Source of the DNA: an uncultured delta proteobacterium
GTDB lineage: Bacteria > Desulfobacterota > Binatia > UBA9968
Direction of reading: 5' to 3'
DNA: 64,000 nt
NCBI GenBank assembly: GCA_963728565.1
Contig: CAVSLC010000013.1
Location: 192,001 to 256,000, forward strand
Shown here piece by piece: positions 1 through 64,000 of the stretch. A program made the translations under genes and the position numbers. Numbering within the stretch: the first letter of the stretch is position 1; each line of letters opens with the position of its first letter. The notes below the pieces were generated by a model. It was not told the origin of the DNA. It worked only from the letters and a program-made list of their open reading frames with translations, and did no database searches.

Positions 1-75
1 GTACACTGGTTAGATCTCGCTCAATTTGGCGTGCGCAGGGATTTGCCGGTTCGAATCGATTCGGCGAGATTAACG

Positions 76-1047
76 ATGACACGATCCTACACCGCGAAAG
101 TACTGCTGCTGATCTCGCTTCTGCTGTCAAACCACGCCGGCGCCGCTCCTCTGCGCATCGCTTATAGCTCGATCAGCGGTGCCATGTTACCGCTCTGGGT
201 GGCCAAAGACACCGGACTTTTCGCCAAGCACGGTGTCGATGTTGACTTAACTTACATCCGAGGCGTTGCTATCGAAGCGCTGCTAGCGGGCGAAGTCCAG
301 TTTGTCCGCGCCTCGCCGCCCTCGGTTGTGCGCTCCGCACTTCGAGGTTCCGATCTCGCGTTTATTGCCAATACCATCAACGTTGCGGTTTTTTCCCTGA
401 TGTCAAAACCCGAATTGCAAAAGCCAGAAGATTTGAAGGGTAAAAAGATCGGCGTCACCAATCTTGGTGATTCGCCTGATCTGGTTTTGAGTTTACTGCT
501 GGAGAAATGGGGACTGCAGCGCGGCAAAGATCTTGCGGTTTTAGGGATCCGTGGCGGCATGCCCGAACTGCTCATGTCCGTCACTAAAGGATTCGTCGAT
601 GCAGGCATGATTTCGGCGCCAAGCAATCGACGCGGCATTAAGATGGGCTTGCGCGAGTTTGTTGACACAGCGGATTTGGGCATTCCATATATCAATTCAC
701 CGCTCAGTGCTCGGCGATCTACCATCAAGAACCACCGCGACACCGTACTGCGCGTGCTAAGGGGCTACCACGAAGCGGTACTCCGAACCCGACGTGATCG
801 GGATGGTGCGATGAAGATCCTTGCGAAATACGTGCGCCTCACCGACCCGGAGATTTTGGCCGAAGTGTACCAAACCTACGGCGTCAAGCAGCTGCAGCCG
901 GATATCAAGGTCGACATCGATGGCATCAAGGGACTGTTAAAAGGTTTGGGCAGTGAAGCCGTGGGAGCCAACCCCGCTATGTTCGTCGATCTGTCGTTGA
1001 TCGAGCAACTTGAACGAGAAGGGTTTTTCTCCGGCAGGGGTCGGTGA
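76..1047 (+). CDS. ABC transporter substrate-binding protein, NMT1/THI5/SsuA-like
   Basis: Signal peptide after ATG at 76; LRIAYS, WVAKDTGLFAKHGVDV and PEDLKGKKIGV motifs of SsuA/NMT1-type SBPs; no cognate permease adjacent. Confidence 0.85.
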   Translation: MTRSYTAKVLLLISLLLSNHAGAAPLRIAYSSISGAMLPLWVAKDTGLFAKHGVDVDLTYIRGVAIEALLAGEVQFVRASPPSVVRSALRGSDLAFIANTINVAVFSLMSKPELQKPEDLKGKKIGVTNLGDSPDLVLSLLLEKWGLQRGKDLAVLGIRGGMPELLMSVTKGFVDAGMISAPSNRRGIKMGLREFVDTADLGIPYINSPLSARRSTIKNHRDTVLRVLRGYHEAVLRTRRDRDGAMKILAKYVRLTDPEILAEVYQTYGVKQLQPDIKVDIDGIKGLLKGLGSEAVGANPAMFVDLSLIEQLEREGFFSGRGR

Positions 1048-1150
1048 GTCGAGCCCAGAAGTCAGATAGATTCTGCCCCGGAGTTACAAGGGGCTCCCCG
1101 GAACAGTTATGCCGTTCCGGAGAAGACCCTTCAAAGATCCGTCATCCGAG

Positions 1151-1783
1151 TTAACGCGCGCCCTCCTTGGATTCCCTCTTTCCTCCACTTCTTGACCCGC
1201 TCTTTGCGTCACCTTTGGATTCTGTTTTAATCTGCTTCTCCGTTGATTGCGCAAGCTCGAGATGTTTCTTCAAGATCGGCAGAGTTTCGCTGGCGAACTT
1301 TTTCAATTCGGGGTCTTTACCCTTATCTGCCTGAGTTTGAAATTTTTCGATATCCTCTTTGTGATCATCGACCATGGCCGCCATGTACTCCCGATCAAAT
1401 TCGGCGCCGGATAGTTTGGTCAACTTATCCATCGTCGATTTGTGCTCTCCTGAAGGTTGGGTAGGGAGATCCACGCCTTTGCTGGAGGCGATTTTCTTTA
1501 ACTGCGTATTAGCTTTGCTGTGATCGGCCTGCATGCGTTTGCCAAATTCTTTTACACGTTGGTGCGATCCCTTTTCAGCGGCGATCTTCCCCAGCTCCAC
1601 TTCCATTAGCCCTCCGGAAGCGGCCTCTTTCATGAATCGCTCCTCACCGCCGGGAAGCTTGTCTTTACTCTCATTGCGGCTTTCTCCTGCCTTTGTGCTG
1701 TCACTTGCCGCCAATGCAAAGCCACTGGAAGATATGAAAGCTGCCGCGATCATCAACGCCGAAACTTTGGCTACTCGTATCAT
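1151..1783 (-). CDS. DUF4142 domain protein, exported
   Basis: FMKEAASGGLMEVELGKIA, VKEFGKRMQADH, FDREYMAAMVDDH and LKKHLELA match DUF4142; GGAGG RBS before ATG at 1783; signal peptide. Confidence 0.88.
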   Translation of the reverse strand: MIRVAKVSALMIAAAFISSSGFALAASDSTKAGESRNESKDKLPGGEERFMKEAASGGLMEVELGKIAAEKGSHQRVKEFGKRMQADHSKANTQLKKIASSKGVDLPTQPSGEHKSTMDKLTKLSGAEFDREYMAAMVDDHKEDIEKFQTQADKGKDPELKKFASETLPILKKHLELAQSTEKQIKTESKGDAKSGSRSGGKRESKEGAR

Positions 1784-1822
1784 GGCTCCACCTCCGTTTT
1801 TAATTATTGTGGATCGAAGTTG

Positions 1823-1838
1823 AGCAAAGCATATGCCA
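1823..1838 (-). promoter_or_regulatory. sigma54 (-24/-12) promoter of the DUF4142 gene
   Basis: Minus strand reads TGGCATATGCTTTGCT (GG-N10-GC), 40 bp upstream of the start. Confidence 0.65.
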
Positions 1839-2168
1839 CAGAGCTGGGTAAAAGTTCTCGCACACGCGAAGGTGTCTATCGGGATAAGTTTCATTTCGGG
1901 GGATCATGCGCGCACCGCGTGAATCATTCTCAGGACAGCCAGACTCGGCCCGTCACGGCCTTGGGACAATACTGGTCTCGAGCTTTGTGATGTCACTATG
2001 AGCACAACACGCAAGCTGTTTGGTAGGAAACCGCTTATGACAATCGCTTGGGCGATTTCACCGCGTTAGGAATGTGGCGATTGAAGTATTACATGGCTGA
2101 GGCCCCAGCGGCGCGCGCTGATACCGCTTACCTTGATGGGATGCACGGCATGTGCCGATTCTTGACCG

Positions 2169-3146
2169 TTACGGTTTCCACCCGGCTTTGGTGAGTTGCT
2201 GGTCTGCTTGGCGGGCGAAACTAAAGTCATAGGCTCGCTGAATCGGCACGACTTCGCTCACCCCCGCTATTTCACGGACGATGGCGAGGTCATTGCGCTG
2301 CGCCTCTTCATCGACGACTCCGTTGGCCGTAAAGGTTTTTGCGATATCGTCGTACATGCGTATGACGAGAGCGTTATCGAGCTCGGTAAATTTGGTTGCC
2401 GCGGCAATTGCCCCTTCGCGATTGTGCCGCACAAAACGCAATGCTTTGACAACGGCGCGGGCGAAACCGGCCATCACCTTAGGCTGTTCTTTGATGAAGC
2501 GGTCCGAGGTGGCGATGGTGCCCCAGGAATTTTTCACCTCCTTACCCATAAACATAAGATCTTTCATTCCTTGGTCGATCGCAGCGTAACGTTCCTCGGG
2601 GCTCAAGATAGCGGCATCCACGGCGCCGGATAGAAGCGAAGGCAACCGATTGACCGGCCCGGGATCGACAAAGACCACATCTTTATTGCCGTCCATACCG
2701 TATTTGCCCATGATGTTTCTGAACATGAACGCGGCGATGGAGGCAACGCCCGTGGTTCCGACCTTTTTACCTTTAAGATCCTTGATCGATGAGATATTGG
2801 GCCGCACTACCACCCATTGCAGAACCTGATCATTGGCAGCGATCACCGTTTTTAAAGGCGCGCCGCCTTTGGAAATCGCCACGAGCGCGCTGCTGCCTGA
2901 GCCAGAAAATTGCACGTTACCGGCAGTCAACGCCTGTAGGCCAGGCGCGTTTTGCATGTAAACAAGCTTGAGCTCGATTCCCTCTTCCTTCAGGTATCCT
3001 CGATCCTGAGCGATCGGCAAAATCGTGTACTGAAAAGCCTTGGACGTTAGTGCCACGGTAACCGTCTCCTGACTGAATCCAATCCGGGCCGAAATAACCA
3101 GGGAAACAGCGAAACAAAGAAAGAGAGAGAAAAACTTAACTAACAT
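2169..3146 (-). CDS. ABC transporter substrate-binding protein, NMT1/SsuA-like
   Basis: Signal peptide, IAQDRGYLKEEGI and SIKDLKGKKVG motifs; AAGGAGG RBS before ATG at 3146. Confidence 0.85.
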   Translation of the reverse strand: MLVKFFSLFLCFAVSLVISARIGFSQETVTVALTSKAFQYTILPIAQDRGYLKEEGIELKLVYMQNAPGLQALTAGNVQFSGSGSSALVAISKGGAPLKTVIAANDQVLQWVVVRPNISSIKDLKGKKVGTTGVASIAAFMFRNIMGKYGMDGNKDVVFVDPGPVNRLPSLLSGAVDAAILSPEERYAAIDQGMKDLMFMGKEVKNSWGTIATSDRFIKEQPKVMAGFARAVVKALRFVRHNREGAIAAATKFTELDNALVIRMYDDIAKTFTANGVVDEEAQRNDLAIVREIAGVSEVVPIQRAYDFSFARQADQQLTKAGWKP

Positions 3147-3373
3147 TGAAAGCGCCTCCTTTGATGCCGACCCTTTCGTCAGGCCTAGGTCGACGTTCAT
3201 TCTTGAGAGCGTCAGGCCCACCGTGCCAACGAGAACTGCGCCGTACCCTACTACCGCATCGTCGTTTCAGTCAATTGAAATACTCTCACTCTCACGCGTT
3301 GAGCTGCGCATTGACATAGCAGCTTAGGCTTGGATAGGCTGACTGGGAAACACACGACAGAGGAGGAGCGAAT

Positions 3374-4345
3374 ATGAGAGCTGTTCGCATTCACAATTTC
3401 GGTCCAAGCGAAGATGTGCTCCAATTCGAGGAAGTGCCCATGCCGGAGCCGGGCCCTGGCGAGCTAGTGATCAACATCGAGGCAGCCGCGCTGAACCGAG
3501 CCGATCTCGGCTTACGCAGCGGTAACTATCGCGTTGCTCCGGAGGATCTGCCGATCATTCCCGGCCGCGAATTTGCCGGGCGAGTGACCAAACTGGGCGA
3601 CGGTGTGAGTGACTTCCAAGTCGGGCAACGCGTTGTCGCCTACACCGGCACCGGCGGATATGCCGAGTACGCCAAAGCCAAAGTATCTGAAGTGCGGCCG
3701 CTACCGGATGGCGTGGACGCCGCGGCGGCGGCAGCGATTCCAACGGTCTTTTTAACCGCGTGGTTCGCTCTGATGGAAGAAGGCAAGCTCAGGTCCGGCG
3801 AATGGCTGCTGGTGCAAGCTGGCAGCAGCGGCGTCGGTATCGCGGCGATCCAAATCGGCAAGCATGCCGGCGCTAAAGTAGTTACAACGACGAGCGGCGA
3901 TGAGAAAGCGCGCAGACTGCGGCAACTCGGCGCCGATGGGGTGATCGACTACACCCAAACTGATTTGGTTGTGGAAGGTAGGCGCGCTACCGGCAATCGC
4001 GGCTTTGATGTCGTGCTCGAGATGATCGGCGGCGAGGTTTACCAGAAAAGTATCGAAGTCCTTGCGCCCGCCGGGCGGCTGGTTTCGATCGGCGGCGCCT
4101 TTGGCAAAATCCCGGACACGCCTCCCGCTCTCAAGGACGGACGAACCGCCAGCCGCTTCTCGATCACGAACTTCTTAAAAGCGCAGCCCGAAGGATTTAA
4201 ACAGCTCGATGTCGCCCTCCAATGGGTGCGTGATGGAAAATTTCAAGTCGTAATCGATCGAAGCTTTCCCTTGGCTGAAACACGCGCCGCGCAACGTTTT
4301 CTCGAAGGACGGGATCACTTTGGTAAGATCGTCTTGATTCCATAA
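3374..4345 (+). CDS. MDR-family NADPH:quinone oxidoreductase (zeta-crystallin-like)
   Basis: MRAVRIH, ALNRAD, PGREFAG, AGSSGVG nucleotide-binding motif and HFGKIVL C-terminus; AGGAGG RBS; TTGACA-N18-TAGGCT upstream (3311-3340). Confidence 0.88.
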   Translation: MRAVRIHNFGPSEDVLQFEEVPMPEPGPGELVINIEAAALNRADLGLRSGNYRVAPEDLPIIPGREFAGRVTKLGDGVSDFQVGQRVVAYTGTGGYAEYAKAKVSEVRPLPDGVDAAAAAAIPTVFLTAWFALMEEGKLRSGEWLLVQAGSSGVGIAAIQIGKHAGAKVVTTTSGDEKARRLRQLGADGVIDYTQTDLVVEGRRATGNRGFDVVLEMIGGEVYQKSIEVLAPAGRLVSIGGAFGKIPDTPPALKDGRTASRFSITNFLKAQPEGFKQLDVALQWVRDGKFQVVIDRSFPLAETRAAQRFLEGRDHFGKIVLIP

Positions 4346-4366
4346 GCCCCAAACAAAGCCGCGCCT

Positions 4367-4915
4367 CTAAAGGCGCCAATCAGGATCGGTCGTCTTGGGG
4401 CTGTTCTCCGGTTCCGGTTCGACATTGGTAACTGCTGGCGCCGGTTTCTTGCCGGCACCCATGAGAAGCAAGCAAAACTCTTCAGCGTCTTCGTAATTGA
4501 CAGGCGTTCCGCCAAGGCTGGCGGTGCCACCCAGAATTTGAATCTCATTTTTTTTGCGAAACCAGAACAGTGCAATTAGGGCTAGGCCGGCAACCAGCAC
4601 GCCATATTGAATCAACGACAAGGTCGATGGTGAGACAGCAAACAGTCGGGTATTAAAGGCAATCCCATCCGGCTGGTTCATCTGGTTGGCAATAATCAGA
4701 GCCAGCGAAGCGAGAAATAAAATCAAGCCGAAAACCAGCACCCCCCTGCTTCTTTGCCAGCTTAAACGAACTGTCGTGATCGCCCGCCGCGGGATGATCG
4801 CTCGATTTTCGCCGAACATACCGTAATCCTGATGCTGGAAAACGTGGCCGGTCGTTAGCACTAACTGGCTCTTGTCGCTTAATCGCAACCAGCCGAGTTC
4901 CCTCTCGTCGTTCAT
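4367..4915 (-). CDS. hypothetical membrane protein (2 TM)
   Basis: 182-aa ORF with GGAG RBS and two hydrophobic segments; family not recognised. Confidence 0.6.
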   Translation of the reverse strand: MNDERELGWLRLSDKSQLVLTTGHVFQHQDYGMFGENRAIIPRRAITTVRLSWQRSRGVLVFGLILFLASLALIIANQMNQPDGIAFNTRLFAVSPSTLSLIQYGVLVAGLALIALFWFRKKNEIQILGGTASLGGTPVNYEDAEEFCLLLMGAGKKPAPAVTNVEPEPENSPKTTDPDWRL

Positions 4916-5004
4916 GGTTTCTCCGTCAGTCGGATAGAATGCCGTCCAGTTCGATCTCAGCCTCTTCCATAGTTATCTGCCTAGCCTTTTCTGTGACGCA
5001 AAAC

Positions 5005-5028
5005 AAAACCGGCTAATCGGCCGGTTTT
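5005..5028 (-). terminator. intrinsic terminator after the amidohydrolase
   Basis: Minus strand AAAACCGGC-CGATTA-GCCGGTTTT hairpin followed by GTTTT. Confidence 0.6.
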
Positions 5029-6080
5029 AATTTGCCGCTAATGGATACATTCTTTTGGGATTCTGCGTCATGATCTTTTGCTTAGTTTCCATCGCGAGGT
5101 CCTCACGAGCGACAAATTTACTGATATTTTCCCTGAATTCCGAGCGCGGTTCATGGGGAAAGTCAGTCGCGCAGAAAAGGATATCGTCACGGAGAAGCTC
5201 GACGATTCTCGGAATGCCGAGTTCCTCGAGTTCGCAATGGATGAATATGCGGCCGCTCTTTAGATGTTCCGAGGGAGCAATCTTAAGCTCGGGAACCTGC
5301 GCGCTACGGTGTTCATATTCCAGGTCCATGCGTTCCATCAGATATGGCACCCAACCGCAACCAGCCTCAGCGAACGCCACTTTTAGCTTGGGAAATTTGT
5401 CAAAAATACCGCCATAGATCATCCCCGTCATTTGAATCATCTGGCCGAAGCCGTGACTCAAGGTGCGAACCTCGATCAAACGGTCAAAGGCGTCCACGCC
5501 GATGCCTTGCGTCGGAGCGGCATGAACAGCCAGGAGCGCGTCCAACTCTTGGGCCGCCTCATAGACCGGAAAGTATCTCTCGTCACCGAAGGGCTGCCTC
5601 ATTCCGACTGCCGGAAGAATCGCGCCTAGCATGTTGAGTTCCTTGACCGCTCGCCGTAGCTCTTTGACCGCCTCCGGTATGGATTGCAGCGGAATCAGAG
5701 CCATGCCGCGAAGCCGCTTTTCCTGCTTTAAGAATACTTCGGAAAGATAATTGTTATAGCCTTGGGCGATCGCACAAGCCCAGTCCTTGTCCCGGATCAA
5801 TCCAAAAGTAAGCCCGGCGGTGGGATACAGCACCGACCATTCGATCTCATCTTCATCTAGAAAATCCTTCCACTCCTTGAGCGATCCCTGCGCTACATAG
5901 CGGCCTTTGCCATCGACGACGCGCAAAGCCTGACGGTGAAATCCATCCAAGGTCGGAAAGAACGGAAACGACAAGAGATCCTCCCTGCCCTTGTAAGGCG
6001 GCGGCAAAAAATCTAACAGAGCTCGATCATTTTCCACCACATGTCCGTCAGCATCGATAAATCCTTTAACCTTAGCTCAT
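5027..6080 (-). CDS. amidohydrolase family (Amidohydro_2) protein; 1-bp insertion just after the start
   Basis: Upstream of the listed ORF the same frame reads AKVKGFIDADGHVVE (metal-binding DxDxH); ATG at 6080 is one base out of frame; AEAGCGWVP and ATDFPH motifs. Confidence 0.85.
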
Positions 6081-6297
6081 TGAAATGCCTCACTCTCCCG
6101 TGATTTCTCGCTGGCAAAATTTTCCGCAAGTACTATTAGCGGTGTTCTTTCAAGCATATTAGTTATCAAGAAAAGCTGAGGCTCTGCAATGCATAAAGAA
6201 ATTGTTCTACTGCCACACCAAGTCGAGATGTCAACTCCGGGTGTTTTAGAGCGGGGACAACCTGGCCTAGCTTTCTGGAACTTGACGTCGGCCGATC

Positions 6298-7881
6298 TCA
6301 CCGATCATTAAGATCACTGGGTAAGATCATTTTGTGCGACAAAAACTCACTGACCACATCTTTCACCTGCCGCTGATCGCCATCGACAGCATAGTTGAGC
6401 TCACGCATCTCCTCGACGTTCAGAATTCCGCCCAGCTGTTTTAGGACTTCTCTTAGCTCAGGATGATTCTCCAAAGCCTTCTGCCGCACGACCGGTACCG
6501 CATCATAAGGAGGAAAGTAGTGCAGATCGTCCTCGAGTTGCACCAGGCCGTATCGGCTGATCAGGCCGTCGGTCGAATTCCCGGCAATCAGATCCACTTG
6601 CCTCTCCGATAGAGCGCGATAGGTCAAGGACAGGTCCATTTCACGAATTTCCTTGAATTGAAAACCATAGGTCCGCGCAAAGCCTGGATAACCGTCAGGC
6701 CGTGACATGAAATCCTGACCGAATCCGGCGCGCCATTGTGTTGACATTCGTGCCGCGTCAGTAATCGTCTTGAGATTATGGCGTCGTGCTTCATCGCCTC
6801 GAACCAGGATCGCAAAGGTATTGTTGAAGCCAAGCGGTTCGGTCCATTCGATGCCGAACTGTTCGGCGTAAGACGATTTGACCTGGCGATACACCTCTGC
6901 CGGATCCTTAATCGCCGGATTTTTTAAGATCGCCAGCAGAGCAGTACCGGTGTATTCGACATAAACATCAATCTCGCCGGCGATCATCGCCTGATGAGCC
7001 AGATTTCCGCCCAGATCGAATCGGCGCTCCACTTGGAGGCCGGTTTTGGCTTCAATCACCTGCGCCAGCAATTCACCCATAATGATCTGTTCGGTAAAAT
7101 CTTTTGAGCCAACAGCGATGCGGCTGGCACTGTAACCTCGCAGAAAACTGACAGTGCCAACCGCTATCAGGATGAGGGCTGTCGCCAGTGCCGGCCACAA
7201 AAGCTTGCGAATTTTGTGACTTGCCGCGCCGCGAAAACGGATTGCGCGCTCCAAAAATCCAAGAAACAGATCGGCAACGAGGGCAATCAAAGCAGCCGGA
7301 ACTGCTCCCGCCAGAATCAACACGTTGTCATTCGCTCTCAAGCCGCGGAAAATGTATCGTCCCAATCCGCCGGCATCGATGGCGGCGGCGATGGTTGCCG
7401 TGCCGACGCAGATCACGGTGGCGACGCGCACGCCGGCGATAATGACGCCGAGCGCTAGTGGCAATTCAACTTGAAGGAGCAGCTGCCGATCAGTCATGCC
7501 CATGCCGCGGCCGGCCTCCCGAATAGCCGGATCGACGCCGCTGATTCCGGTAAAAGTATTTCTAATGATCGGCAGCAGCGAGTATAAAACCAGTGCGGCA
7601 ATGGCGGTGCGGGCGCCGATACCACCGACGATACGCACATCAAAGAGAATCAGGTTGACCGGGATCAGAAAGCCAAAAAGCGCCAAGCTCGGCACGGTTT
7701 GCATGATGTTGGCAATGCCCAAGACGGGTTTGCTCAACGCCGGTTTACGCGTAAGGAGAATGCCGAGTGGCACACCGATCAGGAGCGCAATGCCGATTGA
7801 AACGCCGACTAGAAACAGATGCTCAAAGATCAGTGCAGCGAGTTCAGCCCGGTGCTCGAGGAAAAAGCGCAGCAAGCTCAT
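6298..7881 (-). CDS. quaternary-amine (betaine/osmoprotectant; EgtU/OpuBC-like architecture) ABC permease fused to substrate-binding domain
   Basis: QTVPSLAL, EAGRGMGM and GGLG permease motifs; C-terminal OpuAC-type SBP (GSKDFTEQ, YVEYTGT, RPDGY, FPPY); ATGA overlap with the ATPase stop. Confidence 0.9.
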   Translation of the reverse strand: MSLLRFFLEHRAELAALIFEHLFLVGVSIGIALLIGVPLGILLTRKPALSKPVLGIANIMQTVPSLALFGFLIPVNLILFDVRIVGGIGARTAIAALVLYSLLPIIRNTFTGISGVDPAIREAGRGMGMTDRQLLLQVELPLALGVIIAGVRVATVICVGTATIAAAIDAGGLGRYIFRGLRANDNVLILAGAVPAALIALVADLFLGFLERAIRFRGAASHKIRKLLWPALATALILIAVGTVSFLRGYSASRIAVGSKDFTEQIIMGELLAQVIEAKTGLQVERRFDLGGNLAHQAMIAGEIDVYVEYTGTALLAILKNPAIKDPAEVYRQVKSSYAEQFGIEWTEPLGFNNTFAILVRGDEARRHNLKTITDAARMSTQWRAGFGQDFMSRPDGYPGFARTYGFQFKEIREMDLSLTYRALSERQVDLIAGNSTDGLISRYGLVQLEDDLHYFPPYDAVPVVRQKALENHPELREVLKQLGGILNVEEMRELNYAVDGDQRQVKDVVSEFLSHKMILPSDLNDR

Positions 7882-8645
7882 GAACAGCTCTGCGCCTTTC
7901 CGGTATCGTGAAAACATTGGACGAAAGCCCGAGCCTCAGGATGATTCGAAGCAAGAAGCTCGGCAGGCGGTCCCAAAACGATCATCTCGCCATCCTTGAG
8001 TAAGCCGATGCGCGTTGCCAGGGCGAAAGCTTCGTCCACGTCATGAGTGACGAAAACCATGGTCTTGCCCAGGTGTTTTTGCAGTGAGCGAAACTCTTGT
8101 TGGATTTCGCGTCGCGTAATCGGGTCCAAAGCACCGAAGGGCTCATCTAGAAGGATCATCGGCGGATCTGCCGCCAACGCACGCGCCACCCCGACCCTTT
8201 GGCGCTGTCCACCGGAAAGTTCCGCCGGATAACGGGCGGCGAATCTGTCAGGCTCCAAACTCACCATCGCTAGCAGTTCCCGAGCGCGGTTTCTGATTTT
8301 ATCGGCCGGCCAACTTTCAAGCCTGGGTACGAGCCCGATATTCTCTTCAATGGTTAGATGAGGAAATAAGCCAATCTCCTGAATAACGTACCCGATCCGT
8401 CGCCGGAGAATTATGGGATCCCAGGCTCCTGTTGAGATTCCCTCGACCCGCACTTCGCCGGAAGTCGGCTCAAGTAGACGGTTAATCATCTTCATGGTGG
8501 TTGTTTTACCCGAGCCGCTACGGCCGAGAAGCACCACTGTTTCCCCCCGGCCTATCGTAAGGTTGAGATCAACGAGAAGTTTTTTCCCTTCACCGATCTC
8601 AAAGCTGACGTTGTCGAATTCGATAGCTACTCGATTGTCGATCAT
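7878..8645 (-). CDS. ABC ATP-binding protein, OpuA/ProV/EgtUA-like
   Basis: GRSGSGKTT Walker A, IGYVIQEIGLFPH, LSGGQRQRVGVARALAADP, DEPFGALDPITR; start taken at ATG 8645. Confidence 0.92.
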   Translation of the reverse strand: MIDNRVAIEFDNVSFEIGEGKKLLVDLNLTIGRGETVVLLGRSGSGKTTTMKMINRLLEPTSGEVRVEGISTGAWDPIILRRRIGYVIQEIGLFPHLTIEENIGLVPRLESWPADKIRNRARELLAMVSLEPDRFAARYPAELSGGQRQRVGVARALAADPPMILLDEPFGALDPITRREIQQEFRSLQKHLGKTMVFVTHDVDEAFALATRIGLLKDGEMIVLGPPAELLASNHPEARAFVQCFHDTGKAQSCS

Positions 8646-8702
8646 CGATCCATCGTCTCCCCCGGTCGCATCCGATTCCACTTTCTTATATTCTATTTCG
8701 AT

Positions 8703-9731
8703 ATGGAAACAGAGCCGCTGCCTTCGATCCTTGCGCCGCATCAGAAGGCGCGATGGAAAACCAATCAGGACGGTATCTGGACCTTGGACGGCTCCCGCGT
8801 AGATGAGGTCCCAGCCCGTTCGATTTTGACAACCTTATGGGATCAGCCCCGCTGGTTGGAGGCCTATCACTTATACGATCAACGAGGCTCCGATCTTTTC
8901 GAGCAGATTTGTCAGCTGCCGGAGTATTATCTGACTCGTACAGAAAATAGCATTCTCGAAGCGCAAGCCGCCGCAATCATCGCCGCCGCGCCGGTAGAAT
9001 GCATCGTCGAACTAGGCGCAGGCTATAGCAAGAAGACGATTCATTTGCTTACGGAACAGCTGCGGCAGCGCGACAAAGGGATCTTCGCGCCCATCGATGT
9101 GAGCGAATCAGGGCTACTGGCCTCGCGAGAAGCGGTCGCCCGAGATTTCCCGCGATTAGAGTTTCACGGACTTCACGCTCGCTATGAGGACGGCTTTACC
9201 AGTATCGAGCAAGCCGTGCCGACCCTGTTTGTGTTTCTCGGCAGCACTGTCGGCAACTTCAATCACTCTGACTTTCCACGTTTCTTTCGCGCGTTATCGG
9301 AAGCGATGGGACCGAAGGATTATCTCCTGCTCGGCGCCGATCGTATTAAGGACACAACGCTTCTCGAGCAGGCTTACAACGATTCACAGGGGCTGACCGC
9401 GCAGTTCATTCTGAACGTGTTTTGTCATATCAACGATCTGCTCGGGAGCAATTTTGACCTGGCAAAAATGCGCTATCACGCGCGCTTCAATTCGGAATGG
9501 CAGCAAATCGAAATGTACGCCATAGCGGAGCAACGTCATCGAGTAAGCTTCCCTACAGTAGAAACATCTTTCGAGTGGCAGAAAGACGAAAAAATTCTGG
9601 TGGAGATCAGCCGTAAGTTCGACCCTCAGCGGTTACAGGAACAGCTAAGGTTTTTCGATCTCCTACCGATCGAGCACTTCACCGATCCTAATCAATGGTT
9701 TTCCGTTCTGCTCTTCCGCAAGCAAGGCTGA
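8703..9731 (+). CDS. egtD: L-histidine N-alpha-methyltransferase (Methyltransf_33, hercynine synthase)
   Basis: YDxRGSDLFEQI, LPEYYLTRTE, VELGAG, FLGSTVGN, AYNDSQGLTAQF, IEMY and EISRKF are EgtD hallmarks. Confidence 0.88.
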   Translation: METEPLPSILAPHQKARWKTNQDGIWTLDGSRVDEVPARSILTTLWDQPRWLEAYHLYDQRGSDLFEQICQLPEYYLTRTENSILEAQAAAIIAAAPVECIVELGAGYSKKTIHLLTEQLRQRDKGIFAPIDVSESGLLASREAVARDFPRLEFHGLHARYEDGFTSIEQAVPTLFVFLGSTVGNFNHSDFPRFFRALSEAMGPKDYLLLGADRIKDTTLLEQAYNDSQGLTAQFILNVFCHINDLLGSNFDLAKMRYHARFNSEWQQIEMYAIAEQRHRVSFPTVETSFEWQKDEKILVEISRKFDPQRLQEQLRFFDLLPIEHFTDPNQWFSVLLFRKQG

Positions 9732-9805
9732 ATCTTAGACAACTCCGAAAGCTGCCCGGATAGTATCCCGCTGCCGCACATGCGTTAAGTGGGCACCCTG
9801 CTCGG

Positions 9806-10451
9806 TCAAGGCATTCCCAATAACGATCCCAGTGGTGAAATACTCAGCAACAGAACACTGCCGAAAACGGCAATGCCGCCGCCTGAGATGCGATGGATCC
9901 ACCATAAAAGACGCAAATTAAATCTGTCGCGAAACACCGTTAGGCCGAGAAACAATGCCACCCACCACGATGCCGAACCTACAAAGACCCCGGCGGCGAA
10001 TAGCGCCGCGCCGCCATACTGGCCAATCATGCTCTGGGCATTCCAGGCGGCATAAATCGCAGCGAAAGACAGTATGGTCAAGGGATTGGACAAGGTCAGA
10101 AGAAGGGTTGCCACGTATGTTCGCAGAAGCCCATTGATTCTCTTCGTTCGCGGCGGCGGTTGTCCGGGACGCGTGCAGATAGATTTCGTAACCGAGATAA
10201 CAAAGAAAAAGCCCGCCGACGAGTCGGAAAGCAAACTGGTGATCAACTAAGAACTGCGATACCAGCGAAATGCTCAGGGCCGCGATGCCTCCGGCCAAAG
10301 CATCAGCCGTGGCGATACCCAGGCCGGAAAAAAGGCCATACCATGGGCCCAGAGACAGCGCTCGATTGATGCACAACAGTCCGAGTGGGCCAACCGGTAC
10401 TGCCACGACAAATCCCATCATGGCGCCTTTGATGAGAAGATGAATTGCCAT
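9806..10451 (-). CDS. LysE-family translocator; frameshift near 10180
   Basis: N-half AVPVGPLGLLCINRAL...GLGIATADA in one frame and C-half LLTLSNPLTILSF...GVFVGSASWW in another. Confidence 0.82.
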
Positions 10452-10467
10452 TCCTGCCGTCGGAACT

Positions 10468-11289
10468 TTATTTTCTTGAGCGCGCGCAGCGAAAGCCGAT
10501 ATTGTGATGACCCGAACGGAAATTCCGAGAGACATGAGCGCCTCGATGGGTCGTCGTCAACTCTTCGGCCGCCGAATCCTGACCGCCTCCTCTGGTGACC
10601 CGTACGAGGTCCCGCTGCAACTCTTCACGGCCGTCAGCGGCATTATAGGGATAAGGAAGATACGCGCTGCTCACCCATTCCCAGCCGTTGCCGGCGAGAT
10701 CGAGCACGCCATAGGGGCTTGCTCCTTTCGGCAAGCTCCCCACCGGACGGAAGTCATTCCATCCTGCGCTGAAATGCGCCCGGGTGCGATCGGGCGGATC
10801 ATTGCCCCAGGGAAATTTTCGCCCGTCTGTGCCGCGCGCCGATTTCTCCCATTCCGCTTCGGTCGGCAATCGCTTACCTGACCAATCGCAGTACGCTGCC
10901 GCGCCGAACCACGAGGCCTCGATTACCGGGTGGTTCTCAAAGCCGGGATCAGACTGCCATTTACCGGCGCGAAGGTGAATGCGCGCGTCGTTATCAGCGT
11001 TATCGTACCACCGTTCGGCAGCTGCACCTCGAACGCCTTTGGCCTCGAGGAACCGGGCAAACTGCGAGTTCGTCACCGGTAAACGATCGATGAAAAATTC
11101 CGGCAAATCAATCCGGTGCTGTGGCCGCTCGTCGGCGGGCCCGTCGTCTCTGCCCATTGAAAATGGCCCGGCAGGGATTCTTCTCATGTCAGCGCCATCG
11201 TTTGCATCGGCGCCGGTCGTTTGCGCGATACATGCGGTCATTAATACGACCGAAAGTAAACCCCTCCGCCCAAGAAGAAAACGGCTCAT
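10468..11289 (-). CDS. exported stand-alone FGE-sulfatase (SUMF1/EgtB C-terminal-like) domain protein
   Basis: PAGPFSMG, PVTN, RLPTEAEWEKSARG, DLAGNGWEW, IGFRCA; N-terminal RRGLL plus hydrophobic signal; lacks the FGE catalytic cysteines after RGG and has no DinB domain. Confidence 0.85.
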   Translation of the reverse strand: MSRFLLGRRGLLSVVLMTACIAQTTGADANDGADMRRIPAGPFSMGRDDGPADERPQHRIDLPEFFIDRLPVTNSQFARFLEAKGVRGAAAERWYDNADNDARIHLRAGKWQSDPGFENHPVIEASWFGAAAYCDWSGKRLPTEAEWEKSARGTDGRKFPWGNDPPDRTRAHFSAGWNDFRPVGSLPKGASPYGVLDLAGNGWEWVSSAYLPYPYNAADGREELQRDLVRVTRGGGQDSAAEELTTTHRGAHVSRNFRSGHHNIGFRCARSRK

Positions 11290-11384
11290 GATCGCAACAT
11301 ACCGCTTTTGGAAATTCTAGGAAACACCGCGAATAGGACGAGCTAAACTTGTCACAGGTTTAAGCCTGTGCGAAAGTCCCAGCA

Positions 11385-12530
11385 ATGCGCAACTCGCAAT
11401 CGTTTCGCCGCCGCGGTGTTGTCGAAGGATTCTTTGGTCCGGTGTGGAGCATGGCCCATCGCCGCCGCCTATTCGAGTTCGGCGCCGCTCGGGGAATGAA
11501 CACCTACCTCTATGCGCCAAAGGACGATCCCTTCCATCGCGAACGCTGGATGGAACCTTATCCTGAGAAGGAATGGCAGGCGCTCTTGACTATCATTCGC
11601 GAAGCACGAAAGCGCCACATCGATTTTGTTTACGGCTTTCATCCCGGCAAGGCACTTTTGTTTAGCGCCGAGCAACCGCTGCGCATTCTGCTGTCGAAGG
11701 CGCAGCGTTTCTACGATGCGGGAGTGCGTACCTTCGCAGTGCTGTTCGACGATATCCCTTCTCGTCTGGAGCATGCCGCCGATCGCAAGCATTTCAACAA
11801 CAGCTTGGCACGAGCCGAAGGAAATTGGCTGGCAGAAATTATCGCTCTTCAGCCGCCTGCATGGTCCGATGTGGAGTGGTGGATCTGCCCTTCGTTTTAT
11901 ACCCGCGATCCATTACTGGCGCGCGTGTTTGGCGCCTTTGAGCCGCATTTTTTGGAAAATCTAGCGAAGTACCTTCCGCCCAATGTCTCCTGCTGCTGGA
12001 CCGGCCCTTTGGTGGTATCGACAAAGATAACCCTCGCGCACGTTAGAAAAATTGCCAAGCTCGTCGGCCGGCCGTTGATTCTCTGGGACAACTATCCGGT
12101 GAACGATCTTTCAATGAAGGACGAGCTTCACCTGGGTCCGTTGAAAAATCGTGACACGCATCTGCCGGAAATCGTTTACGGCTACCTCAACAATCCGTTA
12201 GTTCAAGAAGAACTGAGCTTTATCCCTTTGGCCACCTGTTTTGATTATGCCTTAAACCCTATGGCCTATAGAGCGGAAGAAAGTTGGAACGCGTTCGTTA
12301 AACGCTCTTTCGGTCAGCGCGAGAGCGCGCACTGGCGCGCCATTCGGAGCTTCTGCGAAAGAGTTCAGCGAACTAAACGATCAAAAGTTGCCTTGCGCAT
12401 CCCGCGCAGAGAACTGGAGGCGTTGCAAGACGCATCAGAATATATAAAGGCACATCGTCAAGAAAAATGGGCCGTGGAAATCAAGCCATGGCAGGAACAG
12501 ATCGAACAAGCGCTTAAAGCGCAGCAGTAG
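11385..12530 (+). CDS. GH84 beta-N-acetylglucosaminidase (O-GlcNAcase/NagJ-like catalytic domain), cytoplasmic
   Basis: RGVVEGFFG, YLYAPKDDPFHR, catalytic Asp-Asp in FAVLFDDIP, WTGP, LILWDNYPVND; no signal peptide or accessory domains. Confidence 0.9.
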   Translation: MRNSQSFRRRGVVEGFFGPVWSMAHRRRLFEFGAARGMNTYLYAPKDDPFHRERWMEPYPEKEWQALLTIIREARKRHIDFVYGFHPGKALLFSAEQPLRILLSKAQRFYDAGVRTFAVLFDDIPSRLEHAADRKHFNNSLARAEGNWLAEIIALQPPAWSDVEWWICPSFYTRDPLLARVFGAFEPHFLENLAKYLPPNVSCCWTGPLVVSTKITLAHVRKIAKLVGRPLILWDNYPVNDLSMKDELHLGPLKNRDTHLPEIVYGYLNNPLVQEELSFIPLATCFDYALNPMAYRAEESWNAFVKRSFGQRESAHWRAIRSFCERVQRTKRSKVALRIPRRELEALQDASEYIKAHRQEKWAVEIKPWQEQIEQALKAQQ

Positions 12531-12646
12531 ATCGTTATAACTACAGTTCGTCCAAATCTTGATCGCGCGCCGAGACTAGCGTAAATTTTTCAGAATGATT
12601 GATCCCCACAGTTACGCCGAGTTTGCGCGGCAGGCCACTTCCGGCA

Positions 12647-14029
12647 ATGAAAGGCGCTGAGCTGATTTCGCTGATGCGAGAGTATCGTTCCCGTACCCGA
12701 GAGTTGGTTGCAGATCTTGATGAGCGGCAACTGATCGGACCGCGTTTAGCAACGGTGAACCCGCCGTTATGGGAGATCGGACACGTCGGCTGGTTTCAGG
12801 AGTTTTGGCTCTTGCGCCACCTGCGCCGGCAGAAGCCACTGCTTGAGAACGGTGATCAACTCTATAATTCAACGGATGTAGCTCATGATGTTCGCTGGGA
12901 CCTTCTACTGCCTTCGCGCAATAACACATGGCGCTATCTGGACGAAGTCTTGAATCGAGTCATCGAACCGATCGAAGGTAAGCATGATTTATCCAAGGAG
13001 GAGCTCTACTTTTACTCTCTGACCACGTTTCATGAAGCCATGCACGCCGAAGCACTGGCGTGCACAAGGCAAACCCACGGTTATCCCAAGCCGAGCTTCC
13101 TGCCCGCCCACCGTATAGACCAAAATCGATCTGATGATCTTTGCCCAGGAGATGCAGAAATTCCGGGCGGCACATTCTTGATCGGTGCGACGCCTGACGC
13201 ACCGTTCGTTTTCGACAACGAAAAATGGGCTCATGAGGTAGTTCTTCGGCCCTTCCGGATCTCGCGCGCGCCGGTGAGCAATAGAGAATTTCGAGAATTC
13301 GTCGAGGACGGGGGTTATTGCCAGCCAAACTGGTGGAGCGAAGAAGGCTGGCGCTGGCTGGCGACCGGCGGCGCCCCGCAGCTCGAGCATTCGTTCGCAA
13401 AATTCTTCAACAAGCCGATCAAGCAGTCGAGTCAAGCGCATGCCGCTAAAGAGAAACTTGAGCATCCCATGTACTGGCGCCGTGACCCTGATGGCCACTG
13501 GCAACAGCGGGTTTTTGATCGCTACGTTCCGCTGCATGACAATCTGCCGGTTGTGCATGTCAGTTGGTACGAAGCGGAAGCGTTTTGCGCTTGGGCCGGA
13601 CGGCGTTTACCGAGCGAAGCGGAATGGGAAACTGCCGCATCGGCAGAACCAGCTCCCGACGGTTGCAGCTTGAGCAACAAACGGCGTCATTTCCCCTGGG
13701 GAGATACGCTACCGACTAGTGTCGAGGCAAACCTTGACTGGCAGAACGGAATCGTTGAAATCAGCGCCCATGGAGCAGGCGACAGCGCGTTTGGTTGTCG
13801 TCAGATGATCGGCAATGTCTGGGAGTGGACCGCTGACAACTTCATGCCTTATCCAGGATTTATCGCGGATCCTTATAAGGAATACTCGAAGCCGTGGTTC
13901 GGCACCCATAAGGTCCTGCGCGGCGGCTGCTGGGCGACCTCTTCGCGGCTCATTCGCAACACCTGGAGAAACTTCTACACGCCGGATCGTCGCGATGTTT
14001 TCTCCGGCTTTCGAACATGCGCAAAGTGA
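12647..14029 (+). CDS. senA: selenoneine synthase SenA (EgtB-family non-heme iron enzyme)
   Basis: DinB plus FGE domains; iron ligands in WEIGH and FHEAMH; SenA-type VNPPLWEIGHVGWFQEFWLLRH, YNSTDVAHDVRW, DPYKEYSKPWFG and RNFYTPDR; directly upstream of senB. Start could be 12599 or 12647. Confidence 0.85.
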   Translation: MKGAELISLMREYRSRTRELVADLDERQLIGPRLATVNPPLWEIGHVGWFQEFWLLRHLRRQKPLLENGDQLYNSTDVAHDVRWDLLLPSRNNTWRYLDEVLNRVIEPIEGKHDLSKEELYFYSLTTFHEAMHAEALACTRQTHGYPKPSFLPAHRIDQNRSDDLCPGDAEIPGGTFLIGATPDAPFVFDNEKWAHEVVLRPFRISRAPVSNREFREFVEDGGYCQPNWWSEEGWRWLATGGAPQLEHSFAKFFNKPIKQSSQAHAAKEKLEHPMYWRRDPDGHWQQRVFDRYVPLHDNLPVVHVSWYEAEAFCAWAGRRLPSEAEWETAASAEPAPDGCSLSNKRRHFPWGDTLPTSVEANLDWQNGIVEISAHGAGDSAFGCRQMIGNVWEWTADNFMPYPGFIADPYKEYSKPWFGTHKVLRGGCWATSSRLIRNTWRNFYTPDRRDVFSGFRTCAK

Positions 14030-14038
14030 TGCTCCAAC

Positions 14039-14995
14039 GTGAAAATCCAGCTCGTCACTCCGGCGCCGTTGCGCTTTAACAACGGCAACAAGATTACCGC
14101 CCTGCGGTGGGCGAAAATCCTTAGAACCCTTGGACACCGCGTAACGGTTTTGCAGCATTATGACGATAAGCCCTGCGATGCGCTGATTGCACTTCATGCG
14201 AGACGGAGCTATCGGTCGATCCGCCGTTTTCGCAAACTTCATCCCGAATTACCCTTGATCGTCGTCCTAACCGGGACGGACCTCTATCGCGATATCCGCA
14301 GCCACCGCAGTGCTCAACGGTCGCTCACGCTGGCGACGCGGATTGTTGCGCTGCAGAAGATGGCGTTGTCGGAATTATCCGAATCCTTGCATTCAAAAAC
14401 TCGGGTGATCTATCAGTCCGCGGAGCGCTGTTTGAGCCGTAATTCAAAAAATCGAGGAGATGGATTCAAAGTCTCAGTTATCGGTCACCTGAGAAACGAG
14501 AAGGACCCGCTGCGAACCGCATTGGCGACCCGCCGTTTGCCGAAGCACTCGCGGATCGAGGTACAGCATATCGGCCGGGCGTTGGATAAAGACCTCGAGC
14601 GCCGGGCGCGAGCCGAAATGGCGAGAAACCCACGCTATCGGTGGATCGGAGAGTTGGCGCATAAAAGGACCCGGGAGATTCTAGCGCAAAGCGATGTAAC
14701 GGTTATCACCTCGCGCATGGAAGGAAGCTCGAATGTGTTATCCGAAGCGCTCGCCTGCGCCGTGCCGGTCATCGCTTCGAGAATACCCGGATTGATGGGA
14801 ACCCTAGGAAGCGATTACCCGGGCTACTTTGCCACGGGCGACACGGTTTCACTGAGGGAAATTCTATTCCGAGCCGAAAGCGATCGGGCCTTTTACCGCT
14901 CGTTGCAATCAATTTGCAAGAGCTTGTCGCCCCTGGTGGCGCCCAAGCGAGAAGTGGCTGCCTGGAAACAACTTCTACAAGAGCTGCAATCTTAA
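14039..14995 (+). CDS. senB: selenosugar synthase SenB (GT-B glycosyltransferase)
   Basis: VTPAP..GNKITALRW, IALHARRS, VVLTGTDLYRDI, GHLRNEKDP, SRMEGSSNV and YPGYF are characteristic of the SenB family. Confidence 0.9.
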   Translation: MKIQLVTPAPLRFNNGNKITALRWAKILRTLGHRVTVLQHYDDKPCDALIALHARRSYRSIRRFRKLHPELPLIVVLTGTDLYRDIRSHRSAQRSLTLATRIVALQKMALSELSESLHSKTRVIYQSAERCLSRNSKNRGDGFKVSVIGHLRNEKDPLRTALATRRLPKHSRIEVQHIGRALDKDLERRARAEMARNPRYRWIGELAHKRTREILAQSDVTVITSRMEGSSNVLSEALACAVPVIASRIPGLMGTLGSDYPGYFATGDTVSLREILFRAESDRAFYRSLQSICKSLSPLVAPKREVAAWKQLLQELQS

Positions 14996-14997
14996 AG

Positions 14998-16257
14998 CTA
15001 TCGAGATTGAGAAGGCTCCTCGCGTATCCAGGGTTTCACCCAGGGCAAGAGCAGATAAGCGGGCATCGACAACAAAAAAGTTAAGGCGAAATAGTTGCCA
15101 TAGCCATAATGCTCTGCGCCGAGCCCGCTAATGCCGCCGATCAAGCGTCCGGTCAGCGAGAAGATCGAAGAAAGAAAGGCATACTGCACGGTTGCATGCT
15201 CTTTTTGACAAATGTTCATGAGAAAGGCCAGGAATGCCGCCGTTCCCAGGCCGCCGCTAAACGACTCGAACATCGATGCGCTATAGAGGCCGTACCTTCC
15301 AAGACTTAACCATTCGACGGCCGAATAACCCAGATTGGAAAACGCCTGCAGTAAACCCAATAACCATACTGCATGGAAGATTCCGTAACGCGTGATAAAC
15401 GCGCCTCCGGCTAATGCTCCGGCTATGCTGAGAACGATGCCAAAGCTGGTGGGAAACAGTCCGATTTGAAACATGAGATCTTCCTGCAGCGGCCAAATCG
15501 ATTTACCGTAATCCACCCAGAACGGTTTGACCATCGGGCCGATGGCAAACTCGCCCAGCTTATACGTCAACACGAAAGCCACAAGAGGAATTACCCGCCA
15601 AGTCCCGGCCCATCCGATAAAGCCTTGCCACCAGTGCTGGCGCGCTTCCTCGGGCAGATGAAGCCGCGGAATTAGGAGCGCACACAATCCCAGAGCAATG
15701 AATAGCGCTCCCGCCAGGTTGAATAAAAGGCTCCAGCGCAGCGCTGCTGCGAGAAACACCAGCCCACCACCGACGAATACCAAAGCCACTCGGTAGGCGG
15801 AAGCGCGCACGCCATTGGCGGGCCCCTCCTCCTGCCGAGCAATCAGCCCGACTGAATAAGAATCAATGGCAACGTCTTGCGTCGCCGACAAGGTCGTAAA
15901 AGCGAGTACCAGAACGAGAACGAGCAAGCCGACACCGGCAACGTCTACCCACGGCAGCGCTAACAACACCGCTGCGATGCCGAGCATACAACCCAGTACC
16001 CACATGCGGCGATCGCCGTGTCGATGCACCAGCGGCGACCAGATTACTTTTAAAGAATACGGCAGTTCCAGCAGCCGCAAGCCGCCGATGGCGCGCAGCG
16101 AAACGCCGTGCAGCCGAAAGTAAACCGGCAGCACTTCCCAGAGAATAGCCGCGGGCGCGCCCTGAATGAAGTAGAGCAGCGCGACCACACCCAGCTTGTT
16201 CTTGGTTTCTGGCGCCGCCCGACTTACGCCGAGGCATTTCCACATCAGTTCCCGCAT
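14998..16257 (-). CDS. AmpG-like MFS permease
   Basis: LYFIQG, LPYSLKVIWSPLV, SATQDVAIDSY and ATVQYAFLSS match the AmpG/peptide-acetyl-CoA transporter family; convergent on senB with a 2-bp gap. Confidence 0.8.
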   Translation of the reverse strand: MRELMWKCLGVSRAAPETKNKLGVVALLYFIQGAPAAILWEVLPVYFRLHGVSLRAIGGLRLLELPYSLKVIWSPLVHRHGDRRMWVLGCMLGIAAVLLALPWVDVAGVGLLVLVLVLAFTTLSATQDVAIDSYSVGLIARQEEGPANGVRASAYRVALVFVGGGLVFLAAALRWSLLFNLAGALFIALGLCALLIPRLHLPEEARQHWWQGFIGWAGTWRVIPLVAFVLTYKLGEFAIGPMVKPFWVDYGKSIWPLQEDLMFQIGLFPTSFGIVLSIAGALAGGAFITRYGIFHAVWLLGLLQAFSNLGYSAVEWLSLGRYGLYSASMFESFSGGLGTAAFLAFLMNICQKEHATVQYAFLSSIFSLTGRLIGGISGLGAEHYGYGNYFALTFLLSMPAYLLLPWVKPWIREEPSQSR

Positions 16258-16472
16258 GTCGGTCCTAGGTTAAAAGCAATTACGGTTAGATTCCAACGTT
16301 TTCTCACTGTTTACTGGCGGCGTGCCCGCTCATTGTAATGGGTGGGCTCAGTTTAATGAAGCGAAATACAGGATTGCCGCGCCGAGCAGTGGGTGAACAG
16401 CATAGGCGCTTCACCACGTACTATCGGCAAACGACATAATTTGCCCGCTTACGAATCTCAAACGATCTTCCC

Positions 16473-16521
16473 GTAACCATTCCTTCATCGATACTTCGTT
16501 GTTTCGTTACATTGCCGTAAC
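16473..16521 (+). promoter_or_regulatory. Pho-box-like array, 11-bp period
   Basis: GTAAC/TTCAT/TTCGT/GTTAC/GTAAC at 16473, 16484, 16495, 16506 and 16517; same unit and spacing as upstream of pstS. Confidence 0.55.
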
Positions 16522-16680
16522 CATGGCCGGGCTAGTATCGCTGCATCTCACGCGAGAAAGAGTCAAAAAAACACAGGCAGTGGCTCACGCCTTCAGTAGC
16601 CGGAGCAACATCGACTGATGGCACTTTCGCGTCGCCCAGGCATTCGATCGAAGAGGAGAAACCCAACAAAAGGAGGTTTT

Positions 16681-17218
16681 ATGGAACGGATCGATTTAAC
16701 CAAAACAATCAAGGAAGCAACCGCTACATTCTGCCAGAACCGGATCGGCGATAAACCGCCGATCTCGGTCACGGTTCCCGCCATCATGACCGATATTCCT
16801 TGGCCTGATCGCAAGCTTCAGGAACTCGTCAAGCTATTCCTCTACGAAACGCTTCTGACCAATGATCCTGACGCCGAAGTTACGGTATCGCTGCGGCGCC
16901 GATCGCAGCTGAAAGATCTCAGCGAGTTTGTCGGCGTGCAACCTACATACTGGCTCCATCTACGCATTTCCGGCCGCGGTGTGAGACTCTCCGAATTCTT
17001 CATTGACGAGTTCTTTAGCGACCTCGGCTACACGTGCGCGGAATGGGTCGGCGTTGCCGAATCGGAAACCCGCCTAGGAATATTCACAGCCGCCGATAAG
17101 CCGGAGATACTAAAATAGTCTTCTGCCTGGACGATGGCCGCCTCAAGCGGAAGTTCGATCTCCTGTTGCCGGTGCGCGAGCCGGTTGCGCTTTCATCCGA
17201 CATCAATGTCAAACATTG
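16681..17218 (+). CDS. hypothetical protein resembling a degenerate HATPase_c fold; probable 1-bp deletion near 17113
   Basis: AAGGAGG RBS before ATG 16681; adding one A to the run at 17112-17115 extends the frame (KIVFCLDDGRLKRKFDLLLPV...) to TGA 17218. Confidence 0.55.
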
Positions 17219-17315
17219 AACGCCGGGCATTTAACCAAGACGTAGCAGCTCTGAGATACAGAGTTAATCTTCAGGTCGCATCATCTCACTAAAACTAAAT
17301 GGGAGGGATGTCATC

Positions 17316-17858
17316 ATGATGCGCCTTAAAAACATTTTATTACCAACCGACCTTTCGCAACGTTCCAAACGATCCTTGCGCTACGCCCTTTCTCTGGCGA
17401 CGGAATACAGCGCAACGGTCACCGTGGTGCATGTGGCCAATGAGTTGAATTCCTGGGAGTTCTACTGCGATGAGTTCAGTTTCATGATTCCAGGCGACAG
17501 AGCCTGGCCCGTTGACCGAGTAGTGGCGGAAGCACGCCTCGAGCTGAGCAATTTTCTTGAACCTTATAGCGATACGATCAAGAGACTTCCTGCCGTTTCC
17601 AAGCGCATAGGTTTAGGTCCGATTGCGGATGAAATCGTCAGTGCTGCGGAAGATCTGCAGGCCGATTTGATTGTCATGTCACCGCGCCGCCTTAGAGGCC
17701 TGAAACGGATTCTAACCCCCAGCATCACCGATCAGGTTATGCGAATAAGTCCGTGTCCGGTTTTGTCTGTCATAGATCCCCTTCCCTCCCATCCATGGCG
17801 AGGGAAGCTTATAACTAGACTATGCGCCTGGCCAAAACCAAGGTTCGCCAGTGTTTGA
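17316..17858 (+). CDS. universal stress protein (USP)
   Basis: KNILLPTDLS, ADLIVMS and PCPVL motifs. Confidence 0.85.
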   Translation: MMRLKNILLPTDLSQRSKRSLRYALSLATEYSATVTVVHVANELNSWEFYCDEFSFMIPGDRAWPVDRVVAEARLELSNFLEPYSDTIKRLPAVSKRIGLGPIADEIVSAAEDLQADLIVMSPRRLRGLKRILTPSITDQVMRISPCPVLSVIDPLPSHPWRGKLITRLCAWPKPRFASV

Positions 17859-17875
17859 CCACGACGGAGGAGAGC

Positions 17876-18370
17876 TTGCTCAACTATCATAACGGGCGGA
17901 CGATAAGGCAGTCTCGTCGTTTCGCTCTGGAGGAAGAGTTACTGCGACTATGGCAACACTTCGATGCGTTGACGTTCTTCAACCGGGTCATGGACCTGTT
18001 TTTCAAGCTACTGATCTTCTTCGTTGTCGTTGTTCTCGGCATGGGGCTCGTCAGGCTGTTCTGGGAGACCTGGAGGATCATGGCAGTCAGCGAACTGAAA
18101 GACGCTTTCAGTTTTACGGTCACCAACCTGCTGACATTTTTCATAATCCTGGAGCTGTTTAAAAGCCTGGTGGAATATTTTCGCGAGCACCGTCTTAGAC
18201 TGACGTTTATTGTCGATGCTACCTTAGTATTCATACTGCGCGAGGTCATGATCAGTCTCTACCAACATCAAAGCCCGTGCGGCACCTGCACTACAAAGAG
18301 TGGACTTGAGCAGAATGGCTCTATTGCTTCACCATACGTCACCTTCACAGATATAAATCTTCGAGTTTAG
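17876..18370 (+). CDS. PsiE-family phosphate-starvation-inducible membrane protein, apparently 3'-truncated near 18270
   Basis: LLTFFIILELFKSLVEYF...FIVDATLVFILREVMI; GGAGG RBS before TTG 17876; the expected last TM helix is replaced by polar sequence. Confidence 0.7.
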   Translation: MLNYHNGRTIRQSRRFALEEELLRLWQHFDALTFFNRVMDLFFKLLIFFVVVVLGMGLVRLFWETWRIMAVSELKDAFSFTVTNLLTFFIILELFKSLVEYFREHRLRLTFIVDATLVFILREVMISLYQHQSPCGTCTTKSGLEQNGSIASPYVTFTDINLRV

Positions 18371-18445
18371 GATGATCGCGTTGAATTGTTTGATGTTCGC
18401 TCCCTAAGAAGGAGAAGCCCTCCTAGGGAGCTTGCGTTTCTCGGA

Positions 18446-18745
18446 TTAGCTGCCGATCTGACCGCCATCGTCTTTCGTAATCACAATACACGCCGAGCGC
18501 GGGCGTCCGCCCGCGTCTCCATCGGGCCATGAGCTGAACCGCTTCGGATTGGCCGGATCATTGGGCGACTCGTCGGCGGTCTCGCCGGGGTGCTGGATCC
18601 CGACGAACATGGTGCGTTCGTCGGGAGTGACGAATACGCCGGTGACCTCGCACTGCTTCGGGCCGACTAGAAAACGGCGGATCTCGCCGGTTTGCGGATT
18701 GGAGCAGAGCATCTGATTGTTGCCGAATCCGGCGTAGTCGCGGGC
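18446..18745 (-). pseudogene. phoX: C-terminal fragment of PhoX alkaline phosphatase
   Basis: GFGNNQML, TGEIRRFLVGP.QCEVTG, TPDERTMFVGIQHPGE, RPRSA, KDDGGQIGS = last ~100 aa of PhoX; the N-terminal part is absent. Confidence 0.85.
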
Positions 18746-18906
18746 ACGCTCCGAAAGCCCAGCAGTGGGGCGAGCGAACCCTGGCCAACATCTTGGGCCG
18801 AGGACTCGCAGAATCACTGCCGTGTAGCGGTGCAGAAGAGCGCGAGGTAATCTTACGAACGGATTAAGGCGAGGGAGATTTCGTCTTGATTGAGATAGGA
18901 CGGAGA

Positions 18907-19815
18907 CTACTTAACGGTCAATAACGCTTCTTTCGCTTCGTCGAGTTGTTTGAGTTCCTCTTTGCTTAGTTTTGGATACTGCAAATTTAGGGACGCGAGA
19001 AGGTCCACCAAAGCAGCTGCAACGATGAGGTGAGTAAACCATTTGTTATCTGCCGGCACGAGGTACCAGGGTGCTTGTTTGGTCGAGGTGTGCCGAATCA
19101 TATCCTCGTATGCTTCCATGTAGTCATCCCAGTGTTCGCGTTCATGGACGTCATTCACTGAAAACTTCCAGTTCTTCTCGGGTTTATCGATTCACTCTAG
19201 GAACCGTTTTTTCTGCTCTTTCTTAGACAGATGCAAATAGAATTTGCGAATAACTATACCATTGCGTGTCAAATAGCGCTCAAACTTCCGAATATCCTGG
19301 AATCGCTCTTTCCAGATATTCTTGGTGACAAGTTCAGGCGGGAGCTTCTGCTTCTCCAACAACTCCGGATGCACCCGCACAACCAGGGTTTCTTCGTAGT
19401 AGCTGCGATTGAATAGCCCGATCATGCCGCGCTCCGGCAAACGTCTCGCGCAGCGCCACAGGTAATCGTGATCGAGCTCCTCGCTGCTTGGCGCTTTGAA
19501 GGATTGAACCTGACAGCCCTGCGGATTGACGCCGGACATGACATGCTTAATGACGCTGTCCTTGCCTGCCGTATCCATCGCCTGAAAGATAACCAGCACC
19601 GCCCAACGGTTCTGTGCATAAAGTTTCTCTTGGAGCTTCGCCAAGATCTCGATTCCGGCGGCAAGGCCTTCCTTGGCGCGCGGTTTATCCTCGGAGTTTA
19701 AGTCGAGTGTGTCGGCAGGGTCAAAATCTTTGAGACGAAAACTCTGACGATCGGTGACGCGAAAGGGTTTGATCAACTCTCTAGCGCTCTCTATCATTGT
19801 ATCTATTGCCATCAT
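18907..19815 (-). CDS. ppk2: polyphosphate kinase 2 (class III signature) interrupted by an in-frame TGA
   Basis: FQAMDTAGKD, SFKAPS, HDYLWR, FNRSYYEE; the two listed ORFs are in frame and read FLE*IDKPEKNWKF across the TGA at 19192-19194. Confidence 0.88.
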
Positions 19816-20237
19816 TCCGTCCTCGTTAAAGGTCTTAAAGCAGAAACTTTCAACACGGTTGGTAGGGTTCTAATCGGTAATTCGTTTTAACGAGCCTGCT
19901 GCTCGTAGATCTACACTTCTCGCCGATCAGTGTTCATCGGAAGTTAACCTGCCCTTTTGCCCGGAGGTTGTTGCATTCGGAACCGATATTCACGACGTGT
20001 TCAGTACATTGTTTCTTGAGTAACACACTTATCAACATGGCGATACGCCATTCGACCGTTCGCCGACTGGATCATCAATTATCTCTGCTGCAAGAAGCGG
20101 GAGCAGCCGCTGTTGATTTATCAACTCTCGCCAGGCCCAATGATGCTGCAGCCTGCTTGGCTGTTTACTTGATTTCCAGTAGACGCCGCCCATGCACGAA
20201 CTTTTCCCAAATCGGCTATGGACAAGCTGCGTGCTTA

Positions 20238-20324
20238 TTATCTCAGCAGCACTGGAAGTAAAATAAAAGCCGCGGCAACCATCAGCGATAACAATGATGC
20301 CGTATCGTATTTATCAAACCCCAT
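20238..20324 (-). CDS. putative 28-aa single-TM small protein
   Basis: MGFDKYDTASLLSLMVAAAFILLPVLLR; weak RBS. Confidence 0.3.
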   Translation of the reverse strand: MGFDKYDTASLLSLMVAAAFILLPVLLR

Positions 20325-20680
20325 GCCCTGATCTGCTGAGCGCCGGCTCTTACTCCACCGTGTCGATAAGCTCATCGTAAATGCAGCGGTAGAACTCAAC
20401 AACTTCCTTAACATTTTGCTTGGCACTGACTGCTGCATGGATAGTTACCGGAGTATCCAACGGCCGAAGACTAACGGGATGACTGAACAAAGCAAAGCCT
20501 GAAACAAAGATTTAACTCACATACGCGGCGCGACGCTCGGGATGACCGATTACCATAAACTTCCTGGCGAGTTCTGATGATTTTACTCATCCGCCGCACG
20601 AGCCACTCACTTATTGTTACCGCTTCTCTGGCAAAGCTTGCTGTTTCTGCTTAACTCTCAGCTGCAGTTCCTTGAAGGAA

Positions 20681-20761
20681 TTACTGGAGGATGCTTCCTA
20701 GGACCAGGATAATCGTCGACAATCCAACTATGATGATTGCATCGAAAAGGTCTTCCCTCAT
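20681..20761 (-). CDS. putative 26-aa membrane peptide (paralog of 42821-42901)
   Basis: MREDLFDAIIIVGLSTIILVLGSILQ; 36 bp downstream of the receiver gene; homologous to a second peptide in the window. Confidence 0.6.
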   Translation of the reverse strand: MREDLFDAIIIVGLSTIILVLGSILQ

Positions 20762-20797
20762 AGACTCAACGATTTCTCCATATCAGAAGCACGCAGC

Positions 20798-21160
20798 CTA
20801 AACGTGTCTTCCAACAGCTGCAATAAGCTCTGTTGCAGCGAACGGCTTGGTTAAGAACTCTACAATTCCAACCTTCTGTGCCTCAGCTTTCACCTCACTC
20901 CGGGTCCAACCTGAACATGCAACGATCGGAATCTTTGTGGTTTCGGGATTGTCCTTGATCGTTCTTGCCAGGTCGAACCCCCTTACATCGGGTAGCGAGA
21001 CATCCATCAAAATTAAATCAGGGAGTTCAGATAAAGTCTTTTTCAATCCCTCATGAGCGTTTTCAGCTTCCCAGGTCTCGTGACCTGCAGAACATAGAAT
21101 CAGACTGAATACACGACGAGCATCGGGATGATCTTCTATGATCAAAATCTTTTTGCCCAT
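20798..21160 (-). CDS. single-domain response regulator (CheY/DivK-like)
   Basis: KILIIEDH, PDLILMDVSLP, FLTKPF; GAGGAG RBS. Confidence 0.88.
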   Translation of the reverse strand: MGKKILIIEDHPDARRVFSLILCSAGHETWEAENAHEGLKKTLSELPDLILMDVSLPDVRGFDLARTIKDNPETTKIPIVACSGWTRSEVKAEAQKVGIVEFLTKPFAATELIAAVGRHV

Positions 21161-21484
21161 TTTAATCTCCTCACCCTTGTTAGGTGCGCCTACTAGTTTG
21201 CCAGCGCGCAACCACCTGATGACCTCTTGTACAAAGGTAATGAGTATCGATTACGTGACGGTTAACGTTCGGTAAACACTGAATGAATAGTGCTACTGGG
21301 AAGAAAAGTCGGTGAAGTTGGAGGAGGCTTGCTCTTACCGATTGGTTCTCAGGAAGGAGGCATATGACCGGGTGAGTAACGGCGCTTGTCAGGAGCCGCT
21401 CCAGCCCGCGAACCGGGTCAAGTCTTCTCGAGAACATTATGAAGCGAGCTTGCATGAGTGATGGGGAGCCAGAAGCAACAATTA

Positions 21485-23586
21485 CTAGATCACATCATTG
21501 GTCAAATCGTTTTCGGCTCGTAAGATCTCATAGAGCCGGTCCTGAGAACGGATGTGTGGTCGACCCGTGCTAGTAACGCGTGATGAGCTACCGTCAGCAT
21601 GGATTTCCCAGGCTTTGGCGGTATCGCTGAGCTGAATCTCCAAGATCTCTTTCAGTCTAAGCTGATGCTGTGGGTCGAGTATCGGAAAAGCGATTTCAAC
21701 GCGTCGATCGAAATTGCGCGGCATCCAATCGGCGGAAGATAACCAGTACGCGGAATCGCCGCGATTATGGAAATAGAAGATGCGAGCATGCTCTAAGTAG
21801 CGGTCGATGATTGAAATGACCCGAATTTTCTCCGAGACGCCCGGAACACCCGGACTGAAACTGCACATGCCGCGTACGATCAAGTCGATCTGCACTCCTG
21901 CTTGGCTGGCACTGTAAAGCTCATCGATGATCGCAGGATCGGTTAAGCTATTCACTTTGGCGATGATCCGCGCCGACTCGCCGCTGCGCGCATGCTCTTT
22001 TTCCTTACGGATGCAGTTAAGGAAGCGCTCCCTCAGTCCAGTCGGCGCCAGTAGTAACTGCTGGAACTTCTGCGGTCGGGTGTAGCCGGTCAGCAGATTG
22101 AATAACTCGGTGAGATCCTGACCAAAGGCTTCCCGGCATGTAAATAGCCCTAGATCGCTATAAACGCCGGCCGTGCGTACATTGTAATTGCCGGTCGCGA
22201 GATGACAGTAGCGCCGAATGCCATCGATTTCCTGGCGCACCACCAGACAGATTTTGCAATGTGTTTTATATCCCACCAAGCCATACACGACGTGCGCCCC
22301 AATTTCTTCCAAGGCCCGCGCCCAGGTGATATTTCTTCCTCATCAAATTTTGCCTGCAACTCACAAGCACCGACACCTCTTTCCGCATTCGGCTGCACGC
22401 GCCAAGGCCTGAGCAATGGGCGAGGAAGGGCTAACGCGATAAAGGGTCATTTTGATCGCAAGCACTTTAGGATCTTTAGCGCGCTTCATCGACAAAACGA
22501 GTCACCGCATCGAAGGAATGGTACGGGTGAAACAGCATGATGTCGCCCGCGCGTATAGCGCTCCAGATATCGGCCGCACGTTCGAAAGCCACCACCGGCA
22601 AAGCTGACTGCGGTCGGTCTTTGAGGCGAGGCATACTGACCGCGGAGTAAAGCTGGAAAAGATCAGTGAACGCAGTAAAGCCTGTGCTCGGATACAGGTC
22701 CTCAGCTCCCAATTAGAGCTCATCACTAGTGGCTCACATTCCGCGGCAGCTCCGGATCGTAGTGCAATCGCACAGCATCACCCATTCGACGCTCGCGGAC
22801 ACCCTGCTCGATCGTCATCAACAGATCTTCGTCGTGCCGGCGCAGCATCCCAAATTCGGCGTCCCGAGTCACTCGGATGGCGTGACACGATCGGATCTCG
22901 AAGCCGTGATAAAGGCGTGGCACATACCGGCTAAGAACATCTTCCAAAAGCACAAACGCATGCTGCCCCTCGCGCGTCGGCAACGGCACGAAGCGAGGCA
23001 CGACGTGCGTTGGGATATGAAGAATTGAAAGATCGGTGTGCGGCAAACGGGAAGCTACGGTGGGACTCAGCGACACGACAAAACATAATGAGCGATTGGC
23101 AAGGTAGGGAAACGGATGTCCCGGATCGATGGCAAGCGGCGTCAGAATCGGATAAAGGGTGCGATTGAAAAAGTCTTCGAGAAAGCGCTCCTGCTCACCG
23201 CTCATCTCTTGCGGCCGAACCAAATGAATGCCTTCCGTGGCCAAATGCGGCAATATCGTATTGATGAAACACAGATGCTGTTCCTCGACAAGCTCGTGGG
23301 CTCGCTTCGAGATAGCTGTTAGGATTTCAGCAGGTGTACGTCCTTCCGGATCCGAATTCTGAGATCCTTTGAAGAGCTGCCGTTTGATGCGAGCGACACG
23401 AACCATGAAAAATTCATCGAGATTAGAACTGAAGATAGCTAAAAACTTAACCCGCTCGAGCAACGGCACAGTCTCATCTTTGGCCTCCTCCAGAACTCGC
23501 CGGTTGAATTCAAGCCATGACAACTCACGCTGCAGATACCTATGGTTCTTATCTCCGTCCATATTACTATCCTGATGTGTTCCCAT
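21485..23586 (-). pseudogene. ppk1: polyphosphate kinase 1, several frameshifts between ~22340 and 22730 (sequencing error or decay)
   Basis: RELSWLEFNRRVL, SSNLDEFFMVRVA, HPYHSF, KTHCK, GNYN, YLEHARI and SADWMPRN lie in successive frames. Confidence 0.88.
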
Positions 23587-23665
23587 TGCTAGAACTCACG
23601 GAGGTGCCCCTAAGGTCCTCGATGAGCAAGGTACAACACGGTTTATCGAACCAACACCCGTTCGT

Positions 23666-23757
23666 GTTAAAAGTACATTAATTTATCGTTACAAACTGGC
23701 CGTTTCAGGGATATCCAGTAGGGGCAATTTGCGCAAAAAAATTAACCGATTTGTAAC
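23666..23757. promoter_or_regulatory. divergent Pho-box-like sites between ppk1 and ppx
   Basis: Minus strand GTAAC/TTAAT/TTAAC at 11-bp spacing (23692, 23681, 23670) facing ppk1; plus strand TTAAC/GTAAC (23742, 23753) facing ppx. Confidence 0.55.
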
Positions 23758-23799
23758 ACTTTTTAGGTCAACAACGGTTCCAATCAATGGTATGTAGAG

Positions 23800-25333
23800 A
23801 TGATGGTAGATCACTTTGCAGTCATCGACGTTGGCAGCAACGCGATGAAACTCCAAGTAGCCGTCGTCGATCAGCCCAAACGCTATCGAGTTGTCGAACA
23901 GGACCGCCAAGCTGTCCGTGTCGGGCACAATGTATTTCAAACCGGCCGTCTGGATCCCGCCATCGCCGAAGCGGCGCTAAAGGTTCTTACAGATTTCAAG
24001 CTAGTAGCAGACCACTATCAGGTCAAGGCCATCCAGGCTGTGGGCACCAGCGCTCTACGAGAAGCCTGCGATGGAAAATCCTTTCTCCGAGAGGCTCATC
24101 AGCTCGGCGTACCGATGCAGATTCTCTCTGAAGAAGACGAAGCTCGACTGATCAGCTTAGGAATTATGAGTGGCCTGCGCTTTCATTTGCCGCTCGGCCT
24201 GTTTTTGGACATCGGCGGGGGCAGTGTCGAAATCGCCGTCGCAAATACAACGAACGTTTTTTGTTTATTCAGTCTACCTCTCGGAGCCGTTCGTCTGACC
24301 GAGGAGCTATTTACCTCTGATCCGCCGCGCAAGCGCGAAATCCGCGACCTACGTCAGGTTGTTAGACAGAAGCTCAGGTCGGTTGGCCAGCGCCTTGGAC
24401 AGGAAAAGTACACCATGGCCTTCGGCAGCGGCGGTACTATGACTGCTCTAGCTGAAACGAATATACGAGTCGCCGGAGATGGCAAAAACGGCTCTCTGTC
24501 GCTTTTGCGGCGGACCCGGCTGAAAGCCTTATTGGAGTTGTTAACAACCATACCAGCTAAAGAGCGCGCCTCACTGATCAGCGGCGATCCCAAGCGCGCA
24601 GATATCATAGTTGCCGGCGGGCTGGTTCTCTATGAGATTATGTCGGAGATCGGCCTCGATTACATCTTTGTCTCGCGAAGAGGTTTGCGGGATGGCTTGA
24701 TGATCGACCTCCTACAGCGACATTATGAAAACTCAGGTGTATGGGATCCGGATGCAGAGCGCGCGGATTCCCTCGAGCAGGTATGTCAAAAGTATCTTGT
24801 ACGATGCGCCTCATGCCTACCATGTTAGCCAGCTTGCGATGAACTTATTCTATCAACTGAACGATCTGCATAAGCTTTCCGATAAATATTCCAGTATTCT
24901 ACAGGCAGCAGCGATGCTGCACGATATCGGCCTTTTCATAGCTGAGCCTAAGCACCATAAGCATTCCTACTATCTTATCAAAAGTTCGGGAATTAACTCT
25001 TTTGATAAGCTTGATCTCGACGTGGTGGCCAACATTGCTCGTTATCACCGCAAAGCGCACCCCAGCCAGAAGCATCTAGGTTTTAGTCAACTCTCTCCAA
25101 GCAACCAAGATGTGATACGAAAACTAAGTGCTATACTCCGAATTGCCGATGCGTTCGATTATAGGCACGACCAAAAAGTTATTGCCCTGACGTGTGCGGT
25201 GAAAAAATCCAAAGCTATCACTGTTACTGCTTCCGGCACGGATGATATCGGTGACGAAATCGCCTGGGCTTCGAAAAAGGGGCAACTGTTTGAAGAAGTT
25301 TTCAACCTCAAGCTCGTTATCCAGAAAGCATAG
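23800..25333 (+). CDS. ppx: Ppx/GppA exopolyphosphatase with C-terminal HD domain; frameshift near 24798
   Basis: IDVGSNA, GTSALRE, DIGGGSVE, RADII, GLRDG, then LHDIG...HHKHSYYLI...ARYHRK in the next frame. Confidence 0.88.
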
Positions 25334-25365
25334 ACACGCAGGGGCCAGTAACGGAGGACAATTCA

Positions 25366-25806
25366 ATGAGACGAACCATTCGCGACCGCAATATTCTTTT
25401 TCTATGCGAGGACAACGCATCGCTGAGCCAAATGGCGGAAGCCGTGGCGAAACACCTCGATCCCCCCAAGGTTAAGATCTTCAGCGCTGGCATCAAACCC
25501 ACGACGATCCCATCGCAAGTTTATAAAGTTATGGAAGAGTCAGGGGTTAGCTTAGAGGGCCAGTCGTGTAAAAAGATGAATGAGGTACCGTTGAATGAAA
25601 TCGATTTGGTGATAAGTTTCGAAGGTGCGGATAAGAGGTGTAGCTCCTTGCCAAAGCGGACGAAAGTGGAGAACTGGTCGATCCCGGCACTGGGTTTGTC
25701 CAATATAAGCAGCCCGGCATCATTGACAAAGTATCGGCACCAGCGAGACGAGATCAATAGACGAGTATTCGCGCTTTTTATGGATTATTGGCGGAATGAT
25801 GCGTAA
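25366..25806 (+). CDS. LMW-PTP/ArsC-fold protein with degenerate P-loop
   Basis: ILFLCEDNASLSQMAE (canonical CxxNxxRS with Arg replaced by Leu), SAG, IDLVIS, RDEI. Confidence 0.75.
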   Translation: MRRTIRDRNILFLCEDNASLSQMAEAVAKHLDPPKVKIFSAGIKPTTIPSQVYKVMEESGVSLEGQSCKKMNEVPLNEIDLVISFEGADKRCSSLPKRTKVENWSIPALGLSNISSPASLTKYRHQRDEINRRVFALFMDYWRNDA

Positions 25807-25862
25807 CCCCCATTGGTGTTTCGCACCACTAACATAAATAACTGACAAGTAAGGTGAATCGT

Positions 25863-26372
25863 ATGAATCTCTACCTTCTGCGACATGGCGTCGCTGCAGC
25901 TAAGGATGATCCGGCTTTTGAGTCTGATAGCGAGCGGCCGCTTACTAAAAAGGGAGTCAAAAAATTCCGCAAAGCAGCGCGCGGAATTGAACGTTTGGGG
26001 ATTACGTTGGACGTGATCCTCAGCAGTCCTTTAGTTCGCGCCCGGCAAACAGCTGATATTGTCGCCGCGGTCTTGAATAAGGAATCTGACATTGAGGAAA
26101 TACCGGAATTAGCTCCGGAGAGTTTGCCCGAACAGCTAACATCTGCCTTGAACAATGTTCACGACAAAGAGCATGTCATGTTGGTAGGCCATGAGCCGTT
26201 CCTTGGCAAATTGGCGGCGTTTCTGGTTAATGGCAAAAACAATTCTGACAGTGTGATTCCCCTCAAAAAGGGCGGTATCTGCCGCATCGAGATCGAAGCT
26301 CTTCCCCCGACACAACCCGGACATATGCACTGGCTACTGACTGCGAAACAGCTTCGCCTGATAGCCCGGTAA
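25863..26372 (+). CDS. sixA: phosphohistidine phosphatase SixA
   Basis: LYLLRHG, RPLT, SSPLVRARQTA, LVGHEP, LKKGG. Confidence 0.9.
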   Translation: MNLYLLRHGVAAAKDDPAFESDSERPLTKKGVKKFRKAARGIERLGITLDVILSSPLVRARQTADIVAAVLNKESDIEEIPELAPESLPEQLTSALNNVHDKEHVMLVGHEPFLGKLAAFLVNGKNNSDSVIPLKKGGICRIEIEALPPTQPGHMHWLLTAKQLRLIAR

Positions 26373-26380
26373 TCTGCGAA

Positions 26381-27313
26381 ATGTACCCAGAGACGAGCCA
26401 CTCTGAGAACAGAGTAACCCTTCTCAGAGTTTTGAAAAATGATATCCTGAGGCTCGCCCTAACTCGCTTGAAGAAATGCGTTTCCATCACGCCCAGGCTT
26501 TTGGTTGACCACGATCCAGACGACATTCACGACCTTCGAGTAACGAGTCGCCGTTTGCAGCAAGTTGTCAGCTTAATGTTTCCCAAGCCTCGCCGTGCAA
26601 AGAGCCGTAAAGTAATCCGGTCTCTACGCGATCTGCGCCGCGATTGGGGCTCTTGCCGTAATCTCGACGTTGATTTAGCCCTCTTGCAGGAGAAGCTCGA
26701 GTCACTTGAGACAGACGGAGTTCGCGACGCGTGGAGTTATGTCCGCGGATGTCTAGTGGAGTTGCGAGCGCAAGAACTCGACCGTGCACGGAAGCGGCTC
26801 CGCCGGCTCGATATTCTGGCTTTTATCGAAAGAACTCAGCGGTTGTTCAAGGCGGTAAAAATAGAGAACGTCCAGGACTTGAACTTAGAGGAAAGTTTCG
26901 CTGACACTCTGGCCGAATGGCGTGAGGCGGTCGCGCAAGCAAAAAGCCGGCAGAATTCGAAGCATCTGCATGAATTGCGGATCTCAGGCAAACGACTGCG
27001 CTACCGTTTGGAAATCATCGCCGAACTGGGGAACACCGCCGCAAAAGATCAGGCGACCTCATTGAAAGAATTGCAAGATGAGCTCGGTCGTTGGCACGAC
27101 TGCCATGTTCTGTTGCAGTTTGTCGAAGAGCTCATCGAGAAGCCGGAGTTTTTTAGTGATCACCCGGAGTTTCAGCAGATACTAGAACGTGACATCGACA
27201 GCGAGAGGCGCAAGAATGATGCGGCGATCGACGAAATCTTAAAACAAGCTGAAAAACTCCAGCTCGGCTTGGACAGTAGCAAAGCAGCAGTTAGACCAGA
27301 AGATTCCCTCTGA
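26381..27313 (+). CDS. CHAD-domain polyphosphate-binding protein
   Basis: IHDLRVTSRRL, RNLDV, LHELRISGKRLRY, LQDELGRWHD. Confidence 0.88.
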   Translation: MYPETSHSENRVTLLRVLKNDILRLALTRLKKCVSITPRLLVDHDPDDIHDLRVTSRRLQQVVSLMFPKPRRAKSRKVIRSLRDLRRDWGSCRNLDVDLALLQEKLESLETDGVRDAWSYVRGCLVELRAQELDRARKRLRRLDILAFIERTQRLFKAVKIENVQDLNLEESFADTLAEWREAVAQAKSRQNSKHLHELRISGKRLRYRLEIIAELGNTAAKDQATSLKELQDELGRWHDCHVLLQFVEELIEKPEFFSDHPEFQQILERDIDSERRKNDAAIDEILKQAEKLQLGLDSSKAAVRPEDSL

Positions 27314-27550
27314 CGGCTTTCAACTCAATTCGATGGTCCGAAGGTATCGGTGATTTCAAAGCCGTACGTTCCACCGTTTATCGAATTCTGCCAGAATCCA
27401 TCGTTCGATATTGCATATCGATCCTTCCTTGAGAAGCGCGTCGTTTAGCGGCCGCAATATGTCTGGAGTGCTTTCGCTCACGTCTGATTTCGTGGGCGAG
27501 CTTCAAACGGGTTCGGATCTGTACACTTTAGCCAGACCCGCCTCTATCTT

Positions 27551-27767
27551 CTGTTAAATTCCTGTTACGAACTCCGACGCCGTCTGCCGGCCCAACCTCA
27601 TTTAACAGTTTCTTAACTCACGCTTTACATCAGTTTCACGATTACTCCCTACCGTAATCGTCGAATAGGCGATGAGATACTATACAGATAAGAACAAAGC
27701 GCAATCTCGTTGCAGAAGTCCGTGTGGAGCTTACCCAGGCTTAAGACGTTTGTAACAATCCCGTAAC
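27551..27767 (+). promoter_or_regulatory. Pho boxes upstream of pstS
   Basis: CTGTTAAATTCCTGTTAC (27551-27568); TTAAC/TTAAC/TTTAC/TTCAC at 27602, 27613, 27624, 27635; TTAAG/GTAAC/GTAAC at 27741, 27752, 27763; all have 11-bp period. Confidence 0.7.
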
Positions 27768-27804
27768 ATTGGCTGATTAAAGATAATAAAAAAGGAGAAA
27801 GACG

Positions 27805-28788
27805 ATGAAAATGATGTTGTTTATCTTGGTTGCCGGCTGGCTGGCTGCTCAGCCGTGGGTGGCAAAAGCTCAGGTCATACAGATCGACGGTTCCAGCACC
27901 GTCTTTCCGGTGACTGAAGCAGTCGCAGAAGAATTTCAAAACTCAAAAAAAGGAAAAGTTAAAGTCACGGTCGGCATCTCAGGCACCGGCGGCGGCTTTA
28001 AGAAATTCTGCCGAGGTGAAACAGATATTAGCAACGCCTCCCGTCCGATCCTTAAACAAGAGATAGACGCTTGCAAAGGATCCGGCGTCGAATTTTTTGA
28101 GCTACCCGTCGCCTATGATGCTTTAACGGTGATCGTCAATCCAAAGAACGATTGGGCGGCATCGATGACGGTGGTCGAATTGAAAAAAATCTGGGAACCT
28201 GCCGCGCAGGGCAAAGTCACGACCTGGAACCAGATCCGACCCAACTGGCCCAATGCGCCGCTCAGGCTTTTCGGCGCCGGCGCCGACTCGGGCACCTTCG
28301 ACTATTTTACTGAAGCTATCGTAGGCAAGGCCAAGTCGAGCCGCGGTGATTTTACCGCCAGCGAGGACGATAACGTCCTGGTTCAAGGGGTAGCCAATGA
28401 TCGGAACGCATTGGGCTTCTTTGGCTTTGCCTATTACATAGAGAATCAAAAGAAACTGAAGGCCGTTGCGATTGACGGCGGCAAAGGACCGGTAGCTCCA
28501 TCAGCAAAGACCGTCGAGGACGGTAGCTATCAACCACTGTCGCGACCGATTTTTATCTATGTTAGCAAAAAGGCGATTGCCAAACCCGAGGTCAAGGAGT
28601 TTGTCGATTTTTATCTTAAAAACGCCCCCGCCCTGGTAAAAGAGGTTAAGTATGTTGCGTTACCAGCCAAGGCTTACACGCTAGGGTTAGAACACATCCA
28701 GAAAGGCAAAATCGGCACCGTATTTGGCGGTGAAGCGGAAGTCGGAGTCAAAATCGACGACTTGCTGAAACGCGAAGCCAAATTCTAG
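27805..28788 (+). CDS. pstS: phosphate ABC transporter substrate-binding protein
   Basis: [35 protein letters not shown]. Confidence 0.95.
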
Positions 28789-28860
28789 TAAAAGCAACCT
28801 ACATTTTGCGGAAGGCACCGGCTATGATCGGTGCTTTCCGCTCCTAGCCGCGGACAGATT

Positions 28861-29808
28861 ATGGCAGTTACGGAACAGGTGTATCCTGAAATTTTAAGAA
28901 GTCGAGTCCAAACCGCGACGATGAATCGCCGTTTGCAACGAGCACGCGAACGAGTGATCGAGATCTTATTACTTCTCGCGGCGCTTTCTTCAGTGGCGAT
29001 TACCGTCGGAATCGTCGGCGTTCTCGTTTTCGAGTCGTTGCAGTTTTTCAAACACGTTTCGATCGTGGAGTTTCTAACAGACACCCAGTGGACCGTGCTC
29101 TTCGCCGATCCGCATTATGGCATCATGCCGCTGGTCAGCGGCACGTTAGTTACGTCTGTTGTGGCGCTCCTGGTCTCCCTTCCGCTCGGAACCATCATCG
29201 CGATTTATCTCAGCGAATATGCCGGCAGCCGGACGAGAGAAATACTCAAGCCGATTTTGGAGCTTCTCAGTGCGGTTCCCACGGTGGTCTTCGGCTACTT
29301 TGCTCTGCTGTTTTTAACGCCGCTATTGCAGCGCTTGTTACCGAGTTTGCCAGGTTTCAATATGCTCAGCGCCGGCATCGTGATCGGCATCATGATTATT
29401 CCGTATGTTAGCTCGCTCAGCGAAGATGCGATCAGAGCCGTGCCGGTCCATATTCGGGAGGGTTCTTACGCCATGGGCGCGACTCGGTTACAGACCGCGC
29501 TCAGAGTCCTGTTCCCTGCCGCGTTTTCAGGCATAGCTTCGGCCTATGTGCTGGGCTTCTCCCGTGCGGTGGGTGAGACCATGATTGTGGCGTTGGCTGC
29601 CGGAACGCAGCCAAACCTTACGCTCAATCCCATGGAAGGAGCGGCAACGATCACGGCCTACATTGTCCAGGTCAGCCTCGGCGATCTGCCGCACGGCAGC
29701 ATTGCTTATCAGAGCATCTTCGCCGCAGGATTAACCTTGATGTTGATGACGTTGATCTTCAATATCGGTGGCTATCTACTGCGCAAGAGATTTCGGGAGA
29801 TTTACTAA
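28861..29808 (+). CDS. pstC: phosphate ABC permease PstC
   Basis: PTVVFGYFAL, EGSYAMGAT, SRAVGETMIV. Confidence 0.95.
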   Translation: MAVTEQVYPEILRSRVQTATMNRRLQRARERVIEILLLLAALSSVAITVGIVGVLVFESLQFFKHVSIVEFLTDTQWTVLFADPHYGIMPLVSGTLVTSVVALLVSLPLGTIIAIYLSEYAGSRTREILKPILELLSAVPTVVFGYFALLFLTPLLQRLLPSLPGFNMLSAGIVIGIMIIPYVSSLSEDAIRAVPVHIREGSYAMGATRLQTALRVLFPAAFSGIASAYVLGFSRAVGETMIVALAAGTQPNLTLNPMEGAATITAYIVQVSLGDLPHGSIAYQSIFAAGLTLMLMTLIFNIGGYLLRKRFREIY

Positions 29809-30725
29809 TGAGACAAACGATGAATCTCCAAGGGCGTATCGCCCGCAACAAAACGGTTGATCGCCTCTTCGTCCTGTTCGGAGTATTCGCCACTTTCGTT
29901 GGCCTGCTTACTTTGGCGGCGCTTCTGGCGGACCTCGCCATAGATGGGATAGGCAGGCTTAGTTGGGAATTCTTCACGTCCTTTCCTTCGCGTTTTGCCT
30001 CCCGGGCCGGCATCCTTTCCGCCTGGGTCGGCACGATATTAGTCATGATCGTCACCGCGTTTACGGCCGTTCCTTTGGGAGTGGCTGCGGGAATCTACCT
30101 CGAAGAGTATGCGCCCAAGAACTGGCTCACTGCCATAATCGAGATCAATATCGCCAATCTCGCCGGAGTTCCGTCGATCGTATACGGCCTAATGGCTTTG
30201 GGCCTGTTCGTCTACCAGCTTCGCCTCGGACATAGCATCTTAACTGCCGGCCTAACTTTGGCATTGTTGATTCTACCGATCGTGATCGTTGCCACACGCG
30301 AGGCCATCAGGGCGGTGCCGGGGACTATCCGCGAAGCGGCCCTAGCCCTTGGGGCAACCAAGTGGCAAACGGTTAAGGACCATGTTGTTCCCTACTCTAC
30401 CGGGGGGATTTTGACCGGCGTGATTATCGCCTTGTCTCGCGCGATCGGAGAGACCGCCCCGCTCATCACCATCGGTGCCCTGACATTTATCGCGTTTCTT
30501 CCGGGTGCTCCCATCAAAGCTGAATTTCCGTTTATCTCTCTCGAATGGCTGATGTCGCCTTTTACCGTGATGCCGATACAGATGTTCAACTGGATCTCAC
30601 GCCCCCAAGAAGAGTTTCATTTAAATGCCGCCGCCACCGGTCTTGTTCTAATGTTCATGACTCTGATGATGAATGCGGTTGCGATCTATCTGCGTTACCG
30701 CTTCCGCAAGCGTATCAAATGGTGA
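29808..30725 (+). CDS. pstA: phosphate ABC permease PstA
   Basis: NLAGVPSIVYG, EAALALGAT, SRAIGETAP. Confidence 0.95.
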   Translation: MRQTMNLQGRIARNKTVDRLFVLFGVFATFVGLLTLAALLADLAIDGIGRLSWEFFTSFPSRFASRAGILSAWVGTILVMIVTAFTAVPLGVAAGIYLEEYAPKNWLTAIIEINIANLAGVPSIVYGLMALGLFVYQLRLGHSILTAGLTLALLILPIVIVATREAIRAVPGTIREAALALGATKWQTVKDHVVPYSTGGILTGVIIALSRAIGETAPLITIGALTFIAFLPGAPIKAEFPFISLEWLMSPFTVMPIQMFNWISRPQEEFHLNAAATGLVLMFMTLMMNAVAIYLRYRFRKRIKW

Positions 30726-30763
30726 CCGGTACAAGTGTGAAAAACAAGGTGAATGGGGGTACA

Positions 30764-31615
30764 ATGGCTCTGCAGGAACAATCGGCAACATTGAGGACGC
30801 GAGACGCCTGTAGTGAAACGAGACGGAGCGATGCCAAAGATAAGCGTACCTGAAATATCTCCGCCCATCATCCAAATTAAAGATTTGAATTTCTATTATG
30901 GTTCTAAGCATGCCCTAAAATCCGATAACAGTCGATATCTCCGAGAAAAAGGCTACCGCGTTTATCGGCCCTTCGGGGTGTGGTAAAACGACTCTGTTGC
31001 GCTGCTTGAACCGCATGAACGACCTCATTGCCAATGTTCGCGTCACCGGCAGCATCACTCTGGAAGGCAAGGACATTTATGGCTCCTCCACAGACGTCAT
31101 CCAATTGCGCCGGCGAGTCGGCATGATCTTTCAGAAATGGAATCCATTCCCGAAAAGTATCTATGAAAACGTGGTGTACGGGTTACGCATTGTCGGCATC
31201 AACGACCGTCAGCACTTGGATGAAGTGGTTGAGAGCACCTTGAAGCGGGCGGCGCTTTGGGAGGAAGTCAAAGACACGCTTCATAAGAGCGCGGCTGAGC
31301 TCTCGGGCGGGCAGCAACAGCGTCTTTGCATCGCAAGAGCCCTCGCCGTCGAACCCGACGTATTGCTGATGGACGAACCTTGCTCGGCTCTGGATCCTAT
31401 CTCTACAGCGAAGATCGAAGAACTCATTCATGAGCTCAAAGACGCGTTTACCATCGTCATTGTTACCCACAACATGCAACAGGCGGCACGCGTTTCGGAC
31501 CATACGGCGTTCTTTTATCTCGGCGAAGATAATAGAATATGGCGAGACTGGTAAACTTTTTACTAATCCAGATAAACGGCAGACTGAAGACTACATCACC
31601 GGGCGATTCGGATAA
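30764..31615 (+). CDS. pstB: phosphate ABC ATPase PstB; frameshifts near 30840, 30923 and 31524
   Basis: [63 protein letters not shown] across frames; start approximate. Confidence 0.9.
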
Positions 31616-31627
31616 GCGGAGGAGCCA

Positions 31628-32314
31628 ATGCAAACCGCGCATACGGATAAAAGGTATGAGGAAGAGCTTAAGAAACTCCGCGAAGAAATTCTTTACATGG
31701 GAGGATTGGTAGAGGATCAGATACAAAAAGCAGTGAAATCACTCGTCGACCGGGACTCCAACTTGGCCGAAGTGATCATCGAGCGCGATCATGAGGTCAA
31801 CCGCCTGGATGTCAACATTGACGAACTTTGCATCCGTTTGCTCGCGCTTCATCAGCCCGCCGGGCGGGATCTTCGCTTCATTACTACCGGGCTGAAAATC
31901 ACCACAGACCTGGAGCGGATCGGCGATATGGCGGTTAATATTTGCGAGCGGGCGTTAGAGCTCAATCAGGAGCCGCAGTTAAAGCCGTACATCGACATAC
32001 CGCGCATGGCACAGATAGCCCAGCGAATGATCCAGCAGAGTTTAGACGCTTTCGTTCGCGAGGATACCGATCTGGCGCTTAGGGTTTGTAAGGATGACAG
32101 CGAGGTCGATCAACTCAATGCGCAGATTTTTCGTGAGATTCTCACATTCATGATCGAAAATGTTCAAACCATCAGCCGGGGAACAAAGATCAGTTCCGTA
32201 TCAAAATACCTCGAGCGCATCGCCGATCATGCCACCAATATTGCCGAAATGGTTATATTCATGGTGAAGGGCAAGAGCATTCGGCACATGAAGGAACTGC
32301 CGCCGTCGGTTTGA
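31628..32314 (+). CDS. phoU: phosphate signalling protein PhoU
   Basis: QPAGRDLR, DLERIGD, LERIADHATNIAE. Confidence 0.95.
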   Translation: MQTAHTDKRYEEELKKLREEILYMGGLVEDQIQKAVKSLVDRDSNLAEVIIERDHEVNRLDVNIDELCIRLLALHQPAGRDLRFITTGLKITTDLERIGDMAVNICERALELNQEPQLKPYIDIPRMAQIAQRMIQQSLDAFVREDTDLALRVCKDDSEVDQLNAQIFREILTFMIENVQTISRGTKISSVSKYLERIADHATNIAEMVIFMVKGKSIRHMKELPPSV

Positions 32315-32316
32315 TT

Positions 32317-33040
32317 ATGAGCGGCATACGTCAAAAAATTTTGGTCGTCGAAGACGAACCGGATATTCGGAAACTCATCCAATACAATCTGACGCAAGAG
32401 CGCTATCTGGTGGTGGAAGCGGAAGATGGCGAGCAGGCTCTGAAATTAGTACAGCGCGATACACCGAGCCTTATAATTCTGGATCTGATGCTGCCGGGCC
32501 TTTCGGGCTTGGAGCTATGCAAAATTCTCCGTGAGAGACCGGATACGGCACGGGTTCCCATTCTTATGTTGACTGCTAAAGCCGGAGAGGCCGATAAAGT
32601 TGTCGGCTTGGAAATGGGCGCTGACGACTATCTATCAAAACCGTTTAGCCCGCGTGAGATGGTGGCCCGCGTCCGAGCCATTCTCCGCCGCACCGACTCT
32701 TCCGCTGCGGCCGCGAGAAACTGCACCATCCTACCAAAAAGGGACGCTGAAGATTGATTACAGGACTTACGAGGTTTTTGCTCGAGGGCAACAAATCAGA
32801 TTGACTCTGAAGGAATTTGAGCTTCTGCGTTTTTTGGTCCAGAATTCAAATCGCGTCCTGAGCCGCGACCAATTGCTTGACAGAGTTTGGGGTGGTGAAA
32901 CCTTCGTTACTCCCAGAACTGTCGATGTTCACATCCGCCGTTTGCGTAAAGCGGTCGAAGAAGACGATCGCAGACCCAGGTTGATTTTGACGTTACGAGG
33001 AGTTGGCTATAAATTCGATGAGAAGGCTTTGGCGGAATAG
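32317..33040 (+). CDS. phoB: OmpR/PhoB-family response regulator; frameshift near 32718
   Basis: REC domain (LDLMLP, GADDYLSKPF) and winged helix (LTLKEFELL, RTVDVHIRRLR, RGVGY) in adjacent frames, between phoU and phoR. Confidence 0.88.
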
Positions 33041-34823
33041 CCTTATCTCAAAAGTTTTCTTAAGTTACCTCGCCGTCGTTACCTTACTTTTCACCAGCTT
33101 CTATCTCTATTCCAGCACTGTTGTTAGGGATTTCTATGTGTCATCGCTCGGTGAAAGGCTCGAGCTTGAAGCTCGCCTATTAGCAAAGGCACTACCTTCT
33201 CTCTCAGACAACCACGAGTTTGACCTCCTGTGCCGAAACTTGGCGGCCGAGTTGGTAACCCGCATCACGATCGTCGGCGCTGATGGCCGAGTGCTATGCG
33301 ATTCGGTAGAGGCGTCGGCAACTATGGAAAATCACCGTTGGCGGCCAGAGGTTGTCGATGCCTTAAAGACTGGCTCCGGCTCCTCTTTTAGGTACAGCAC
33401 GACCACAGGCGAAGAGCTATTTTACCGCGCGTTTTTACAAGATGAGGGCGAAAGTCAAAGGATCGTGCGTTTGGCCATCGCTCTTGACGAAGTTCAGGCG
33501 GTTACAAATTCGTTGCGCCGCAGTCTTTTCCTCGGATTCCTTGTCGCCTCGGCGGTCGGCTTGCTCCTCGCCTTTGCCTTTTCCCGGCGCTTGAGCCGGC
33601 GCGTGAAGCGGCTAGTCGAATTTTCCGGTCAGGTGGCGGAAGGAGTTTTTCCACAGAACTTCTTCGGTAAATCGGGACGCGACGAAATTCACCGCTTAGA
33701 ACGCCACCTAAATGACATGAGTGAAAAGATTCGCCAAAATGTTCAGCAGGTTATCGCCGAAAAAGAAAAAGCAAATTCGATTTTGCGGGGCATGATGGAG
33801 GGCGTTTTAGTGATCGATCGAAAGGGACGAGTCTTGGTCATCAACGAGCAAGCGCAAAGAATGTTCAACCTATCTCCCGACCGAGACATCCGTGGCGCCT
33901 CCATATTAGAATTATCGCGCCATCCGGAGATGAAGAAATTAATCGAGCAGGTTTTGGTTTTTGATTTCACGAACGAGCCCTATTCCAGCCAGATTGAGTT
34001 GCATGAAGGTAGATGGTTTCGGATTAATGCGGTGAGCCTCAGGAACAATCAGAGTAGCACGTACGGTTCTATCTTGGTGTTCCACGATATTACAGAGGTT
34101 AAGAAATTGGAAAGAATACGCTCCGATTTCGTGGCAAACGTATCACATGAGCTGCGCACGCCGCTAACAGCGATTCGTGGCTATGCGGAAACCCTTCGTC
34201 AGACTCCGCCGGACGATCCAGCCGACGCACAACACTTTCTGAGTATCATAGAAAAACACGCTGAACGGCTCAGTCGCCTAACGGAAGACTTGCTGACACT
34301 CTCGGACCTCGAATCGGGCAAAATCGAAATAGATTTCAATCCGGTGGATATCAAACGTGTGGTGCAAAGCGTCTCAGAAGTGTTTTCGGACGCAGCCAAC
34401 AAGAAGCAGGTTACCTTAGAGCAGGTCATCGAACAGGGACTTCCTGCCGTGATGGGCGACGTTGATCGTTTGCAGCAACTCCTTATCAATCTCGTAGATA
34501 ATGCCGTCAAGTATACCCCGGTCAACGGAACAGTGACCGTCAAAGCTCAACGAATCACGATCAACAGCAGCATCGACGCAGTTGAACTTTCGGTTACCGA
34601 TACTGGCACCGGAATCCCCGAACACGCTATTCCGCGGCTCACCGAAAGATTTTACCGCGTCGACAAGGCGCGCTCCCGAGACTTGGGCGGCACCGGACTA
34701 GGCCTCGCAATCGTCAAACACATTGCGCAGGCGCATGGAGCAGAATTAAAGATCGAAAGTGCTCTGCACAAGGGCACCAAGGTTTCCGTGTTGCTGCGGA
34801 TAGCCGAGGAAGTATCGACATAA
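33018..34823 (+). CDS. phoR: sensor histidine kinase PhoR (TM-HAMP-PAS-HisKA-HATPase)
   Basis: DFVANVSHELRTPLT, NLVDNAVKY, ERFYRVDKARSR, GTGLGLAIVKH. Confidence 0.92.
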   Translation: MRRLWRNSLISKVFLSYLAVVTLLFTSFYLYSSTVVRDFYVSSLGERLELEARLLAKALPSLSDNHEFDLLCRNLAAELVTRITIVGADGRVLCDSVEASATMENHRWRPEVVDALKTGSGSSFRYSTTTGEELFYRAFLQDEGESQRIVRLAIALDEVQAVTNSLRRSLFLGFLVASAVGLLLAFAFSRRLSRRVKRLVEFSGQVAEGVFPQNFFGKSGRDEIHRLERHLNDMSEKIRQNVQQVIAEKEKANSILRGMMEGVLVIDRKGRVLVINEQAQRMFNLSPDRDIRGASILELSRHPEMKKLIEQVLVFDFTNEPYSSQIELHEGRWFRINAVSLRNNQSSTYGSILVFHDITEVKKLERIRSDFVANVSHELRTPLTAIRGYAETLRQTPPDDPADAQHFLSIIEKHAERLSRLTEDLLTLSDLESGKIEIDFNPVDIKRVVQSVSEVFSDAANKKQVTLEQVIEQGLPAVMGDVDRLQQLLINLVDNAVKYTPVNGTVTVKAQRITINSSIDAVELSVTDTGTGIPEHAIPRLTERFYRVDKARSRDLGGTGLGLAIVKHIAQAHGAELKIESALHKGTKVSVLLRIAEEVST

Positions 34824-34940
34824 AAATTACTTTTCTCTGCACCACCAAACTCATAACTCAACCAAATGGCCGACGCTTCGGTCGATCACAGGACGAGCGG
34901 GACGGCGAATTTATTTCCTGGCATCACCCCAGCCCGATCC
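34823..34940 (+). pseudogene. relic of an LMW-PTP/ArsC N-terminus directly after the phoR stop
   Basis: With one indel reads KITFLCTTNS*LNQMADASVDH...PGITP, aligning to ILFLCEDNASLSQMAEAVAKH...AGIKP of 25366-25806. Confidence 0.5.
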
Positions 34941-35277
34941 TTGCCTTGGCATTATCCGACCGAGCACTGACCAACAAAGTCGTCATTCAGCTTCAGAATG
35001 AAGGTCGTACACCTTTCGGCGCCGTCGCAACCCGTAACGATGATCGATTCGTGGGTCGATACCTCCTCCCCTCGGTTTTGATATGGGACAAATGTCGATT
35101 GCGACCTCTACCATCGCCCACTCTCTTCAAGGATTCAGAAGGGTCGCAATCACGATCACCGGGTTCAGCAGCTATACGTCTTCTAACGCCGTTAAGGAGG
35201 CCCACGTTTGCAGAGCTAACCTTGACAATGACTGAAGCCTACTGCTAGATAGAAAGCTTCACCAGCAATGCATCGGT

Positions 35278-35892
35278 ATGTTCAATTTCGCTCCGCATAA
35301 AGAAAAGTTTTTTGATCTGTTCAAGCAAGCCGCGGAAAATGCTCTGGCTGGCGCTCGAGCGCTCAAAGAAATGCTTGAACATTACGATAACCCTGAAGAG
35401 TCTTGGAGGAAAATCAAAGACCTGGAGCATGAAGGAGATCGTATTACACACAGGACAATCCGCAGCTTAAATCAAACCTTCCTCACTCCGATTGACGCCG
35501 AAGATATTCACGCGCTGATTACTGCGTTGGATAATGTGATGGACGCAATCGAGGCTGCGGCGTCGCGCATGGTCCTTTTTCGCATTGACGCTCCCACCGC
35601 CGAAGCTAGAGAACTGAGCGACATCATCGTGACATCCACAGAACAACTCGTTAAAGCGGTTTCACACATGCCGCGATTGGATGATATCGACGAGTATTGC
35701 ATCGAAATCAACCGGCTTGAAAACACCGCGGACGACATTTATCGCAAAGCCATTGGTCGGCTCTTTGAAAACGGAACGCCTCCTCTGGACGTCATCAAAT
35801 GGCTCGACGTTTACGAAATCCTCGAATCTGCTACTGACCGCTGCGAAGACGTAGCGAACACTCTCGAGACCGTCGGTCTGAAAAACTCCTAA
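35278..35892 (+). CDS. DUF47 / Pit accessory protein (PhoU-like)
   Basis: IKDLEHEGD, TFLTPIDAEDI, LENTAD, LESATDRCEDVAN. Confidence 0.9.
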   Translation: MFNFAPHKEKFFDLFKQAAENALAGARALKEMLEHYDNPEESWRKIKDLEHEGDRITHRTIRSLNQTFLTPIDAEDIHALITALDNVMDAIEAAASRMVLFRIDAPTAEARELSDIIVTSTEQLVKAVSHMPRLDDIDEYCIEINRLENTADDIYRKAIGRLFENGTPPLDVIKWLDVYEILESATDRCEDVANTLETVGLKNS

Positions 35893-35912
35893 GCGCTCCA
35901 TCAGCCCTCAAC

Positions 35913-36911
35913 ATGCTCGACGGCAACCTGTTGCTTCTTCTGGTCCTGGGACTCATTCTGGCCGCCGAATTCGTCAACGGGTGGACCGACTCACCGAACG
36001 CTATCGCCACGGTTGTTTCGACACGAGTGCTTCCGCCTTATCAGGCGCTGATCATGGCGACGGTGCTCAATGCCATAGGCGCCATGTCGGGCACCGCGGT
36101 CGCGGCAACGATTGGCAAGGATATCGTACGTCCAGAAATCATCAATCTTACTACTGTGGCGGCTGCTATGGTTGGAATCATCGTCTGGAGCACGCTGGCG
36201 TGGTACTACGGGTTACCGACAAGCGAAAGTCATGCTCTCATCGCCGGCTTGACGGGCGCCGGACTCGCCACCGCTGGTCCTGAAAGCCTGCTCTGGACGG
36301 GCTGGAGCAAGGTCCTAATCGGTCTGGTATTTTCCTCATTTTTGGGTTTCGGTGGCGGCTTGTTGCTGATGGGCGTTTTATACCGCGCGCTGGCTCACAG
36401 CCGACCGGGTAAAGTCCGGCGCACCTTTGGACGCCTGCAGATTCTCTCGGCAGCGTTCATGGCATTTAGTCATGGTTCCAACGACGGCCAGAAATTCATC
36501 GGCGTGTTTACTTTGGCTCTCCTACTTGGCGGAATTTTACCCGAATTCAGGGTGCCGATCTGGGTGATCTTACTTTGTGCTGTGACAATGGGTGTAGGTA
36601 CCGCCGTCGGCGGATGGCGGATTGTTCGTACGATGGGACTGCGCCTCACCAAGCTTGAACCGGTTCATGGCTTCGCCGCCGAAACTGCCGCTGCGGTCAC
36701 AATCGAGGTGGCCACTCGGCTCGGGATCCCGGTCAGTACAACTCAAACCATCAACACGGCCATCATAGGCGTCGGTGCCACTCGGAGGCTCTCGGCCGTG
36801 CGCTGGGGGGTAACGTTCGAAATCGTTACCGCGTGGATACTGACATTTCCGGTTTGTGGTGCGATCGGCTGGTTGGCGACGAAACTTTTTATCTTCTTTC
36901 AAGCGATATGA
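35913..36911 (+). CDS. inorganic phosphate transporter (PiT family)
   Basis: NGWTDSPNAIAT, GLPTSESHA, HGSNDGQK, PVSTT. Confidence 0.92.
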   Translation: MLDGNLLLLLVLGLILAAEFVNGWTDSPNAIATVVSTRVLPPYQALIMATVLNAIGAMSGTAVAATIGKDIVRPEIINLTTVAAAMVGIIVWSTLAWYYGLPTSESHALIAGLTGAGLATAGPESLLWTGWSKVLIGLVFSSFLGFGGGLLLMGVLYRALAHSRPGKVRRTFGRLQILSAAFMAFSHGSNDGQKFIGVFTLALLLGGILPEFRVPIWVILLCAVTMGVGTAVGGWRIVRTMGLRLTKLEPVHGFAAETAAAVTIEVATRLGIPVSTTQTINTAIIGVGATRRLSAVRWGVTFEIVTAWILTFPVCGAIGWLATKLFIFFQAI

Positions 36912-36935
36912 TAGCGCTTGCCCGGCTCACGAAAC

Positions 36936-37229
36936 TTAGCGCGATGTGAACGAGTAACTTCTGACGGTATTATCCTTGTTGAAGACCACGTACAGATCTT
37001 TGGACTCGCGCAGCTGCCCGAGCTCGTAGTATTGATAACTGTAGACCCAAGTTTCCAGGCCGTTTTCTAGGCCTCTTCTCATTGGTTCACCAAAGTCTGC
37101 ATAAATTTCCCTCTGAGTCGTCACATCGTTTCTGATATTCCTTACCGGCGAGATATCGAAGTTGCGACCCTGATAGAAACATCCGGATAGTATCAGCAAA
37201 GCAAAAATGGCTAGAATGATGCGCCCCAT
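36936..37229 (-). CDS. small lipoprotein, BamE/SmpA-like
   Basis: Lipobox LSGC; TTQREIYADFGEP, ETWVY, LYVVF. Confidence 0.7.
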   Translation of the reverse strand: MGRIILAIFALLILSGCFYQGRNFDISPVRNIRNDVTTQREIYADFGEPMRRGLENGLETWVYSYQYYELGQLRESKDLYVVFNKDNTVRSYSFTSR

Positions 37230-37236
37230 GTTAGTC

Positions 37237-37857
37237 CTATATCTCTCTCCTGCCTTCAAGAGCTTTACCCAACGTCACCGCATCGGTATATTCAAGATCG
37301 CCGCCCATCGGTAGCCCACGGGCTATTCGGGTTACCGAAACGCCCAACGGTTTGATTACTTTGGATAGATAAAGCGCGGTTGCCTCCCCATCCATCGTCG
37401 GATTGGTGGCGACGATAATTTCTTGAACCACTTCGCTCTTGATTCTTGCGAGCAATTCTTTGATGCGTAATGCATCCGGCCCGATACCGTCCAATGGTGA
37501 GATGGTTCCATGAAGCACGTGATAGAGCCCGCGAAATTCCTGTGACCTTTCTACCGCGATCAAATCCGACGGCTCTTCAACAACGCAGATGCTCTGCTGG
37601 TCTCGTTCAGGATTTCGGCAAATTATGCAAACACTCGTTTCGCCGCTTTGCGGATCAACCTCGCTGAATCCGAAGCAAATTCGGCAAAGCCCCATTTCTT
37701 TGCGCAACTTGCCGATACTGTCGGCAAGATTGAAAACATCATCTTTCTTTCCTTTTAACATGTGGAATGCCAGGCGCGCCGCCGTTTTTTCCCCAATTCC
37801 AGGAAGCTTCGATAACTCTTGAACCAGCCGTGCAAGAGGCGCGGGATAAGCACTCAT
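37237..37857 (-). CDS. recR: recombination mediator RecR
   Basis: LPGIGEKTAARLA, C4 zinc finger, YHVLHG, ATNPTMDGEAT, RIARGLPMGGDLEY. Confidence 0.97.
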   Translation of the reverse strand: MSAYPAPLARLVQELSKLPGIGEKTAARLAFHMLKGKKDDVFNLADSIGKLRKEMGLCRICFGFSEVDPQSGETSVCIICRNPERDQQSICVVEEPSDLIAVERSQEFRGLYHVLHGTISPLDGIGPDALRIKELLARIKSEVVQEIIVATNPTMDGEATALYLSKVIKPLGVSVTRIARGLPMGGDLEYTDAVTLGKALEGRREI

Positions 37858-38180
37858 ATGGACAGTCCCGGAATTTTAAGCCCCCCGGTAATCTTACTCA
37901 TCTCCGATGAAGCCATGTCACGTGCCTTACGCATACCATCATTAATTGCAGCCATAATTAGATCCTCAAGCATCTCTTTTTCTTCGGAATTGATTACGCT
38001 TGGATCGATCTTAATCGCCGTAAGTGCAAGCTGACCATTCACCGTCACCTGAACCATACCACCGCCGGCCGATCCATCCACGGTTTTTTGTGCCAACTCT
38101 TCCTGGATCTTTGCCATACGTGACTGCATTTCCTGCGCCTGTTTGAGCAAATTACCCATTCCGCCAATTCCTTTAGCCAT
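37854..38180 (-). CDS. ybaB: YbaB/EbfC nucleoid-associated protein
   Basis: KQAQEMQ, AGGGMVQV, LEDLIMAAINDG; between dnaX and recR. Confidence 0.95.
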   Translation of the reverse strand: MAKGIGGMGNLLKQAQEMQSRMAKIQEELAQKTVDGSAGGGMVQVTVNGQLALTAIKIDPSVINSEEKEMLEDLIMAAINDGMRKARDMASSEMSKITGGLKIPGLSI

Positions 38181-38215
38181 GGATCCTCCTATTTTAACCG
38201 GTAAATCGATCTTCC

Positions 38216-39883
38216 TTAGATTTTGTCGGTCCGAACTCCTTTAATCGAGCCGCCGAAAATCCGCAGCGCTTCCTTAACCATTTCGCTGCCGCTCTCACCG
38301 CTTGCCAGGGCCCCCTGCTGAGACCTGGCAGGTGCAGCGTCCAACTGGCTCAACTGGATTGTCATCTCGCGCGAAAAGAAACGTTTCGCAAAGCTTCTCA
38401 AGAGAGTCATGTTCTCGAGATCTTGGAGATAGTTAAGATGATGCTTCTCGGCAATCCCTATGGTCAAAGATTCGGGTGCAATAGCGACAGCGCTGCCGGA
38501 CTCCAAATGGGACGCCAATAGTTTCTTCTCTTTGCCGATAAACGAGACAAACGTCCGCCAGACCTGGTCTTTGTCCTGTGAAATGGCAGACGCTGAAGAC
38601 GGCGCGGTGGTCGCTTCGACGGGATCTGGACTAACGTCACTCGAGAGCCGCGGTGCTAGCGTTTTGATTCCCACAGGAGCTGCTTCTCGCTCGCTGACTA
38701 GCCGGGTCTCAAGCTGTGTGAGCCGTTCGATCAGTTGACTAACCGGAAGAGTTTTAGGCAGCATCGCTAATCGCACTAGCAGCGTCTCCAAAATGAAACG
38801 AGGATTGGCGGAGCGCGCGATCTCGTCCTCCCCCGCTGCCATAAGCTCGAAATAATCCAATAAAGTATCAAGAGATACGTTTGCCACCTGGGAGCCCAAC
38901 GCCATGACCTCTTGGTCCGGCAAATCGAGAAGTTCCGCTCGCTCTTGATCCGCAAGATCCTTTGGTTTTTTTTGTCCACATAGCTGCGCAACCATCAGAT
39001 TTCGAAAATGCTCCACCAAATCTTTTGACAACCGGTTCAAGTCGCGTCCCTGCTCGGCGGCCTGCCCCACCAATTCCAGGCATCGTTTACCATCGCCGCC
39101 GATGATTGACGCTGAGATCTCAAAAAGCATGCGCCTTTCGGCCAGCCCTAACACCTCCTGCAGCAATATTTCATCTACTTCAGTTGCTTGCTCTGTCCCG
39201 AAGCAGGATAACACTTGCTCCAATAACGACTGAGCGTCTCGCATGCTTCCGTCCGCTTCGCGAGCAACCGCTATCAAAGCGCCTTGGCTGATCTTGAGAC
39301 CTTCTCTGGCGGAAATGTCAGCTAACCGTTGAACTATTTCTTTCAGCGATATGCGCCGGAAATCAAAGCGCTGGCAGCGAGACAAGATTGTCTCGGGCAA
39401 CCGATGCGGCTCGGTGGTGGCAAGAATGAATTTCACCGAGGCTGGAGGCTCCTCAAGGGTTTTCAGCAGTGCGTTGAACGCGTCTTTAGTAACCTGGTGC
39501 ACTTCATCGATAATGTAAATCTTGAACGCGCAGCGCGCCGGTTGATAGCGAACGTTTTCGATGATCTGACGAACCTCATCGATTCCGCGATTAGAGGCGC
39601 CATCAATTTCGATTACATCGATGCAATTTCCCTGGATGATTTCTTTGCACTGAACGCATTCGTTACAAGGGGTTGGAGTCGGACCCTTAGCGCAATTGAG
39701 TGCTTTGGCGAGAATCCTAGCTGCGGTTGTTTTCCCGACTCCGCGAACGCCAGTAAACAGGTAGGCGTGAGCTATACGGCCTGCTCGTATAGCATTCTGT
39801 AAGGTGCGAGTGATGTGACTTTGCCCCGAGACATCTTCAAAGTTCTGAGGGCGCCACTTACGCGCGAGGACTAGATAAGACAT
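38216..39883 (-). CDS. dnaX: DNA polymerase III subunit gamma/tau
   Basis: YLVLARKWRP, GVRGVGKTT, EIDGASN, IIDEVH, TILSRC. Confidence 0.97.
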   Translation of the reverse strand: MSYLVLARKWRPQNFEDVSGQSHITRTLQNAIRAGRIAHAYLFTGVRGVGKTTAARILAKALNCAKGPTPTPCNECVQCKEIIQGNCIDVIEIDGASNRGIDEVRQIIENVRYQPARCAFKIYIIDEVHQVTKDAFNALLKTLEEPPASVKFILATTEPHRLPETILSRCQRFDFRRISLKEIVQRLADISAREGLKISQGALIAVAREADGSMRDAQSLLEQVLSCFGTEQATEVDEILLQEVLGLAERRMLFEISASIIGGDGKRCLELVGQAAEQGRDLNRLSKDLVEHFRNLMVAQLCGQKKPKDLADQERAELLDLPDQEVMALGSQVANVSLDTLLDYFELMAAGEDEIARSANPRFILETLLVRLAMLPKTLPVSQLIERLTQLETRLVSEREAAPVGIKTLAPRLSSDVSPDPVEATTAPSSASAISQDKDQVWRTFVSFIGKEKKLLASHLESGSAVAIAPESLTIGIAEKHHLNYLQDLENMTLLRSFAKRFFSREMTIQLSQLDAAPARSQQGALASGESGSEMVKEALRIFGGSIKGVRTDKI

Positions 39884-39970
39884 ACGGTTCCTTCGAGATT
39901 TTCAGCGAAAGGTCAGATCGCTAAACAGAGACGCGATCTAAGATTTTGCCACGAGTTAGCGAAGAGATTG

Positions 39971-40099
39971 GGATGCCCATTGCTGACAGCCAGGCTACCC
40001 TGTGGCACAGGGGAATTCCGGTACCGCTGCTTCCTTCCGGACCTGACGGGGTTCGCGGCTCCTTCTTGCACAGGACCTAACTATCAGCAATCGACATCC
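39971..40099 (-). ncRNA. ffs: signal recognition particle RNA
   Basis: Minus strand contains the S-domain GAACCCCGTCAGGTCCGGAAGGAAGCAGCGG closed by long complementary arms; canonical position upstream of dnaX. Confidence 0.92.
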
Positions 40100-40177
40100 G
40101 ATTTCGGGAAATAGCGTCGGACTAAACGCACTTGTATTTACAGTCCGACTTTGCTTCCATCGCCCGCGTTTTTTATG

Positions 40178-40269
<92 letters not shown>

Positions 40270-41116
40270 CTCTGTTATCCATTTATCCAGGTTAGGACGA
40301 CACAACGCGCGCACCAAAGAAATTACCACAGCGGGGTTTTGTTTTCCACAAAGCCAAGCGTCGAGTTTCAAGTTGGCACTTCGCGGCCTCGGCGATTCAC
40401 CTAATTGGCTCTATCAAGCTCGCTAGTCGTTCGATTGAGACCGGCTAGACGACGCTCATCGACTCTGATCCAACTGCCGCTGTATGTATCTTATACTGCT
40501 GCCGCGTTCGAGCGCGAACTTGCGCGCGTGTAAATCATCACCAGATTTGCTCCCGACCAAGCGATACTCACAATTTGAATCCGTGCTCGGGTGCGGTTCG
40601 TTTCATATCCCTACCCACGCTGGGCTCGGACCTGCGAGCCTGGGAAAGCGGCCTCGCGAAATCCACAAAGAATCCACGACAGAACAGAGCGATCAAAAAA
40701 CTGCAAAAAGATAGGGCTCAAAAATCCTCACGCGATCGCTCTACCGCCTAACCCTACAAACGCCGCTCGTAAACGGCGGTAGAAAAGAGGCAATGTGTTC
40801 CAGCGATAATGGAGTAGGAGATGCCGCCTGCGCGGCGAAAACGGCTCCTTGATGGTTATGGGCGTGCAAATTCTTCCAGATGGTAATTGCCCTGATCTTC
40901 AAACTTCAGTGGGTTTTGATCAGAAGCATCGAGAGTGCCTGCCCCTTTACTGTTGTTCATCCAATTGATTTGGCTGGTACATTGTAACACCGACAAACGA
41001 ACCCGATGAGTAGGTGATGTTGATTTAACAGGCAAAGCTGCCGGCGATTCGCGGAGAAAACGCTCTCGTATTCGTTCCGAAAACTCTCCAAGTTATTGAC
41101 TGTCCGATGAGAGTGA

Positions 41117-41132
41117 GGGCACAACGATTGCT
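41117..41132 (+). promoter_or_regulatory. sigma54 promoter motif
   Basis: GGGCACAACGATTGCT (GGCAC-N5-TTGC), followed at the predicted +1 by a long hairpin. Confidence 0.55.
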
Positions 41133-41602
41133 CAAGCGCTGGTCGCCGGGGCGAAGAAGCGCAACTTGCTACTACACCATGGCTCTTCGTTCCCGGCGCC
41201 GCTGTTTAGAACTCGATCGCAATGAGATTGAAGCGCATGAATGAAGTTATAAGGGCAAAGGGAAAAACCTGCATATGGCAGTCTAGCAGCCTCCTAGTCG
41301 AGCTGAACAGCTATATTCGTTAGAAAAGCCCCCAGCTTAATCCTAATGGACATGACGATACCGGTGATAGACAGCCGATCGACGGCCAGCGCTTTGCGCC
41401 TCTGCAACGAAGGCCTCCAATTCTGACGATACCGGCCCGGCTCCTCTGAAGATCTCGAATCGCGTTGGACTCCGGCTATGATACTTAATGGTGCGGTTTG
41501 CTGTATAATCCTAAGCTTCTTAGAAGCACTCGCTAGGCGATGAAATGATGAGGGCAGCAGTTACCGCACCAAAAGAATACCGACTGAAAGGGGCTGAAGA
41601 CT

Positions 41603-41850
41603 ATGGGAAAGTACCTGGCCCGCGCTTGTCCGCGATGTAACGACTATCTTGGAATTGTGCTGCGCGCGCCCGAACGCATACGGGGCTCCGGGCCATATTC
41701 GGTCACTGCTTCGAATGCCATCATCGCTTGGCGTGGTTACTGATCCCAGGAAAAGCACTGTCCTCTTGCAACCTACCTAAGAGTAGTCGTCCATCGGTGT
41801 TGGCTCTCCGGCCGATGGCTAGCTCAGGTCCCACCACACGGGTCCGGTGA
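41603..41850 (+). CDS. small zinc-ribbon protein (CPRC...CFEC); 1-bp deletion near 41678
   Basis: AAAGGGG RBS; MGKYLARACPRCNDYLGIVLR then, shifted, AIFGHCFECHHRLAWLLIPG; absent from the ORF track. Confidence 0.55.
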
Positions 41851-41943
41851 CAGTTACGAGAGACACGCGACAAGCAAATCAGAACGAACGAAGAGCGGCC
41901 GGGCGGTTTGGGCGTAATTACGGGCACGAAAACTGCTGGGAAG

Positions 41944-42303
41944 CTAGATTAGCCGCTCAATTTTTCTACGTAGTTGTCCCACAGTAAATGGCTTGACGAT
42001 ATAGTCGTCGCATCCAGCTGTAATGCATCGCTGAAGGTCGGAAGGCCGAATCAAGACTGTTGCTGCAAGGACGGGGATATCCTTGGTTTGGGGATTGCCG
42101 CGCAGGATCCGAGTCGCCTCCCATCCAGAGATTTCGGGCATCATAATGTCCATCAGGATCAGATCGGGTTTCTCAGCCAGAGCCTTCTCGACACCTTCCC
42201 GACCATTTCTTGAGGTGATTGCGGTGAAGCCCATGAGATCAAGTATCCTTACAAGAATTTCACGCATGTCCGCGTGATTTTCGATGATTAAGATTTTCAT
42301 CAT
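41944..42303 (-). CDS. single-domain response regulator
   Basis: KILIIEN, PDLILMDIMMP, GCDDYIVKPF. Confidence 0.88.
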   Translation of the reverse strand: MMKILIIENHADMREILVRILDLMGFTAITSRNGREGVEKALAEKPDLILMDIMMPEISGWEATRILRGNPQTKDIPVLAATVLIRPSDLQRCITAGCDDYIVKPFTVGQLRRKIERLI

Positions 42304-42746
42304 CGCATTTAGACAAGATAATGGTCAGGTGGATGTTGCATTATGTTCAAGGTATATACACTGCATAACTTTGTCCTGCCTGTCGGAGTCAGTTACCGAT
42401 AACCTGCCTAAACAGTCCAGAATCGTTCCCATCTCCCATACCTCGAGCGAAGCGATCCAGTCACTCCCGAAATCATAGAACGCGATCTTTGCTGCCTCGG
42501 ATTAGAGTGATTTCTCAGCCTGATGTTTGCGAACGTTAGCAAAAAGCGAAGATTCAGTGAGGCTATCGTTCGTCAGCATCGTTCCAAAACCTTTGCGGTC
42601 GCTGATTTAACGTTCATCATTAAATGAAATGCCCGGCCGCCCCGGCAACCGTCAGTCAGATTGCTTCAGGCAGTTCATACCTGCGATTTTGTCGCGTATC
42701 CCTACCACGTTTTCGCAGCGTAGCCAAATCAAGACATCCCTTACCA

Positions 42747-42762
42747 TGGCATCTTCGTTGCC
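42747..42762 (+). promoter_or_regulatory. sigma54 promoter motif upstream of the 26-aa peptide gene
   Basis: TGGCATCTTCGTTGCC (GG-N10-GC), about 60 bp before ATG 42821. Confidence 0.5.
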
Positions 42763-42820
42763 CGGTGATGTTAATGCGAACGATCACATGCAAGCGTCAC
42801 CGGTTGTCTGAAGAATCGAT

Positions 42821-42901
42821 ATGAATGAAAATTTGTTTGAAGCAGTTTTGATTGTTGCACTGGTAGTCCTCACCCTGCTGTTCCTGAAATTCGCTTCGTA
42901 A
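42821..42901 (+). CDS. putative 26-aa membrane peptide (paralog of 20681-20761)
   Basis: MNENLFEAVLIVALVVLTLLFLKFAS; 9/26 identities to the other copy without gaps. Confidence 0.6.
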   Translation: MNENLFEAVLIVALVVLTLLFLKFAS

Positions 42902-43427
42902 AATTCCTGCCAGGGATAACTTGCGCACCCGCTGCTGCATGAAATTTATCCGATTTGTCTCTCCCGGTAATGTGCCAACCGAGAGAGCACCATCCACCAC
43001 ACAGCAAGGCAATCAGTGGACCGCCTAGCGTTTGTACACTTTCGATATCCTTTATGAATCGATCTTCATTGGGTGGGGATTACACTTGCCAGCCGAGGCA
43101 CACGGCTTTGATATTAGCTGAGCACGAGCAAGTTTCAGGGAGTAATCCGTTCATGCTCGCAAGGAAACGACTCTCCCCGTCTCCTTGGTTGTAGTTTCCG
43201 TTCTCTGTTGCTCATTCATATCAAATTCCAGCACAATAATTCGGCTGAATACGCTGTCCACATGGAACTACAGAGGCTGTTATGGATTGAAAGCTTGGCA
43301 AAAACAATCAGGCGACCTGAGCCCGTAAACAGCTACCCGGGACTGCTCCGGGCATTTTCTACCTACATTTCTGTCGCGTTTTGCTCCCGTCTTTTCATAC
43401 CGCGGCAAAGCATGGATTACGCTCCAC

Positions 43428-43443
43428 TGGCGTTTGGATTGCA
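43428..43443 (+). promoter_or_regulatory. sigma54 promoter of the Flp pilin gene
   Basis: TGGCGTTTGGATTGCA (GG-N10-GC), 36 bp upstream of the ATG. Confidence 0.6.
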
Positions 43444-43479
43444 GTAAGTCTTAATTGTCGGCGAAAAGAAGGAGAGCAC

Positions 43480-43668
43480 ATGCACTATTTCATAACAAAA
43501 CTACAGAGCGAGCGCGGTCAGGGGTTGATGGAATATACGTTAATCGTGTTTCTCGTTACTTTGGTTTTTTGGGGCGGAATGAGGGCCACTAACATAGGCG
43601 ATGAACTAGCGGGGAGCTGGAGTAAAGTCATTGAATGTGTAAGCGCTCCGTTCTCCTGTGGGTCCTAA
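43480..43668 (+). CDS. Flp/Fap family (Tad) pilin
   Basis: 62 aa; ERG|QGLMEY prepilin cleavage and Flp EY motif followed by a hydrophobic helix; AAGGAG RBS. Confidence 0.8.
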   Translation: MHYFITKLQSERGQGLMEYTLIVFLVTLVFWGGMRATNIGDELAGSWSKVIECVSAPFSCGS

Positions 43669-43704
43669 CCTCGGACGATCTAACGTTTTCGACCACGTAA
43701 TCTC

Positions 43705-44271
43705 ATGTCACAGCCGCCGATTTGTTACGAGCACATCCTTCGAGCTATCGGACAGGGGCTTGAGTCGCTATCGTTGCAAGCGTTCGATTTGGAAGTAACT
43801 GGAGATACTTTTTCAATCCGAGGGATTCCGACCGGACAAGAATCTGAGAAGTTACCCTTCACAAAGCTTCAAGCGTTCAAGAAGACCTTCCTCGACATCT
43901 GCAACACATCGAAAACACCCCGGCGAACCGCAACTCCTACCGTAAAAGTCCCCGGCCCTTCTCGCCTGCTGCGGCTGGATTTTACCCAAGCCGACATCGA
44001 TAAACTCGAACGAGAGGGGCAGGCGCTTCGATCAGATTGGGAGCGCAGCCCGCTATCACATAGCTTGCCACAGATCTTACGAACTGTCGGTTGGTATGTA
44101 GACCACAAGAAGGGCCAGATACATAAAATCTCACGGAATAATGACACACTGACCGTGTCTTATACCGGATTGTTCGGTACACAGAAACTCGAAACGCTTA
44201 CACTGGTGGAAATATACGACATGTGGGTTCATCTCTATAAGCAACGAAAAGAACATTTTCAGATAGGCTGA
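43705..44271 (+). CDS. hypothetical protein
   Basis: 188-aa ORF with an internal semi-repeat (YEHILRAIGQGLE / LPQILRTVGWYVD); family not recognised. Confidence 0.65.
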   Translation: MSQPPICYEHILRAIGQGLESLSLQAFDLEVTGDTFSIRGIPTGQESEKLPFTKLQAFKKTFLDICNTSKTPRRTATPTVKVPGPSRLLRLDFTQADIDKLEREGQALRSDWERSPLSHSLPQILRTVGWYVDHKKGQIHKISRNNDTLTVSYTGLFGTQKLETLTLVEIYDMWVHLYKQRKEHFQIG

Positions 44272-44333
44272 GAACCTCGACTCAATTCACGGCGAATCTT
44301 CTACTACAATCGACGAGCTTGCACGATACGCTG

Positions 44334-44367
44334 GCCCACTTGACTGCGAATCAAGTGGGCTCATTTT
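44334..44367 (+). terminator. intrinsic terminator
   Basis: GCCCACTTGA-N7-TCAAGTGGGC 10-bp stem followed by TCATTTT. Confidence 0.55.
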
Positions 44368-44399
44368 AACTACACGTCATTGGGGTTTTTTCACGGGCC

Positions 44400-45006
44400 G
44401 TGCTCGTCTTGTGCGTAAGAAGATCACTGCCGGAATATCAAGAGAAGAACTATTGCCAGGCAAATACAAGAATCAGGAATGGGAGAAAAGACGACGCGAT
44501 TTCACTCTGGTTGAAAAACTAGCGAGAAAACACGCGGCGATTTGGAATTTATAGAAGAGTATGTGCTTGACCGAATTTACGAAACAAGGAGATCTCCACA
44601 GAAGACCAGGATTAGGACCAAGTGACAATTATCCCACTATCCATTCTGCCAAAGGTACCGAACGGAAAGTTGTTATGTCTTAAATGTCTTGCCACAGGCT
44701 ATGCTTCGAGCTACGCAACTTGACATGTCAATCGAACCGAGGAGGAGCGAAGGGTTTTAAATGTTGCTCTTACCCGTGCGAAGCATGATTTGATCATAAC
44801 GCACCATACTCCGACCGGAAGCGGAGGTTTTGCTTTATGGGCGCATTCAGAAATCGCCGCAGAACGAGCCCGGCGAGACCTATTTTCTCAACTCACTTCC
44901 GTCAAGTTTGATGGATGAGTATGTTCCTTACCAGTCACCGCCGCCCCTCTCATATTACCCCGGTAAGGCCCATGGAGGCCTCCAGGTCGGCATAAGAATA
45001 GATTGA
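44400..45006 (+). pseudogene. UvrD/Rep-family helicase C-terminal relic
   Basis: Motif V TIHSAKGTE (~44636) and motif VI EERRVLNVALTRAK (~44742) recognisable amid frameshifts; boundaries approximate. Confidence 0.7.
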
Positions 45007-45251
45007 TTCATGGATTCTCAGGGCGGCTTATTAGCGGTTGGACCAGTAACAAAGCTTAGCGCGAAAATTGCCCCTAGAACATCACTGATCTTGGGGCCCG
45101 AATGGATACTGCGATGAGCAGTTTTTTTGATCAAACTATAACTACGCGGGAAAGTTCAATGTCACCTAACAAAGCCGACCAGCGACGCTGTCAAGACTGA
45201 CTCCACCCAAGGTGTCAATGGCATATCAAAGCTGAGATATGCGGAATTACC

Positions 45252-46595
45252 CTAATTCCTGTTGGACGATGAAAGGGCCGTGGTCAGAGTTCGAATGGAA
45301 TCTAGTTCTTGGAGCCCCTGTACAGATCCTATAACCCTACGTTGTTGATTATCAGCGAGAAGCTTCTCAACGGACCTTTTGAACTTCGCCACTGTCTCGT
45401 CCCAGCCTTTTAGATCGCTAGGTGCTGCAATGGACTCTGCTAATCGTTCGCCGCTTTTAAGCACAATCGTCAGCAAAGAAGAATCCGGCAAATGCCGAGT
45501 CGAGTTCATTAGCTCTTGGATCTGCGGGTCTTTCACCCGTTCATCGGTAAAGTCATTCGGTAGAAGTCGACCGTAGGCAAGAATGTGGGCCAAACAAAAC
45601 GGCATACTGAAGCGCCCTTCGAATCCCCGTTGTGGTTTCTGACGCACCAGCGGATACGGTTTAAGATCGGTTTCAATAAGGTCTACATCAGCTGGCTGAA
45701 GCGAATGCTTTGCAGTCAATCTGAGCATCGCTTCAACCGCTGCGTGGCTTGCAGTGCATGATGCGAACGGCTTGATCCTGATCTCGCGCTGGAGCTCGAA
45801 CTCGACGCCTAATTCCGTTCCGAGGCTCATCAATACCTCTTCCGGAACAGGCCCAAGCGCTTCCAGCAGACCGTAGCGTCCTTCTAAAGCAGTGTCATCG
45901 GACGTGAACCCTTCCTTTGCGAGGAGCGCGCAAGTAATTCCGGTCGCGGCAGCATGACCAACTCGAAACGGCTTAGCCATGGTGCCACCATCCCTCGTGA
46001 GGGCGCCACACGACCCAGCCGCTAAACCAATAGCTGCCGAAGTTTGACCGACGTCCAATCCCAGGACTTTACTCGCGGCACAACCAGAGGCGATAGGCCC
46101 CAAGATTCCATTCGAATGCCAGCCCTTAGCACCTGGACCTATGCCGCTCGATCGCTTGGAAAACAACGTGTCGAGTGCTGCGCGGACTTCACGACCAACT
46201 ATAAAGGCTTCGAGTGACTTAGAGCCAGTATTATTGGAACTCTCAGCTGCAGCAATTGAGGCGGCCAGTGAATACGTTGAAGCGTGGTTTCTATCGTCAT
46301 AATCTAAGCCGTGTGCAAGGGTTCCGTTCAACAATGCCGCATCACGCGCACTTGAAACGAGCGAAGTACCCCAGATTACACAAGACCCGGGTGCAGCGTT
46401 TTTCCCGGCAAAACGCACTAGTTTTTCACCTACCTCCTGTGACGCAGCCAAAACCGCTACACCGAAGCAATCTAAAATCGCAATTTTTGCATTATCAAGC
46501 GCCCTCTGCGGGATCTTATCGAGACTGAGGTTCACTGTGAACTCAGCCAGCTTAAGCGATAACCCGGCGAGCATCTGATTACTTTGTTGTTCCAT
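45252..46595 (-). CDS. MmgE/PrpD family protein
   Basis: ILDCFGV, NGTLAHGLDYDD, MAKPFRVGHAA, IKPFASC, GRFSMPF. Confidence 0.9.
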   Translation of the reverse strand: MEQQSNQMLAGLSLKLAEFTVNLSLDKIPQRALDNAKIAILDCFGVAVLAASQEVGEKLVRFAGKNAAPGSCVIWGTSLVSSARDAALLNGTLAHGLDYDDRNHASTYSLAASIAAAESSNNTGSKSLEAFIVGREVRAALDTLFSKRSSGIGPGAKGWHSNGILGPIASGCAASKVLGLDVGQTSAAIGLAAGSCGALTRDGGTMAKPFRVGHAAATGITCALLAKEGFTSDDTALEGRYGLLEALGPVPEEVLMSLGTELGVEFELQREIRIKPFASCTASHAAVEAMLRLTAKHSLQPADVDLIETDLKPYPLVRQKPQRGFEGRFSMPFCLAHILAYGRLLPNDFTDERVKDPQIQELMNSTRHLPDSSLLTIVLKSGERLAESIAAPSDLKGWDETVAKFKRSVEKLLADNQQRRVIGSVQGLQELDSIRTLTTALSSSNRN

Positions 46596-46658
46596 ATTGG
46601 ACTTCCACTGAATTGGATTTACACTGACCGCGAAGATCCCTTTGTGACGCACTCTTAC

Positions 46659-47714
46659 CTAGGTCGGCCCTAAGAGCTTTTTTAGCCGCACCTTTGCTTC
46701 TTCCGAAATGTCCAGGATCTGCTTGACTGTTCGTTGCACCTTATCGCCAGGGAGCGGTTCGTCGTCAGTAAATCCCGCTTTCTTTGAATCAGCAATATAC
46801 TCAGGATCGTGAACGGTGTCCCAAAAGCTTTTGCGCAATATTTTGGTGATATGATCTGGAAGGCCCGGGGGCCCCAGCATGGGGTAGGCGTTCTCATACG
46901 TGAAACTGATGCTTTCGGCCACCGCGCGCCATGAGGCATCTGGGGCAAGCTCAACCAATGTAGGTACATCGGGCAATTCACGGATGCGCTTTTCGGCTAT
47001 TTGAACGATCACGGCGGCAAACGGCTTGCTGCTTCCTAGTTCTTTGAACCAGTTGGCGTGTCTTGCTCTGGCGGAACTCCAGATAAGACCGCATCTCATA
47101 TCCGCTTCGCCCCGTTCTATCGCGAGATCTATAGCCGACCCGCCGGCATAGCCCGCCACCACGTCTAGATTCAGGCCGGTAAATTCTTTAACCAATAACG
47201 CTGCGACCGCCCCAATACTTGAGCCTCCGGACTCTGCGTTGCGCAGCGGCGCTTTAGCCGAGCGTTTGACGGCTTCCTGAAGAGTAGTGCCAGCTCGGTC
47301 GATCCTGACCGCGCAAATCGCATCTCCGGTTGTCAGATTTCCGATCCAGTTGAACCTATCTGCTTTGTACTTAACTCCAGGATCTCCAATCGCTTCCTGA
47401 AGCTCAGTACCCCTGACTATCTGTGCAATGGTTAACCCGTCAGGCTTAACCAGGTTGTAGAGGTGGTTCCTCGCCCTGAGACCCCCAGCGCCGGGCATGT
47501 TCTCAACGATCACGTTCGGTGTTCCGGGCAAATACTTCGGTGCATGCCTCGCAAAGATTCTTGTCTTGAGATCATTACCGGCGCCGGGGCCCGAGCCAAC
47601 GAGGATTTGCAGGGTTTTACCCTTATAGAAGGCGTCTGTCTGGGCAAAAACTGAATCAGCGCTAATAAGAGCTCCGACGAGTAATGCAGTAAAGATGCTT
47701 CTAAACCGTTTCAT
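46659..47714 (-). CDS. Bug/TctC tripartite tricarboxylate transporter substrate-binding protein
   Basis: FYKGKT, VENMPGAGG, KPDGLT, GYAG, LAIERGE, PDVPT. Confidence 0.88.
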   Translation of the reverse strand: MKRFRSIFTALLVGALISADSVFAQTDAFYKGKTLQILVGSGPGAGNDLKTRIFARHAPKYLPGTPNVIVENMPGAGGLRARNHLYNLVKPDGLTIAQIVRGTELQEAIGDPGVKYKADRFNWIGNLTTGDAICAVRIDRAGTTLQEAVKRSAKAPLRNAESGGSSIGAVAALLVKEFTGLNLDVVAGYAGGSAIDLAIERGEADMRCGLIWSSARARHANWFKELGSSKPFAAVIVQIAEKRIRELPDVPTLVELAPDASWRAVAESISFTYENAYPMLGPPGLPDHITKILRKSFWDTVHDPEYIADSKKAGFTDDEPLPGDKVQRTVKQILDISEEAKVRLKKLLGPT

Positions 47715-47736
47715 AGCGCGTTCCGAAGACTACGAG

Positions 47737-48882
47737 TTATTCGACGCCGTAAAACTTTGCAGCGTTTTTCCAGGTGAGTTTTTCTTTCATCTCCTGTGAT
47801 ACACCCCGTAACTGAGCTTTGATGATGTCTTTGGAGTGCGGCCAAGTCGCACCTCCATGAGGATAGTCACTAGCCCACATTACGTTTTCGACAAGATTGA
47901 GAGCCTCCGAACCGAGAACGCCTACTCGGTCATCCTGAAAGGTTATATAAACCTGTCTTCTAATGGATTCGCTTGGTAACGCCTCAATGGTTGGCGACTC
48001 GGGAGCCTCTGAGCGTGCTCTGGTTACCGAACCATCCATTTTCGTAAAAAACGGAAAGAGCCAAGACAGTTCGTACTCAGCGAAAACGAATCGAAGCTTT
48101 GGAAACCTGTTTAATACTCCGCCAAAGACCAAGTCAGTGAGCAATGCCAGTGGCTCGAGTATTCCACGCCTTACTGCGTTTCGTCCCTGCTGAAGTTTGG
48201 TGATAACTTTCAGACGAGCGGCCATTCTATCCCTGCCCTGCAAAATGTTGACGTGAAAGTGAACTGGGGTATTCAAGTCCTGTGCAGCTGCCCATAAAGG
48301 ATCAAATTCAGGATCCGAATAACTCATCCCATCCGGGAGACCTGACGGTAGCACAACACCTTTGTGCCCGAGCTTCAGGCAACGTTTCATCTCGTCGATA
48401 GACCATTGGATGTCGAGAGCAGACAAAAGCCCCAGACCGATAAGCCTATCCGGGGCCGCCAAGCAATAGTCGCGCATCCACTCGTTGTAGGAGCGAAGCC
48501 CCGCTTGCTGAAGCGGCACCTCATCGCCCTTTAAGCTGTAGAAATTCCGGGCCATGCTCGGATAAAGGACCTCGATTCTGACTCCGTCGAGGTCCATATC
48601 GCTTAATCTCGCTAATGGGTCCCAAGGTCCGCGCCAATCCTCCCATTTAAAATTCTCGATCATTTTACGAACGCCGCCGGCTTCTTTCTGAACGCCCGCT
48701 GTAAATGTCATGCCCACCGGATCGGGCTCATGGCCATCGAAAACCATATACAGGCCTTTTCGGCCTGCTGGATCCTGAACGAAATGTGGGCCGTGTGTTC
48801 GCAGCTGTTTTGGAATACGTTCCCACGCCTCTGGCGGTTCATTGACGTGCGAGTCCGCCGAGAAGTATGTGATCTCATTCAT
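47737..48882 (-). CDS. amidohydrolase family (Amidohydro_2) protein
   Basis: SADSHVNEP, DMDLDGV, YNEW, MWASDYPH, NAAKFY. Confidence 0.9.
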   Translation of the reverse strand: MNEITYFSADSHVNEPPEAWERIPKQLRTHGPHFVQDPAGRKGLYMVFDGHEPDPVGMTFTAGVQKEAGGVRKMIENFKWEDWRGPWDPLARLSDMDLDGVRIEVLYPSMARNFYSLKGDEVPLQQAGLRSYNEWMRDYCLAAPDRLIGLGLLSALDIQWSIDEMKRCLKLGHKGVVLPSGLPDGMSYSDPEFDPLWAAAQDLNTPVHFHVNILQGRDRMAARLKVITKLQQGRNAVRRGILEPLALLTDLVFGGVLNRFPKLRFVFAEYELSWLFPFFTKMDGSVTRARSEAPESPTIEALPSESIRRQVYITFQDDRVGVLGSEALNLVENVMWASDYPHGGATWPHSKDIIKAQLRGVSQEMKEKLTWKNAAKFYGVE

Positions 48883-48946
48883 GGTGATGCCTCCTTACTG
48901 CTTGATGACAATTAAACAGATCTTTAAGCCTCGGCAGATAACTGCT

Positions 48947-48992
48947 TGCAAATATTTTTTCAGAGCGGTATCAAAATGAAAATTTGCTGTCA
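48947..48992. promoter_or_regulatory. candidate RpiR operator pair
   Basis: Two imperfect 16-bp palindromes, TGCAAATATTTTTTCA and TGAAAATTTGCTGTCA, 30 bp apart in the divergent intergenic region. Confidence 0.4.
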
Positions 48993-49024
48993 AGCCATAA
49001 TTGAGCGACTAGCGTCTAATCGCA

Positions 49025-49889
49025 ATGCGAAAAAGCTACTTGGATCTGATCGACAAAATTCAGGACCGTTATACCAGCCTCAGCAAGAACCACCGCAAGG
49101 TGGCCGACTATATTGCAACCGATGGCATGGCAGCATCCTTTGATTCCATCACCGAGTTATCGCAGAAAGTAGGCGTCAGTGAAGCATCACTGGTGAGGTT
49201 TGCCAAAAAGTTGGGCTATAAGGGCTACCCCAGTCTCCGCAAGGAGCTTCAAGCCGAATACAAAAAGACCTCCGGGACTGCCTCTAGACTACGGGATGCA
49301 GTCACAAGCGTCGGCGAGCGAAGCTTTCCCGAATCAATGTTTCAACATGACATAGACTTGATCAAGGAGACGCAATTTGAGCTTAACGAAGGCCTCAGTT
49401 ACTCAAGCGGTCAGAATGATTGTCGGTGCCAAAAAGATCTTTATCATCGGTTTTCGCGCGGCTTTCGCATTAGCCTACTTTTTACAGTTCCGCTTGCTAC
49501 GTATTGGTTTGGATGCTCGCCTGATTACAGTTACAGGCGGCACATCTCTTGTCGAGCACTTGGCGCAGCTTAGGAAAGGCGACCTTGTCATAGCTTTGGG
49601 TTTTGACGAGACGCCAAAAGAAACAAGGATCACGATTGATTTCGCCATACAGCAGCAGATTCCGGTGTTAGGCATAAGTCACACGCCGACTTCCGAGATC
49701 GCCCGGTCATCGACGCTCTGCCTACTAGGGCGCCGCCAGCCACATAAAACTCAGTCTCTCGCCGCTTCGATGTCACTGCTGAACGTCCTGGCAATTGCTG
49801 TGGCGGCTCGGAACAAACGCCAAGCTCTTCGTCAGCTACAAAGGCTAGATACAATTGAGCAGCAGTATTTGAAGGAAGCAAAAACGTAG
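49025..49889 (+). CDS. MurR/RpiR family transcriptional regulator; frameshift near 49388
   Basis: HTH VSEASLVRFAKKLGYKGY in the first frame and a SIS domain (IFIIGFR, GDLVIA) in the second. Confidence 0.85.
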
Positions 49890-50394
49890 AAAATCTGTTC
49901 ACACGAGAACCGCCCGCTCGCCTCAGCCACCGCCTCGCCATCACTGCGCCCAAGGCCGTCACGATTAGAATAGGCACCAATCAAACGAGCCCCAATTCAC
50001 GGAGCAGGTAACCCTCAGTAAAGCCGATGACATTAAAAGGCGAGCACAACAGCGTTAGCTTTAGCTGGTGTGACAAGCCTAAGTAGCTCGTTTGTATTTC
50101 CGAGCTTGGATCTGGGCTTTCATCAACGATATTCAGCTTTCGACGTGAGAGTACACGCCGAGATGATTTGGGGTTGGCACCGTCACGTCCGATGAGCTTT
50201 TGACTCCCCCTACTTCTCCGACTTCTTTTTCGTTTTCTTGAGATATTCCTGAACAAGAGTGTGAATGAGATCGCTTGCCGGTGCGATTGGCTCACCTGCC
50301 TCTTCTTTTTAACGTGGTCTTGAAGCTGCTCCCAGAGATTCGGCTTTCAAGTCCAATTCCTAGGAGGACCCGGGAAATTCCAGAAGGCTCTTCC

Positions 50395-50568
50395 TGCTTC
50401 TCTTCTCAACAGGCGGTGAACGTGGCGCGGGCAATCAACGAAACACTTGACGCCGACAAGGAACATTTAGTGCTCTTAGTTCTAAACAACAAGAGTCGCG
50501 CAAATGGCTTCAAATTTTTTCGACCGGAACGCTCGACGCCTCATTGGTTCATCGTAGATGCGGCGTAA
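50395..50568 (+). pseudogene. RadC/JAB-domain relic
   Basis: DADKEHLVLLVLNNKSRANGF resembles the start of the RadC JAB domain; then degenerates. Confidence 0.5.
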
Positions 50569-50689
50569 TGATGTTCGGTAGCTATTCTGGAAGCGCTTTG
50601 TAATAGTCTTTTTTAGTTTCCGGTGGCCCCTTGGGTTGTGCCGCTGATTGTGTGCATCGACCTGCGCACCGTGTTCGTACTCACCGGCT

Positions 50690-50865
50690 TCTCTATGAAG
50701 TCCCAATGATCGCCGTAGCTTCTTATATCGTTCTAGAAAAAATCTGTTATTTGGATCGGCATCTATGGCGCGCCGAAAATACTCCTCGGCTCTAATATCT
50801 TTCCGGACCTTTTCAAGAAAAGGCGTAGTTGACGAGAGCGTCTTCGTTATTTGGATCGGCACCCA
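50690..50865 (-). pseudogene. TPR protein C-terminal relic
   Basis: ADPNNEDALVNYA/FLEKVRKD..RAEEYFRRAIDADPNN; 16-bp direct repeat GTTATTTGGATCGGCA at 50746 and 50846 marks the repeat unit. Confidence 0.55.
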
Positions 50866-51152
50866 GGATGAAAACAGAAGGGAGCTTGGTGCGTTGCGTG
50901 TCCTGGTTGAGAAACTCTGTAAGGAACCCGGCTTCCGTGGATGACCGGTTTTTCGTAAAGTATGGTGTCCTCAGTTCTCATGTCCTGGTTTCCATAATTT
51001 ATCGATGCACGTTCTTATGGTGAAATGGATCCAACCATCCAAGTAGCTGAAATGCAATTAGGCAAAAATTCGCATCTTGAAATCGCAAATATCAAGAAGT
51101 TCCGAATTCGGAGACGACGGATTACGATAAGTCTCTGTGATGTTTTGAATTC

Positions 51153-51244
51153 TGGCGGAGAGGGTGGGATTTGAACCCACGTTACCCTTTCGGGTAAACT
51201 TGATTTCGAGTCAAGCGCCTTCAGCCGGGCTCGGCCACCTCTCC
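51153..51244 (-). tRNA. tRNA-Ser(CGA)
   Basis: GGAGAGG acceptor, CTTGA-CTCGAAA-TCAAG anticodon arm, long variable arm, GTTCAAATC, encoded CCA. Confidence 0.96.
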
Positions 51245-51738
51245 AATCTTGTGATTCGTTTTTGTTCTCGCAGAGAACTAAAGAATTCCGCCAAAACAGT
51301 AGCACACTCTTCTGCCAGGACTCCAGCCGTATGCGAGACTTGGTGGTTAAGTCGCCGATCATCGCACAGGCGATAGAGCGATATAACAGCGCCCGCCTTC
51401 GGATCTAAACATCCGAATATAAGCCGCCGCAAGCGTCCCTGCAGGACGGCGCCTGCACACATGATGCAGGGTTCTAAGGTGACATAGAGATCGCACTCTG
51501 TAAGCCGCCAGTAACCTAGCTTCCGCGCAGCCTCGTCGAGGGCAAGGATTTCCGCATGAGCGATCGGACTTTGCAGTTCTTCTCGACGATTATAACCACG
51601 GCCGACAATCTGATTTTTGTGAACTACAATGGCGCCAACGGGAACTTCTCCCCTTTGACTTGCATGATGGGAAAGCTGCAATGCTAGCTTCATGAAGGAA
51701 ACGTCGCCCGGTAGGACGGTGGTTTCAATTTGATTCAT
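51211..51738 (-). CDS. tadA: tRNA adenosine(34) deaminase
   Basis: GEVPVGA, HAE, YVTLEPCIMC, DPKAGA, RLNH, FFSSLR; the ORF runs 34 nt into the tRNA. Confidence 0.93.
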   Translation of the reverse strand: MNQIETTVLPGDVSFMKLALQLSHHASQRGEVPVGAIVVHKNQIVGRGYNRREELQSPIAHAEILALDEAARKLGYWRLTECDLYVTLEPCIMCAGAVLQGRLRRLIFGCLDPKAGAVISLYRLCDDRRLNHQVSHTAGVLAEECATVLAEFFSSLREQKRITRLERWPSPAEGA

Positions 51739-51893
51739 TGGAACTTAAATCCTAGCATACCGATAATCGAGAATAAATTCCGCGATGAACAGCACCGAGC
51801 GAACTTTCAGACCTTCGGCTAAAAAGTTAACTCCGTCCGGTGAGGCTCCGCAATGAGGCTGCGGTTTACCTAGATGCTGGAGATACTGCTAGG

Positions 51894-52712
51894 TTAAGGA
51901 TGCATGTATTCAATGGGCGGTGGTTCGATATCGGTCGTGACATCTTTAACGCCGGGAACTGCTCTCGTGATCCGGACGATTTCCTTTTCCAGATCAGGAT
52001 CGGCCAAAATTCCCGAAATGTTTACGCGTCCAGCATCGCTTGTGACATTAAGAATAACATTGCGCGTCTTCGGCGACGTGATGAGCGCGGCTTGAACTCG
52101 TGCAGCAACCGTGAGATCTTGAAACGCTTTTTCGGATTCTGGAGTGGGCCGATACTCAGGTCTGCGGGCGGCTTCTGCGATCAAGTATGCAGCCATTTCC
52201 ACCGTGATCCGCGAAGTATTTAGAATGAGATCATAGCCGGTGGGATCCTGCCAGTCGATATTGAAAAGCGCCCGCAGGCGGCGACCTCGCACCCGATCCA
52301 GGTCCTTCAAAAACTGCCGCGCACTTTCGCCCCCGAGTCCCCTTTGCGCCTTTACCTGTTCAATCCGGTGGTCCATCGAGGCAACGATAAGCACCTTGAG
52401 AACATGCCTGATTCCTGGAAATAACTCCTGCCCGGCTCGACCGTGATATACGAGATTGCCTGCTTGAGCGACCTCACACATCGCCGCCTGCAAAGTGATC
52501 CGATAAAGCCTCAAACTTTCTAACCACCGCTCCCACCAGTGGCCCTGGGTCTCTAGCACCTCCTCAAACTTTGCCTCCGGTATTCCGTACCTTTGGCTCG
52601 CTTCGATCAAGACCTCTCGGTTTACGGACCGGTAATTCAGTGCCGCTGCGACCTGCTCGGCAATCGCACTTCCACCTGTGAATGCAGCATGAGAAATAGT
52701 AACGATTGCCAT
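51894..52712 (-). CDS. cytidylate kinase-like (Cytidylate_kin2) protein with C-terminal BON domain
   Basis: IVTIS..GG, VYHGRAG, YDLILNT; C-terminal GRVNISG...AVPGVKDV BON pattern. Confidence 0.8.
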   Translation of the reverse strand: MAIVTISHAAFTGGSAIAEQVAAALNYRSVNREVLIEASQRYGIPEAKFEEVLETQGHWWERWLESLRLYRITLQAAMCEVAQAGNLVYHGRAGQELFPGIRHVLKVLIVASMDHRIEQVKAQRGLGGESARQFLKDLDRVRGRRLRALFNIDWQDPTGYDLILNTSRITVEMAAYLIAEAARRPEYRPTPESEKAFQDLTVAARVQAALITSPKTRNVILNVTSDAGRVNISGILADPDLEKEIVRITRAVPGVKDVTTDIEPPPIEYMHP

Positions 52713-53228
52713 TGACCTCTAGCCTCCTTCCCACACGGTCCGGAATGCATGAACCAGCTATGGTAATCAAATATATCTAGATCGTACGGCCCCCTTTGGC
52801 CGAACCAAACAGGCGGCATTCTCCCACTCCTCTAACTAAGTAGTCAAGGCCATTTTAGATCTCTGCGGTAGCAGCAAAACACTTGTGGCCCCCTGCTGGG
52901 ACGCGAAGACTCAAATTTTCGCCATCTTTGCAGACCCCGGCAGACTCTTCCAGCCTTAAAGCGAGGGAGAGAACAGGCAACCTCTCAGGCCGTAAACAGC
53001 CAGTACGACATGATCTGATGAAGTGTGATTGTCTTAGCGACGAGGACACGGCGATCCAATAGAGCCAAGTCAGAAGGTCTGTTTCATCTACAGCGCAGAA
53101 CAAGTGAGAAACGCAGCCATTCTCGCCCTCTCCGTTGGAACACGGACACCAGCGCTCGAGGTTGCGGAGCCAGGTCAGTCAAAGATGAGGTTCAGGGAAG
53201 CCAGACTTCCACCGCGATCCCCATTGGC

Positions 53229-53609
53229 TTACACTTTGGTGAGCTTTCGTAGCTGTGTCAGCAGATCGAGAGCTCTGATAGGCTTCTGGATAAAACCATC
53301 ACATCCGCTATCTAAGCACCTGACCTTTATGTATGGAAACGCGCTAATCGCAATGATCGATGTTCCTGCTCTCATTGGATTTTCTCGGAGCGCCTTGACA
53401 ACATCGATCCCTTCCATATCAGACAATTCAATCTCGAGGAGTACGACGTCCGGAGCATGCTCTTTTGTGCTCTTTATGGCGCCCGCTCCAGTTCGAGCAA
53501 GTAAAATTGCGTAACCGGCTATAGTTAAGTGTTTCGTAAGGTAAGCGATCTCTTTTGGTTGCTTGCTGACTACGAGAACTGTCTTTGATTATGCGGACGC
53601 CACGTTCAT
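53229..53609 (-). pseudogene. atypical receiver-domain gene (phospho-Asp replaced by Glu) with an in-frame TAA near its start
   Basis: One frame reads MNVASA*SKTVLVVSKQ...APDVVLLEIELSDMEG...GCDGFIQKPI. Confidence 0.6.
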
Positions 53610-54157
53610 TTCCGGCCGGTGACTTGGAGCAACAAACATGCTTGCAATCGAATGACAAAAACCTTCGTTCATCAGCACGGATTAATTATCTCTGCGAATG
53701 AAAAGGTAGGCTCAATGGGCCACAGTTGTACAAACGTTGAACTACGGTTTGTTAAGCGGTGCCTAGAGTCAGGGATGTGGATTCGGCGGTCCGAAGCTAA
53801 AAATCCGCGACTATACAGTCGGGTAACGACCAGGTTACCTTGACATTGCGAACTAGCCGAAATAAGGCTGCGGAGAGGATTTGCAGAGTAAGCTACGATG
53901 GAAGAGGCAGTGGGGCCGGTCAATGTTACCCGAAGAAACCTGAGGTTAACGGACGCAAGATCTAAGAGTTCATGGTTTAAGTCTGATGCCGCAGATTGGA
54001 GGCCTAGCCGATCATCCGATTGGACCATTATCTATCTATTCGTTGTCGGGTCGCTGCTAATCGATACCGATCTCAGAGACTGGCGGCGATGGTGCGCACC
54101 ACACTCGATTGGAATCTCATCATCCGTGGAGAACCATATGGGAAAGGGCAGCCCGCT

Positions 54158-55153
54158 ATGAAATCACCGTGCGGCCTCTCTCTTCTAGCTATGGGTTTGT
54201 TCATGTTTCTTGCCGTAACGGCTAGTGAAGGCGCAACTCTAGCGCGCTTGAGAGTCGGCTACCCGTCGCCCAGCGCCAGCTTCTTTCCTCTATTTGCCAC
54301 TAAAGAAGCCGGGCTTTTGGAAAAATATGGATTCGACACCGAGATGGTCTATGTCCAGGGCGTGCAGCTGGTGCAGGTCCATGTTGCCGGACAGCTCGAT
54401 GTGTCGACGATTTCATCTGTGGTTTATCTTCAGGCCTCCGTCGAGGGGGCCGATCTGATTCAGGTGGCAAGCTCCATTGACAACCAACTGATGAAACTCA
54501 TGGTTCATCCGTCGATAGCAAAGCCCGAAGATCTCAGGGGGAAAACACTCGCGGTGACGCGATTCGGGTCGCTCACCGACCTTCTAATTCGTCCGGTGCT
54601 GAAGAACTGGGGACTCGAGCCGCAGAAGGATGTGAAGCTGATTCAGATCGGCAGAATGCCGGATATAGCGACCGCGATCGCTCAAAAATCGGTCGACGGG
54701 GGTGTCATCTCTTTTCCGACGTCGGTCCAAGCGGAAAAGATGAATATCAAAACCATGCTGGATTTTGCCGACTCCGGTTTCGAGTTACCGGCAACCACGG
54801 TGGTGGTGAGCCGACGTTATAGCAAGAGTAATCGAGATACCGTGTTGAGATTTCTCAAGGCTTATATCGAAGGGACACGGCGGCTTTTCGCAGACCGAGA
54901 ACTGGGCATCCGTGCTCTGCGGCGGTATGGCGGCATTAGCGACCGCGATATGCTATCGACGACATACGATCTTTTTACTTCCCGATACATCAAGAAAATT
55001 CCCACAGTAAATGCCAAGGGAGTTGAAAACTCGTTAGGCTTGATTGCGGAAACCAACCCCAGAGCAAAAAACCGCAAAGCCGAGGAGTTTATGGACACCA
55101 GCTTTATGGAGGAACTGGAGAGCACGGGGTTCATCAGCTCGGTTTGGAAGTGA
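54158..55153 (+). CDS. ABC transporter substrate-binding protein, NMT1/SsuA-like
   Basis: LRVGY, EAGLLEKYG, PEDLRGKTLAVTRFGS; signal peptide. Confidence 0.85.
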   Translation: MKSPCGLSLLAMGLFMFLAVTASEGATLARLRVGYPSPSASFFPLFATKEAGLLEKYGFDTEMVYVQGVQLVQVHVAGQLDVSTISSVVYLQASVEGADLIQVASSIDNQLMKLMVHPSIAKPEDLRGKTLAVTRFGSLTDLLIRPVLKNWGLEPQKDVKLIQIGRMPDIATAIAQKSVDGGVISFPTSVQAEKMNIKTMLDFADSGFELPATTVVVSRRYSKSNRDTVLRFLKAYIEGTRRLFADRELGIRALRRYGGISDRDMLSTTYDLFTSRYIKKIPTVNAKGVENSLGLIAETNPRAKNRKAEEFMDTSFMEELESTGFISSVWK

Positions 55154-55288
55154 CGCGAATATACGTTCGCAACAGCCCGGTAGCCGTGCAGGACAGGCTC
55201 GAGTTTCGAGCAAACAAAGAAAGTCAAAGCAGTTCCTTTGTTTTTGCCGCTAAAGCAAGGATAACTAGAGCGGTAAGGAGATCAGTCG

Positions 55289-56329
55289 ATGCTTCTCAAG
55301 ATATCAGCCTACCTGGCTTGCATATCTCTCCTAACAGTCACCTATACAGTTGACGCGCAGACTCCTTTCTATCAAGGAAAAACCGTTCGTATCGTCGTCG
55401 GGAATTTAGCGGGCGATACGCACGACCTCTTTGCGCGCGCTTATGCGCGCAGTATGGGCAAATACCTTCCGGGAAATCCGGAAATCATCGTACAGAACAT
55501 GCCCGGCGCGGGCACCATGATCGCCGCCAATCATGTATACAATATTGCCAAGCCCGATGGTTTGACGCTGGGTTCACTTTCGCCAGCTCTTTATTACGCG
55601 CAGCTCACCGGCAGCAAGGAAGTTAAATTCGATTGGCCGAAGTTTACATGGATCGGTTCGCCGGAACGCAACGGCCACGTATTATTCATGCGCTCGGATT
55701 CTCCCTACAAGACGCTCGACGATATTCGAGACGCCAAAGAACCGCCACGTTGTTCGGCCACCGGGGTCGGAACCAGCGGCCATGATGTACCAAAATTATT
55801 TGAGGAAACTCTTGGCTTGAAATTTCGTATTATTACAGGCTATCCCGGCGGCGCCGAACAAGATCTCGCCATGGAAAGAGGCGAGGTGCACTGCCGGGCG
55901 ATTACAACCGCGGCTTTTTTTGCGCGCGAGCCGTTTAAAACCTGGTACAAAGCAGGATTTGTTCGAATCATGATTCAAACCTCGCGGCAGCGCAATTCTA
56001 AAGTCTCGGATGTGCCGACGCTTTTTGAGTTGATGGAGCAACATAAAACACCGGAGATCAAGCGACGCCAGGCGCTGGTTTATCTAGGCGCCGGCGGATT
56101 CGGCTCCTGGCCGATTCTTTCAAGCCCGGGACTGCCGGCCGATCGCGCGACGATCCTACGCGATGCGTACGCCAAGACGCTTAGAGACCCAGATTTCCTG
56201 AGTGAAGCGAAGAAACACGGCTGGGAATTGAGACCCGTCAGCGGCGAAGAGTTGCAAGCCTTGGCCAAGGAAGTTATCGACCAGCCCCCTGAGGTGGTCG
56301 AATGGTTGAAAAAATTGCTGGCAAAGTAA
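55289..56329 (+). CDS. Bug/TctC substrate-binding protein
   Basis: FYQGKT, QNMPGAG, KPDGLT, GYPGG, LAMERGEV. Confidence 0.88.
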   Translation: MLLKISAYLACISLLTVTYTVDAQTPFYQGKTVRIVVGNLAGDTHDLFARAYARSMGKYLPGNPEIIVQNMPGAGTMIAANHVYNIAKPDGLTLGSLSPALYYAQLTGSKEVKFDWPKFTWIGSPERNGHVLFMRSDSPYKTLDDIRDAKEPPRCSATGVGTSGHDVPKLFEETLGLKFRIITGYPGGAEQDLAMERGEVHCRAITTAAFFAREPFKTWYKAGFVRIMIQTSRQRNSKVSDVPTLFELMEQHKTPEIKRRQALVYLGAGGFGSWPILSSPGLPADRATILRDAYAKTLRDPDFLSEAKKHGWELRPVSGEELQALAKEVIDQPPEVVEWLKKLLAK

Positions 56330-56352
56330 TCCGGAATGTGAGGTCGCAGCCT

Positions 56353-57438
56353 ATGTACCGAATACACCCGTTTAACTCTTCTATAGCTCCGAGGTTCAAT
56401 GGCATCTTTCTGTGTACCCTGACGATTATCGGCCTGTGGAGTTCGTTTCACGTTCAACCGGGACTTGCGCAGACTCCTTTTTATCAGGGGAAAACCATTC
56501 GGGTGATCGTCGGTTATCAGCCAGGCGACAGTCACGATCAGTGGGCGCGTACTTACGTGCGCTTCTTAGGCAAGCACATCCCCGGCAATCCCGAGTTCGT
56601 GGTACAAAACATGCCGGGCGCGGGTGGGATGATTGCCGCGAATCATATCTACAATCTGACCAAGCCCGATGGGCTAACTCTGGGCTCCTTTGGCGGCGCG
56701 CTTTTTATGGCGCAGATCACCGGCCGTAAGGAAGTCCAGTTCGATTGGCCCAAGTTTAATTGGCTTATGACACCCGAGCGCGGTGGGCACTTGGTATTCA
56801 TGCGCACCGACATTCCGCAGAAGACCTTCGATGATCTTCGACAAACCAATGATCCACCAAAATGCTCGGCCACCGGCGTGGGCAGCTCGGGCTATGATAT
56901 CCCGCGACTGCTCGAGGAAGCGTTGGGATTTAAGTTTCAGGTCATCAGCGGTTATCCAGGCGGCGCAGAGCAGGACCTGGCAATGGAACGCGGCGAGGTT
57001 CACTGTCGCGCCTTTACGATCGATGCTTTCTTCGGCCGGGAACCATTTCCTGGCTGGATCAGGAAGGGATTCATCAAGGTTTGGCTTCAAACCGAGCGCA
57101 AACGCAATCCCAAGCTGCCCGAGGTTCCGACCGTATTTGAACTGATGGATCAGTACAAGGTCAGCGAGCCCAAGCGGCGTTTAGTTGAAGCGTATCTGGG
57201 CATTTGGGGCTTCGGCTCACGTCCTATCGTTACCTCGCCGGGCGCTCCGGCGGATCGGGTAAAAATTTTTCGCGATGCTTTCGCCAAGATGTTCAAAGAC
57301 TCGGAATTCATGGATGAGATAAAGAAAAGAAGATGGGAGATAAGTCCGGTAAGCGGCGAAGAACTACAAGCGCTGGCCAACGAAGTCGTCGATCAGCCGG
57401 CCGACGTCACAGCGGCGACTGAAACGAATTTTAAGTAA
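56353..57438 (+). CDS. Bug/TctC substrate-binding protein (tandem paralog)
   Basis: Same motifs, clearly similar to 55289-56329; probable indel in the last few codons. Confidence 0.85.
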   Translation: MYRIHPFNSSIAPRFNGIFLCTLTIIGLWSSFHVQPGLAQTPFYQGKTIRVIVGYQPGDSHDQWARTYVRFLGKHIPGNPEFVVQNMPGAGGMIAANHIYNLTKPDGLTLGSFGGALFMAQITGRKEVQFDWPKFNWLMTPERGGHLVFMRTDIPQKTFDDLRQTNDPPKCSATGVGSSGYDIPRLLEEALGFKFQVISGYPGGAEQDLAMERGEVHCRAFTIDAFFGREPFPGWIRKGFIKVWLQTERKRNPKLPEVPTVFELMDQYKVSEPKRRLVEAYLGIWGFGSRPIVTSPGAPADRVKIFRDAFAKMFKDSEFMDEIKKRRWEISPVSGEELQALANEVVDQPADVTAATETNFK

Positions 57439-57655
57439 ATAAGTCTCTGATTGCGCCGGGGAATTTTGCGCTCTCGGTCGGTAACCAGCCATTGCATATT
57501 GCCTACGCCATAAGTTGGAAGCCAAAGTCAATTCTGAGTTCCGCGCTTTCAAACTCATTGCAGTCGTTGGCGTGGAGGTTGAACGACTAATCGCAAATCA
57601 ATTTCACTAGGAACGGCTGAGTTCTAAAGAGTTGCGATTGAACGCACTAAACGGC

Positions 57656-58843
57656 TTACCGGTGCAAGGCCACAAAGGCAAAAACCTTTGCTGCATTGAA
57701 AACGTCGTTGAGCGACACCAGGTCGTGATCGGTATGCTGGAAGCGAATATCGCGGGAGCCATAATTGATCGCTTGAATGCCGCGAAAATTGAATAGGCCG
57801 GTGTCGTTGGCTGCGGTGGAAAAGGTATATTGCGGCTCGTAGTTTAGGACTGTTCGGATGCCGTGCTCGAGGGCGCGCACCACCTCGGCATCCTTGCCGA
57901 CTTCGCTCGGGTACATGAAATCCTTCGGCTGAACCTCAATCTCATACGGTTCAATTATGCCGATGGCGTCAATCATCTGCTGCACAGCTCTTTTGGGATC
58001 GTCGCCGGGAAGAAGCCGGCGATCAAACATGATGCGGCACTCGCTCTGGATCGTATGGGTGGCTTTGGGAAAACTCTCGATCGAATTGGCCGCGAGACTC
58101 ACCTTTCCTAATGAACCGTGATTTCTGGCTTCCGGATAGGGCATTAACGGTTTGAGCCTGTCCAAGTACCTTCATCGCGCCTTCGATGGCGTTGATGCCC
58201 TCCCACGGACGGCTACTGTGGCTCTGTTTGCCGCGCACGATCACCAGCACATCAATACGGCCTTTATTGCCAAGTTGGATTTCGGGAGGGCCGTCGATGA
58301 TGCACCAGTCCGCTTCGACCCGGCCATGATCCAGAACATAAGCCAGCGAATCGTGCCGTCCAGTTTCGCCGGCGGTACTGACAATCAGATAGAGATCCGA
58401 AGGAAGCTCGATTTTGCTGGCGCCAAGAAAGCGAATGGCCGCGATCATCGCGGCAAGACTCCCCTTCTGCTCACACGCTCCCCGGCCCCACACGCACTCG
58501 CCATTCAATTTGTAGGGCGCGCCATCGACGATCTCTCCTGAATAAGGGTTTGGCATCGTACTCGGCGCCGCATTCATCGCGTAACCCACAAGCATGAGAC
58601 GGTCATTTCGCGTCCTTCCTTTGATGTGCAGGATGAGATTTCCCATGCCATCGATGACGGCCGTAAACCGGCTTGTTCCAGCTCCGGCTTGACGATGTCG
58701 CGGATCAGCGCAAGGACCTGCGGCTCTGCTTCGAGAAGCGCGGTTTGCGGGCTGGCGTGCCGCACCAGTTTTACAGCAAGCCGCTTCACCTCATCGTAAG
58801 ACAGGTTCTTCTCGATCAATTTTTTCGCGGTATCCGCATCCAT
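57656..58843 (-). CDS. M20/ArgE-DapE family peptidase/deacylase; frameshifts near 58655 and 58165
   Basis: MGNLI, WGRGACEQKG, AGETG, GKQSHSSRPWEGINAI, DRRLLPG and QHTDHD across three frames. Confidence 0.8.
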
Positions 58844-58898
58844 CCGCTCATTCCATTTGTTTTGCTTTGAAAGGCCTTCAGTACCTTGCCGACTTCTT

Positions 58899-60669
58899 TC
58901 AATGTCCTTCAAATTGGCCGCCGACCCTGCCGATCTTTCGCGCAATCACGATGAGCGTGACACAAACCATACTGATGATCAGAGCCAGAGAACACATCGG
59001 CCCGAGATTGCCGTCGACGTAAAAATGATACAGCAGCGGCCCGAGAGGCTCCGAGCCCGGCGAATAGAGGAACACGGAAGCGCTGAACTCGCGCAGAAAA
59101 ATCGTTGCGAGAATTATCCAGCCGGCGAGAAAGCCGGGACGAAGCAGCGGCAGCAGAATGCGTCGAAAGGTCGTCATGAAGCTGGCGCCGCAAGCCATCG
59201 AAGCCTGCGGCAGATCGTCGTGCAGCTGAACAATCGTGCTGGTCATCGTGCGCAAGCCGTACGGCAAGAATCGGGTGATATAGGCGATCATGAGGATCCA
59301 CAAAGTCCCGTATATGGGCAGCGGCATATAGACATAGGTCCAGAGCAGGCCAATGGCCAGCGCTGTTCCGGGGAAGGCCCACGGTATGAACGTCAACGCT
59401 TCGATCACGCCGCGCCCGGCGGTCCGGCTTTTCGTCGTCACCCAGGCGGTCAATGACGCGATCAGCATGCACAACGTCGCGCCGCCTACCGCGAGAAAAA
59501 TACTATTTTGAAACGCCCGGTAAGTTCGCGTATCACCGAAATTGGACCGATAGTTATCCAGGGTTAACAGCTCCCAGGTCTTGGCGCTCGGCACATGAAC
59601 ATAGGAGACGAAAGAAACGTAGATCATTACAAGAAGCGGTAAAACGACGATCAGTATGAGGATCAAACCGGCGAGCACCGATGCGCCGTAAGCGCCATTT
59701 TCCGAGATCGATGATGGTTGGCCGGTAGCCGCGTCCGGTGACCGTAACGTAGCGTTCCGAGCGCATCGTGAGACGGCGATAGAAGTAGACGAAAAGCATT
59801 GTGATAATCAGCAGCGAGACCGCATACGCCGCCGCCAGATTCTGGTTCGGCGGGAACGCGCCCACCGCCTCGCGGTAGATCTTGGTGGTGAACACTTCGA
59901 TGCGTGCCGGCAGGGCTATAATCGCCGGCGTATCGAAGCTCTCGATAGCGCGAACAAAATTGAGCATCGTTGCCGCCAGCAACGCCGGACGAATGATCGG
60001 AAATGTAATCCGCCGGGCGGTTTGCATATTCGTCGATCCAGCGACGCGCGCCGATTCCTCCAGCGACGGATCCATGGAATAGAGCGACGCTGAGATCAGC
60101 AAAAACGCCAACGGCGTCGTGATCAATGCTTCGACGTACACCATGCCCCAGATCGAGTACACATTTAACGGCGCGTCGGCGAGACCGAATACGTCCATCA
60201 GCACGCGGTTGATCAGACCCGTGCGCGGACTCAGCAGAACGGTCCACGATACCGCCAGCATAACGGGCGGAAAGACGTTCGGCACAATCGCCGTCAGCTC
60301 AAAAACTCTTCTGAACGGCGCATTGGTGCGTATCGAAATCCATGCCAGGGTGGCTGCCAGCACGGTCGAAAGTATGGCCGAACCGCTGGCAAATACAAAT
60401 GAGTTCAAAAGCAGCTGATAGGTCTGCGCATCCGTGTAGGCGCCAATATAGTGGCCGAGAGTGAAGTCGCCCGGCACGCCCAACGGTGTGCTGCGGAAGC
60501 TGCCGTAGAACAGCATCAGGGTGGGTGACAAGCTCAGGTAAGCGATGACGATCCCGACTACCATAACCACCCCGAGCTCCGGATTTTTCCGAAAAGCGCG
60601 GAGGGGCCGATCCAAGAGCCGACTCCGAGTTGAGGAATCTGTTAAGGCGTTACCTTTGACGGTACTCAT
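58899..60669 (-). CDS. ABC permease, FbpB/ThiP-like (two BPD modules); frameshift near 59690
   Basis: MDPSLEESARVAG and LPQASMACGA EAA-type loops, YVTVTGRGYRP linker. Confidence 0.85.
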
Positions 60670-60747
60670 AAATAGGAAGAGGGCGGGCCTCGCAACGCTT
60701 CACGCAGGGCCAGCCCTCTCTCCCTCATCGTACAAGCAAATGCCTGG

Positions 60748-61755
60748 TTACTTCTTGAAAAAGATCTCCCGGAAGGTACCGGTCATCAGCTTCTTGAATT
60801 CGTCCTCGGACGGATTATCCATGAAGATCAAATTGGGAGCGACCTTTTCCGCATCCTTGATGGGTGGTAACACTCCGGGATAGAGCACGAACTCCCCTTC
60901 CTCGGCCACCAGCTTTTGACCATCGGCCGAAGTGATGAATTCGATATAGAGCTTAGCCGCGTTTGGATTGGCCGCCTTGGCACTCAGGCTCATATAGTTC
61001 GGATCGCTCAAATACTTGTCCATTAATACGTAACCCACCGGACCTTTGTACTGTTTGACATATTTGATGTAGGTGATGCCCACCGGAGCCTCGCCCTTGA
61101 TGATGGTGGTCGTCACCGGCGCCAGGGATTCGACAAGCAGAGGTCTTTGGTTGGCCAACGCTTTGACCAGATCCAACCATTTGTCTCCTTTGAACTCTTT
61201 AAGATTCCACAAAAATTGCGCCGTGGTGGTGTGGCGCGTGGGATCGGGCATGGTAATCTTGCCGGTCCATTTGGCAGTCGCAAGATCGTCGAATGTTTTC
61301 GGCAAATCGCCCGGCTTTACCATGTCGGTATTGTACAGGATGCTGATGGGAAGGACCCGCCAAGGGGTGATCATGCCATCTTTCTCTTTGAACTGCGCGG
61401 GAAACTTTTCCGATGACGGCGGCACGTACTTCTGGAACAGTCCGTCGTCGCGCATGATCAGCTGAACACCGCGATTGCCTTCGACGACATCGAAGCCGGG
61501 TTTGCCGGCGCGCCATTCGGTGAGCGCCCGTTCCGATACCCCTGTCGACGAGCCGCGCCAGTATTCAACCGAGATGCCGTATTTTTTCTCAAATGCCGCA
61601 TGGAGCGGTTTCATGGCCTGAGGAACCTGGGCCCCATACACAACGACTCTGCCTTCTTTCTTGGCGGCCTCGATGTTTGGTTGCTGCGCCACCGCATTGC
61701 CGGCCGACAGCCAAGCTATTATCGGAATGACACTCAGGCTTATTTTCCAACCCAT
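60748..61755 (-). CDS. extracellular solute-binding protein (Fe3+/thiamine/polyamine class)
   Basis: AAKKEGRVVVY, YNTDMV, PKTFDDL, NPNAAKLYIEF; signal peptide. Confidence 0.87.
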   Translation of the reverse strand: MGWKISLSVIPIIAWLSAGNAVAQQPNIEAAKKEGRVVVYGAQVPQAMKPLHAAFEKKYGISVEYWRGSSTGVSERALTEWRAGKPGFDVVEGNRGVQLIMRDDGLFQKYVPPSSEKFPAQFKEKDGMITPWRVLPISILYNTDMVKPGDLPKTFDDLATAKWTGKITMPDPTRHTTTAQFLWNLKEFKGDKWLDLVKALANQRPLLVESLAPVTTTIIKGEAPVGITYIKYVKQYKGPVGYVLMDKYLSDPNYMSLSAKAANPNAAKLYIEFITSADGQKLVAEEGEFVLYPGVLPPIKDAEKVAPNLIFMDNPSEDEFKKLMTGTFREIFFKK

Positions 61756-62043
61756 GGAACCTCCTTATTAGTGAGAACGATTAAGCAGGGGTAATAAGTA
61801 TATATCGGAAGCCTCTAAGTCAAGAAAAGCGGTGATTCATTGCTTCATTATTCGTGGCACTTGGCTCAGCCATGCCATCTCTCAAGGTCGCAGCAGTCCC
61901 TGAAAGCCATAATGAAGATACATATCAAAATCGAAGTAAAGGTTTTATCGCTCACTGCCGCTGAAGTGGATTCGGCCTATCGGACCGAAGAGAACCCTGA
62001 AATCCTTTGAATATTATAGAGCGATCCTCAAGCAAGCTCGGAA

Positions 62044-63028
62044 TTAGGCGACTATCGCCGAAGCCATGCGGACAACGCTTTTTCTCATTGCTTGGGTGCC
62101 CATAGGTAATAGAACCGGCAGATTCAGGCCCGCTTTGACAAATCCCTCCAACTGTTTGCCGCATTGTGCCGTAGTCCCGGCTACAGAGTGGGCAAAAACC
62201 ACCTCGTCGGCGATATATTTCTTCGCCCCATCCCAATCTCGCCTGCCCACCGCTGCGGCCAATCCCTCCTGGTCGACTTTGCCGCCGCCGAGCCGAATGT
62301 TCTCGGCGTGGTGAGTGTTGCGAAAGATATATGCGAGAAAAAGCTTGTTGGCGTCGATAGCCTCACGCGGATTCTCTGAAACTGCCGCAGTGATAAAACC
62401 CGCTACATCGACCTGGTTGACCGATTTGCCGGCTTTCGCCGCGCCGCATCGGATTTCGGTAATGCACCGCGTGATATATGCCGGAGAGCACCCGCCCGAA
62501 AGCAAGACGCCATCGCCGATTTCACCCGCCAGCTGAAGCATTCGAGGCCGCACCGCAGTGACATACATTGGAATTGCCGTCGACGGCACCAACCCCATCT
62601 TTGGACCGTTCAGCCGAAACATCTCGCCTTTATAATCAACCGAATCTCCCTTCAACAATCGACGAAGGATGTCGACGTATTCACGCATCGTTTTCAAAGG
62701 GCGGGGCGACTCGATGCCGGCTTCTTTCAGTGCGGCGGCATTTCCAGTTCCCGGGCTGGCAATCACCCTCCCTGGCGCAAATTCCTCCATCGTAGCCAGC
62801 GACATGGCGGAGATGATCGGCGCGCGCGAATATGGACTCACCGGCGCGGGCGCGACCTTGATCCGTTGAGTCGAGGCGAGCAGAGCCATCGAGGTCGTTA
62901 GCGAATCTCTGAAAGCAGAGATGGTCGGACATCCAAAGCGACTCCATGCTAGCCTCATCGGCGAGCCGGGCGAGTTCGATCATCTCCTGAATTGAATAGA
63001 ATCCGTCAAAGCATAAGCCCAACCGCAT
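62044..63028 (-). CDS. LLM-class flavin/F420-dependent oxidoreductase; frameshift near 62915
   Basis: SLWMSDH, PYSRAP, MREYV, MLQLAGEIGDGVLL. Confidence 0.85.
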
Positions 63029-63105
63029 AAAGCCACCTTCCCTTTTTAGAGCCTTCATAAGTTCGCATGCCTCGTGTCATTGCTTCGGATTATCGGTTAG
63101 AACTG

Positions 63106-64000
63106 CTAAAACCCATTCTGCAAAATAACCGGCACGGTTTCCGCCGTGATATGCGCAAGCCCGATTTTTTCTAAAGTTAAACCTTCTCTTGAGTAATCGA
63201 TTCCATTAGCCACTGAAGCCAGCCTGATCAACGAGTTCATCACCGGAGTTACAATACCAAAGAGCCGGCCAATTTCGGCCATCGGCACCAAGCCGTATCC
63301 AACGTCTTCATGAAGGTAACGGTGATCAAGGCACGCCGGGGACTTGATCTTGAAGTTAGGCTCACTTTCATGAATCGCGCGATAAATGGAACCGCTGGCC
63401 CGTGCTTCAGCCGAAGTCAGCCCAGCTTGATAAAAGATATCGATGAAAGGTGTCGGCTTTAAGCCCGAGGCTCTTAACAATCTGCAAGCGCTCCTTATCG
63501 ACCTCTTCAATCCACGCCGCGATCGCCGGGGTTACTCCTTCGCGGTAATACAGAAAATTACCAGCGGTGTTTTCGATCCAACCCACGTTGCCGAGCATTC
63601 CCGCCGGATGCATGATGGCGTTGATGTTCGACAAACCCGTTTCAAGCACGTTCTGAGCAACTGTAACATTGGGGTAAATACTCTGAATTTCGCCGATCAA
63701 ATCGTCGGTGTTCGCTGCGGGAAAAGCGGCGCAGCGCAGATTCGTTGTGCGCCGATAGATTTCCACGTGGGCCGGTTTCACCATGCGGCAAATATAGGTC
63801 AGGGTCACAGTCTCGCAAAGTCTGACAGTGGCTTTATTACCGCACCGTCGCAGAATGTTGGCAAAATGCAGCGAGCCTCCAGTATGGCCGGGATTTAAGA
63901 GAATACGATTGGCCGTCTCTGTAAATGTGCTGCCATGCTTTGCGCCAGATATTCATGCGCAACCGCCGGCGCTGCAACAATAATCAGGTCCACGCCTTCG
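63106..64000 (-). CDS. NAD/NADP octopine/nopaline (opine) dehydrogenase family, 5' end outside the window, frameshifted
   Basis: LNPGHTGG, NINAIMHP, FLYYREGVTP, VDKER, HRYLHEDVGYGLVP, GLTLEKIGL. Confidence 0.85.

Follow-up and report, generated by a model that had tools for sequence, protein, structure and literature searches.

A GH84 β-N-acetylglucosaminidase gene is a conserved addition to the selenoneine locus across a bacterial order

The window, by which we mean the whole 64,000-nucleotide stretch of DNA analysed here, from an uncultured bacterium of a Binatia lineage, carries nine genes at positions 6298–16257 that are separated by gaps of −40 to 95 bp, in agreement with the tight packing (gaps of about 120 bp or less) described in an earlier note on this DNA. 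The first two genes, both on the minus strand, encode a quaternary-ammonium importer with a fused permease and OpuAC substrate-binding domain (6298..7917; PF00528 and PF04069) and an OpuA/ProV-type ABC ATPase (7878..8741, with a start probably near 8645; best family TIGR01186 at 278 bits, cut-off 326.6). They are followed by egtD on the plus strand (8703..9731), encoding a histidine trimethylase that would yield hercynine, and by two minus-strand genes, for a frameshifted LysE/RhtB-family exporter (9806..10451; the halves of PF01810 lie in two frames) and a predicted exported protein with the FGE-sulfatase fold (10468..11289; PF03781, with a signal-like N-terminus). Three plus-strand genes encode a GH84 β-N-acetylglucosaminidase of 381 aa (11385..12530; PF07555, E = 1.5e-80), the selenoneine synthase SenA, a non-haem iron selenoxide synthase (12599..14029, where the ATG at 12647 may be the true start), and the selenosugar synthase SenB, which has the GT-B fold (14039..14995; TIGR04348 398.1, cut-off 300). 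The ninth gene, on the minus strand, encodes a divergent AmpG-family MFS protein (14998..16257). Pfam and curated-model matches agree with the identities that the note had given to all nine genes, with the MFS protein scoring below the AmpG cut-off (TIGR00901 238.8, cut-off 350).

The genes fall into five strand blocks, ATPase–permease (−), egtD (+), FGE–lysE (−), GH84–senA–senB (+) and MFS (−), so the ATPase gene is divergent from egtD, the FGE-fold gene is divergent from GH84, and the MFS gene converges with senB. Since the blocks alternate between strands, a single transcript of all nine genes, and with it a nine-gene operon, is ruled out. egtD has the same direction as GH84–senA–senB, but the opposite-strand FGE–lysE block intervenes in the window; in genomes G013 and G007, egtD lies directly 5′ of GH84 on the same strand. 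Relatives carry genes for an α/β hydrolase, a desaturase, a VOC protein or two-component proteins inserted in the same intergenic gaps, and a 99-aa ORF before GH84 in locus L173 had no Pfam match. Promoter and terminator scans of the locus stayed at chance level (5 versus 5.9 expected, and 13 versus 12.7). In three soil metatranscriptome runs, contigs match portions of almost every gene, and one contig runs across the convergent egtD–lysE pair; strand, level and co-transcription are not readable from contigs.

SenA passes the curated SenA model (NF041186 495.6, cut-off 420) and stays below the cut-off of the EgtB model (TIGR03440 329.2, cut-off 360). The active-site test covered the three-His triad, the catalytic Tyr, the hercynine Y/N/F motif, N63/E68/R120, and the replacement of EgtB Arg87 and Asp416 by His and Phe/Tyr. 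All 13 residues of the Variovorax-type set of V. paradoxus SenA are present (N54, E59, H62, H96, R99, H145, H149, Y426, Y429, N458, F459, Y460 and R464), with His96 and Tyr460 at the positions of EgtB Arg87 and Asp416. The complete motif, with Y or F at position 460, occurs in 70 of 75 aligned sequences; the other five are three truncated sequences, one with Y at 459 and one OvoA-like paralogue. Models and motif together rule out EgtB, and SenA stands apart from γ-Glu-Cys-using EgtB, as the earlier note expected. Among known structures, SenA scores highest with those of OvsA (346–355 bits, versus 245 for V. paradoxus SenA), but the top match is the engineered OvsA-YNF variant, and the window protein has the SenA hercynine motif Y429/N458/F459 instead of the histidine-binding motif M401/Q430/A431; OvsA is thus also ruled out by models and motif. 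OvsA uses SeGlcNAc according to the accessible part of PMC11030361, as is predicted for the window SenA. A further mark of OvsA is an N-π methyltransferase partner; the window differs from the ovs cluster in having egtD and no ovsM nearby.

SenB residues N17, T20, K155, E228 and E236 correspond to N20, T23, K158, E231 and E239 of V. paradoxus SenB, and N17, K155, E228 and E236 are invariant in 77 of 77 sequences, whereas EGSSNV replaces the V. paradoxus EGGAHV motif in 57 of the 77. EgtD passes its model (TIGR03438 297.1 bits, cut-off 290.9). As far as the available portions of bioRxiv 10.1101/2022.04.13.486033, PMC11237966 and PMC10891094 go, the window SenA and SenB keep the catalytic and substrate residues of the V. 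paradoxus senA–senB–senC system, and a subset of published sen clusters has egtD and a transporter nearby. The window cluster differs from that of V. paradoxus in that senC is missing and GH84 precedes senA. Neither this cluster nor any examined locus of the order contains senC/selD; selD occurs elsewhere in 58 of the 61 genomes of the order. The window genome has a single Sec-containing selD, away from the cluster in selA–selB–selD, and its TGA codon is present in nearly all relatives. On sequence grounds, a true senA–senB pair with egtD is the core of the locus; these are genuine selenoneine genes, and production of this selenium antioxidant is predicted.

The GH84 protein is a single-domain enzyme that lacks a signal peptide, as do most homologues (a hydrophobic N-terminus occurs in just 3 of 120), and is predicted to be cytoplasmic. 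Its best PDB match by both sequence and fold is 5diy, the T. terrenum OGA, and its AlphaFold model (pLDDT 89.5) predicts the TIM-barrel of the GH84 O-GlcNAcases, which include C. perfringens NagJ and human OGA (Foldseek TM 0.84 to 5diy). The catalytic pair D122/D123 is intact and the GlcNAc-site residues K46, Y172, T206, W234, N236, D241 and N270 are kept, both in common with these enzymes. In contrast to them, the protein, which is ~32% identical, is short, has no carbohydrate-binding modules, and is tied to senB. The loop after Y172 comprises 18 residues, compared with 9 in most other GH84s, owing to a 9-residue helical insertion with a helix predicted at 176–182. F17, H86 and S170 also differ from other GH84s, and Phe17 stands, by motif register, where human OGA has Y69. 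In two trees the 76 close GH84s group together (support 0.90 in the first and 0.999 in the second), and this clade is approximately equal to one 50%-identity cluster. A fusion of GH84 to a Sen enzyme was rejected: the word-index search was restricted to 209–667 aa, and the one long representative with a high score, of 2097 aa, is an unremarkable multi-domain protein of the NagJ type. By these features, the protein belongs to a distinct senB-associated clade in which the catalytic site is preserved and one loop is remodelled, and it is predicted to be a hydrolase.

Of the 61 genomes of the order, 53 have GH84 as well as senB and four (G030, G035, G043 and G045) have neither, in counts that leave out weak glycosyltransferase matches to senB (E above 1e-20) and retain partial matches (GH84 in G017, G025 and G026; senB in G032 and G047). 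All 44 same-contig pairs are on the same strand, 138–3357 bp apart. In G013, G037, G039 and G041, GH84 abuts senB while senA is 0.8–1.4 Mb off or on a different contig, and in G013 egtD, GH84 and senB are consecutive. Among the close GH84 loci, 14 of 18 have senA or senB as a neighbour, against 0 of 62 distant loci; on metagenome contigs the figures are 30 of 46 and 0 of 34. In the SenB control, run on the 50 of 60 distant-GH84 loci left after the earlier test, none of the 50 genomes with other GH84s reached the SenB cut-off (one gave a split match). GH84 is a conserved addition to the selenoneine locus across the order. The architecture that the earlier note took to be undescribed is so for the GH84–senB link, of which no published account was found in the literature searched; PMC13674229 (Table 1) already lists egtD (69.9%), the Opu-type ABC ATPase (13.6%) and the permease (5.4%) among the common neighbours of this enzyme class.

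Outside the order the association is sparse. Both genomes of the sister lineage have senB, with GH84 not beside it in either, and none of the seven senB genomes that belong to the class but not to the order has GH84 beside senB. The Burkholderiales genome G330 has a horizontally acquired GH84, in the layout of loci L173 and L176, 2.3 kb from a betaproteobacterial-type senB without an adjacent senA. In the Burkholderiales family of G063 and G061, GH84 occurs in 10 of 151 genomes, next to senB in one of the ten; since 140 of the 151 have senB anyway, co-occurrence is at background, and a 3/3 co-occurrence in Burkholderiales was dropped as support. G352 has GH84 and two senA with senB not found, G438 has GH84, senA and senB all broken, and in L043 neither senA nor senB lies in the 6.4 kb downstream of GH84. 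G084 and G211 share the GH84 loop insertion, and senB was not found in them.

The remaining neighbours are less constant. The permease–SBP protein resembles EgtU in its fused architecture, PF04069 and aromatic trimethylammonium cage, but F274, Y322 and F364 take the positions of EgtU G244, F293 and Y337, the glycine-betaine ProX pattern, in a motif-based register from the residue spacing given in the accessible part of bioRxiv 10.1101/2022.05.02.490363 rather than a tool alignment to EgtU. These residues are kept in 13 of 13 orthologues, and similarity is lower to EgtUC than to OpuBC/OpuC. No permease–SBP gene was found among 19 family f3 genomes, while most genomes of f2 and f3, the sister families of f1, retain GH84–senB. 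One extra base near 10179 splits lysE over two frames; all 27 further loci that contain both halves have an intact gene, the contigs that runs X15 and X17 yielded do not have the base, and the window lysE is either a pseudogene or an assembly error. The exported EgtB-like domain of the earlier note holds up in its first part, since 109 of 120 homologues have an N-terminal hydrophobic, signal-like segment. It is otherwise a generic FGE-fold protein, closer in the PDB to FGE (3e-26) than to EgtB (1.4e-21). PF03781 is its only domain; with neither a DinB iron triad nor, in the aligned stretch, the FGE cysteine pair, both an EgtB/NHISS and an FGE enzyme were rejected. Its conserved residues are H105, H261, H262, R255 and N256. 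The gene adjoins GH84 in the f2 genomes G037, G039 and G041, and is absent from the f3 loci examined.

In the pathway that family and residue tests indicate, EgtD would make hercynine, the distant housekeeping SelD would supply selenophosphate, SenB would form 1-seleno-β-GlcNAc, and SenA would join the two to a selenoxide that eliminates to selenoneine. The release of selenoneine, the counterpart of the EgtE step, is regarded as non-enzymatic: in the published pathway the selenoxide eliminates spontaneously at the end, with the sugar discarded as 2-acetamidoglucal, and reducing conditions divert product to a dead-end selenoether. We infer that the cytoplasmic GH84 hydrolyses Se-β-GlcNAc linkages arising in this pathway. 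Its likeliest substrate would be the selenoether hercynyl-SeGlcNAc, to which SenA is diverted under reduction, with selenoneine and free GlcNAc as the products of cleavage; surplus SeGlcNAc, SeGlcNAc diselenide and the 2-acetamidoglucal by-product are other candidates. Hexosaminidases may hydrate 2-acetamidoglucal, a reaction not found in the literature searched. The betaine ABC transporter, LysE, the exported FGE-domain protein and the AmpG-like MFS would be family-level neighbours that the pathway does not require. We give roughly even odds to cleavage of Se-GlcNAc glycosides by GH84, for example the rescue of hercynyl-SeGlcNAc to selenoneine, and regard as tentative, and rather doubtful, the narrower proposal that the clade is a dedicated seleno-glycosidase that frees selenoneine from hercynyl-Se-GlcNAc and returns intact GlcNAc.

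Cleavage of Se-glycosides is favoured by a GH84–senB link that outlasts the senA–senB link. The selenoether shunt was seen in vitro, but the available part of bioRxiv 2022.04.13.486033 ascribes it to excess DTT, which counts against this reading; since the genome encodes a glutamate-cysteine ligase, a thiol reductant is likely. Thioglycoside cleavage by O-GlcNAcase is reported in print; the resistance of alkyl S-GlcNAc to human OGA (PMC8451060) counts against Se-glycoside cleavage. The accessible sections of PMC12073459 and PMC13547098 contain nothing on Se-glycoside hydrolysis. GH84 is also dispensable for the pathway, being missing beside senB in the seven class members and from most of the Burkholderiales family.

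AmpG imports anhydro-muropeptides and NagZ splits off GlcNAc in cell-wall recycling, and GH84 may instead be a NagZ-like partner of the AmpG-family importer, acting on imported anhydro-muropeptides. We consider this possible but doubtful; its place near senB would then reflect a shared GlcNAc/UDP-GlcNAc pool or inheritance. As in that system, an AmpG-family MFS lies near a β-N-acetylglucosaminidase predicted to be cytoplasmic like NagZ; it differs in the sub-threshold MFS score, in a GH84 rather than GH3 hydrolase, and in a separate NagZ above cut-off in the window genome. Because tblastn gave a single AmpG-family match in the genome, the MFS gene itself, its product may still act as AmpG, and by sequence it is probably a muropeptide importer loosely tied to the locus. 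One AmpG-family gene is present in 55 of 61 genomes, ≤2 kb from senB in 31 of 34 f1 genomes, and a canonical AmpG, 27–29% identical to the window MFS, takes the MFS place in G013 and G019. However, in f2 ampG lies 0.5–0.9 Mb from senB, GH84 staying beside senB, and in f3 never ≤2 kb (11–42 kb in 15 of 17 genomes). NagZ/GH3 was not found in four of four genomes with AmpG and GH84 (G013 and the single-contig G037, G038 and G060), which favours a NagZ-like role and counts against Se-glycoside cleavage. Conversely, five of the six f1 genomes tested have NagZ, as does G330, so these do not require GH84 for recycling, and GH3 genes accompany GH84 in G005, G014, G015, G024 and G330. G045 (81% complete) has a canonical AmpG with GH84 and senB not found, AnmK occurs in one of five genomes examined, and the literature joining GH84, NagZ and recycling concerns NagZ inhibitors.

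It is unlikely that GH84 has an unrelated housekeeping substrate, such as protein O- or S-GlcNAc, and has merely travelled with senB since the order's ancestor. Some of the linkage may be inherited, since the genomes of the order are related and loose conservation extends to the wider region; nine of ten horizontally transferred Burkholderiales GH84s are away from sen genes, and those of the sister lineage are not beside senB. Yet every other neighbour, senA included, leaves senB in some family and GH84 does not, both genes are jointly absent in four genomes, and the G330 GH84 has come to lie beside senB again, there one of a different lineage. Equally improbable is the nine-gene synthesis, salvage and exchange system of the earlier note, in which the ABC transporter would import hercynine or selenoneine, LysE export it, the MFS move Se- or S-GlcNAc glycosides and the FGE domain bind or process the compound: the block is largely kept within f1, with divergent egtD–ABC pairs in many loci, the FGE-fold gene stays beside GH84 in f2, two different AmpG-type genes occur next to senB, and Opu-type ABC genes are over-represented next to this enzyme class (PMC13674229), but the five strand blocks, the broken lysE, the betaine-type SBP, the sole AmpG-family gene and the unrelated genes in the same gaps speak against it, and of the expected synteny with senAB that of GH84 is conserved, whereas the ABC genes (0 of 19 in f3) and the MFS orthologue (31 of 36 in f1; 0 of 5 in f2 and 0 of 19 in f3, thus 0 of 24) are family-restricted, which leaves the system unsupported.

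If GH84 does cleave Se-GlcNAc glycosides, a conserved hydrolase that rescues the selenoether or recycles the selenosugar would be an added step in bacterial selenium metabolism, and it could lift yields in engineered selenoneine production. Most bacterial GH84s are known solely as models of human O-GlcNAcase, and such a role would provide a natural function for one of them. Were the NagZ-like role true, GH84 would replace NagZ, which is likewise undescribed in the literature searched and less striking. We know of no natural enzyme that breaks a C–Se glycosidic bond. Should the clade prove to be specialised as a seleno-glycosidase, it would supply the first such enzyme known to us, AmpG-fed GlcNAc might feed SenB, and the pathway would have a four-enzyme form, egtD–GH84–senA–senB, shared by nearly all members of an abundant soil order.

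The nine close-set genes described in the earlier note lie at positions 6298-16257 of the window, with intergenic gaps of -40 to 95 bp. The ATPase and permease-SBP genes are on the minus strand, egtD on the plus strand, the FGE-domain gene and lysE on the minus strand, GH84, senA and senB on the plus strand, and the MFS gene on the minus strand. The window's lysE carries one surplus base near position 10179, which is absent from the contigs of two other runs, and the gene is intact at all 27 other loci having both halves. The proposed identities of senA, senB and egtD were borne out, each product passing the cut-off of its curated model: SenA scored 495.6 on NF041186 (cut-off 420), SenB 398 on TIGR04348 (cut-off 300), and EgtD 297 on TIGR03438 (cut-off 290.9). 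SenA is also separated from EgtB, since its score of 329 falls short of the EgtB model's cut-off of 360. SenA contains N54, E59, H62, H96, R99, H145, H149, Y426, Y429, N458, F459, Y460, and R464. It shares with V. paradoxus SenA the residues named in PMC11237966, has the His and Phe/Tyr replacements listed in bioRxiv 2022.04.13.486033, and shows the Y/N/F hercynine motif described in PMC11030361. Of 75 aligned sequences, 70 carry the full SenA motif. SenB keeps N17, T20, K155, E228, and E236, the counterparts of residues named in PMC10891094.

The cluster itself does not include selD. The window's genome (G000) encodes tRNA-Sec and a single selD with an in-frame TGA, inside a selA-selB-selD operon on another contig (G000:C28; L283:3916-8598). 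Within the order, a search of 61 genomes located selD in 58, and in nearly all genomes the in-frame TGA falls at the SelD active site; SelD is therefore a selenoprotein, serving both the Sec and the sen pathways. Judged from the families of these enzymes, the organism very probably makes selenoneine.

Four genomes (G013, G034, G017, and G352) have two senA-type genes each, and a divergent senB/senA layout is common to three genomes of other Binatia orders (G066, G087, and G117; L230-L232) and two Burkholderiales (G061 and G063; L225 and L226). The window's genome has a second non-haem iron sulfoxide-synthase-like gene (G000:C9:25717-27093; L003:1426-2802, L282:6718-8094), whose top model is the OvoA N-terminal model at 265 bits (cut-off 400) and whose motif is unusual. 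An AhpC/TSA peroxiredoxin gene and a LysR regulator gene stand directly ahead of it, and the 13 flanking ORFs scanned include no methyltransferase or lyase gene. It may represent an uncharacterised subfamily.

The survey of senB neighbours covered 61 genomes from the order, namely the window's own and 36, 5, and 19 from three families (f1, f2, and f3). senB is present in 56 and GH84 in 54; 53 genomes have the two together and 4 have neither. The two genes share a contig in 44 genomes, on the same strand in all 44 and 138-3357 bp apart, counts that are not independent because the genomes are kin. The remaining nine pairs are on separate contigs of fragmented assemblies, and GH84 abuts senA in four of them. 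senA is 0.8-1.4 Mb away in G037 and G041 and on another contig in G013 and G039, with GH84 still 138-332 bp from senB; the senA-senB pairing is thus less stable than that of GH84 and senB. Since egtD-GH84-senB in G013 and egtD-GH84-senA-senB in G007 are each single-strand runs, the arrangement points to the window's plus-strand genes as the functional set and to FGE-lysE as an opposite-strand insert. In the four f2/f3 genomes checked, about 20 to 300 kb separates egtD from the cluster. According to PMC13674229, frequent neighbours of this enzyme class include egtD (69.9%) and Opu-type ABC genes (13.6% and 5.4%), and the neighbour table of that paper contains no glycoside hydrolase.

Immediately ahead of GH84, and on its strand, the f3 loci examined (L128-L139) carry an amidohydrolase_2 gene; the window has an amidohydrolase gene beside the cluster (5027-6040), with ~30% identity to it. 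In relatives (L043, L147, L149, L157, L154, L158, and others), egtD and lysE often flank a fatty-acid-desaturase-like gene, its identity checked in L043, and GH84 is often adjoined by an alpha/beta hydrolase gene; neither arrangement occurs in the window. Window positions 19192-24828 hold what we take, from translations, to be genes for polyphosphate kinase 2, polyphosphate kinase 1, and a Ppx/GppA-like protein, the presumed ppk1 being seemingly split (21485-22312 and 22726-23586).

GH84 (11385-12530) is a cytoplasmic, single-domain protein that most resembles T. terrenum OGA in sequence and fold, and its catalytic D122/D123 and sugar-site residues are intact. In a tree of 176 GH84 sequences from the loci, all 76 that reach ≥48% identity group together in a single clade (support 0.90), with sisters from one Lambdaproteobacteria MAG and one deltaproteobacterial MAG (support 0.99). 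Clade support was 0.999 in a second tree with representatives from a 1.8-billion library. The clade is marked by F17, H86, and S170, and its loop after Y172 spans 18 residues instead of the 9 in most GH84s; part of the loop is helical in the structure model. Neighbouring Y69 and F223 influence substrate handling in human OGA (PMC2973230), and we infer that the 18-residue loop shapes the aglycone site. Among genome loci, senA or senB is beside 14 of 18 GH84s of this clade, whereas it is beside none of 62 distant ones; among metagenome loci, where many contigs are short, the counts are 30 of 46 and 0 of 34. Both sister-lineage genomes have senB, though not near GH84, and none of 50 genomes with other GH84s reached the SenB cut-off.

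The GH84 clade has entered Burkholderiales at least twice. In one family of that order it occurs in 10 of 151 genomes, and the co-occurrence is uninformative because senB is in 140 of 151. In the Burkholderiales genome G330, a stretch of 2.3 kb containing ArsR-rhodanese, desaturase, and rhodanese genes separates GH84 from a senB of betaproteobacterial type, a layout shared with L173 and L176. This cassette (G330:C110/L288, L173, and L176) reads senB, ArsR-rhodanese, fatty-acid-hydroxylase-like, rhodanese, small membrane ORF, and GH84, and it adjoins a cus copper-efflux operon, apart from senA. Several cases count against a fixed GH84-sen link: two senA accompany GH84 in G352, where senB was not found; GH84, senA, and senB are all broken in G438; locus L043 has no sen gene in the 6.4 kb downstream of GH84; and, of seven genomes with senB that belong to the class but not to the order, none has GH84 beside that gene.

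We propose that GH84 would hydrolyze Se-glycosides arising in the Sen pathway, a reading to which we assign an even chance. Two fates of the SenA selenoxide are described in bioRxiv 2022.04.13.486033: elimination to selenoneine, or reduction to the hercynyl-SeGlcNAc selenoether, which was observed and attributed by the authors to DTT. Since the window's genome encodes glutamate-cysteine ligase, this reduction is plausible in vivo. The selenoimidazole should, on chemical grounds, be a good leaving group. Thioglycoside cleavage by O-GlcNAcase is the title subject of reference 18 in PMC2973230, whereas alkyl S-GlcNAc is resistant to OGA (PMC8451060). The selenoether is a possible, tentative substrate; SeGlcNAc, its diselenide, and the glucal are, taken jointly, doubtful ones. 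Hexosaminidases hydrate glucals, and we found no literature on this reaction. The related OvsA reaction gives 2-acetamidoglucal as its sugar by-product (PMC11030361). In a library with few subscription papers, our searches found no publication linking selenoneine to an O-GlcNAcase or GlcNAcase or combining a selenosugar with a glycoside hydrolase, nothing on SeGlcNAc and a hydrolase beyond SenA/SenB structure work, and only unrelated work on Binatota and selenium.

The main alternative is that GH84 might be, or double as, a muropeptide glucosaminidase, since an AmpG-family gene is near senB and GH3/NagZ was not found in some genomes; we consider this unlikely but worth weighing. An AmpG-family gene is present in 55 of 61 genomes, nearly always as one copy, and lies ≤2 kb from senB in 31 of 34 f1 genomes; the distance is 11-42 kb in 15 of 17 f3 genomes, and in f2 the two genes are far apart. 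A canonical AmpG scoring 490-512 bits takes the place of the divergent MFS beside senB in G013:C77 (L284) and G019:C8 (L285); it is 27-29% identical to the window's MFS and oppositely oriented in the two genomes. A search of ten genomes for GH3/NagZ found it in six (the window's genome, G005, G014, G015, G024, and G330) and not in G013, G037, G038, and G060. The single-contig genomes G037, G038, and G060 have AmpG above the cut-off; of these, AnmK was found only in G037. In the window's genome, nagZ (NF003740 above cut-off) is convergent with a plant-type glutamate-cysteine ligase gene (TIGR01436 above cut-off; G000:C5, L274).

The nine-gene synthesis, salvage, and exchange system of the earlier note is improbable, given a betaine-pattern SBP and family-restricted MFS and ABC genes. 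Co-conservation with senB across relatives held for GH84 but failed for the MFS, whose orthologue is in 31/36 f1, 0/5 f2, and 0/19 f3 genomes, and for the permease-SBP, matched in 31/36, 2/5 (37-46% paralogues), and 0/19. By motif register, SBP residues F274, Y322, and F364 stand at EgtU G244, F293, and Y337 in 13 of 13 orthologues; unlike EgtU, the SBP shows the glycine-betaine pattern described in bioRxiv 2022.05.02.490363. In relatives, the same intergenic gaps are occupied by unrelated genes. The transporters are mostly ordinary neighbours. The exported protein (10468-11289) is an FGE-fold domain that lacks both the iron triad and the FGE cysteines; 109 of 120 homologues have a signal-like N-terminus. 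Its H105, H261, H262, R255, N256, and several aspartates are strongly conserved and possibly bind a metal or a ligand, and f2/f3 genomes contain a paralogue with 50% identity. That neighbourhood inertia alone explains the GH84-senB linkage is likewise hard to credit.

The locus is a genuine selenoneine locus, a new variant of a known pathway, and GH84 is the part of it worth testing.

Follow-up and report, generated by a model that had tools for sequence, protein, structure and literature searches.

A GH84 beta-N-acetylglucosaminidase gene linked to senA and senB across one order of uncultured soil bacteria: a candidate Se-glycosidase of the selenoneine pathway

Why should a gene for a beta-N-acetylglucosaminidase stand directly upstream of the genes for selenoneine synthesis? 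The selenoneine route described in 2022 uses three enzymes, and in the accessible text of that report the sugar departs without enzymatic help (Kayrouz et al., bioRxiv 10.1101/2022.04.13.486033). By well-established steps, EgtD makes hercynine, SenB converts UDP-GlcNAc and selenophosphate to 1-seleno-beta-GlcNAc (SeGlcNAc), and SenA joins hercynine and SeGlcNAc oxidatively to give a hercynyl-SeGlcNAc selenoxide. Two fates of this selenoxide are described in vitro: spontaneous elimination, which yields selenoneine, and reduction by thiols to a stable hercynyl-SeGlcNAc selenoether, a shunt product. We analyzed a locus in which a glycoside hydrolase of family GH84 is encoded just before SenA and SenB. 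The window, meaning the whole stretch of DNA that was analyzed, spans 64,000 nucleotides and contains the following features.

6298..8741, minus strand: betaine-type ABC importer, with a fused permease and OpuAC-type binding protein (6298-7917) and an ATPase (7878-8741)
8703..9731, plus strand: egtD, histidine N-alpha-trimethylase (hercynine supply); TIGR03438, 297.1 bits against a cut-off of 290.9
10468..11289: short FGE-domain protein with a signal peptide and no DinB domain
11385..12530, plus strand: GH84 beta-N-acetylglucosaminidase, 381 aa, predicted cytoplasmic, catalytic D122/D123, member of the sen-linked clade
12531..12646, plus strand: gap between GH84 and senA, 116 bp to ATG 12647 or 68 bp to TTG 12599
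12647..14029, plus strand: senA, selenoneine synthase (non-haem iron selenoxide synthase) of the hercynine-accepting type; NF041186, DinB_2 and FGE-sulfatase
14039..14995, plus strand: senB, selenosugar (SeGlcNAc) synthase; TIGR04348
14998..16257, minus strand: AmpG-family MFS permease, convergent with senB; TIGR00901, 238.8 bits, below the cut-off of 350

The original prediction described a compact cytoplasmic GH84 enzyme with an intact Asp-Asp pair, encoded about 70-120 bp upstream of senA in the same orientation. The open reading frames lie exactly where it placed them, and the spacing is 68 bp (to TTG) or 116 bp (to ATG). In a profile search the protein matched Pfam PF07555 (NAGidase) with 271.2 bits against a cut-off of 25, and residues 10-316 aligned to profile positions 1-289 of 295. 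The 732-position equivalog NCBIfam NF041654 (GlcNAcase) aligned over the GH84 catalytic domain only and scored 191.8 bits against a cut-off of 1000. The motif AVLFDDIP supplies the adjacent pair D122/D123, which is invariant in 52 of 52 aligned sequences and aligns with the DD of PDB entry 5diy (DN in its D120N mutant) and with CpOGA. K46, D122, D123, Y172, W234, N236, D241 and N270 are all invariant in our alignment. By analogy with GH84 structures, we take K46, Y172, W234, N236, D241 and N270 to form the GlcNAc (-1 subsite) pocket. As judged from the residues, this pocket is intact. The accessible O-GlcNAcase literature names D174 and N280 as GlcNAc contacts.

An AlphaFold2 (AF2) model of the protein (pLDDT 95.3, pTM 0.92) predicts a (beta/alpha)8 barrel followed by a short C-terminal helical bundle. 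The first barrel strand begins at residue 9, which leaves no space for a signal peptide. The top Foldseek matches in the PDB, among those listed, were all GH84 chains. GH84 enzymes act by substrate-assisted catalysis and require the beta configuration and a 2-acetamido sugar. The SenB and SenA products are described, in the accessible sources, as beta-linked GlcNAc selenides, so their configuration and 2-acetamido sugar match this requirement.

The closest solved relative, TtOGA, is a genuine bacterial protein O-GlcNAc hydrolase. This raises the explanation that our enzyme is an unrelated housekeeping beta-GlcNAcase, acting on protein O-GlcNAc, muropeptides or another GlcNAc conjugate, and that its adjacency to senAB is synteny inherited within one order. 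We consider this rather unlikely. The gene at 11385-12530 is the sole GH84 of the host genome, and the only AmpG-family permease match in that genome lies 2.5 kb away; both points favor a housekeeping role. However, a GT41 O-GlcNAc transferase (OGT; PF13844) was not found in any of the six genomes searched, namely the host (80.6% complete) and five genomes of its order (97-99% complete), while control genomes were positive. A GH3 NagZ-like gene encoded by the host is available for muropeptides.

The adjacent genes were assigned with confidence to selenoneine synthesis. The senA product exceeded the cut-off of the NCBIfam SenA model (NF041186, 495.6 bits against 420) and contains DinB_2 and FGE-sulfatase domains. 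Its frame is open from TTG 12599, and the SenA family match begins near ATG 12647. The protein is more similar overall to OvsA (355 bits) than to Variovorax paradoxus SenA (243 bits), which suggested that this non-haem iron selenoxide synthase might be an OvsA. According to the specificity rule in the ovoselenol preprint, hercynine-binding SenA carries Y/N/F where OvsA carries M/Q/A. Alignment with OvsA, OvsA-YNF and V. paradoxus SenA placed the catalytic Tyr at 410 and identified the SenA-type residues Y413, N442 and F443. On the strength of these residues, together with egtD in the locus, we rejected the OvsA assignment. The senB product scored 398.1 bits against the TIGR04348 cut-off of 300 and matched the solved SenB chains 8fbx and 8jjn with 205 bits.

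The surrounding genes fit a selenoneine locus to differing degrees. The betaine-type importer carries PF00528 and PF04069 on one protein and PF00005 on the other, and its architecture presumably resembles EgtU/EgtV. In many loci of family f1, egtD lies upstream of GH84 and the importer adjoins egtD. The AmpG-family permease is a possible carrier of a GlcNAc-bearing compound. We found neither selD nor senC inside the host sen cluster. The only strong selD of the host lies on contig C28 and contains one in-frame TGA; in five relatives selD is likewise single and far from the sen locus, at a distance of about 1 Mb where the genome is complete.

The gap between GH84 and senA contains no terminator-like or promoter-like site by pattern scan. 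Rfam returned no match at the gathering score for the gaps; the sole candidate for a regulatory RNA, IRES_Hsp70, reached 22.7 bits where the gathering score is 80, and was dismissed as a chance match. In related loci the extrapolated GH84-senA gap is at most 150 bp in 25 of 47 cases and shrinks to about 10 bp, as in f112 genomes. Gaps this short suggest a single GH84-senA transcript, which speaks against a housekeeping enzyme. Four soil metatranscriptome runs yielded short Logan contigs of 92-99% likeness covering parts of GH84, senA and senB. Three of these RNA contigs bridge senA and senB and none bridges 12530-12647, though the contigs are short and DNA carry-over is possible.

We surveyed 401 genomes of the host's class for linkage between GH84 and the sen genes. 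GH84 genes of the same clade occur in 83 genomes, 81 of which also encode senB; in the other two, the contigs come to an end. Of the 81 genomes encoding both, 72 have GH84 and senB on the same contig, every time with senB downstream in the same orientation, 143-4286 bp away. In the remaining nine they are on separate contigs; in one of these genomes, the contig with senB also carries a second GH84 fragment. The original prediction would have been undermined if close GH84 orthologs occurred mostly in genomes lacking senAB, and the opposite was found. Linkage of GH84 to the sen genes is operon-like across the order and recurs far beyond chance.

The pairing with senB persists where other parts of the locus have changed. 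In family f113 (three genomes) and in genome G712, senA is elsewhere in the genome and GH84 remains 143-334 bp upstream of senB. All four of these genomes encode a full SenA. The FGE-domain protein at 10468-11289 was considered as a substitute for SenA in such loci and rejected because it has a signal peptide and lacks a DinB domain, and because those genomes carry full senA genes at other sites. In several f1 genera the array has taken up two or three further genes of the same orientation between GH84 and senA and remains unbroken. Genes flanking the trio vary between families while GH84 and senB stay together, and GH84 orthologs from different families are 55-60% identical, which implies ample time for gene shuffling. 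Retention of the pair in an otherwise unconserved gene order, over that time, argues against inherited synteny as the whole explanation for a housekeeping gene.

The linkage also has boundaries. Three of 18 close GH84 loci (genome_contigs) have no senAB within 6-7 kb, as a housekeeping role would allow; in each, senB is present elsewhere in the same genome. No GH84 was found in the 2.1-2.3 kb upstream of senA in G768 and G778, or elsewhere in these incomplete assemblies. On the other hand, the linkage is specific to this clade and order: none of 62 loci with distant GH84s has senA or senB within 7 kb, and none of nine sen loci from the class outside the host's order has a nearby GH84 (9.5-20 kb examined). 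The accessible part of a published survey does not list GH84 among the families co-encoded with NHISS genes. All linked cases belong to a single order of uncultured soil bacteria. They thus represent one evolutionary origin rather than independent replicates, and a single origin is also what inherited synteny would produce.

We compared the sen-linked GH84s to other members of the family. The original prediction had proposed a phylogeny, and the sen-linked enzymes indeed form one clade. In a FastTree phylogeny, whose support values are SH-like only, a branch with support of 100 separates all 61 clade sequences from the rest. Members are at least 55% identical to one another and at most 41% identical to any other full-length GH84 representative. 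Among 1.84 billion representatives, beyond one at 56% identity, the next full-length representatives are likewise no more than 41% identical to our protein. The residues F17, H86, S126, S170 and L272 are specific to the clade, and a conserved nine-residue insertion at 178-186, which includes F182, F185 and E186, follows the pocket residue Tyr172 and is missing from TtOGA. The changes adjoin catalytic residues, which counts against an ordinary housekeeping enzyme; at the level of sequence, they and the insertion fit an altered aglycone. The neighbors of the three nearest non-clade GH84s (PEMT, oxidoreductases and DUFs) were uninformative.

From the gene identities, the GlcNAc pocket, the order-wide linkage and the separate clade, we infer a substrate and a physiological role. 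The position of GH84 before senAB throughout the order suggests an undescribed enzymatic sugar-removal step. We tentatively favor the reading that GH84 serves selenoneine synthesis as an accessory Se-glycosidase, cleaving the hercynyl-SeGlcNAc selenoether to selenoneine and GlcNAc. Selenophosphate for SenB would come from the distant, selenocysteine-containing SelD. Where cytoplasmic thiols are abundant, a large share of the scarce selenium could be diverted into the dead-end selenoether. GH84 would then hydrolyze the beta-Se-GlcNAc bond of this adduct by substrate assistance: D122 would polarize the 2-acetamido group to form an oxazoline intermediate, D123 would act as the base for water, and selenoneine, an excellent leaving group, would be released with GlcNAc. 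The enzyme may also attack the selenoxide itself.

As characterized in vitro in the accessible reports, the pathway needs no such enzyme, and sen clusters elsewhere lack GH84; both observations count against assigning the enzyme a Se-glycosidase role. The available account of human OGA (hOGA) states that it does not hydrolyze Cys-S-GlcNAc peptides, so chalcogen glycosides are not automatically GH84 substrates. Among the papers accessible to us, none combines selenoneine with GH84; papers pairing selenoneine with acetylglucosaminidase or glycoside hydrolase have, by their titles, other subjects.

The original prediction offered two activities, cleavage of the hercynyl-Se-GlcNAc adduct and recycling of free SeGlcNAc. 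The first is plausible. The second is less likely, since a hydrolase of SeGlcNAc expressed together with SenB would destroy what SenB makes. A broader form of the second activity is selenosugar turnover, in which GH84 cleaves free SeGlcNAc, its diselenide or an imported selenosugar to selenide for homeostasis or salvage, perhaps with the AmpG-family permease. Selenide is a good leaving group by general chemistry, GH84 stays beside senB where senA has moved, and an AmpG-family gene follows senB in family f1. Yet that gene is convergent with senB and is absent from the f112 and f113 loci, in which GH84 is still linked to the sen genes, and the genomes with an unlinked senA have all kept a full SenA. 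Expressed together with senB, such an enzyme would probably also drive a futile cycle at the cost of ATP and UDP-GlcNAc. We judge selenosugar turnover very improbable.

A further explanation, absent from the original prediction, is that GH84 might process the sugar by-product. 2-Acetamidoglucal is the sugar released in the OvsA reaction, which is stated to be analogous to that of SenA. GH84 could salvage this sugar by hydration to GlcNAc, or dispose of it as an inhibitor of other hexosaminidases in the cell, and the linkage of GH84 to senB would serve this explanation equally well. The accessible literature lists N-acetyl glycals as hexosaminidase inhibitors, one title calling them tight-binding, and the GH3 NagZ-like enzyme of the host is a possible target. 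The same sources, as far as they are accessible, treat glycals as inhibitors and not as substrates. The sen and ovs pathways of other lineages work without GH84, and if selenoneine flux is selenium-limited, as we would expect, the carbon saved would be tiny. To our knowledge, the GH84 mechanism includes neither an enzymic nucleophile nor an acid positioned to protonate C2 of a glycal. By-product processing is, in our assessment, unlikely.

A conserved, operon-embedded beta-GlcNAc hydrolase points to a missing step: release, selenoether rescue or glycal clean-up. If the Se-glycosidase reading is true, at least one bacterial order has evolved a release step that lets it obtain more selenoneine from each selenium atom. 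Such an enzyme would account for the way cells keep scarce selenium out of a dead-end adduct, and the heavily studied O-GlcNAcase family would gain a new class of substrate. The enzyme would also offer a practical tool for higher selenoneine yields in engineered producers.

We compared the locus and its enzyme to known systems. The best solved match to GH84 is TtOGA, the O-GlcNAc hydrolase of Thermobaculum terrenum (PDB 5diy; TMq 0.87, 230 bits). Our protein shares its fold, Pfam family, Asp-Asp pair and GlcNAc-pocket residues with TtOGA, CpOGA/NagJ, BtGH84 and human OGA. It is cytoplasmic and compact like TtOGA, to which it is 32-33% identical by structural alignment, with 381 residues against 474. 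The clade differs in having Phe in place of the conserved Tyr of the GFYG motif. Unlike the O-GlcNAcases, our enzyme has no OGT partner that we could find and is set in a selenoneine operon. The canonical senA-senB-senC cluster of V. paradoxus shares senA and senB with the host, both above curated cut-offs, whereas the host cluster lacks senC and has the extra GH84 upstream. The accessible text on the V. paradoxus pathway describes no enzymatic C-Se cleavage or sugar-removal step.

The ergothioneine enzymes EgtC and EgtE offer a parallel by analogy only. In the available descriptions, the donor moiety is trimmed after EgtB-type C-S coupling, freeing the thione, and the selenoneine pathway is argued to need no such step. 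EgtC and EgtE are an amidohydrolase and a PLP lyase, unrelated to GH84 in fold and chemistry. A closer precedent is human O-GlcNAcase, for which Macauley, Stubbs and Vocadlo reportedly described thioglycoside cleavage in 2005. That precedent, with synthetic substrates, indicates that cleavage of a chalcogen-glycosidic bond is within reach of a GH84 enzyme if the aglycone departs readily. We know of no natural Se-glycoside substrate for any GH84. The sen-linked clade could, on a reading that we hold with less than even confidence, be the first natural Se-glycosidase, finishing or rescuing selenoneine biosynthesis by cleavage of the anomeric C-Se bond.

We found that the GH84 beta-N-acetylglucosaminidase gene opens a co-oriented trio with senA (selenoneine synthase) and senB (selenosugar synthase). 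The genes surrounding this trio look like a selenoneine island.

Genes of the GH84-senA-senB region, and related genes elsewhere in the same genome
6298-8741, minus strand: betaine-type ABC importer (fused permease and OpuAC binding protein, plus ATPase), divergent from egtD
8703-9731, plus strand: egtD (TIGR03438, 297 bits; cut-off 290.9)
9918-10535, minus strand: LysE-type exporter
10468-11289, minus strand: stand-alone FGE-sulfatase-domain protein, 273 aa, carrying a signal peptide or lipobox-like sequence at its N terminus
11385-12530, plus strand: GH84, 381 aa (PF07555, 271 bits)
12599 (ORF opening, TTG) or 12647 (likely ATG) to 14029, plus strand: senA (NF041186, 495.6 bits; cut-off 420)
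14039-14995, plus strand: senB (TIGR04348, 398 bits; cut-off 300)
14998-16257, minus strand: AmpG-family MFS permease, convergent with senB across a 2-bp gap
Outside the window, contig C28, 38569-39495: selD, the single strong match, with one in-frame TGA
Outside the window, contig C9, 25792-27081: second full-length EgtB/SenA-like gene (EgtB family, 223 bits, below cut-off)

The motif AVLFDDIP of the GH84 holds the catalytic pair D122/D123, and the enzyme is predicted to be cytoplasmic because the modeled barrel already begins at residue 9. The family match and relatives point to ATG 12647 as the start of senA, which leaves 116 bp between GH84 and senA, or 68 bp if the TTG is taken as the start. 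The original prediction of a cytoplasmic GH84 with an intact Asp-Asp pair, co-oriented and about 70-120 bp upstream of senA, was right in every particular. A pattern scan of the gap revealed no terminator-like or promoter-like pattern, and no Rfam element was found there. Four soil metatranscriptome libraries yielded contigs of 92-99% likeness that match portions of GH84, senA, and senB, and three metatranscriptome contigs span senA-senB; DNA carry-over is possible in both cases. None of the contigs in the four libraries spans GH84-senA.

Using the GH84 protein and the SenB family as queries, we screened a sample of 401 genomes from the class and tallied the positions of the matches. A close GH84 (52-100% identity) is present in 83 genomes, all from three families of one order: f1, the family of our genome (54/64, own genome counted), f112 (26/27), and f113 (3/4). 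These families include 89 genomes with senB, 81 of which have both genes. GH84 and senB share a contig in 72 of the 81 and are co-oriented with senB downstream in every one, at a distance of 143-4286 bp (median about 1.6 kb, which corresponds to one senA). The remaining nine carry the two genes on separate contigs of fragmented assemblies, one with a second GH84 fragment on its senB contig. In the two genomes with GH84 only (loci L036 and L037), the contigs stop just past GH84 or within senA, and six of the eight with senB only have a contig that stops within senA or <0.8 kb upstream. In the last two (G768 and G778), the 2.1-2.3 kb of sequence upstream of senA holds no GH84, which makes them possible exceptions to the linkage. 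Three genomes of the sample (G738, G728, and G780) are flagged as unpublished. Nine sen loci of families elsewhere in the class had no GH84 in the fetched region (0/9). All linked cases come from one order, and hence from a single origin.

The sen-linked GH84s are well separated from other members of the family. In a search of 1.84 billion representatives at the 50% identity level, the top full-length match is 56% identical and the following full-length ones are at most 41% identical, with only fragments in between. In a FastTree phylogeny of 153 rows, all 61 close sequences lie on the same side of a branch whose SH-like support is 100, as expected if sen-linked GH84s form a clade. Scanning one genome per species gave 80 loci, 18 of them close (55-74%) and 62 distant (≤40%, from many phyla). 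senA and senB lie downstream in 13 of the 18 close loci; one more has senA and then the contig end, one ends at GH84, and three (L074, L076, and L071, the last from an unpublished genome) have no senAB within 6-7 kb. Neither senA nor senB occurs within 7 kb of any distant locus (0/62). The original prediction named close orthologs mostly in genomes lacking senAB as contrary evidence; we observed the reverse, since 81 of 83 genomes have senB and the three unlinked genomes encode SenB elsewhere. The records for L074, L076, and L082 carry Burkholderiales or Betaproteobacteria titles, and their GH84s nest among Binatia-labeled sequences in the tree. Errors of naming or binning, or else gene transfer, may explain these odd titles.

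We examined how the linkage fares when the locus is rearranged. Three f113 genomes (G434, G606, and G500; loci L024-L026) and G712 (L021), which encodes two full SenA genes, carry a full-scoring senA at another place in the genome. In all four, GH84 still lies 143-334 bp upstream of senB, although senA is about 1.4 Mb away in G434. In several f1 genera, GH84 and senA are separated by an insertion of co-oriented glyoxalase-fold and alpha/beta-hydrolase genes, sometimes joined by an NMT1-type binding protein gene (L011:9671-12295, L019, L022, L016, L018, L040, L066, and L009). The extrapolated GH84-senA gap is at most 150 bp in 25 of 47 loci, a few of which are one genome reached via two routes, and about 10 bp in six. 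That GH84-senB adjacency lasts while other neighbors change argues against an unrelated GlcNAcase kept near senAB by inherited synteny. In addition, no GT41 O-GlcNAc transferase was found in the six genomes searched, and our genome has a separate NagZ-like GH3. We therefore consider the inherited-synteny explanation unlikely.

The SenA in the window scores 355 bits against the solved ovoselenol synthase OvsA versus 243 bits against V. paradoxus SenA. The ovoselenol preprint shows that specificity depends on three residues: M401/Q430/A431 in OvsA for histidine, and Y/N/F in SenA for hercynine. The printed alignment gives the window SenA Y413, N442, and F443 along with the catalytic Tyr410, and an OvsA-YNF mutant outscores wild-type OvsA as its match. 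Together with egtD in the locus, these sequence features support a hercynine-accepting type. The score is closer to OvsA, yet the motif is of the SenA type, which suggests a lineage near the SenA/OvsA split.

The architecture of the ABC importer resembles that of the ergothioneine importer EgtUV. Many f1 genomes also have the importer-egtD block (6298-9731) upstream of GH84. As listed, the LysE-type and FGE-domain ORFs share 68 bp; because its Pfam match begins only at residue 43, LysE probably starts further downstream than listed. The FGE-domain protein has no DinB domain, and its gene, divergent from GH84, is kept there in many f1 and f113 loci (63-77% identity). The permease is the only AmpG-family match in our genome and could carry a GlcNAc-bearing compound. 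An AmpG-like gene 3' of senB is restricted to f1 and is absent from f112 and f113 loci. The cluster contains no senC and selD is far from the sen locus, indicating that the cluster draws on the housekeeping SelD. The in-frame TGA makes this SelD probably selenocysteine-containing, and a single strong selD with one in-frame TGA is also present in five of five near-complete relatives. Our genome is a MAG that is 80.6% complete in 28 contigs.

GH84 enzymes are specific for beta-linked GlcNAc and use their substrate's 2-acetamido group as the nucleophile. The products of SenB and SenA are both beta-GlcNAc selenides. The original prediction was that GH84 may cleave the Se-GlcNAc bond of the hercynyl adduct, and we tentatively prefer a reading in which it hydrolyzes the hercynyl-SeGlcNAc selenoether, possibly the selenoxide too, to selenoneine and GlcNAc. 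Hydrolysis of the selenoether would recover selenium otherwise trapped by cellular thiols. As a caution, human O-GlcNAcase (hOGA) does not cleave Cys-S-GlcNAc peptides. Kayrouz et al. (bioRxiv 10.1101/2022.04.13.486033) report that the selenoxide product of SenA was undetected and that the thiol-reduced selenoether was detected; in their view, no counterpart of EgtE is needed, since elimination is spontaneous. The sister enzyme OvsA releases the sugar as 2-acetamidoglucal, and N-acetyl glycals appear among listed hexosaminidase inhibitors. Processing of 2-acetamidoglucal would be mechanistically awkward for a GH84, and we find it improbable. Hydrolysis of free SeGlcNAc or imported selenosugars is more doubtful still, as breaking down SeGlcNAc beside senB would create a futile cycle. 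Our literature search found no paper linking selenoneine with GH84; selenoneine papers that also mention acetylglucosaminidase or glycoside hydrolase concern other subjects, judging by title, and a 2026 table of genes that accompany these synthases names no glycosidase in the section covered. There is a real chance that the GH84-senAB arrangement hides a new enzyme activity.

We compared an AF2 model of the GH84 (pLDDT 95.3, pTM 0.92) to solved structures. The Thermobaculum terrenum O-GlcNAc hydrolase, a cytoplasmic enzyme (TtOGA, 5diy; TMq 0.87), matches best and is also the top match by sequence (230 bits). All 25 clade members and all 27 distant GH84s that were aligned share K46, D122, D123, Y172, W234, N236, D241, and N270, indicating that the GlcNAc pocket and catalytic machinery are intact. 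Another 46 positions are fixed within the clade yet different in the distant GH84s. Judging from strand and loop positions of the model, several of these adjoin catalytic or pocket residues on the catalytic face of the barrel. F17 stands where 93% of the distant GH84s have Tyr, and H86, S126, S170, and L272 belong to the same group of changes. The clade also conserves a 9-residue insertion (178-186) directly after Tyr172 that TtOGA lacks. In hOGA, the stretch around the presumed equivalent of Tyr172 contains groove residues that protein substrates require and a small substrate does not. We read these clade-specific differences as pointing to a remodeled aglycone site in the sen-linked GH84s.
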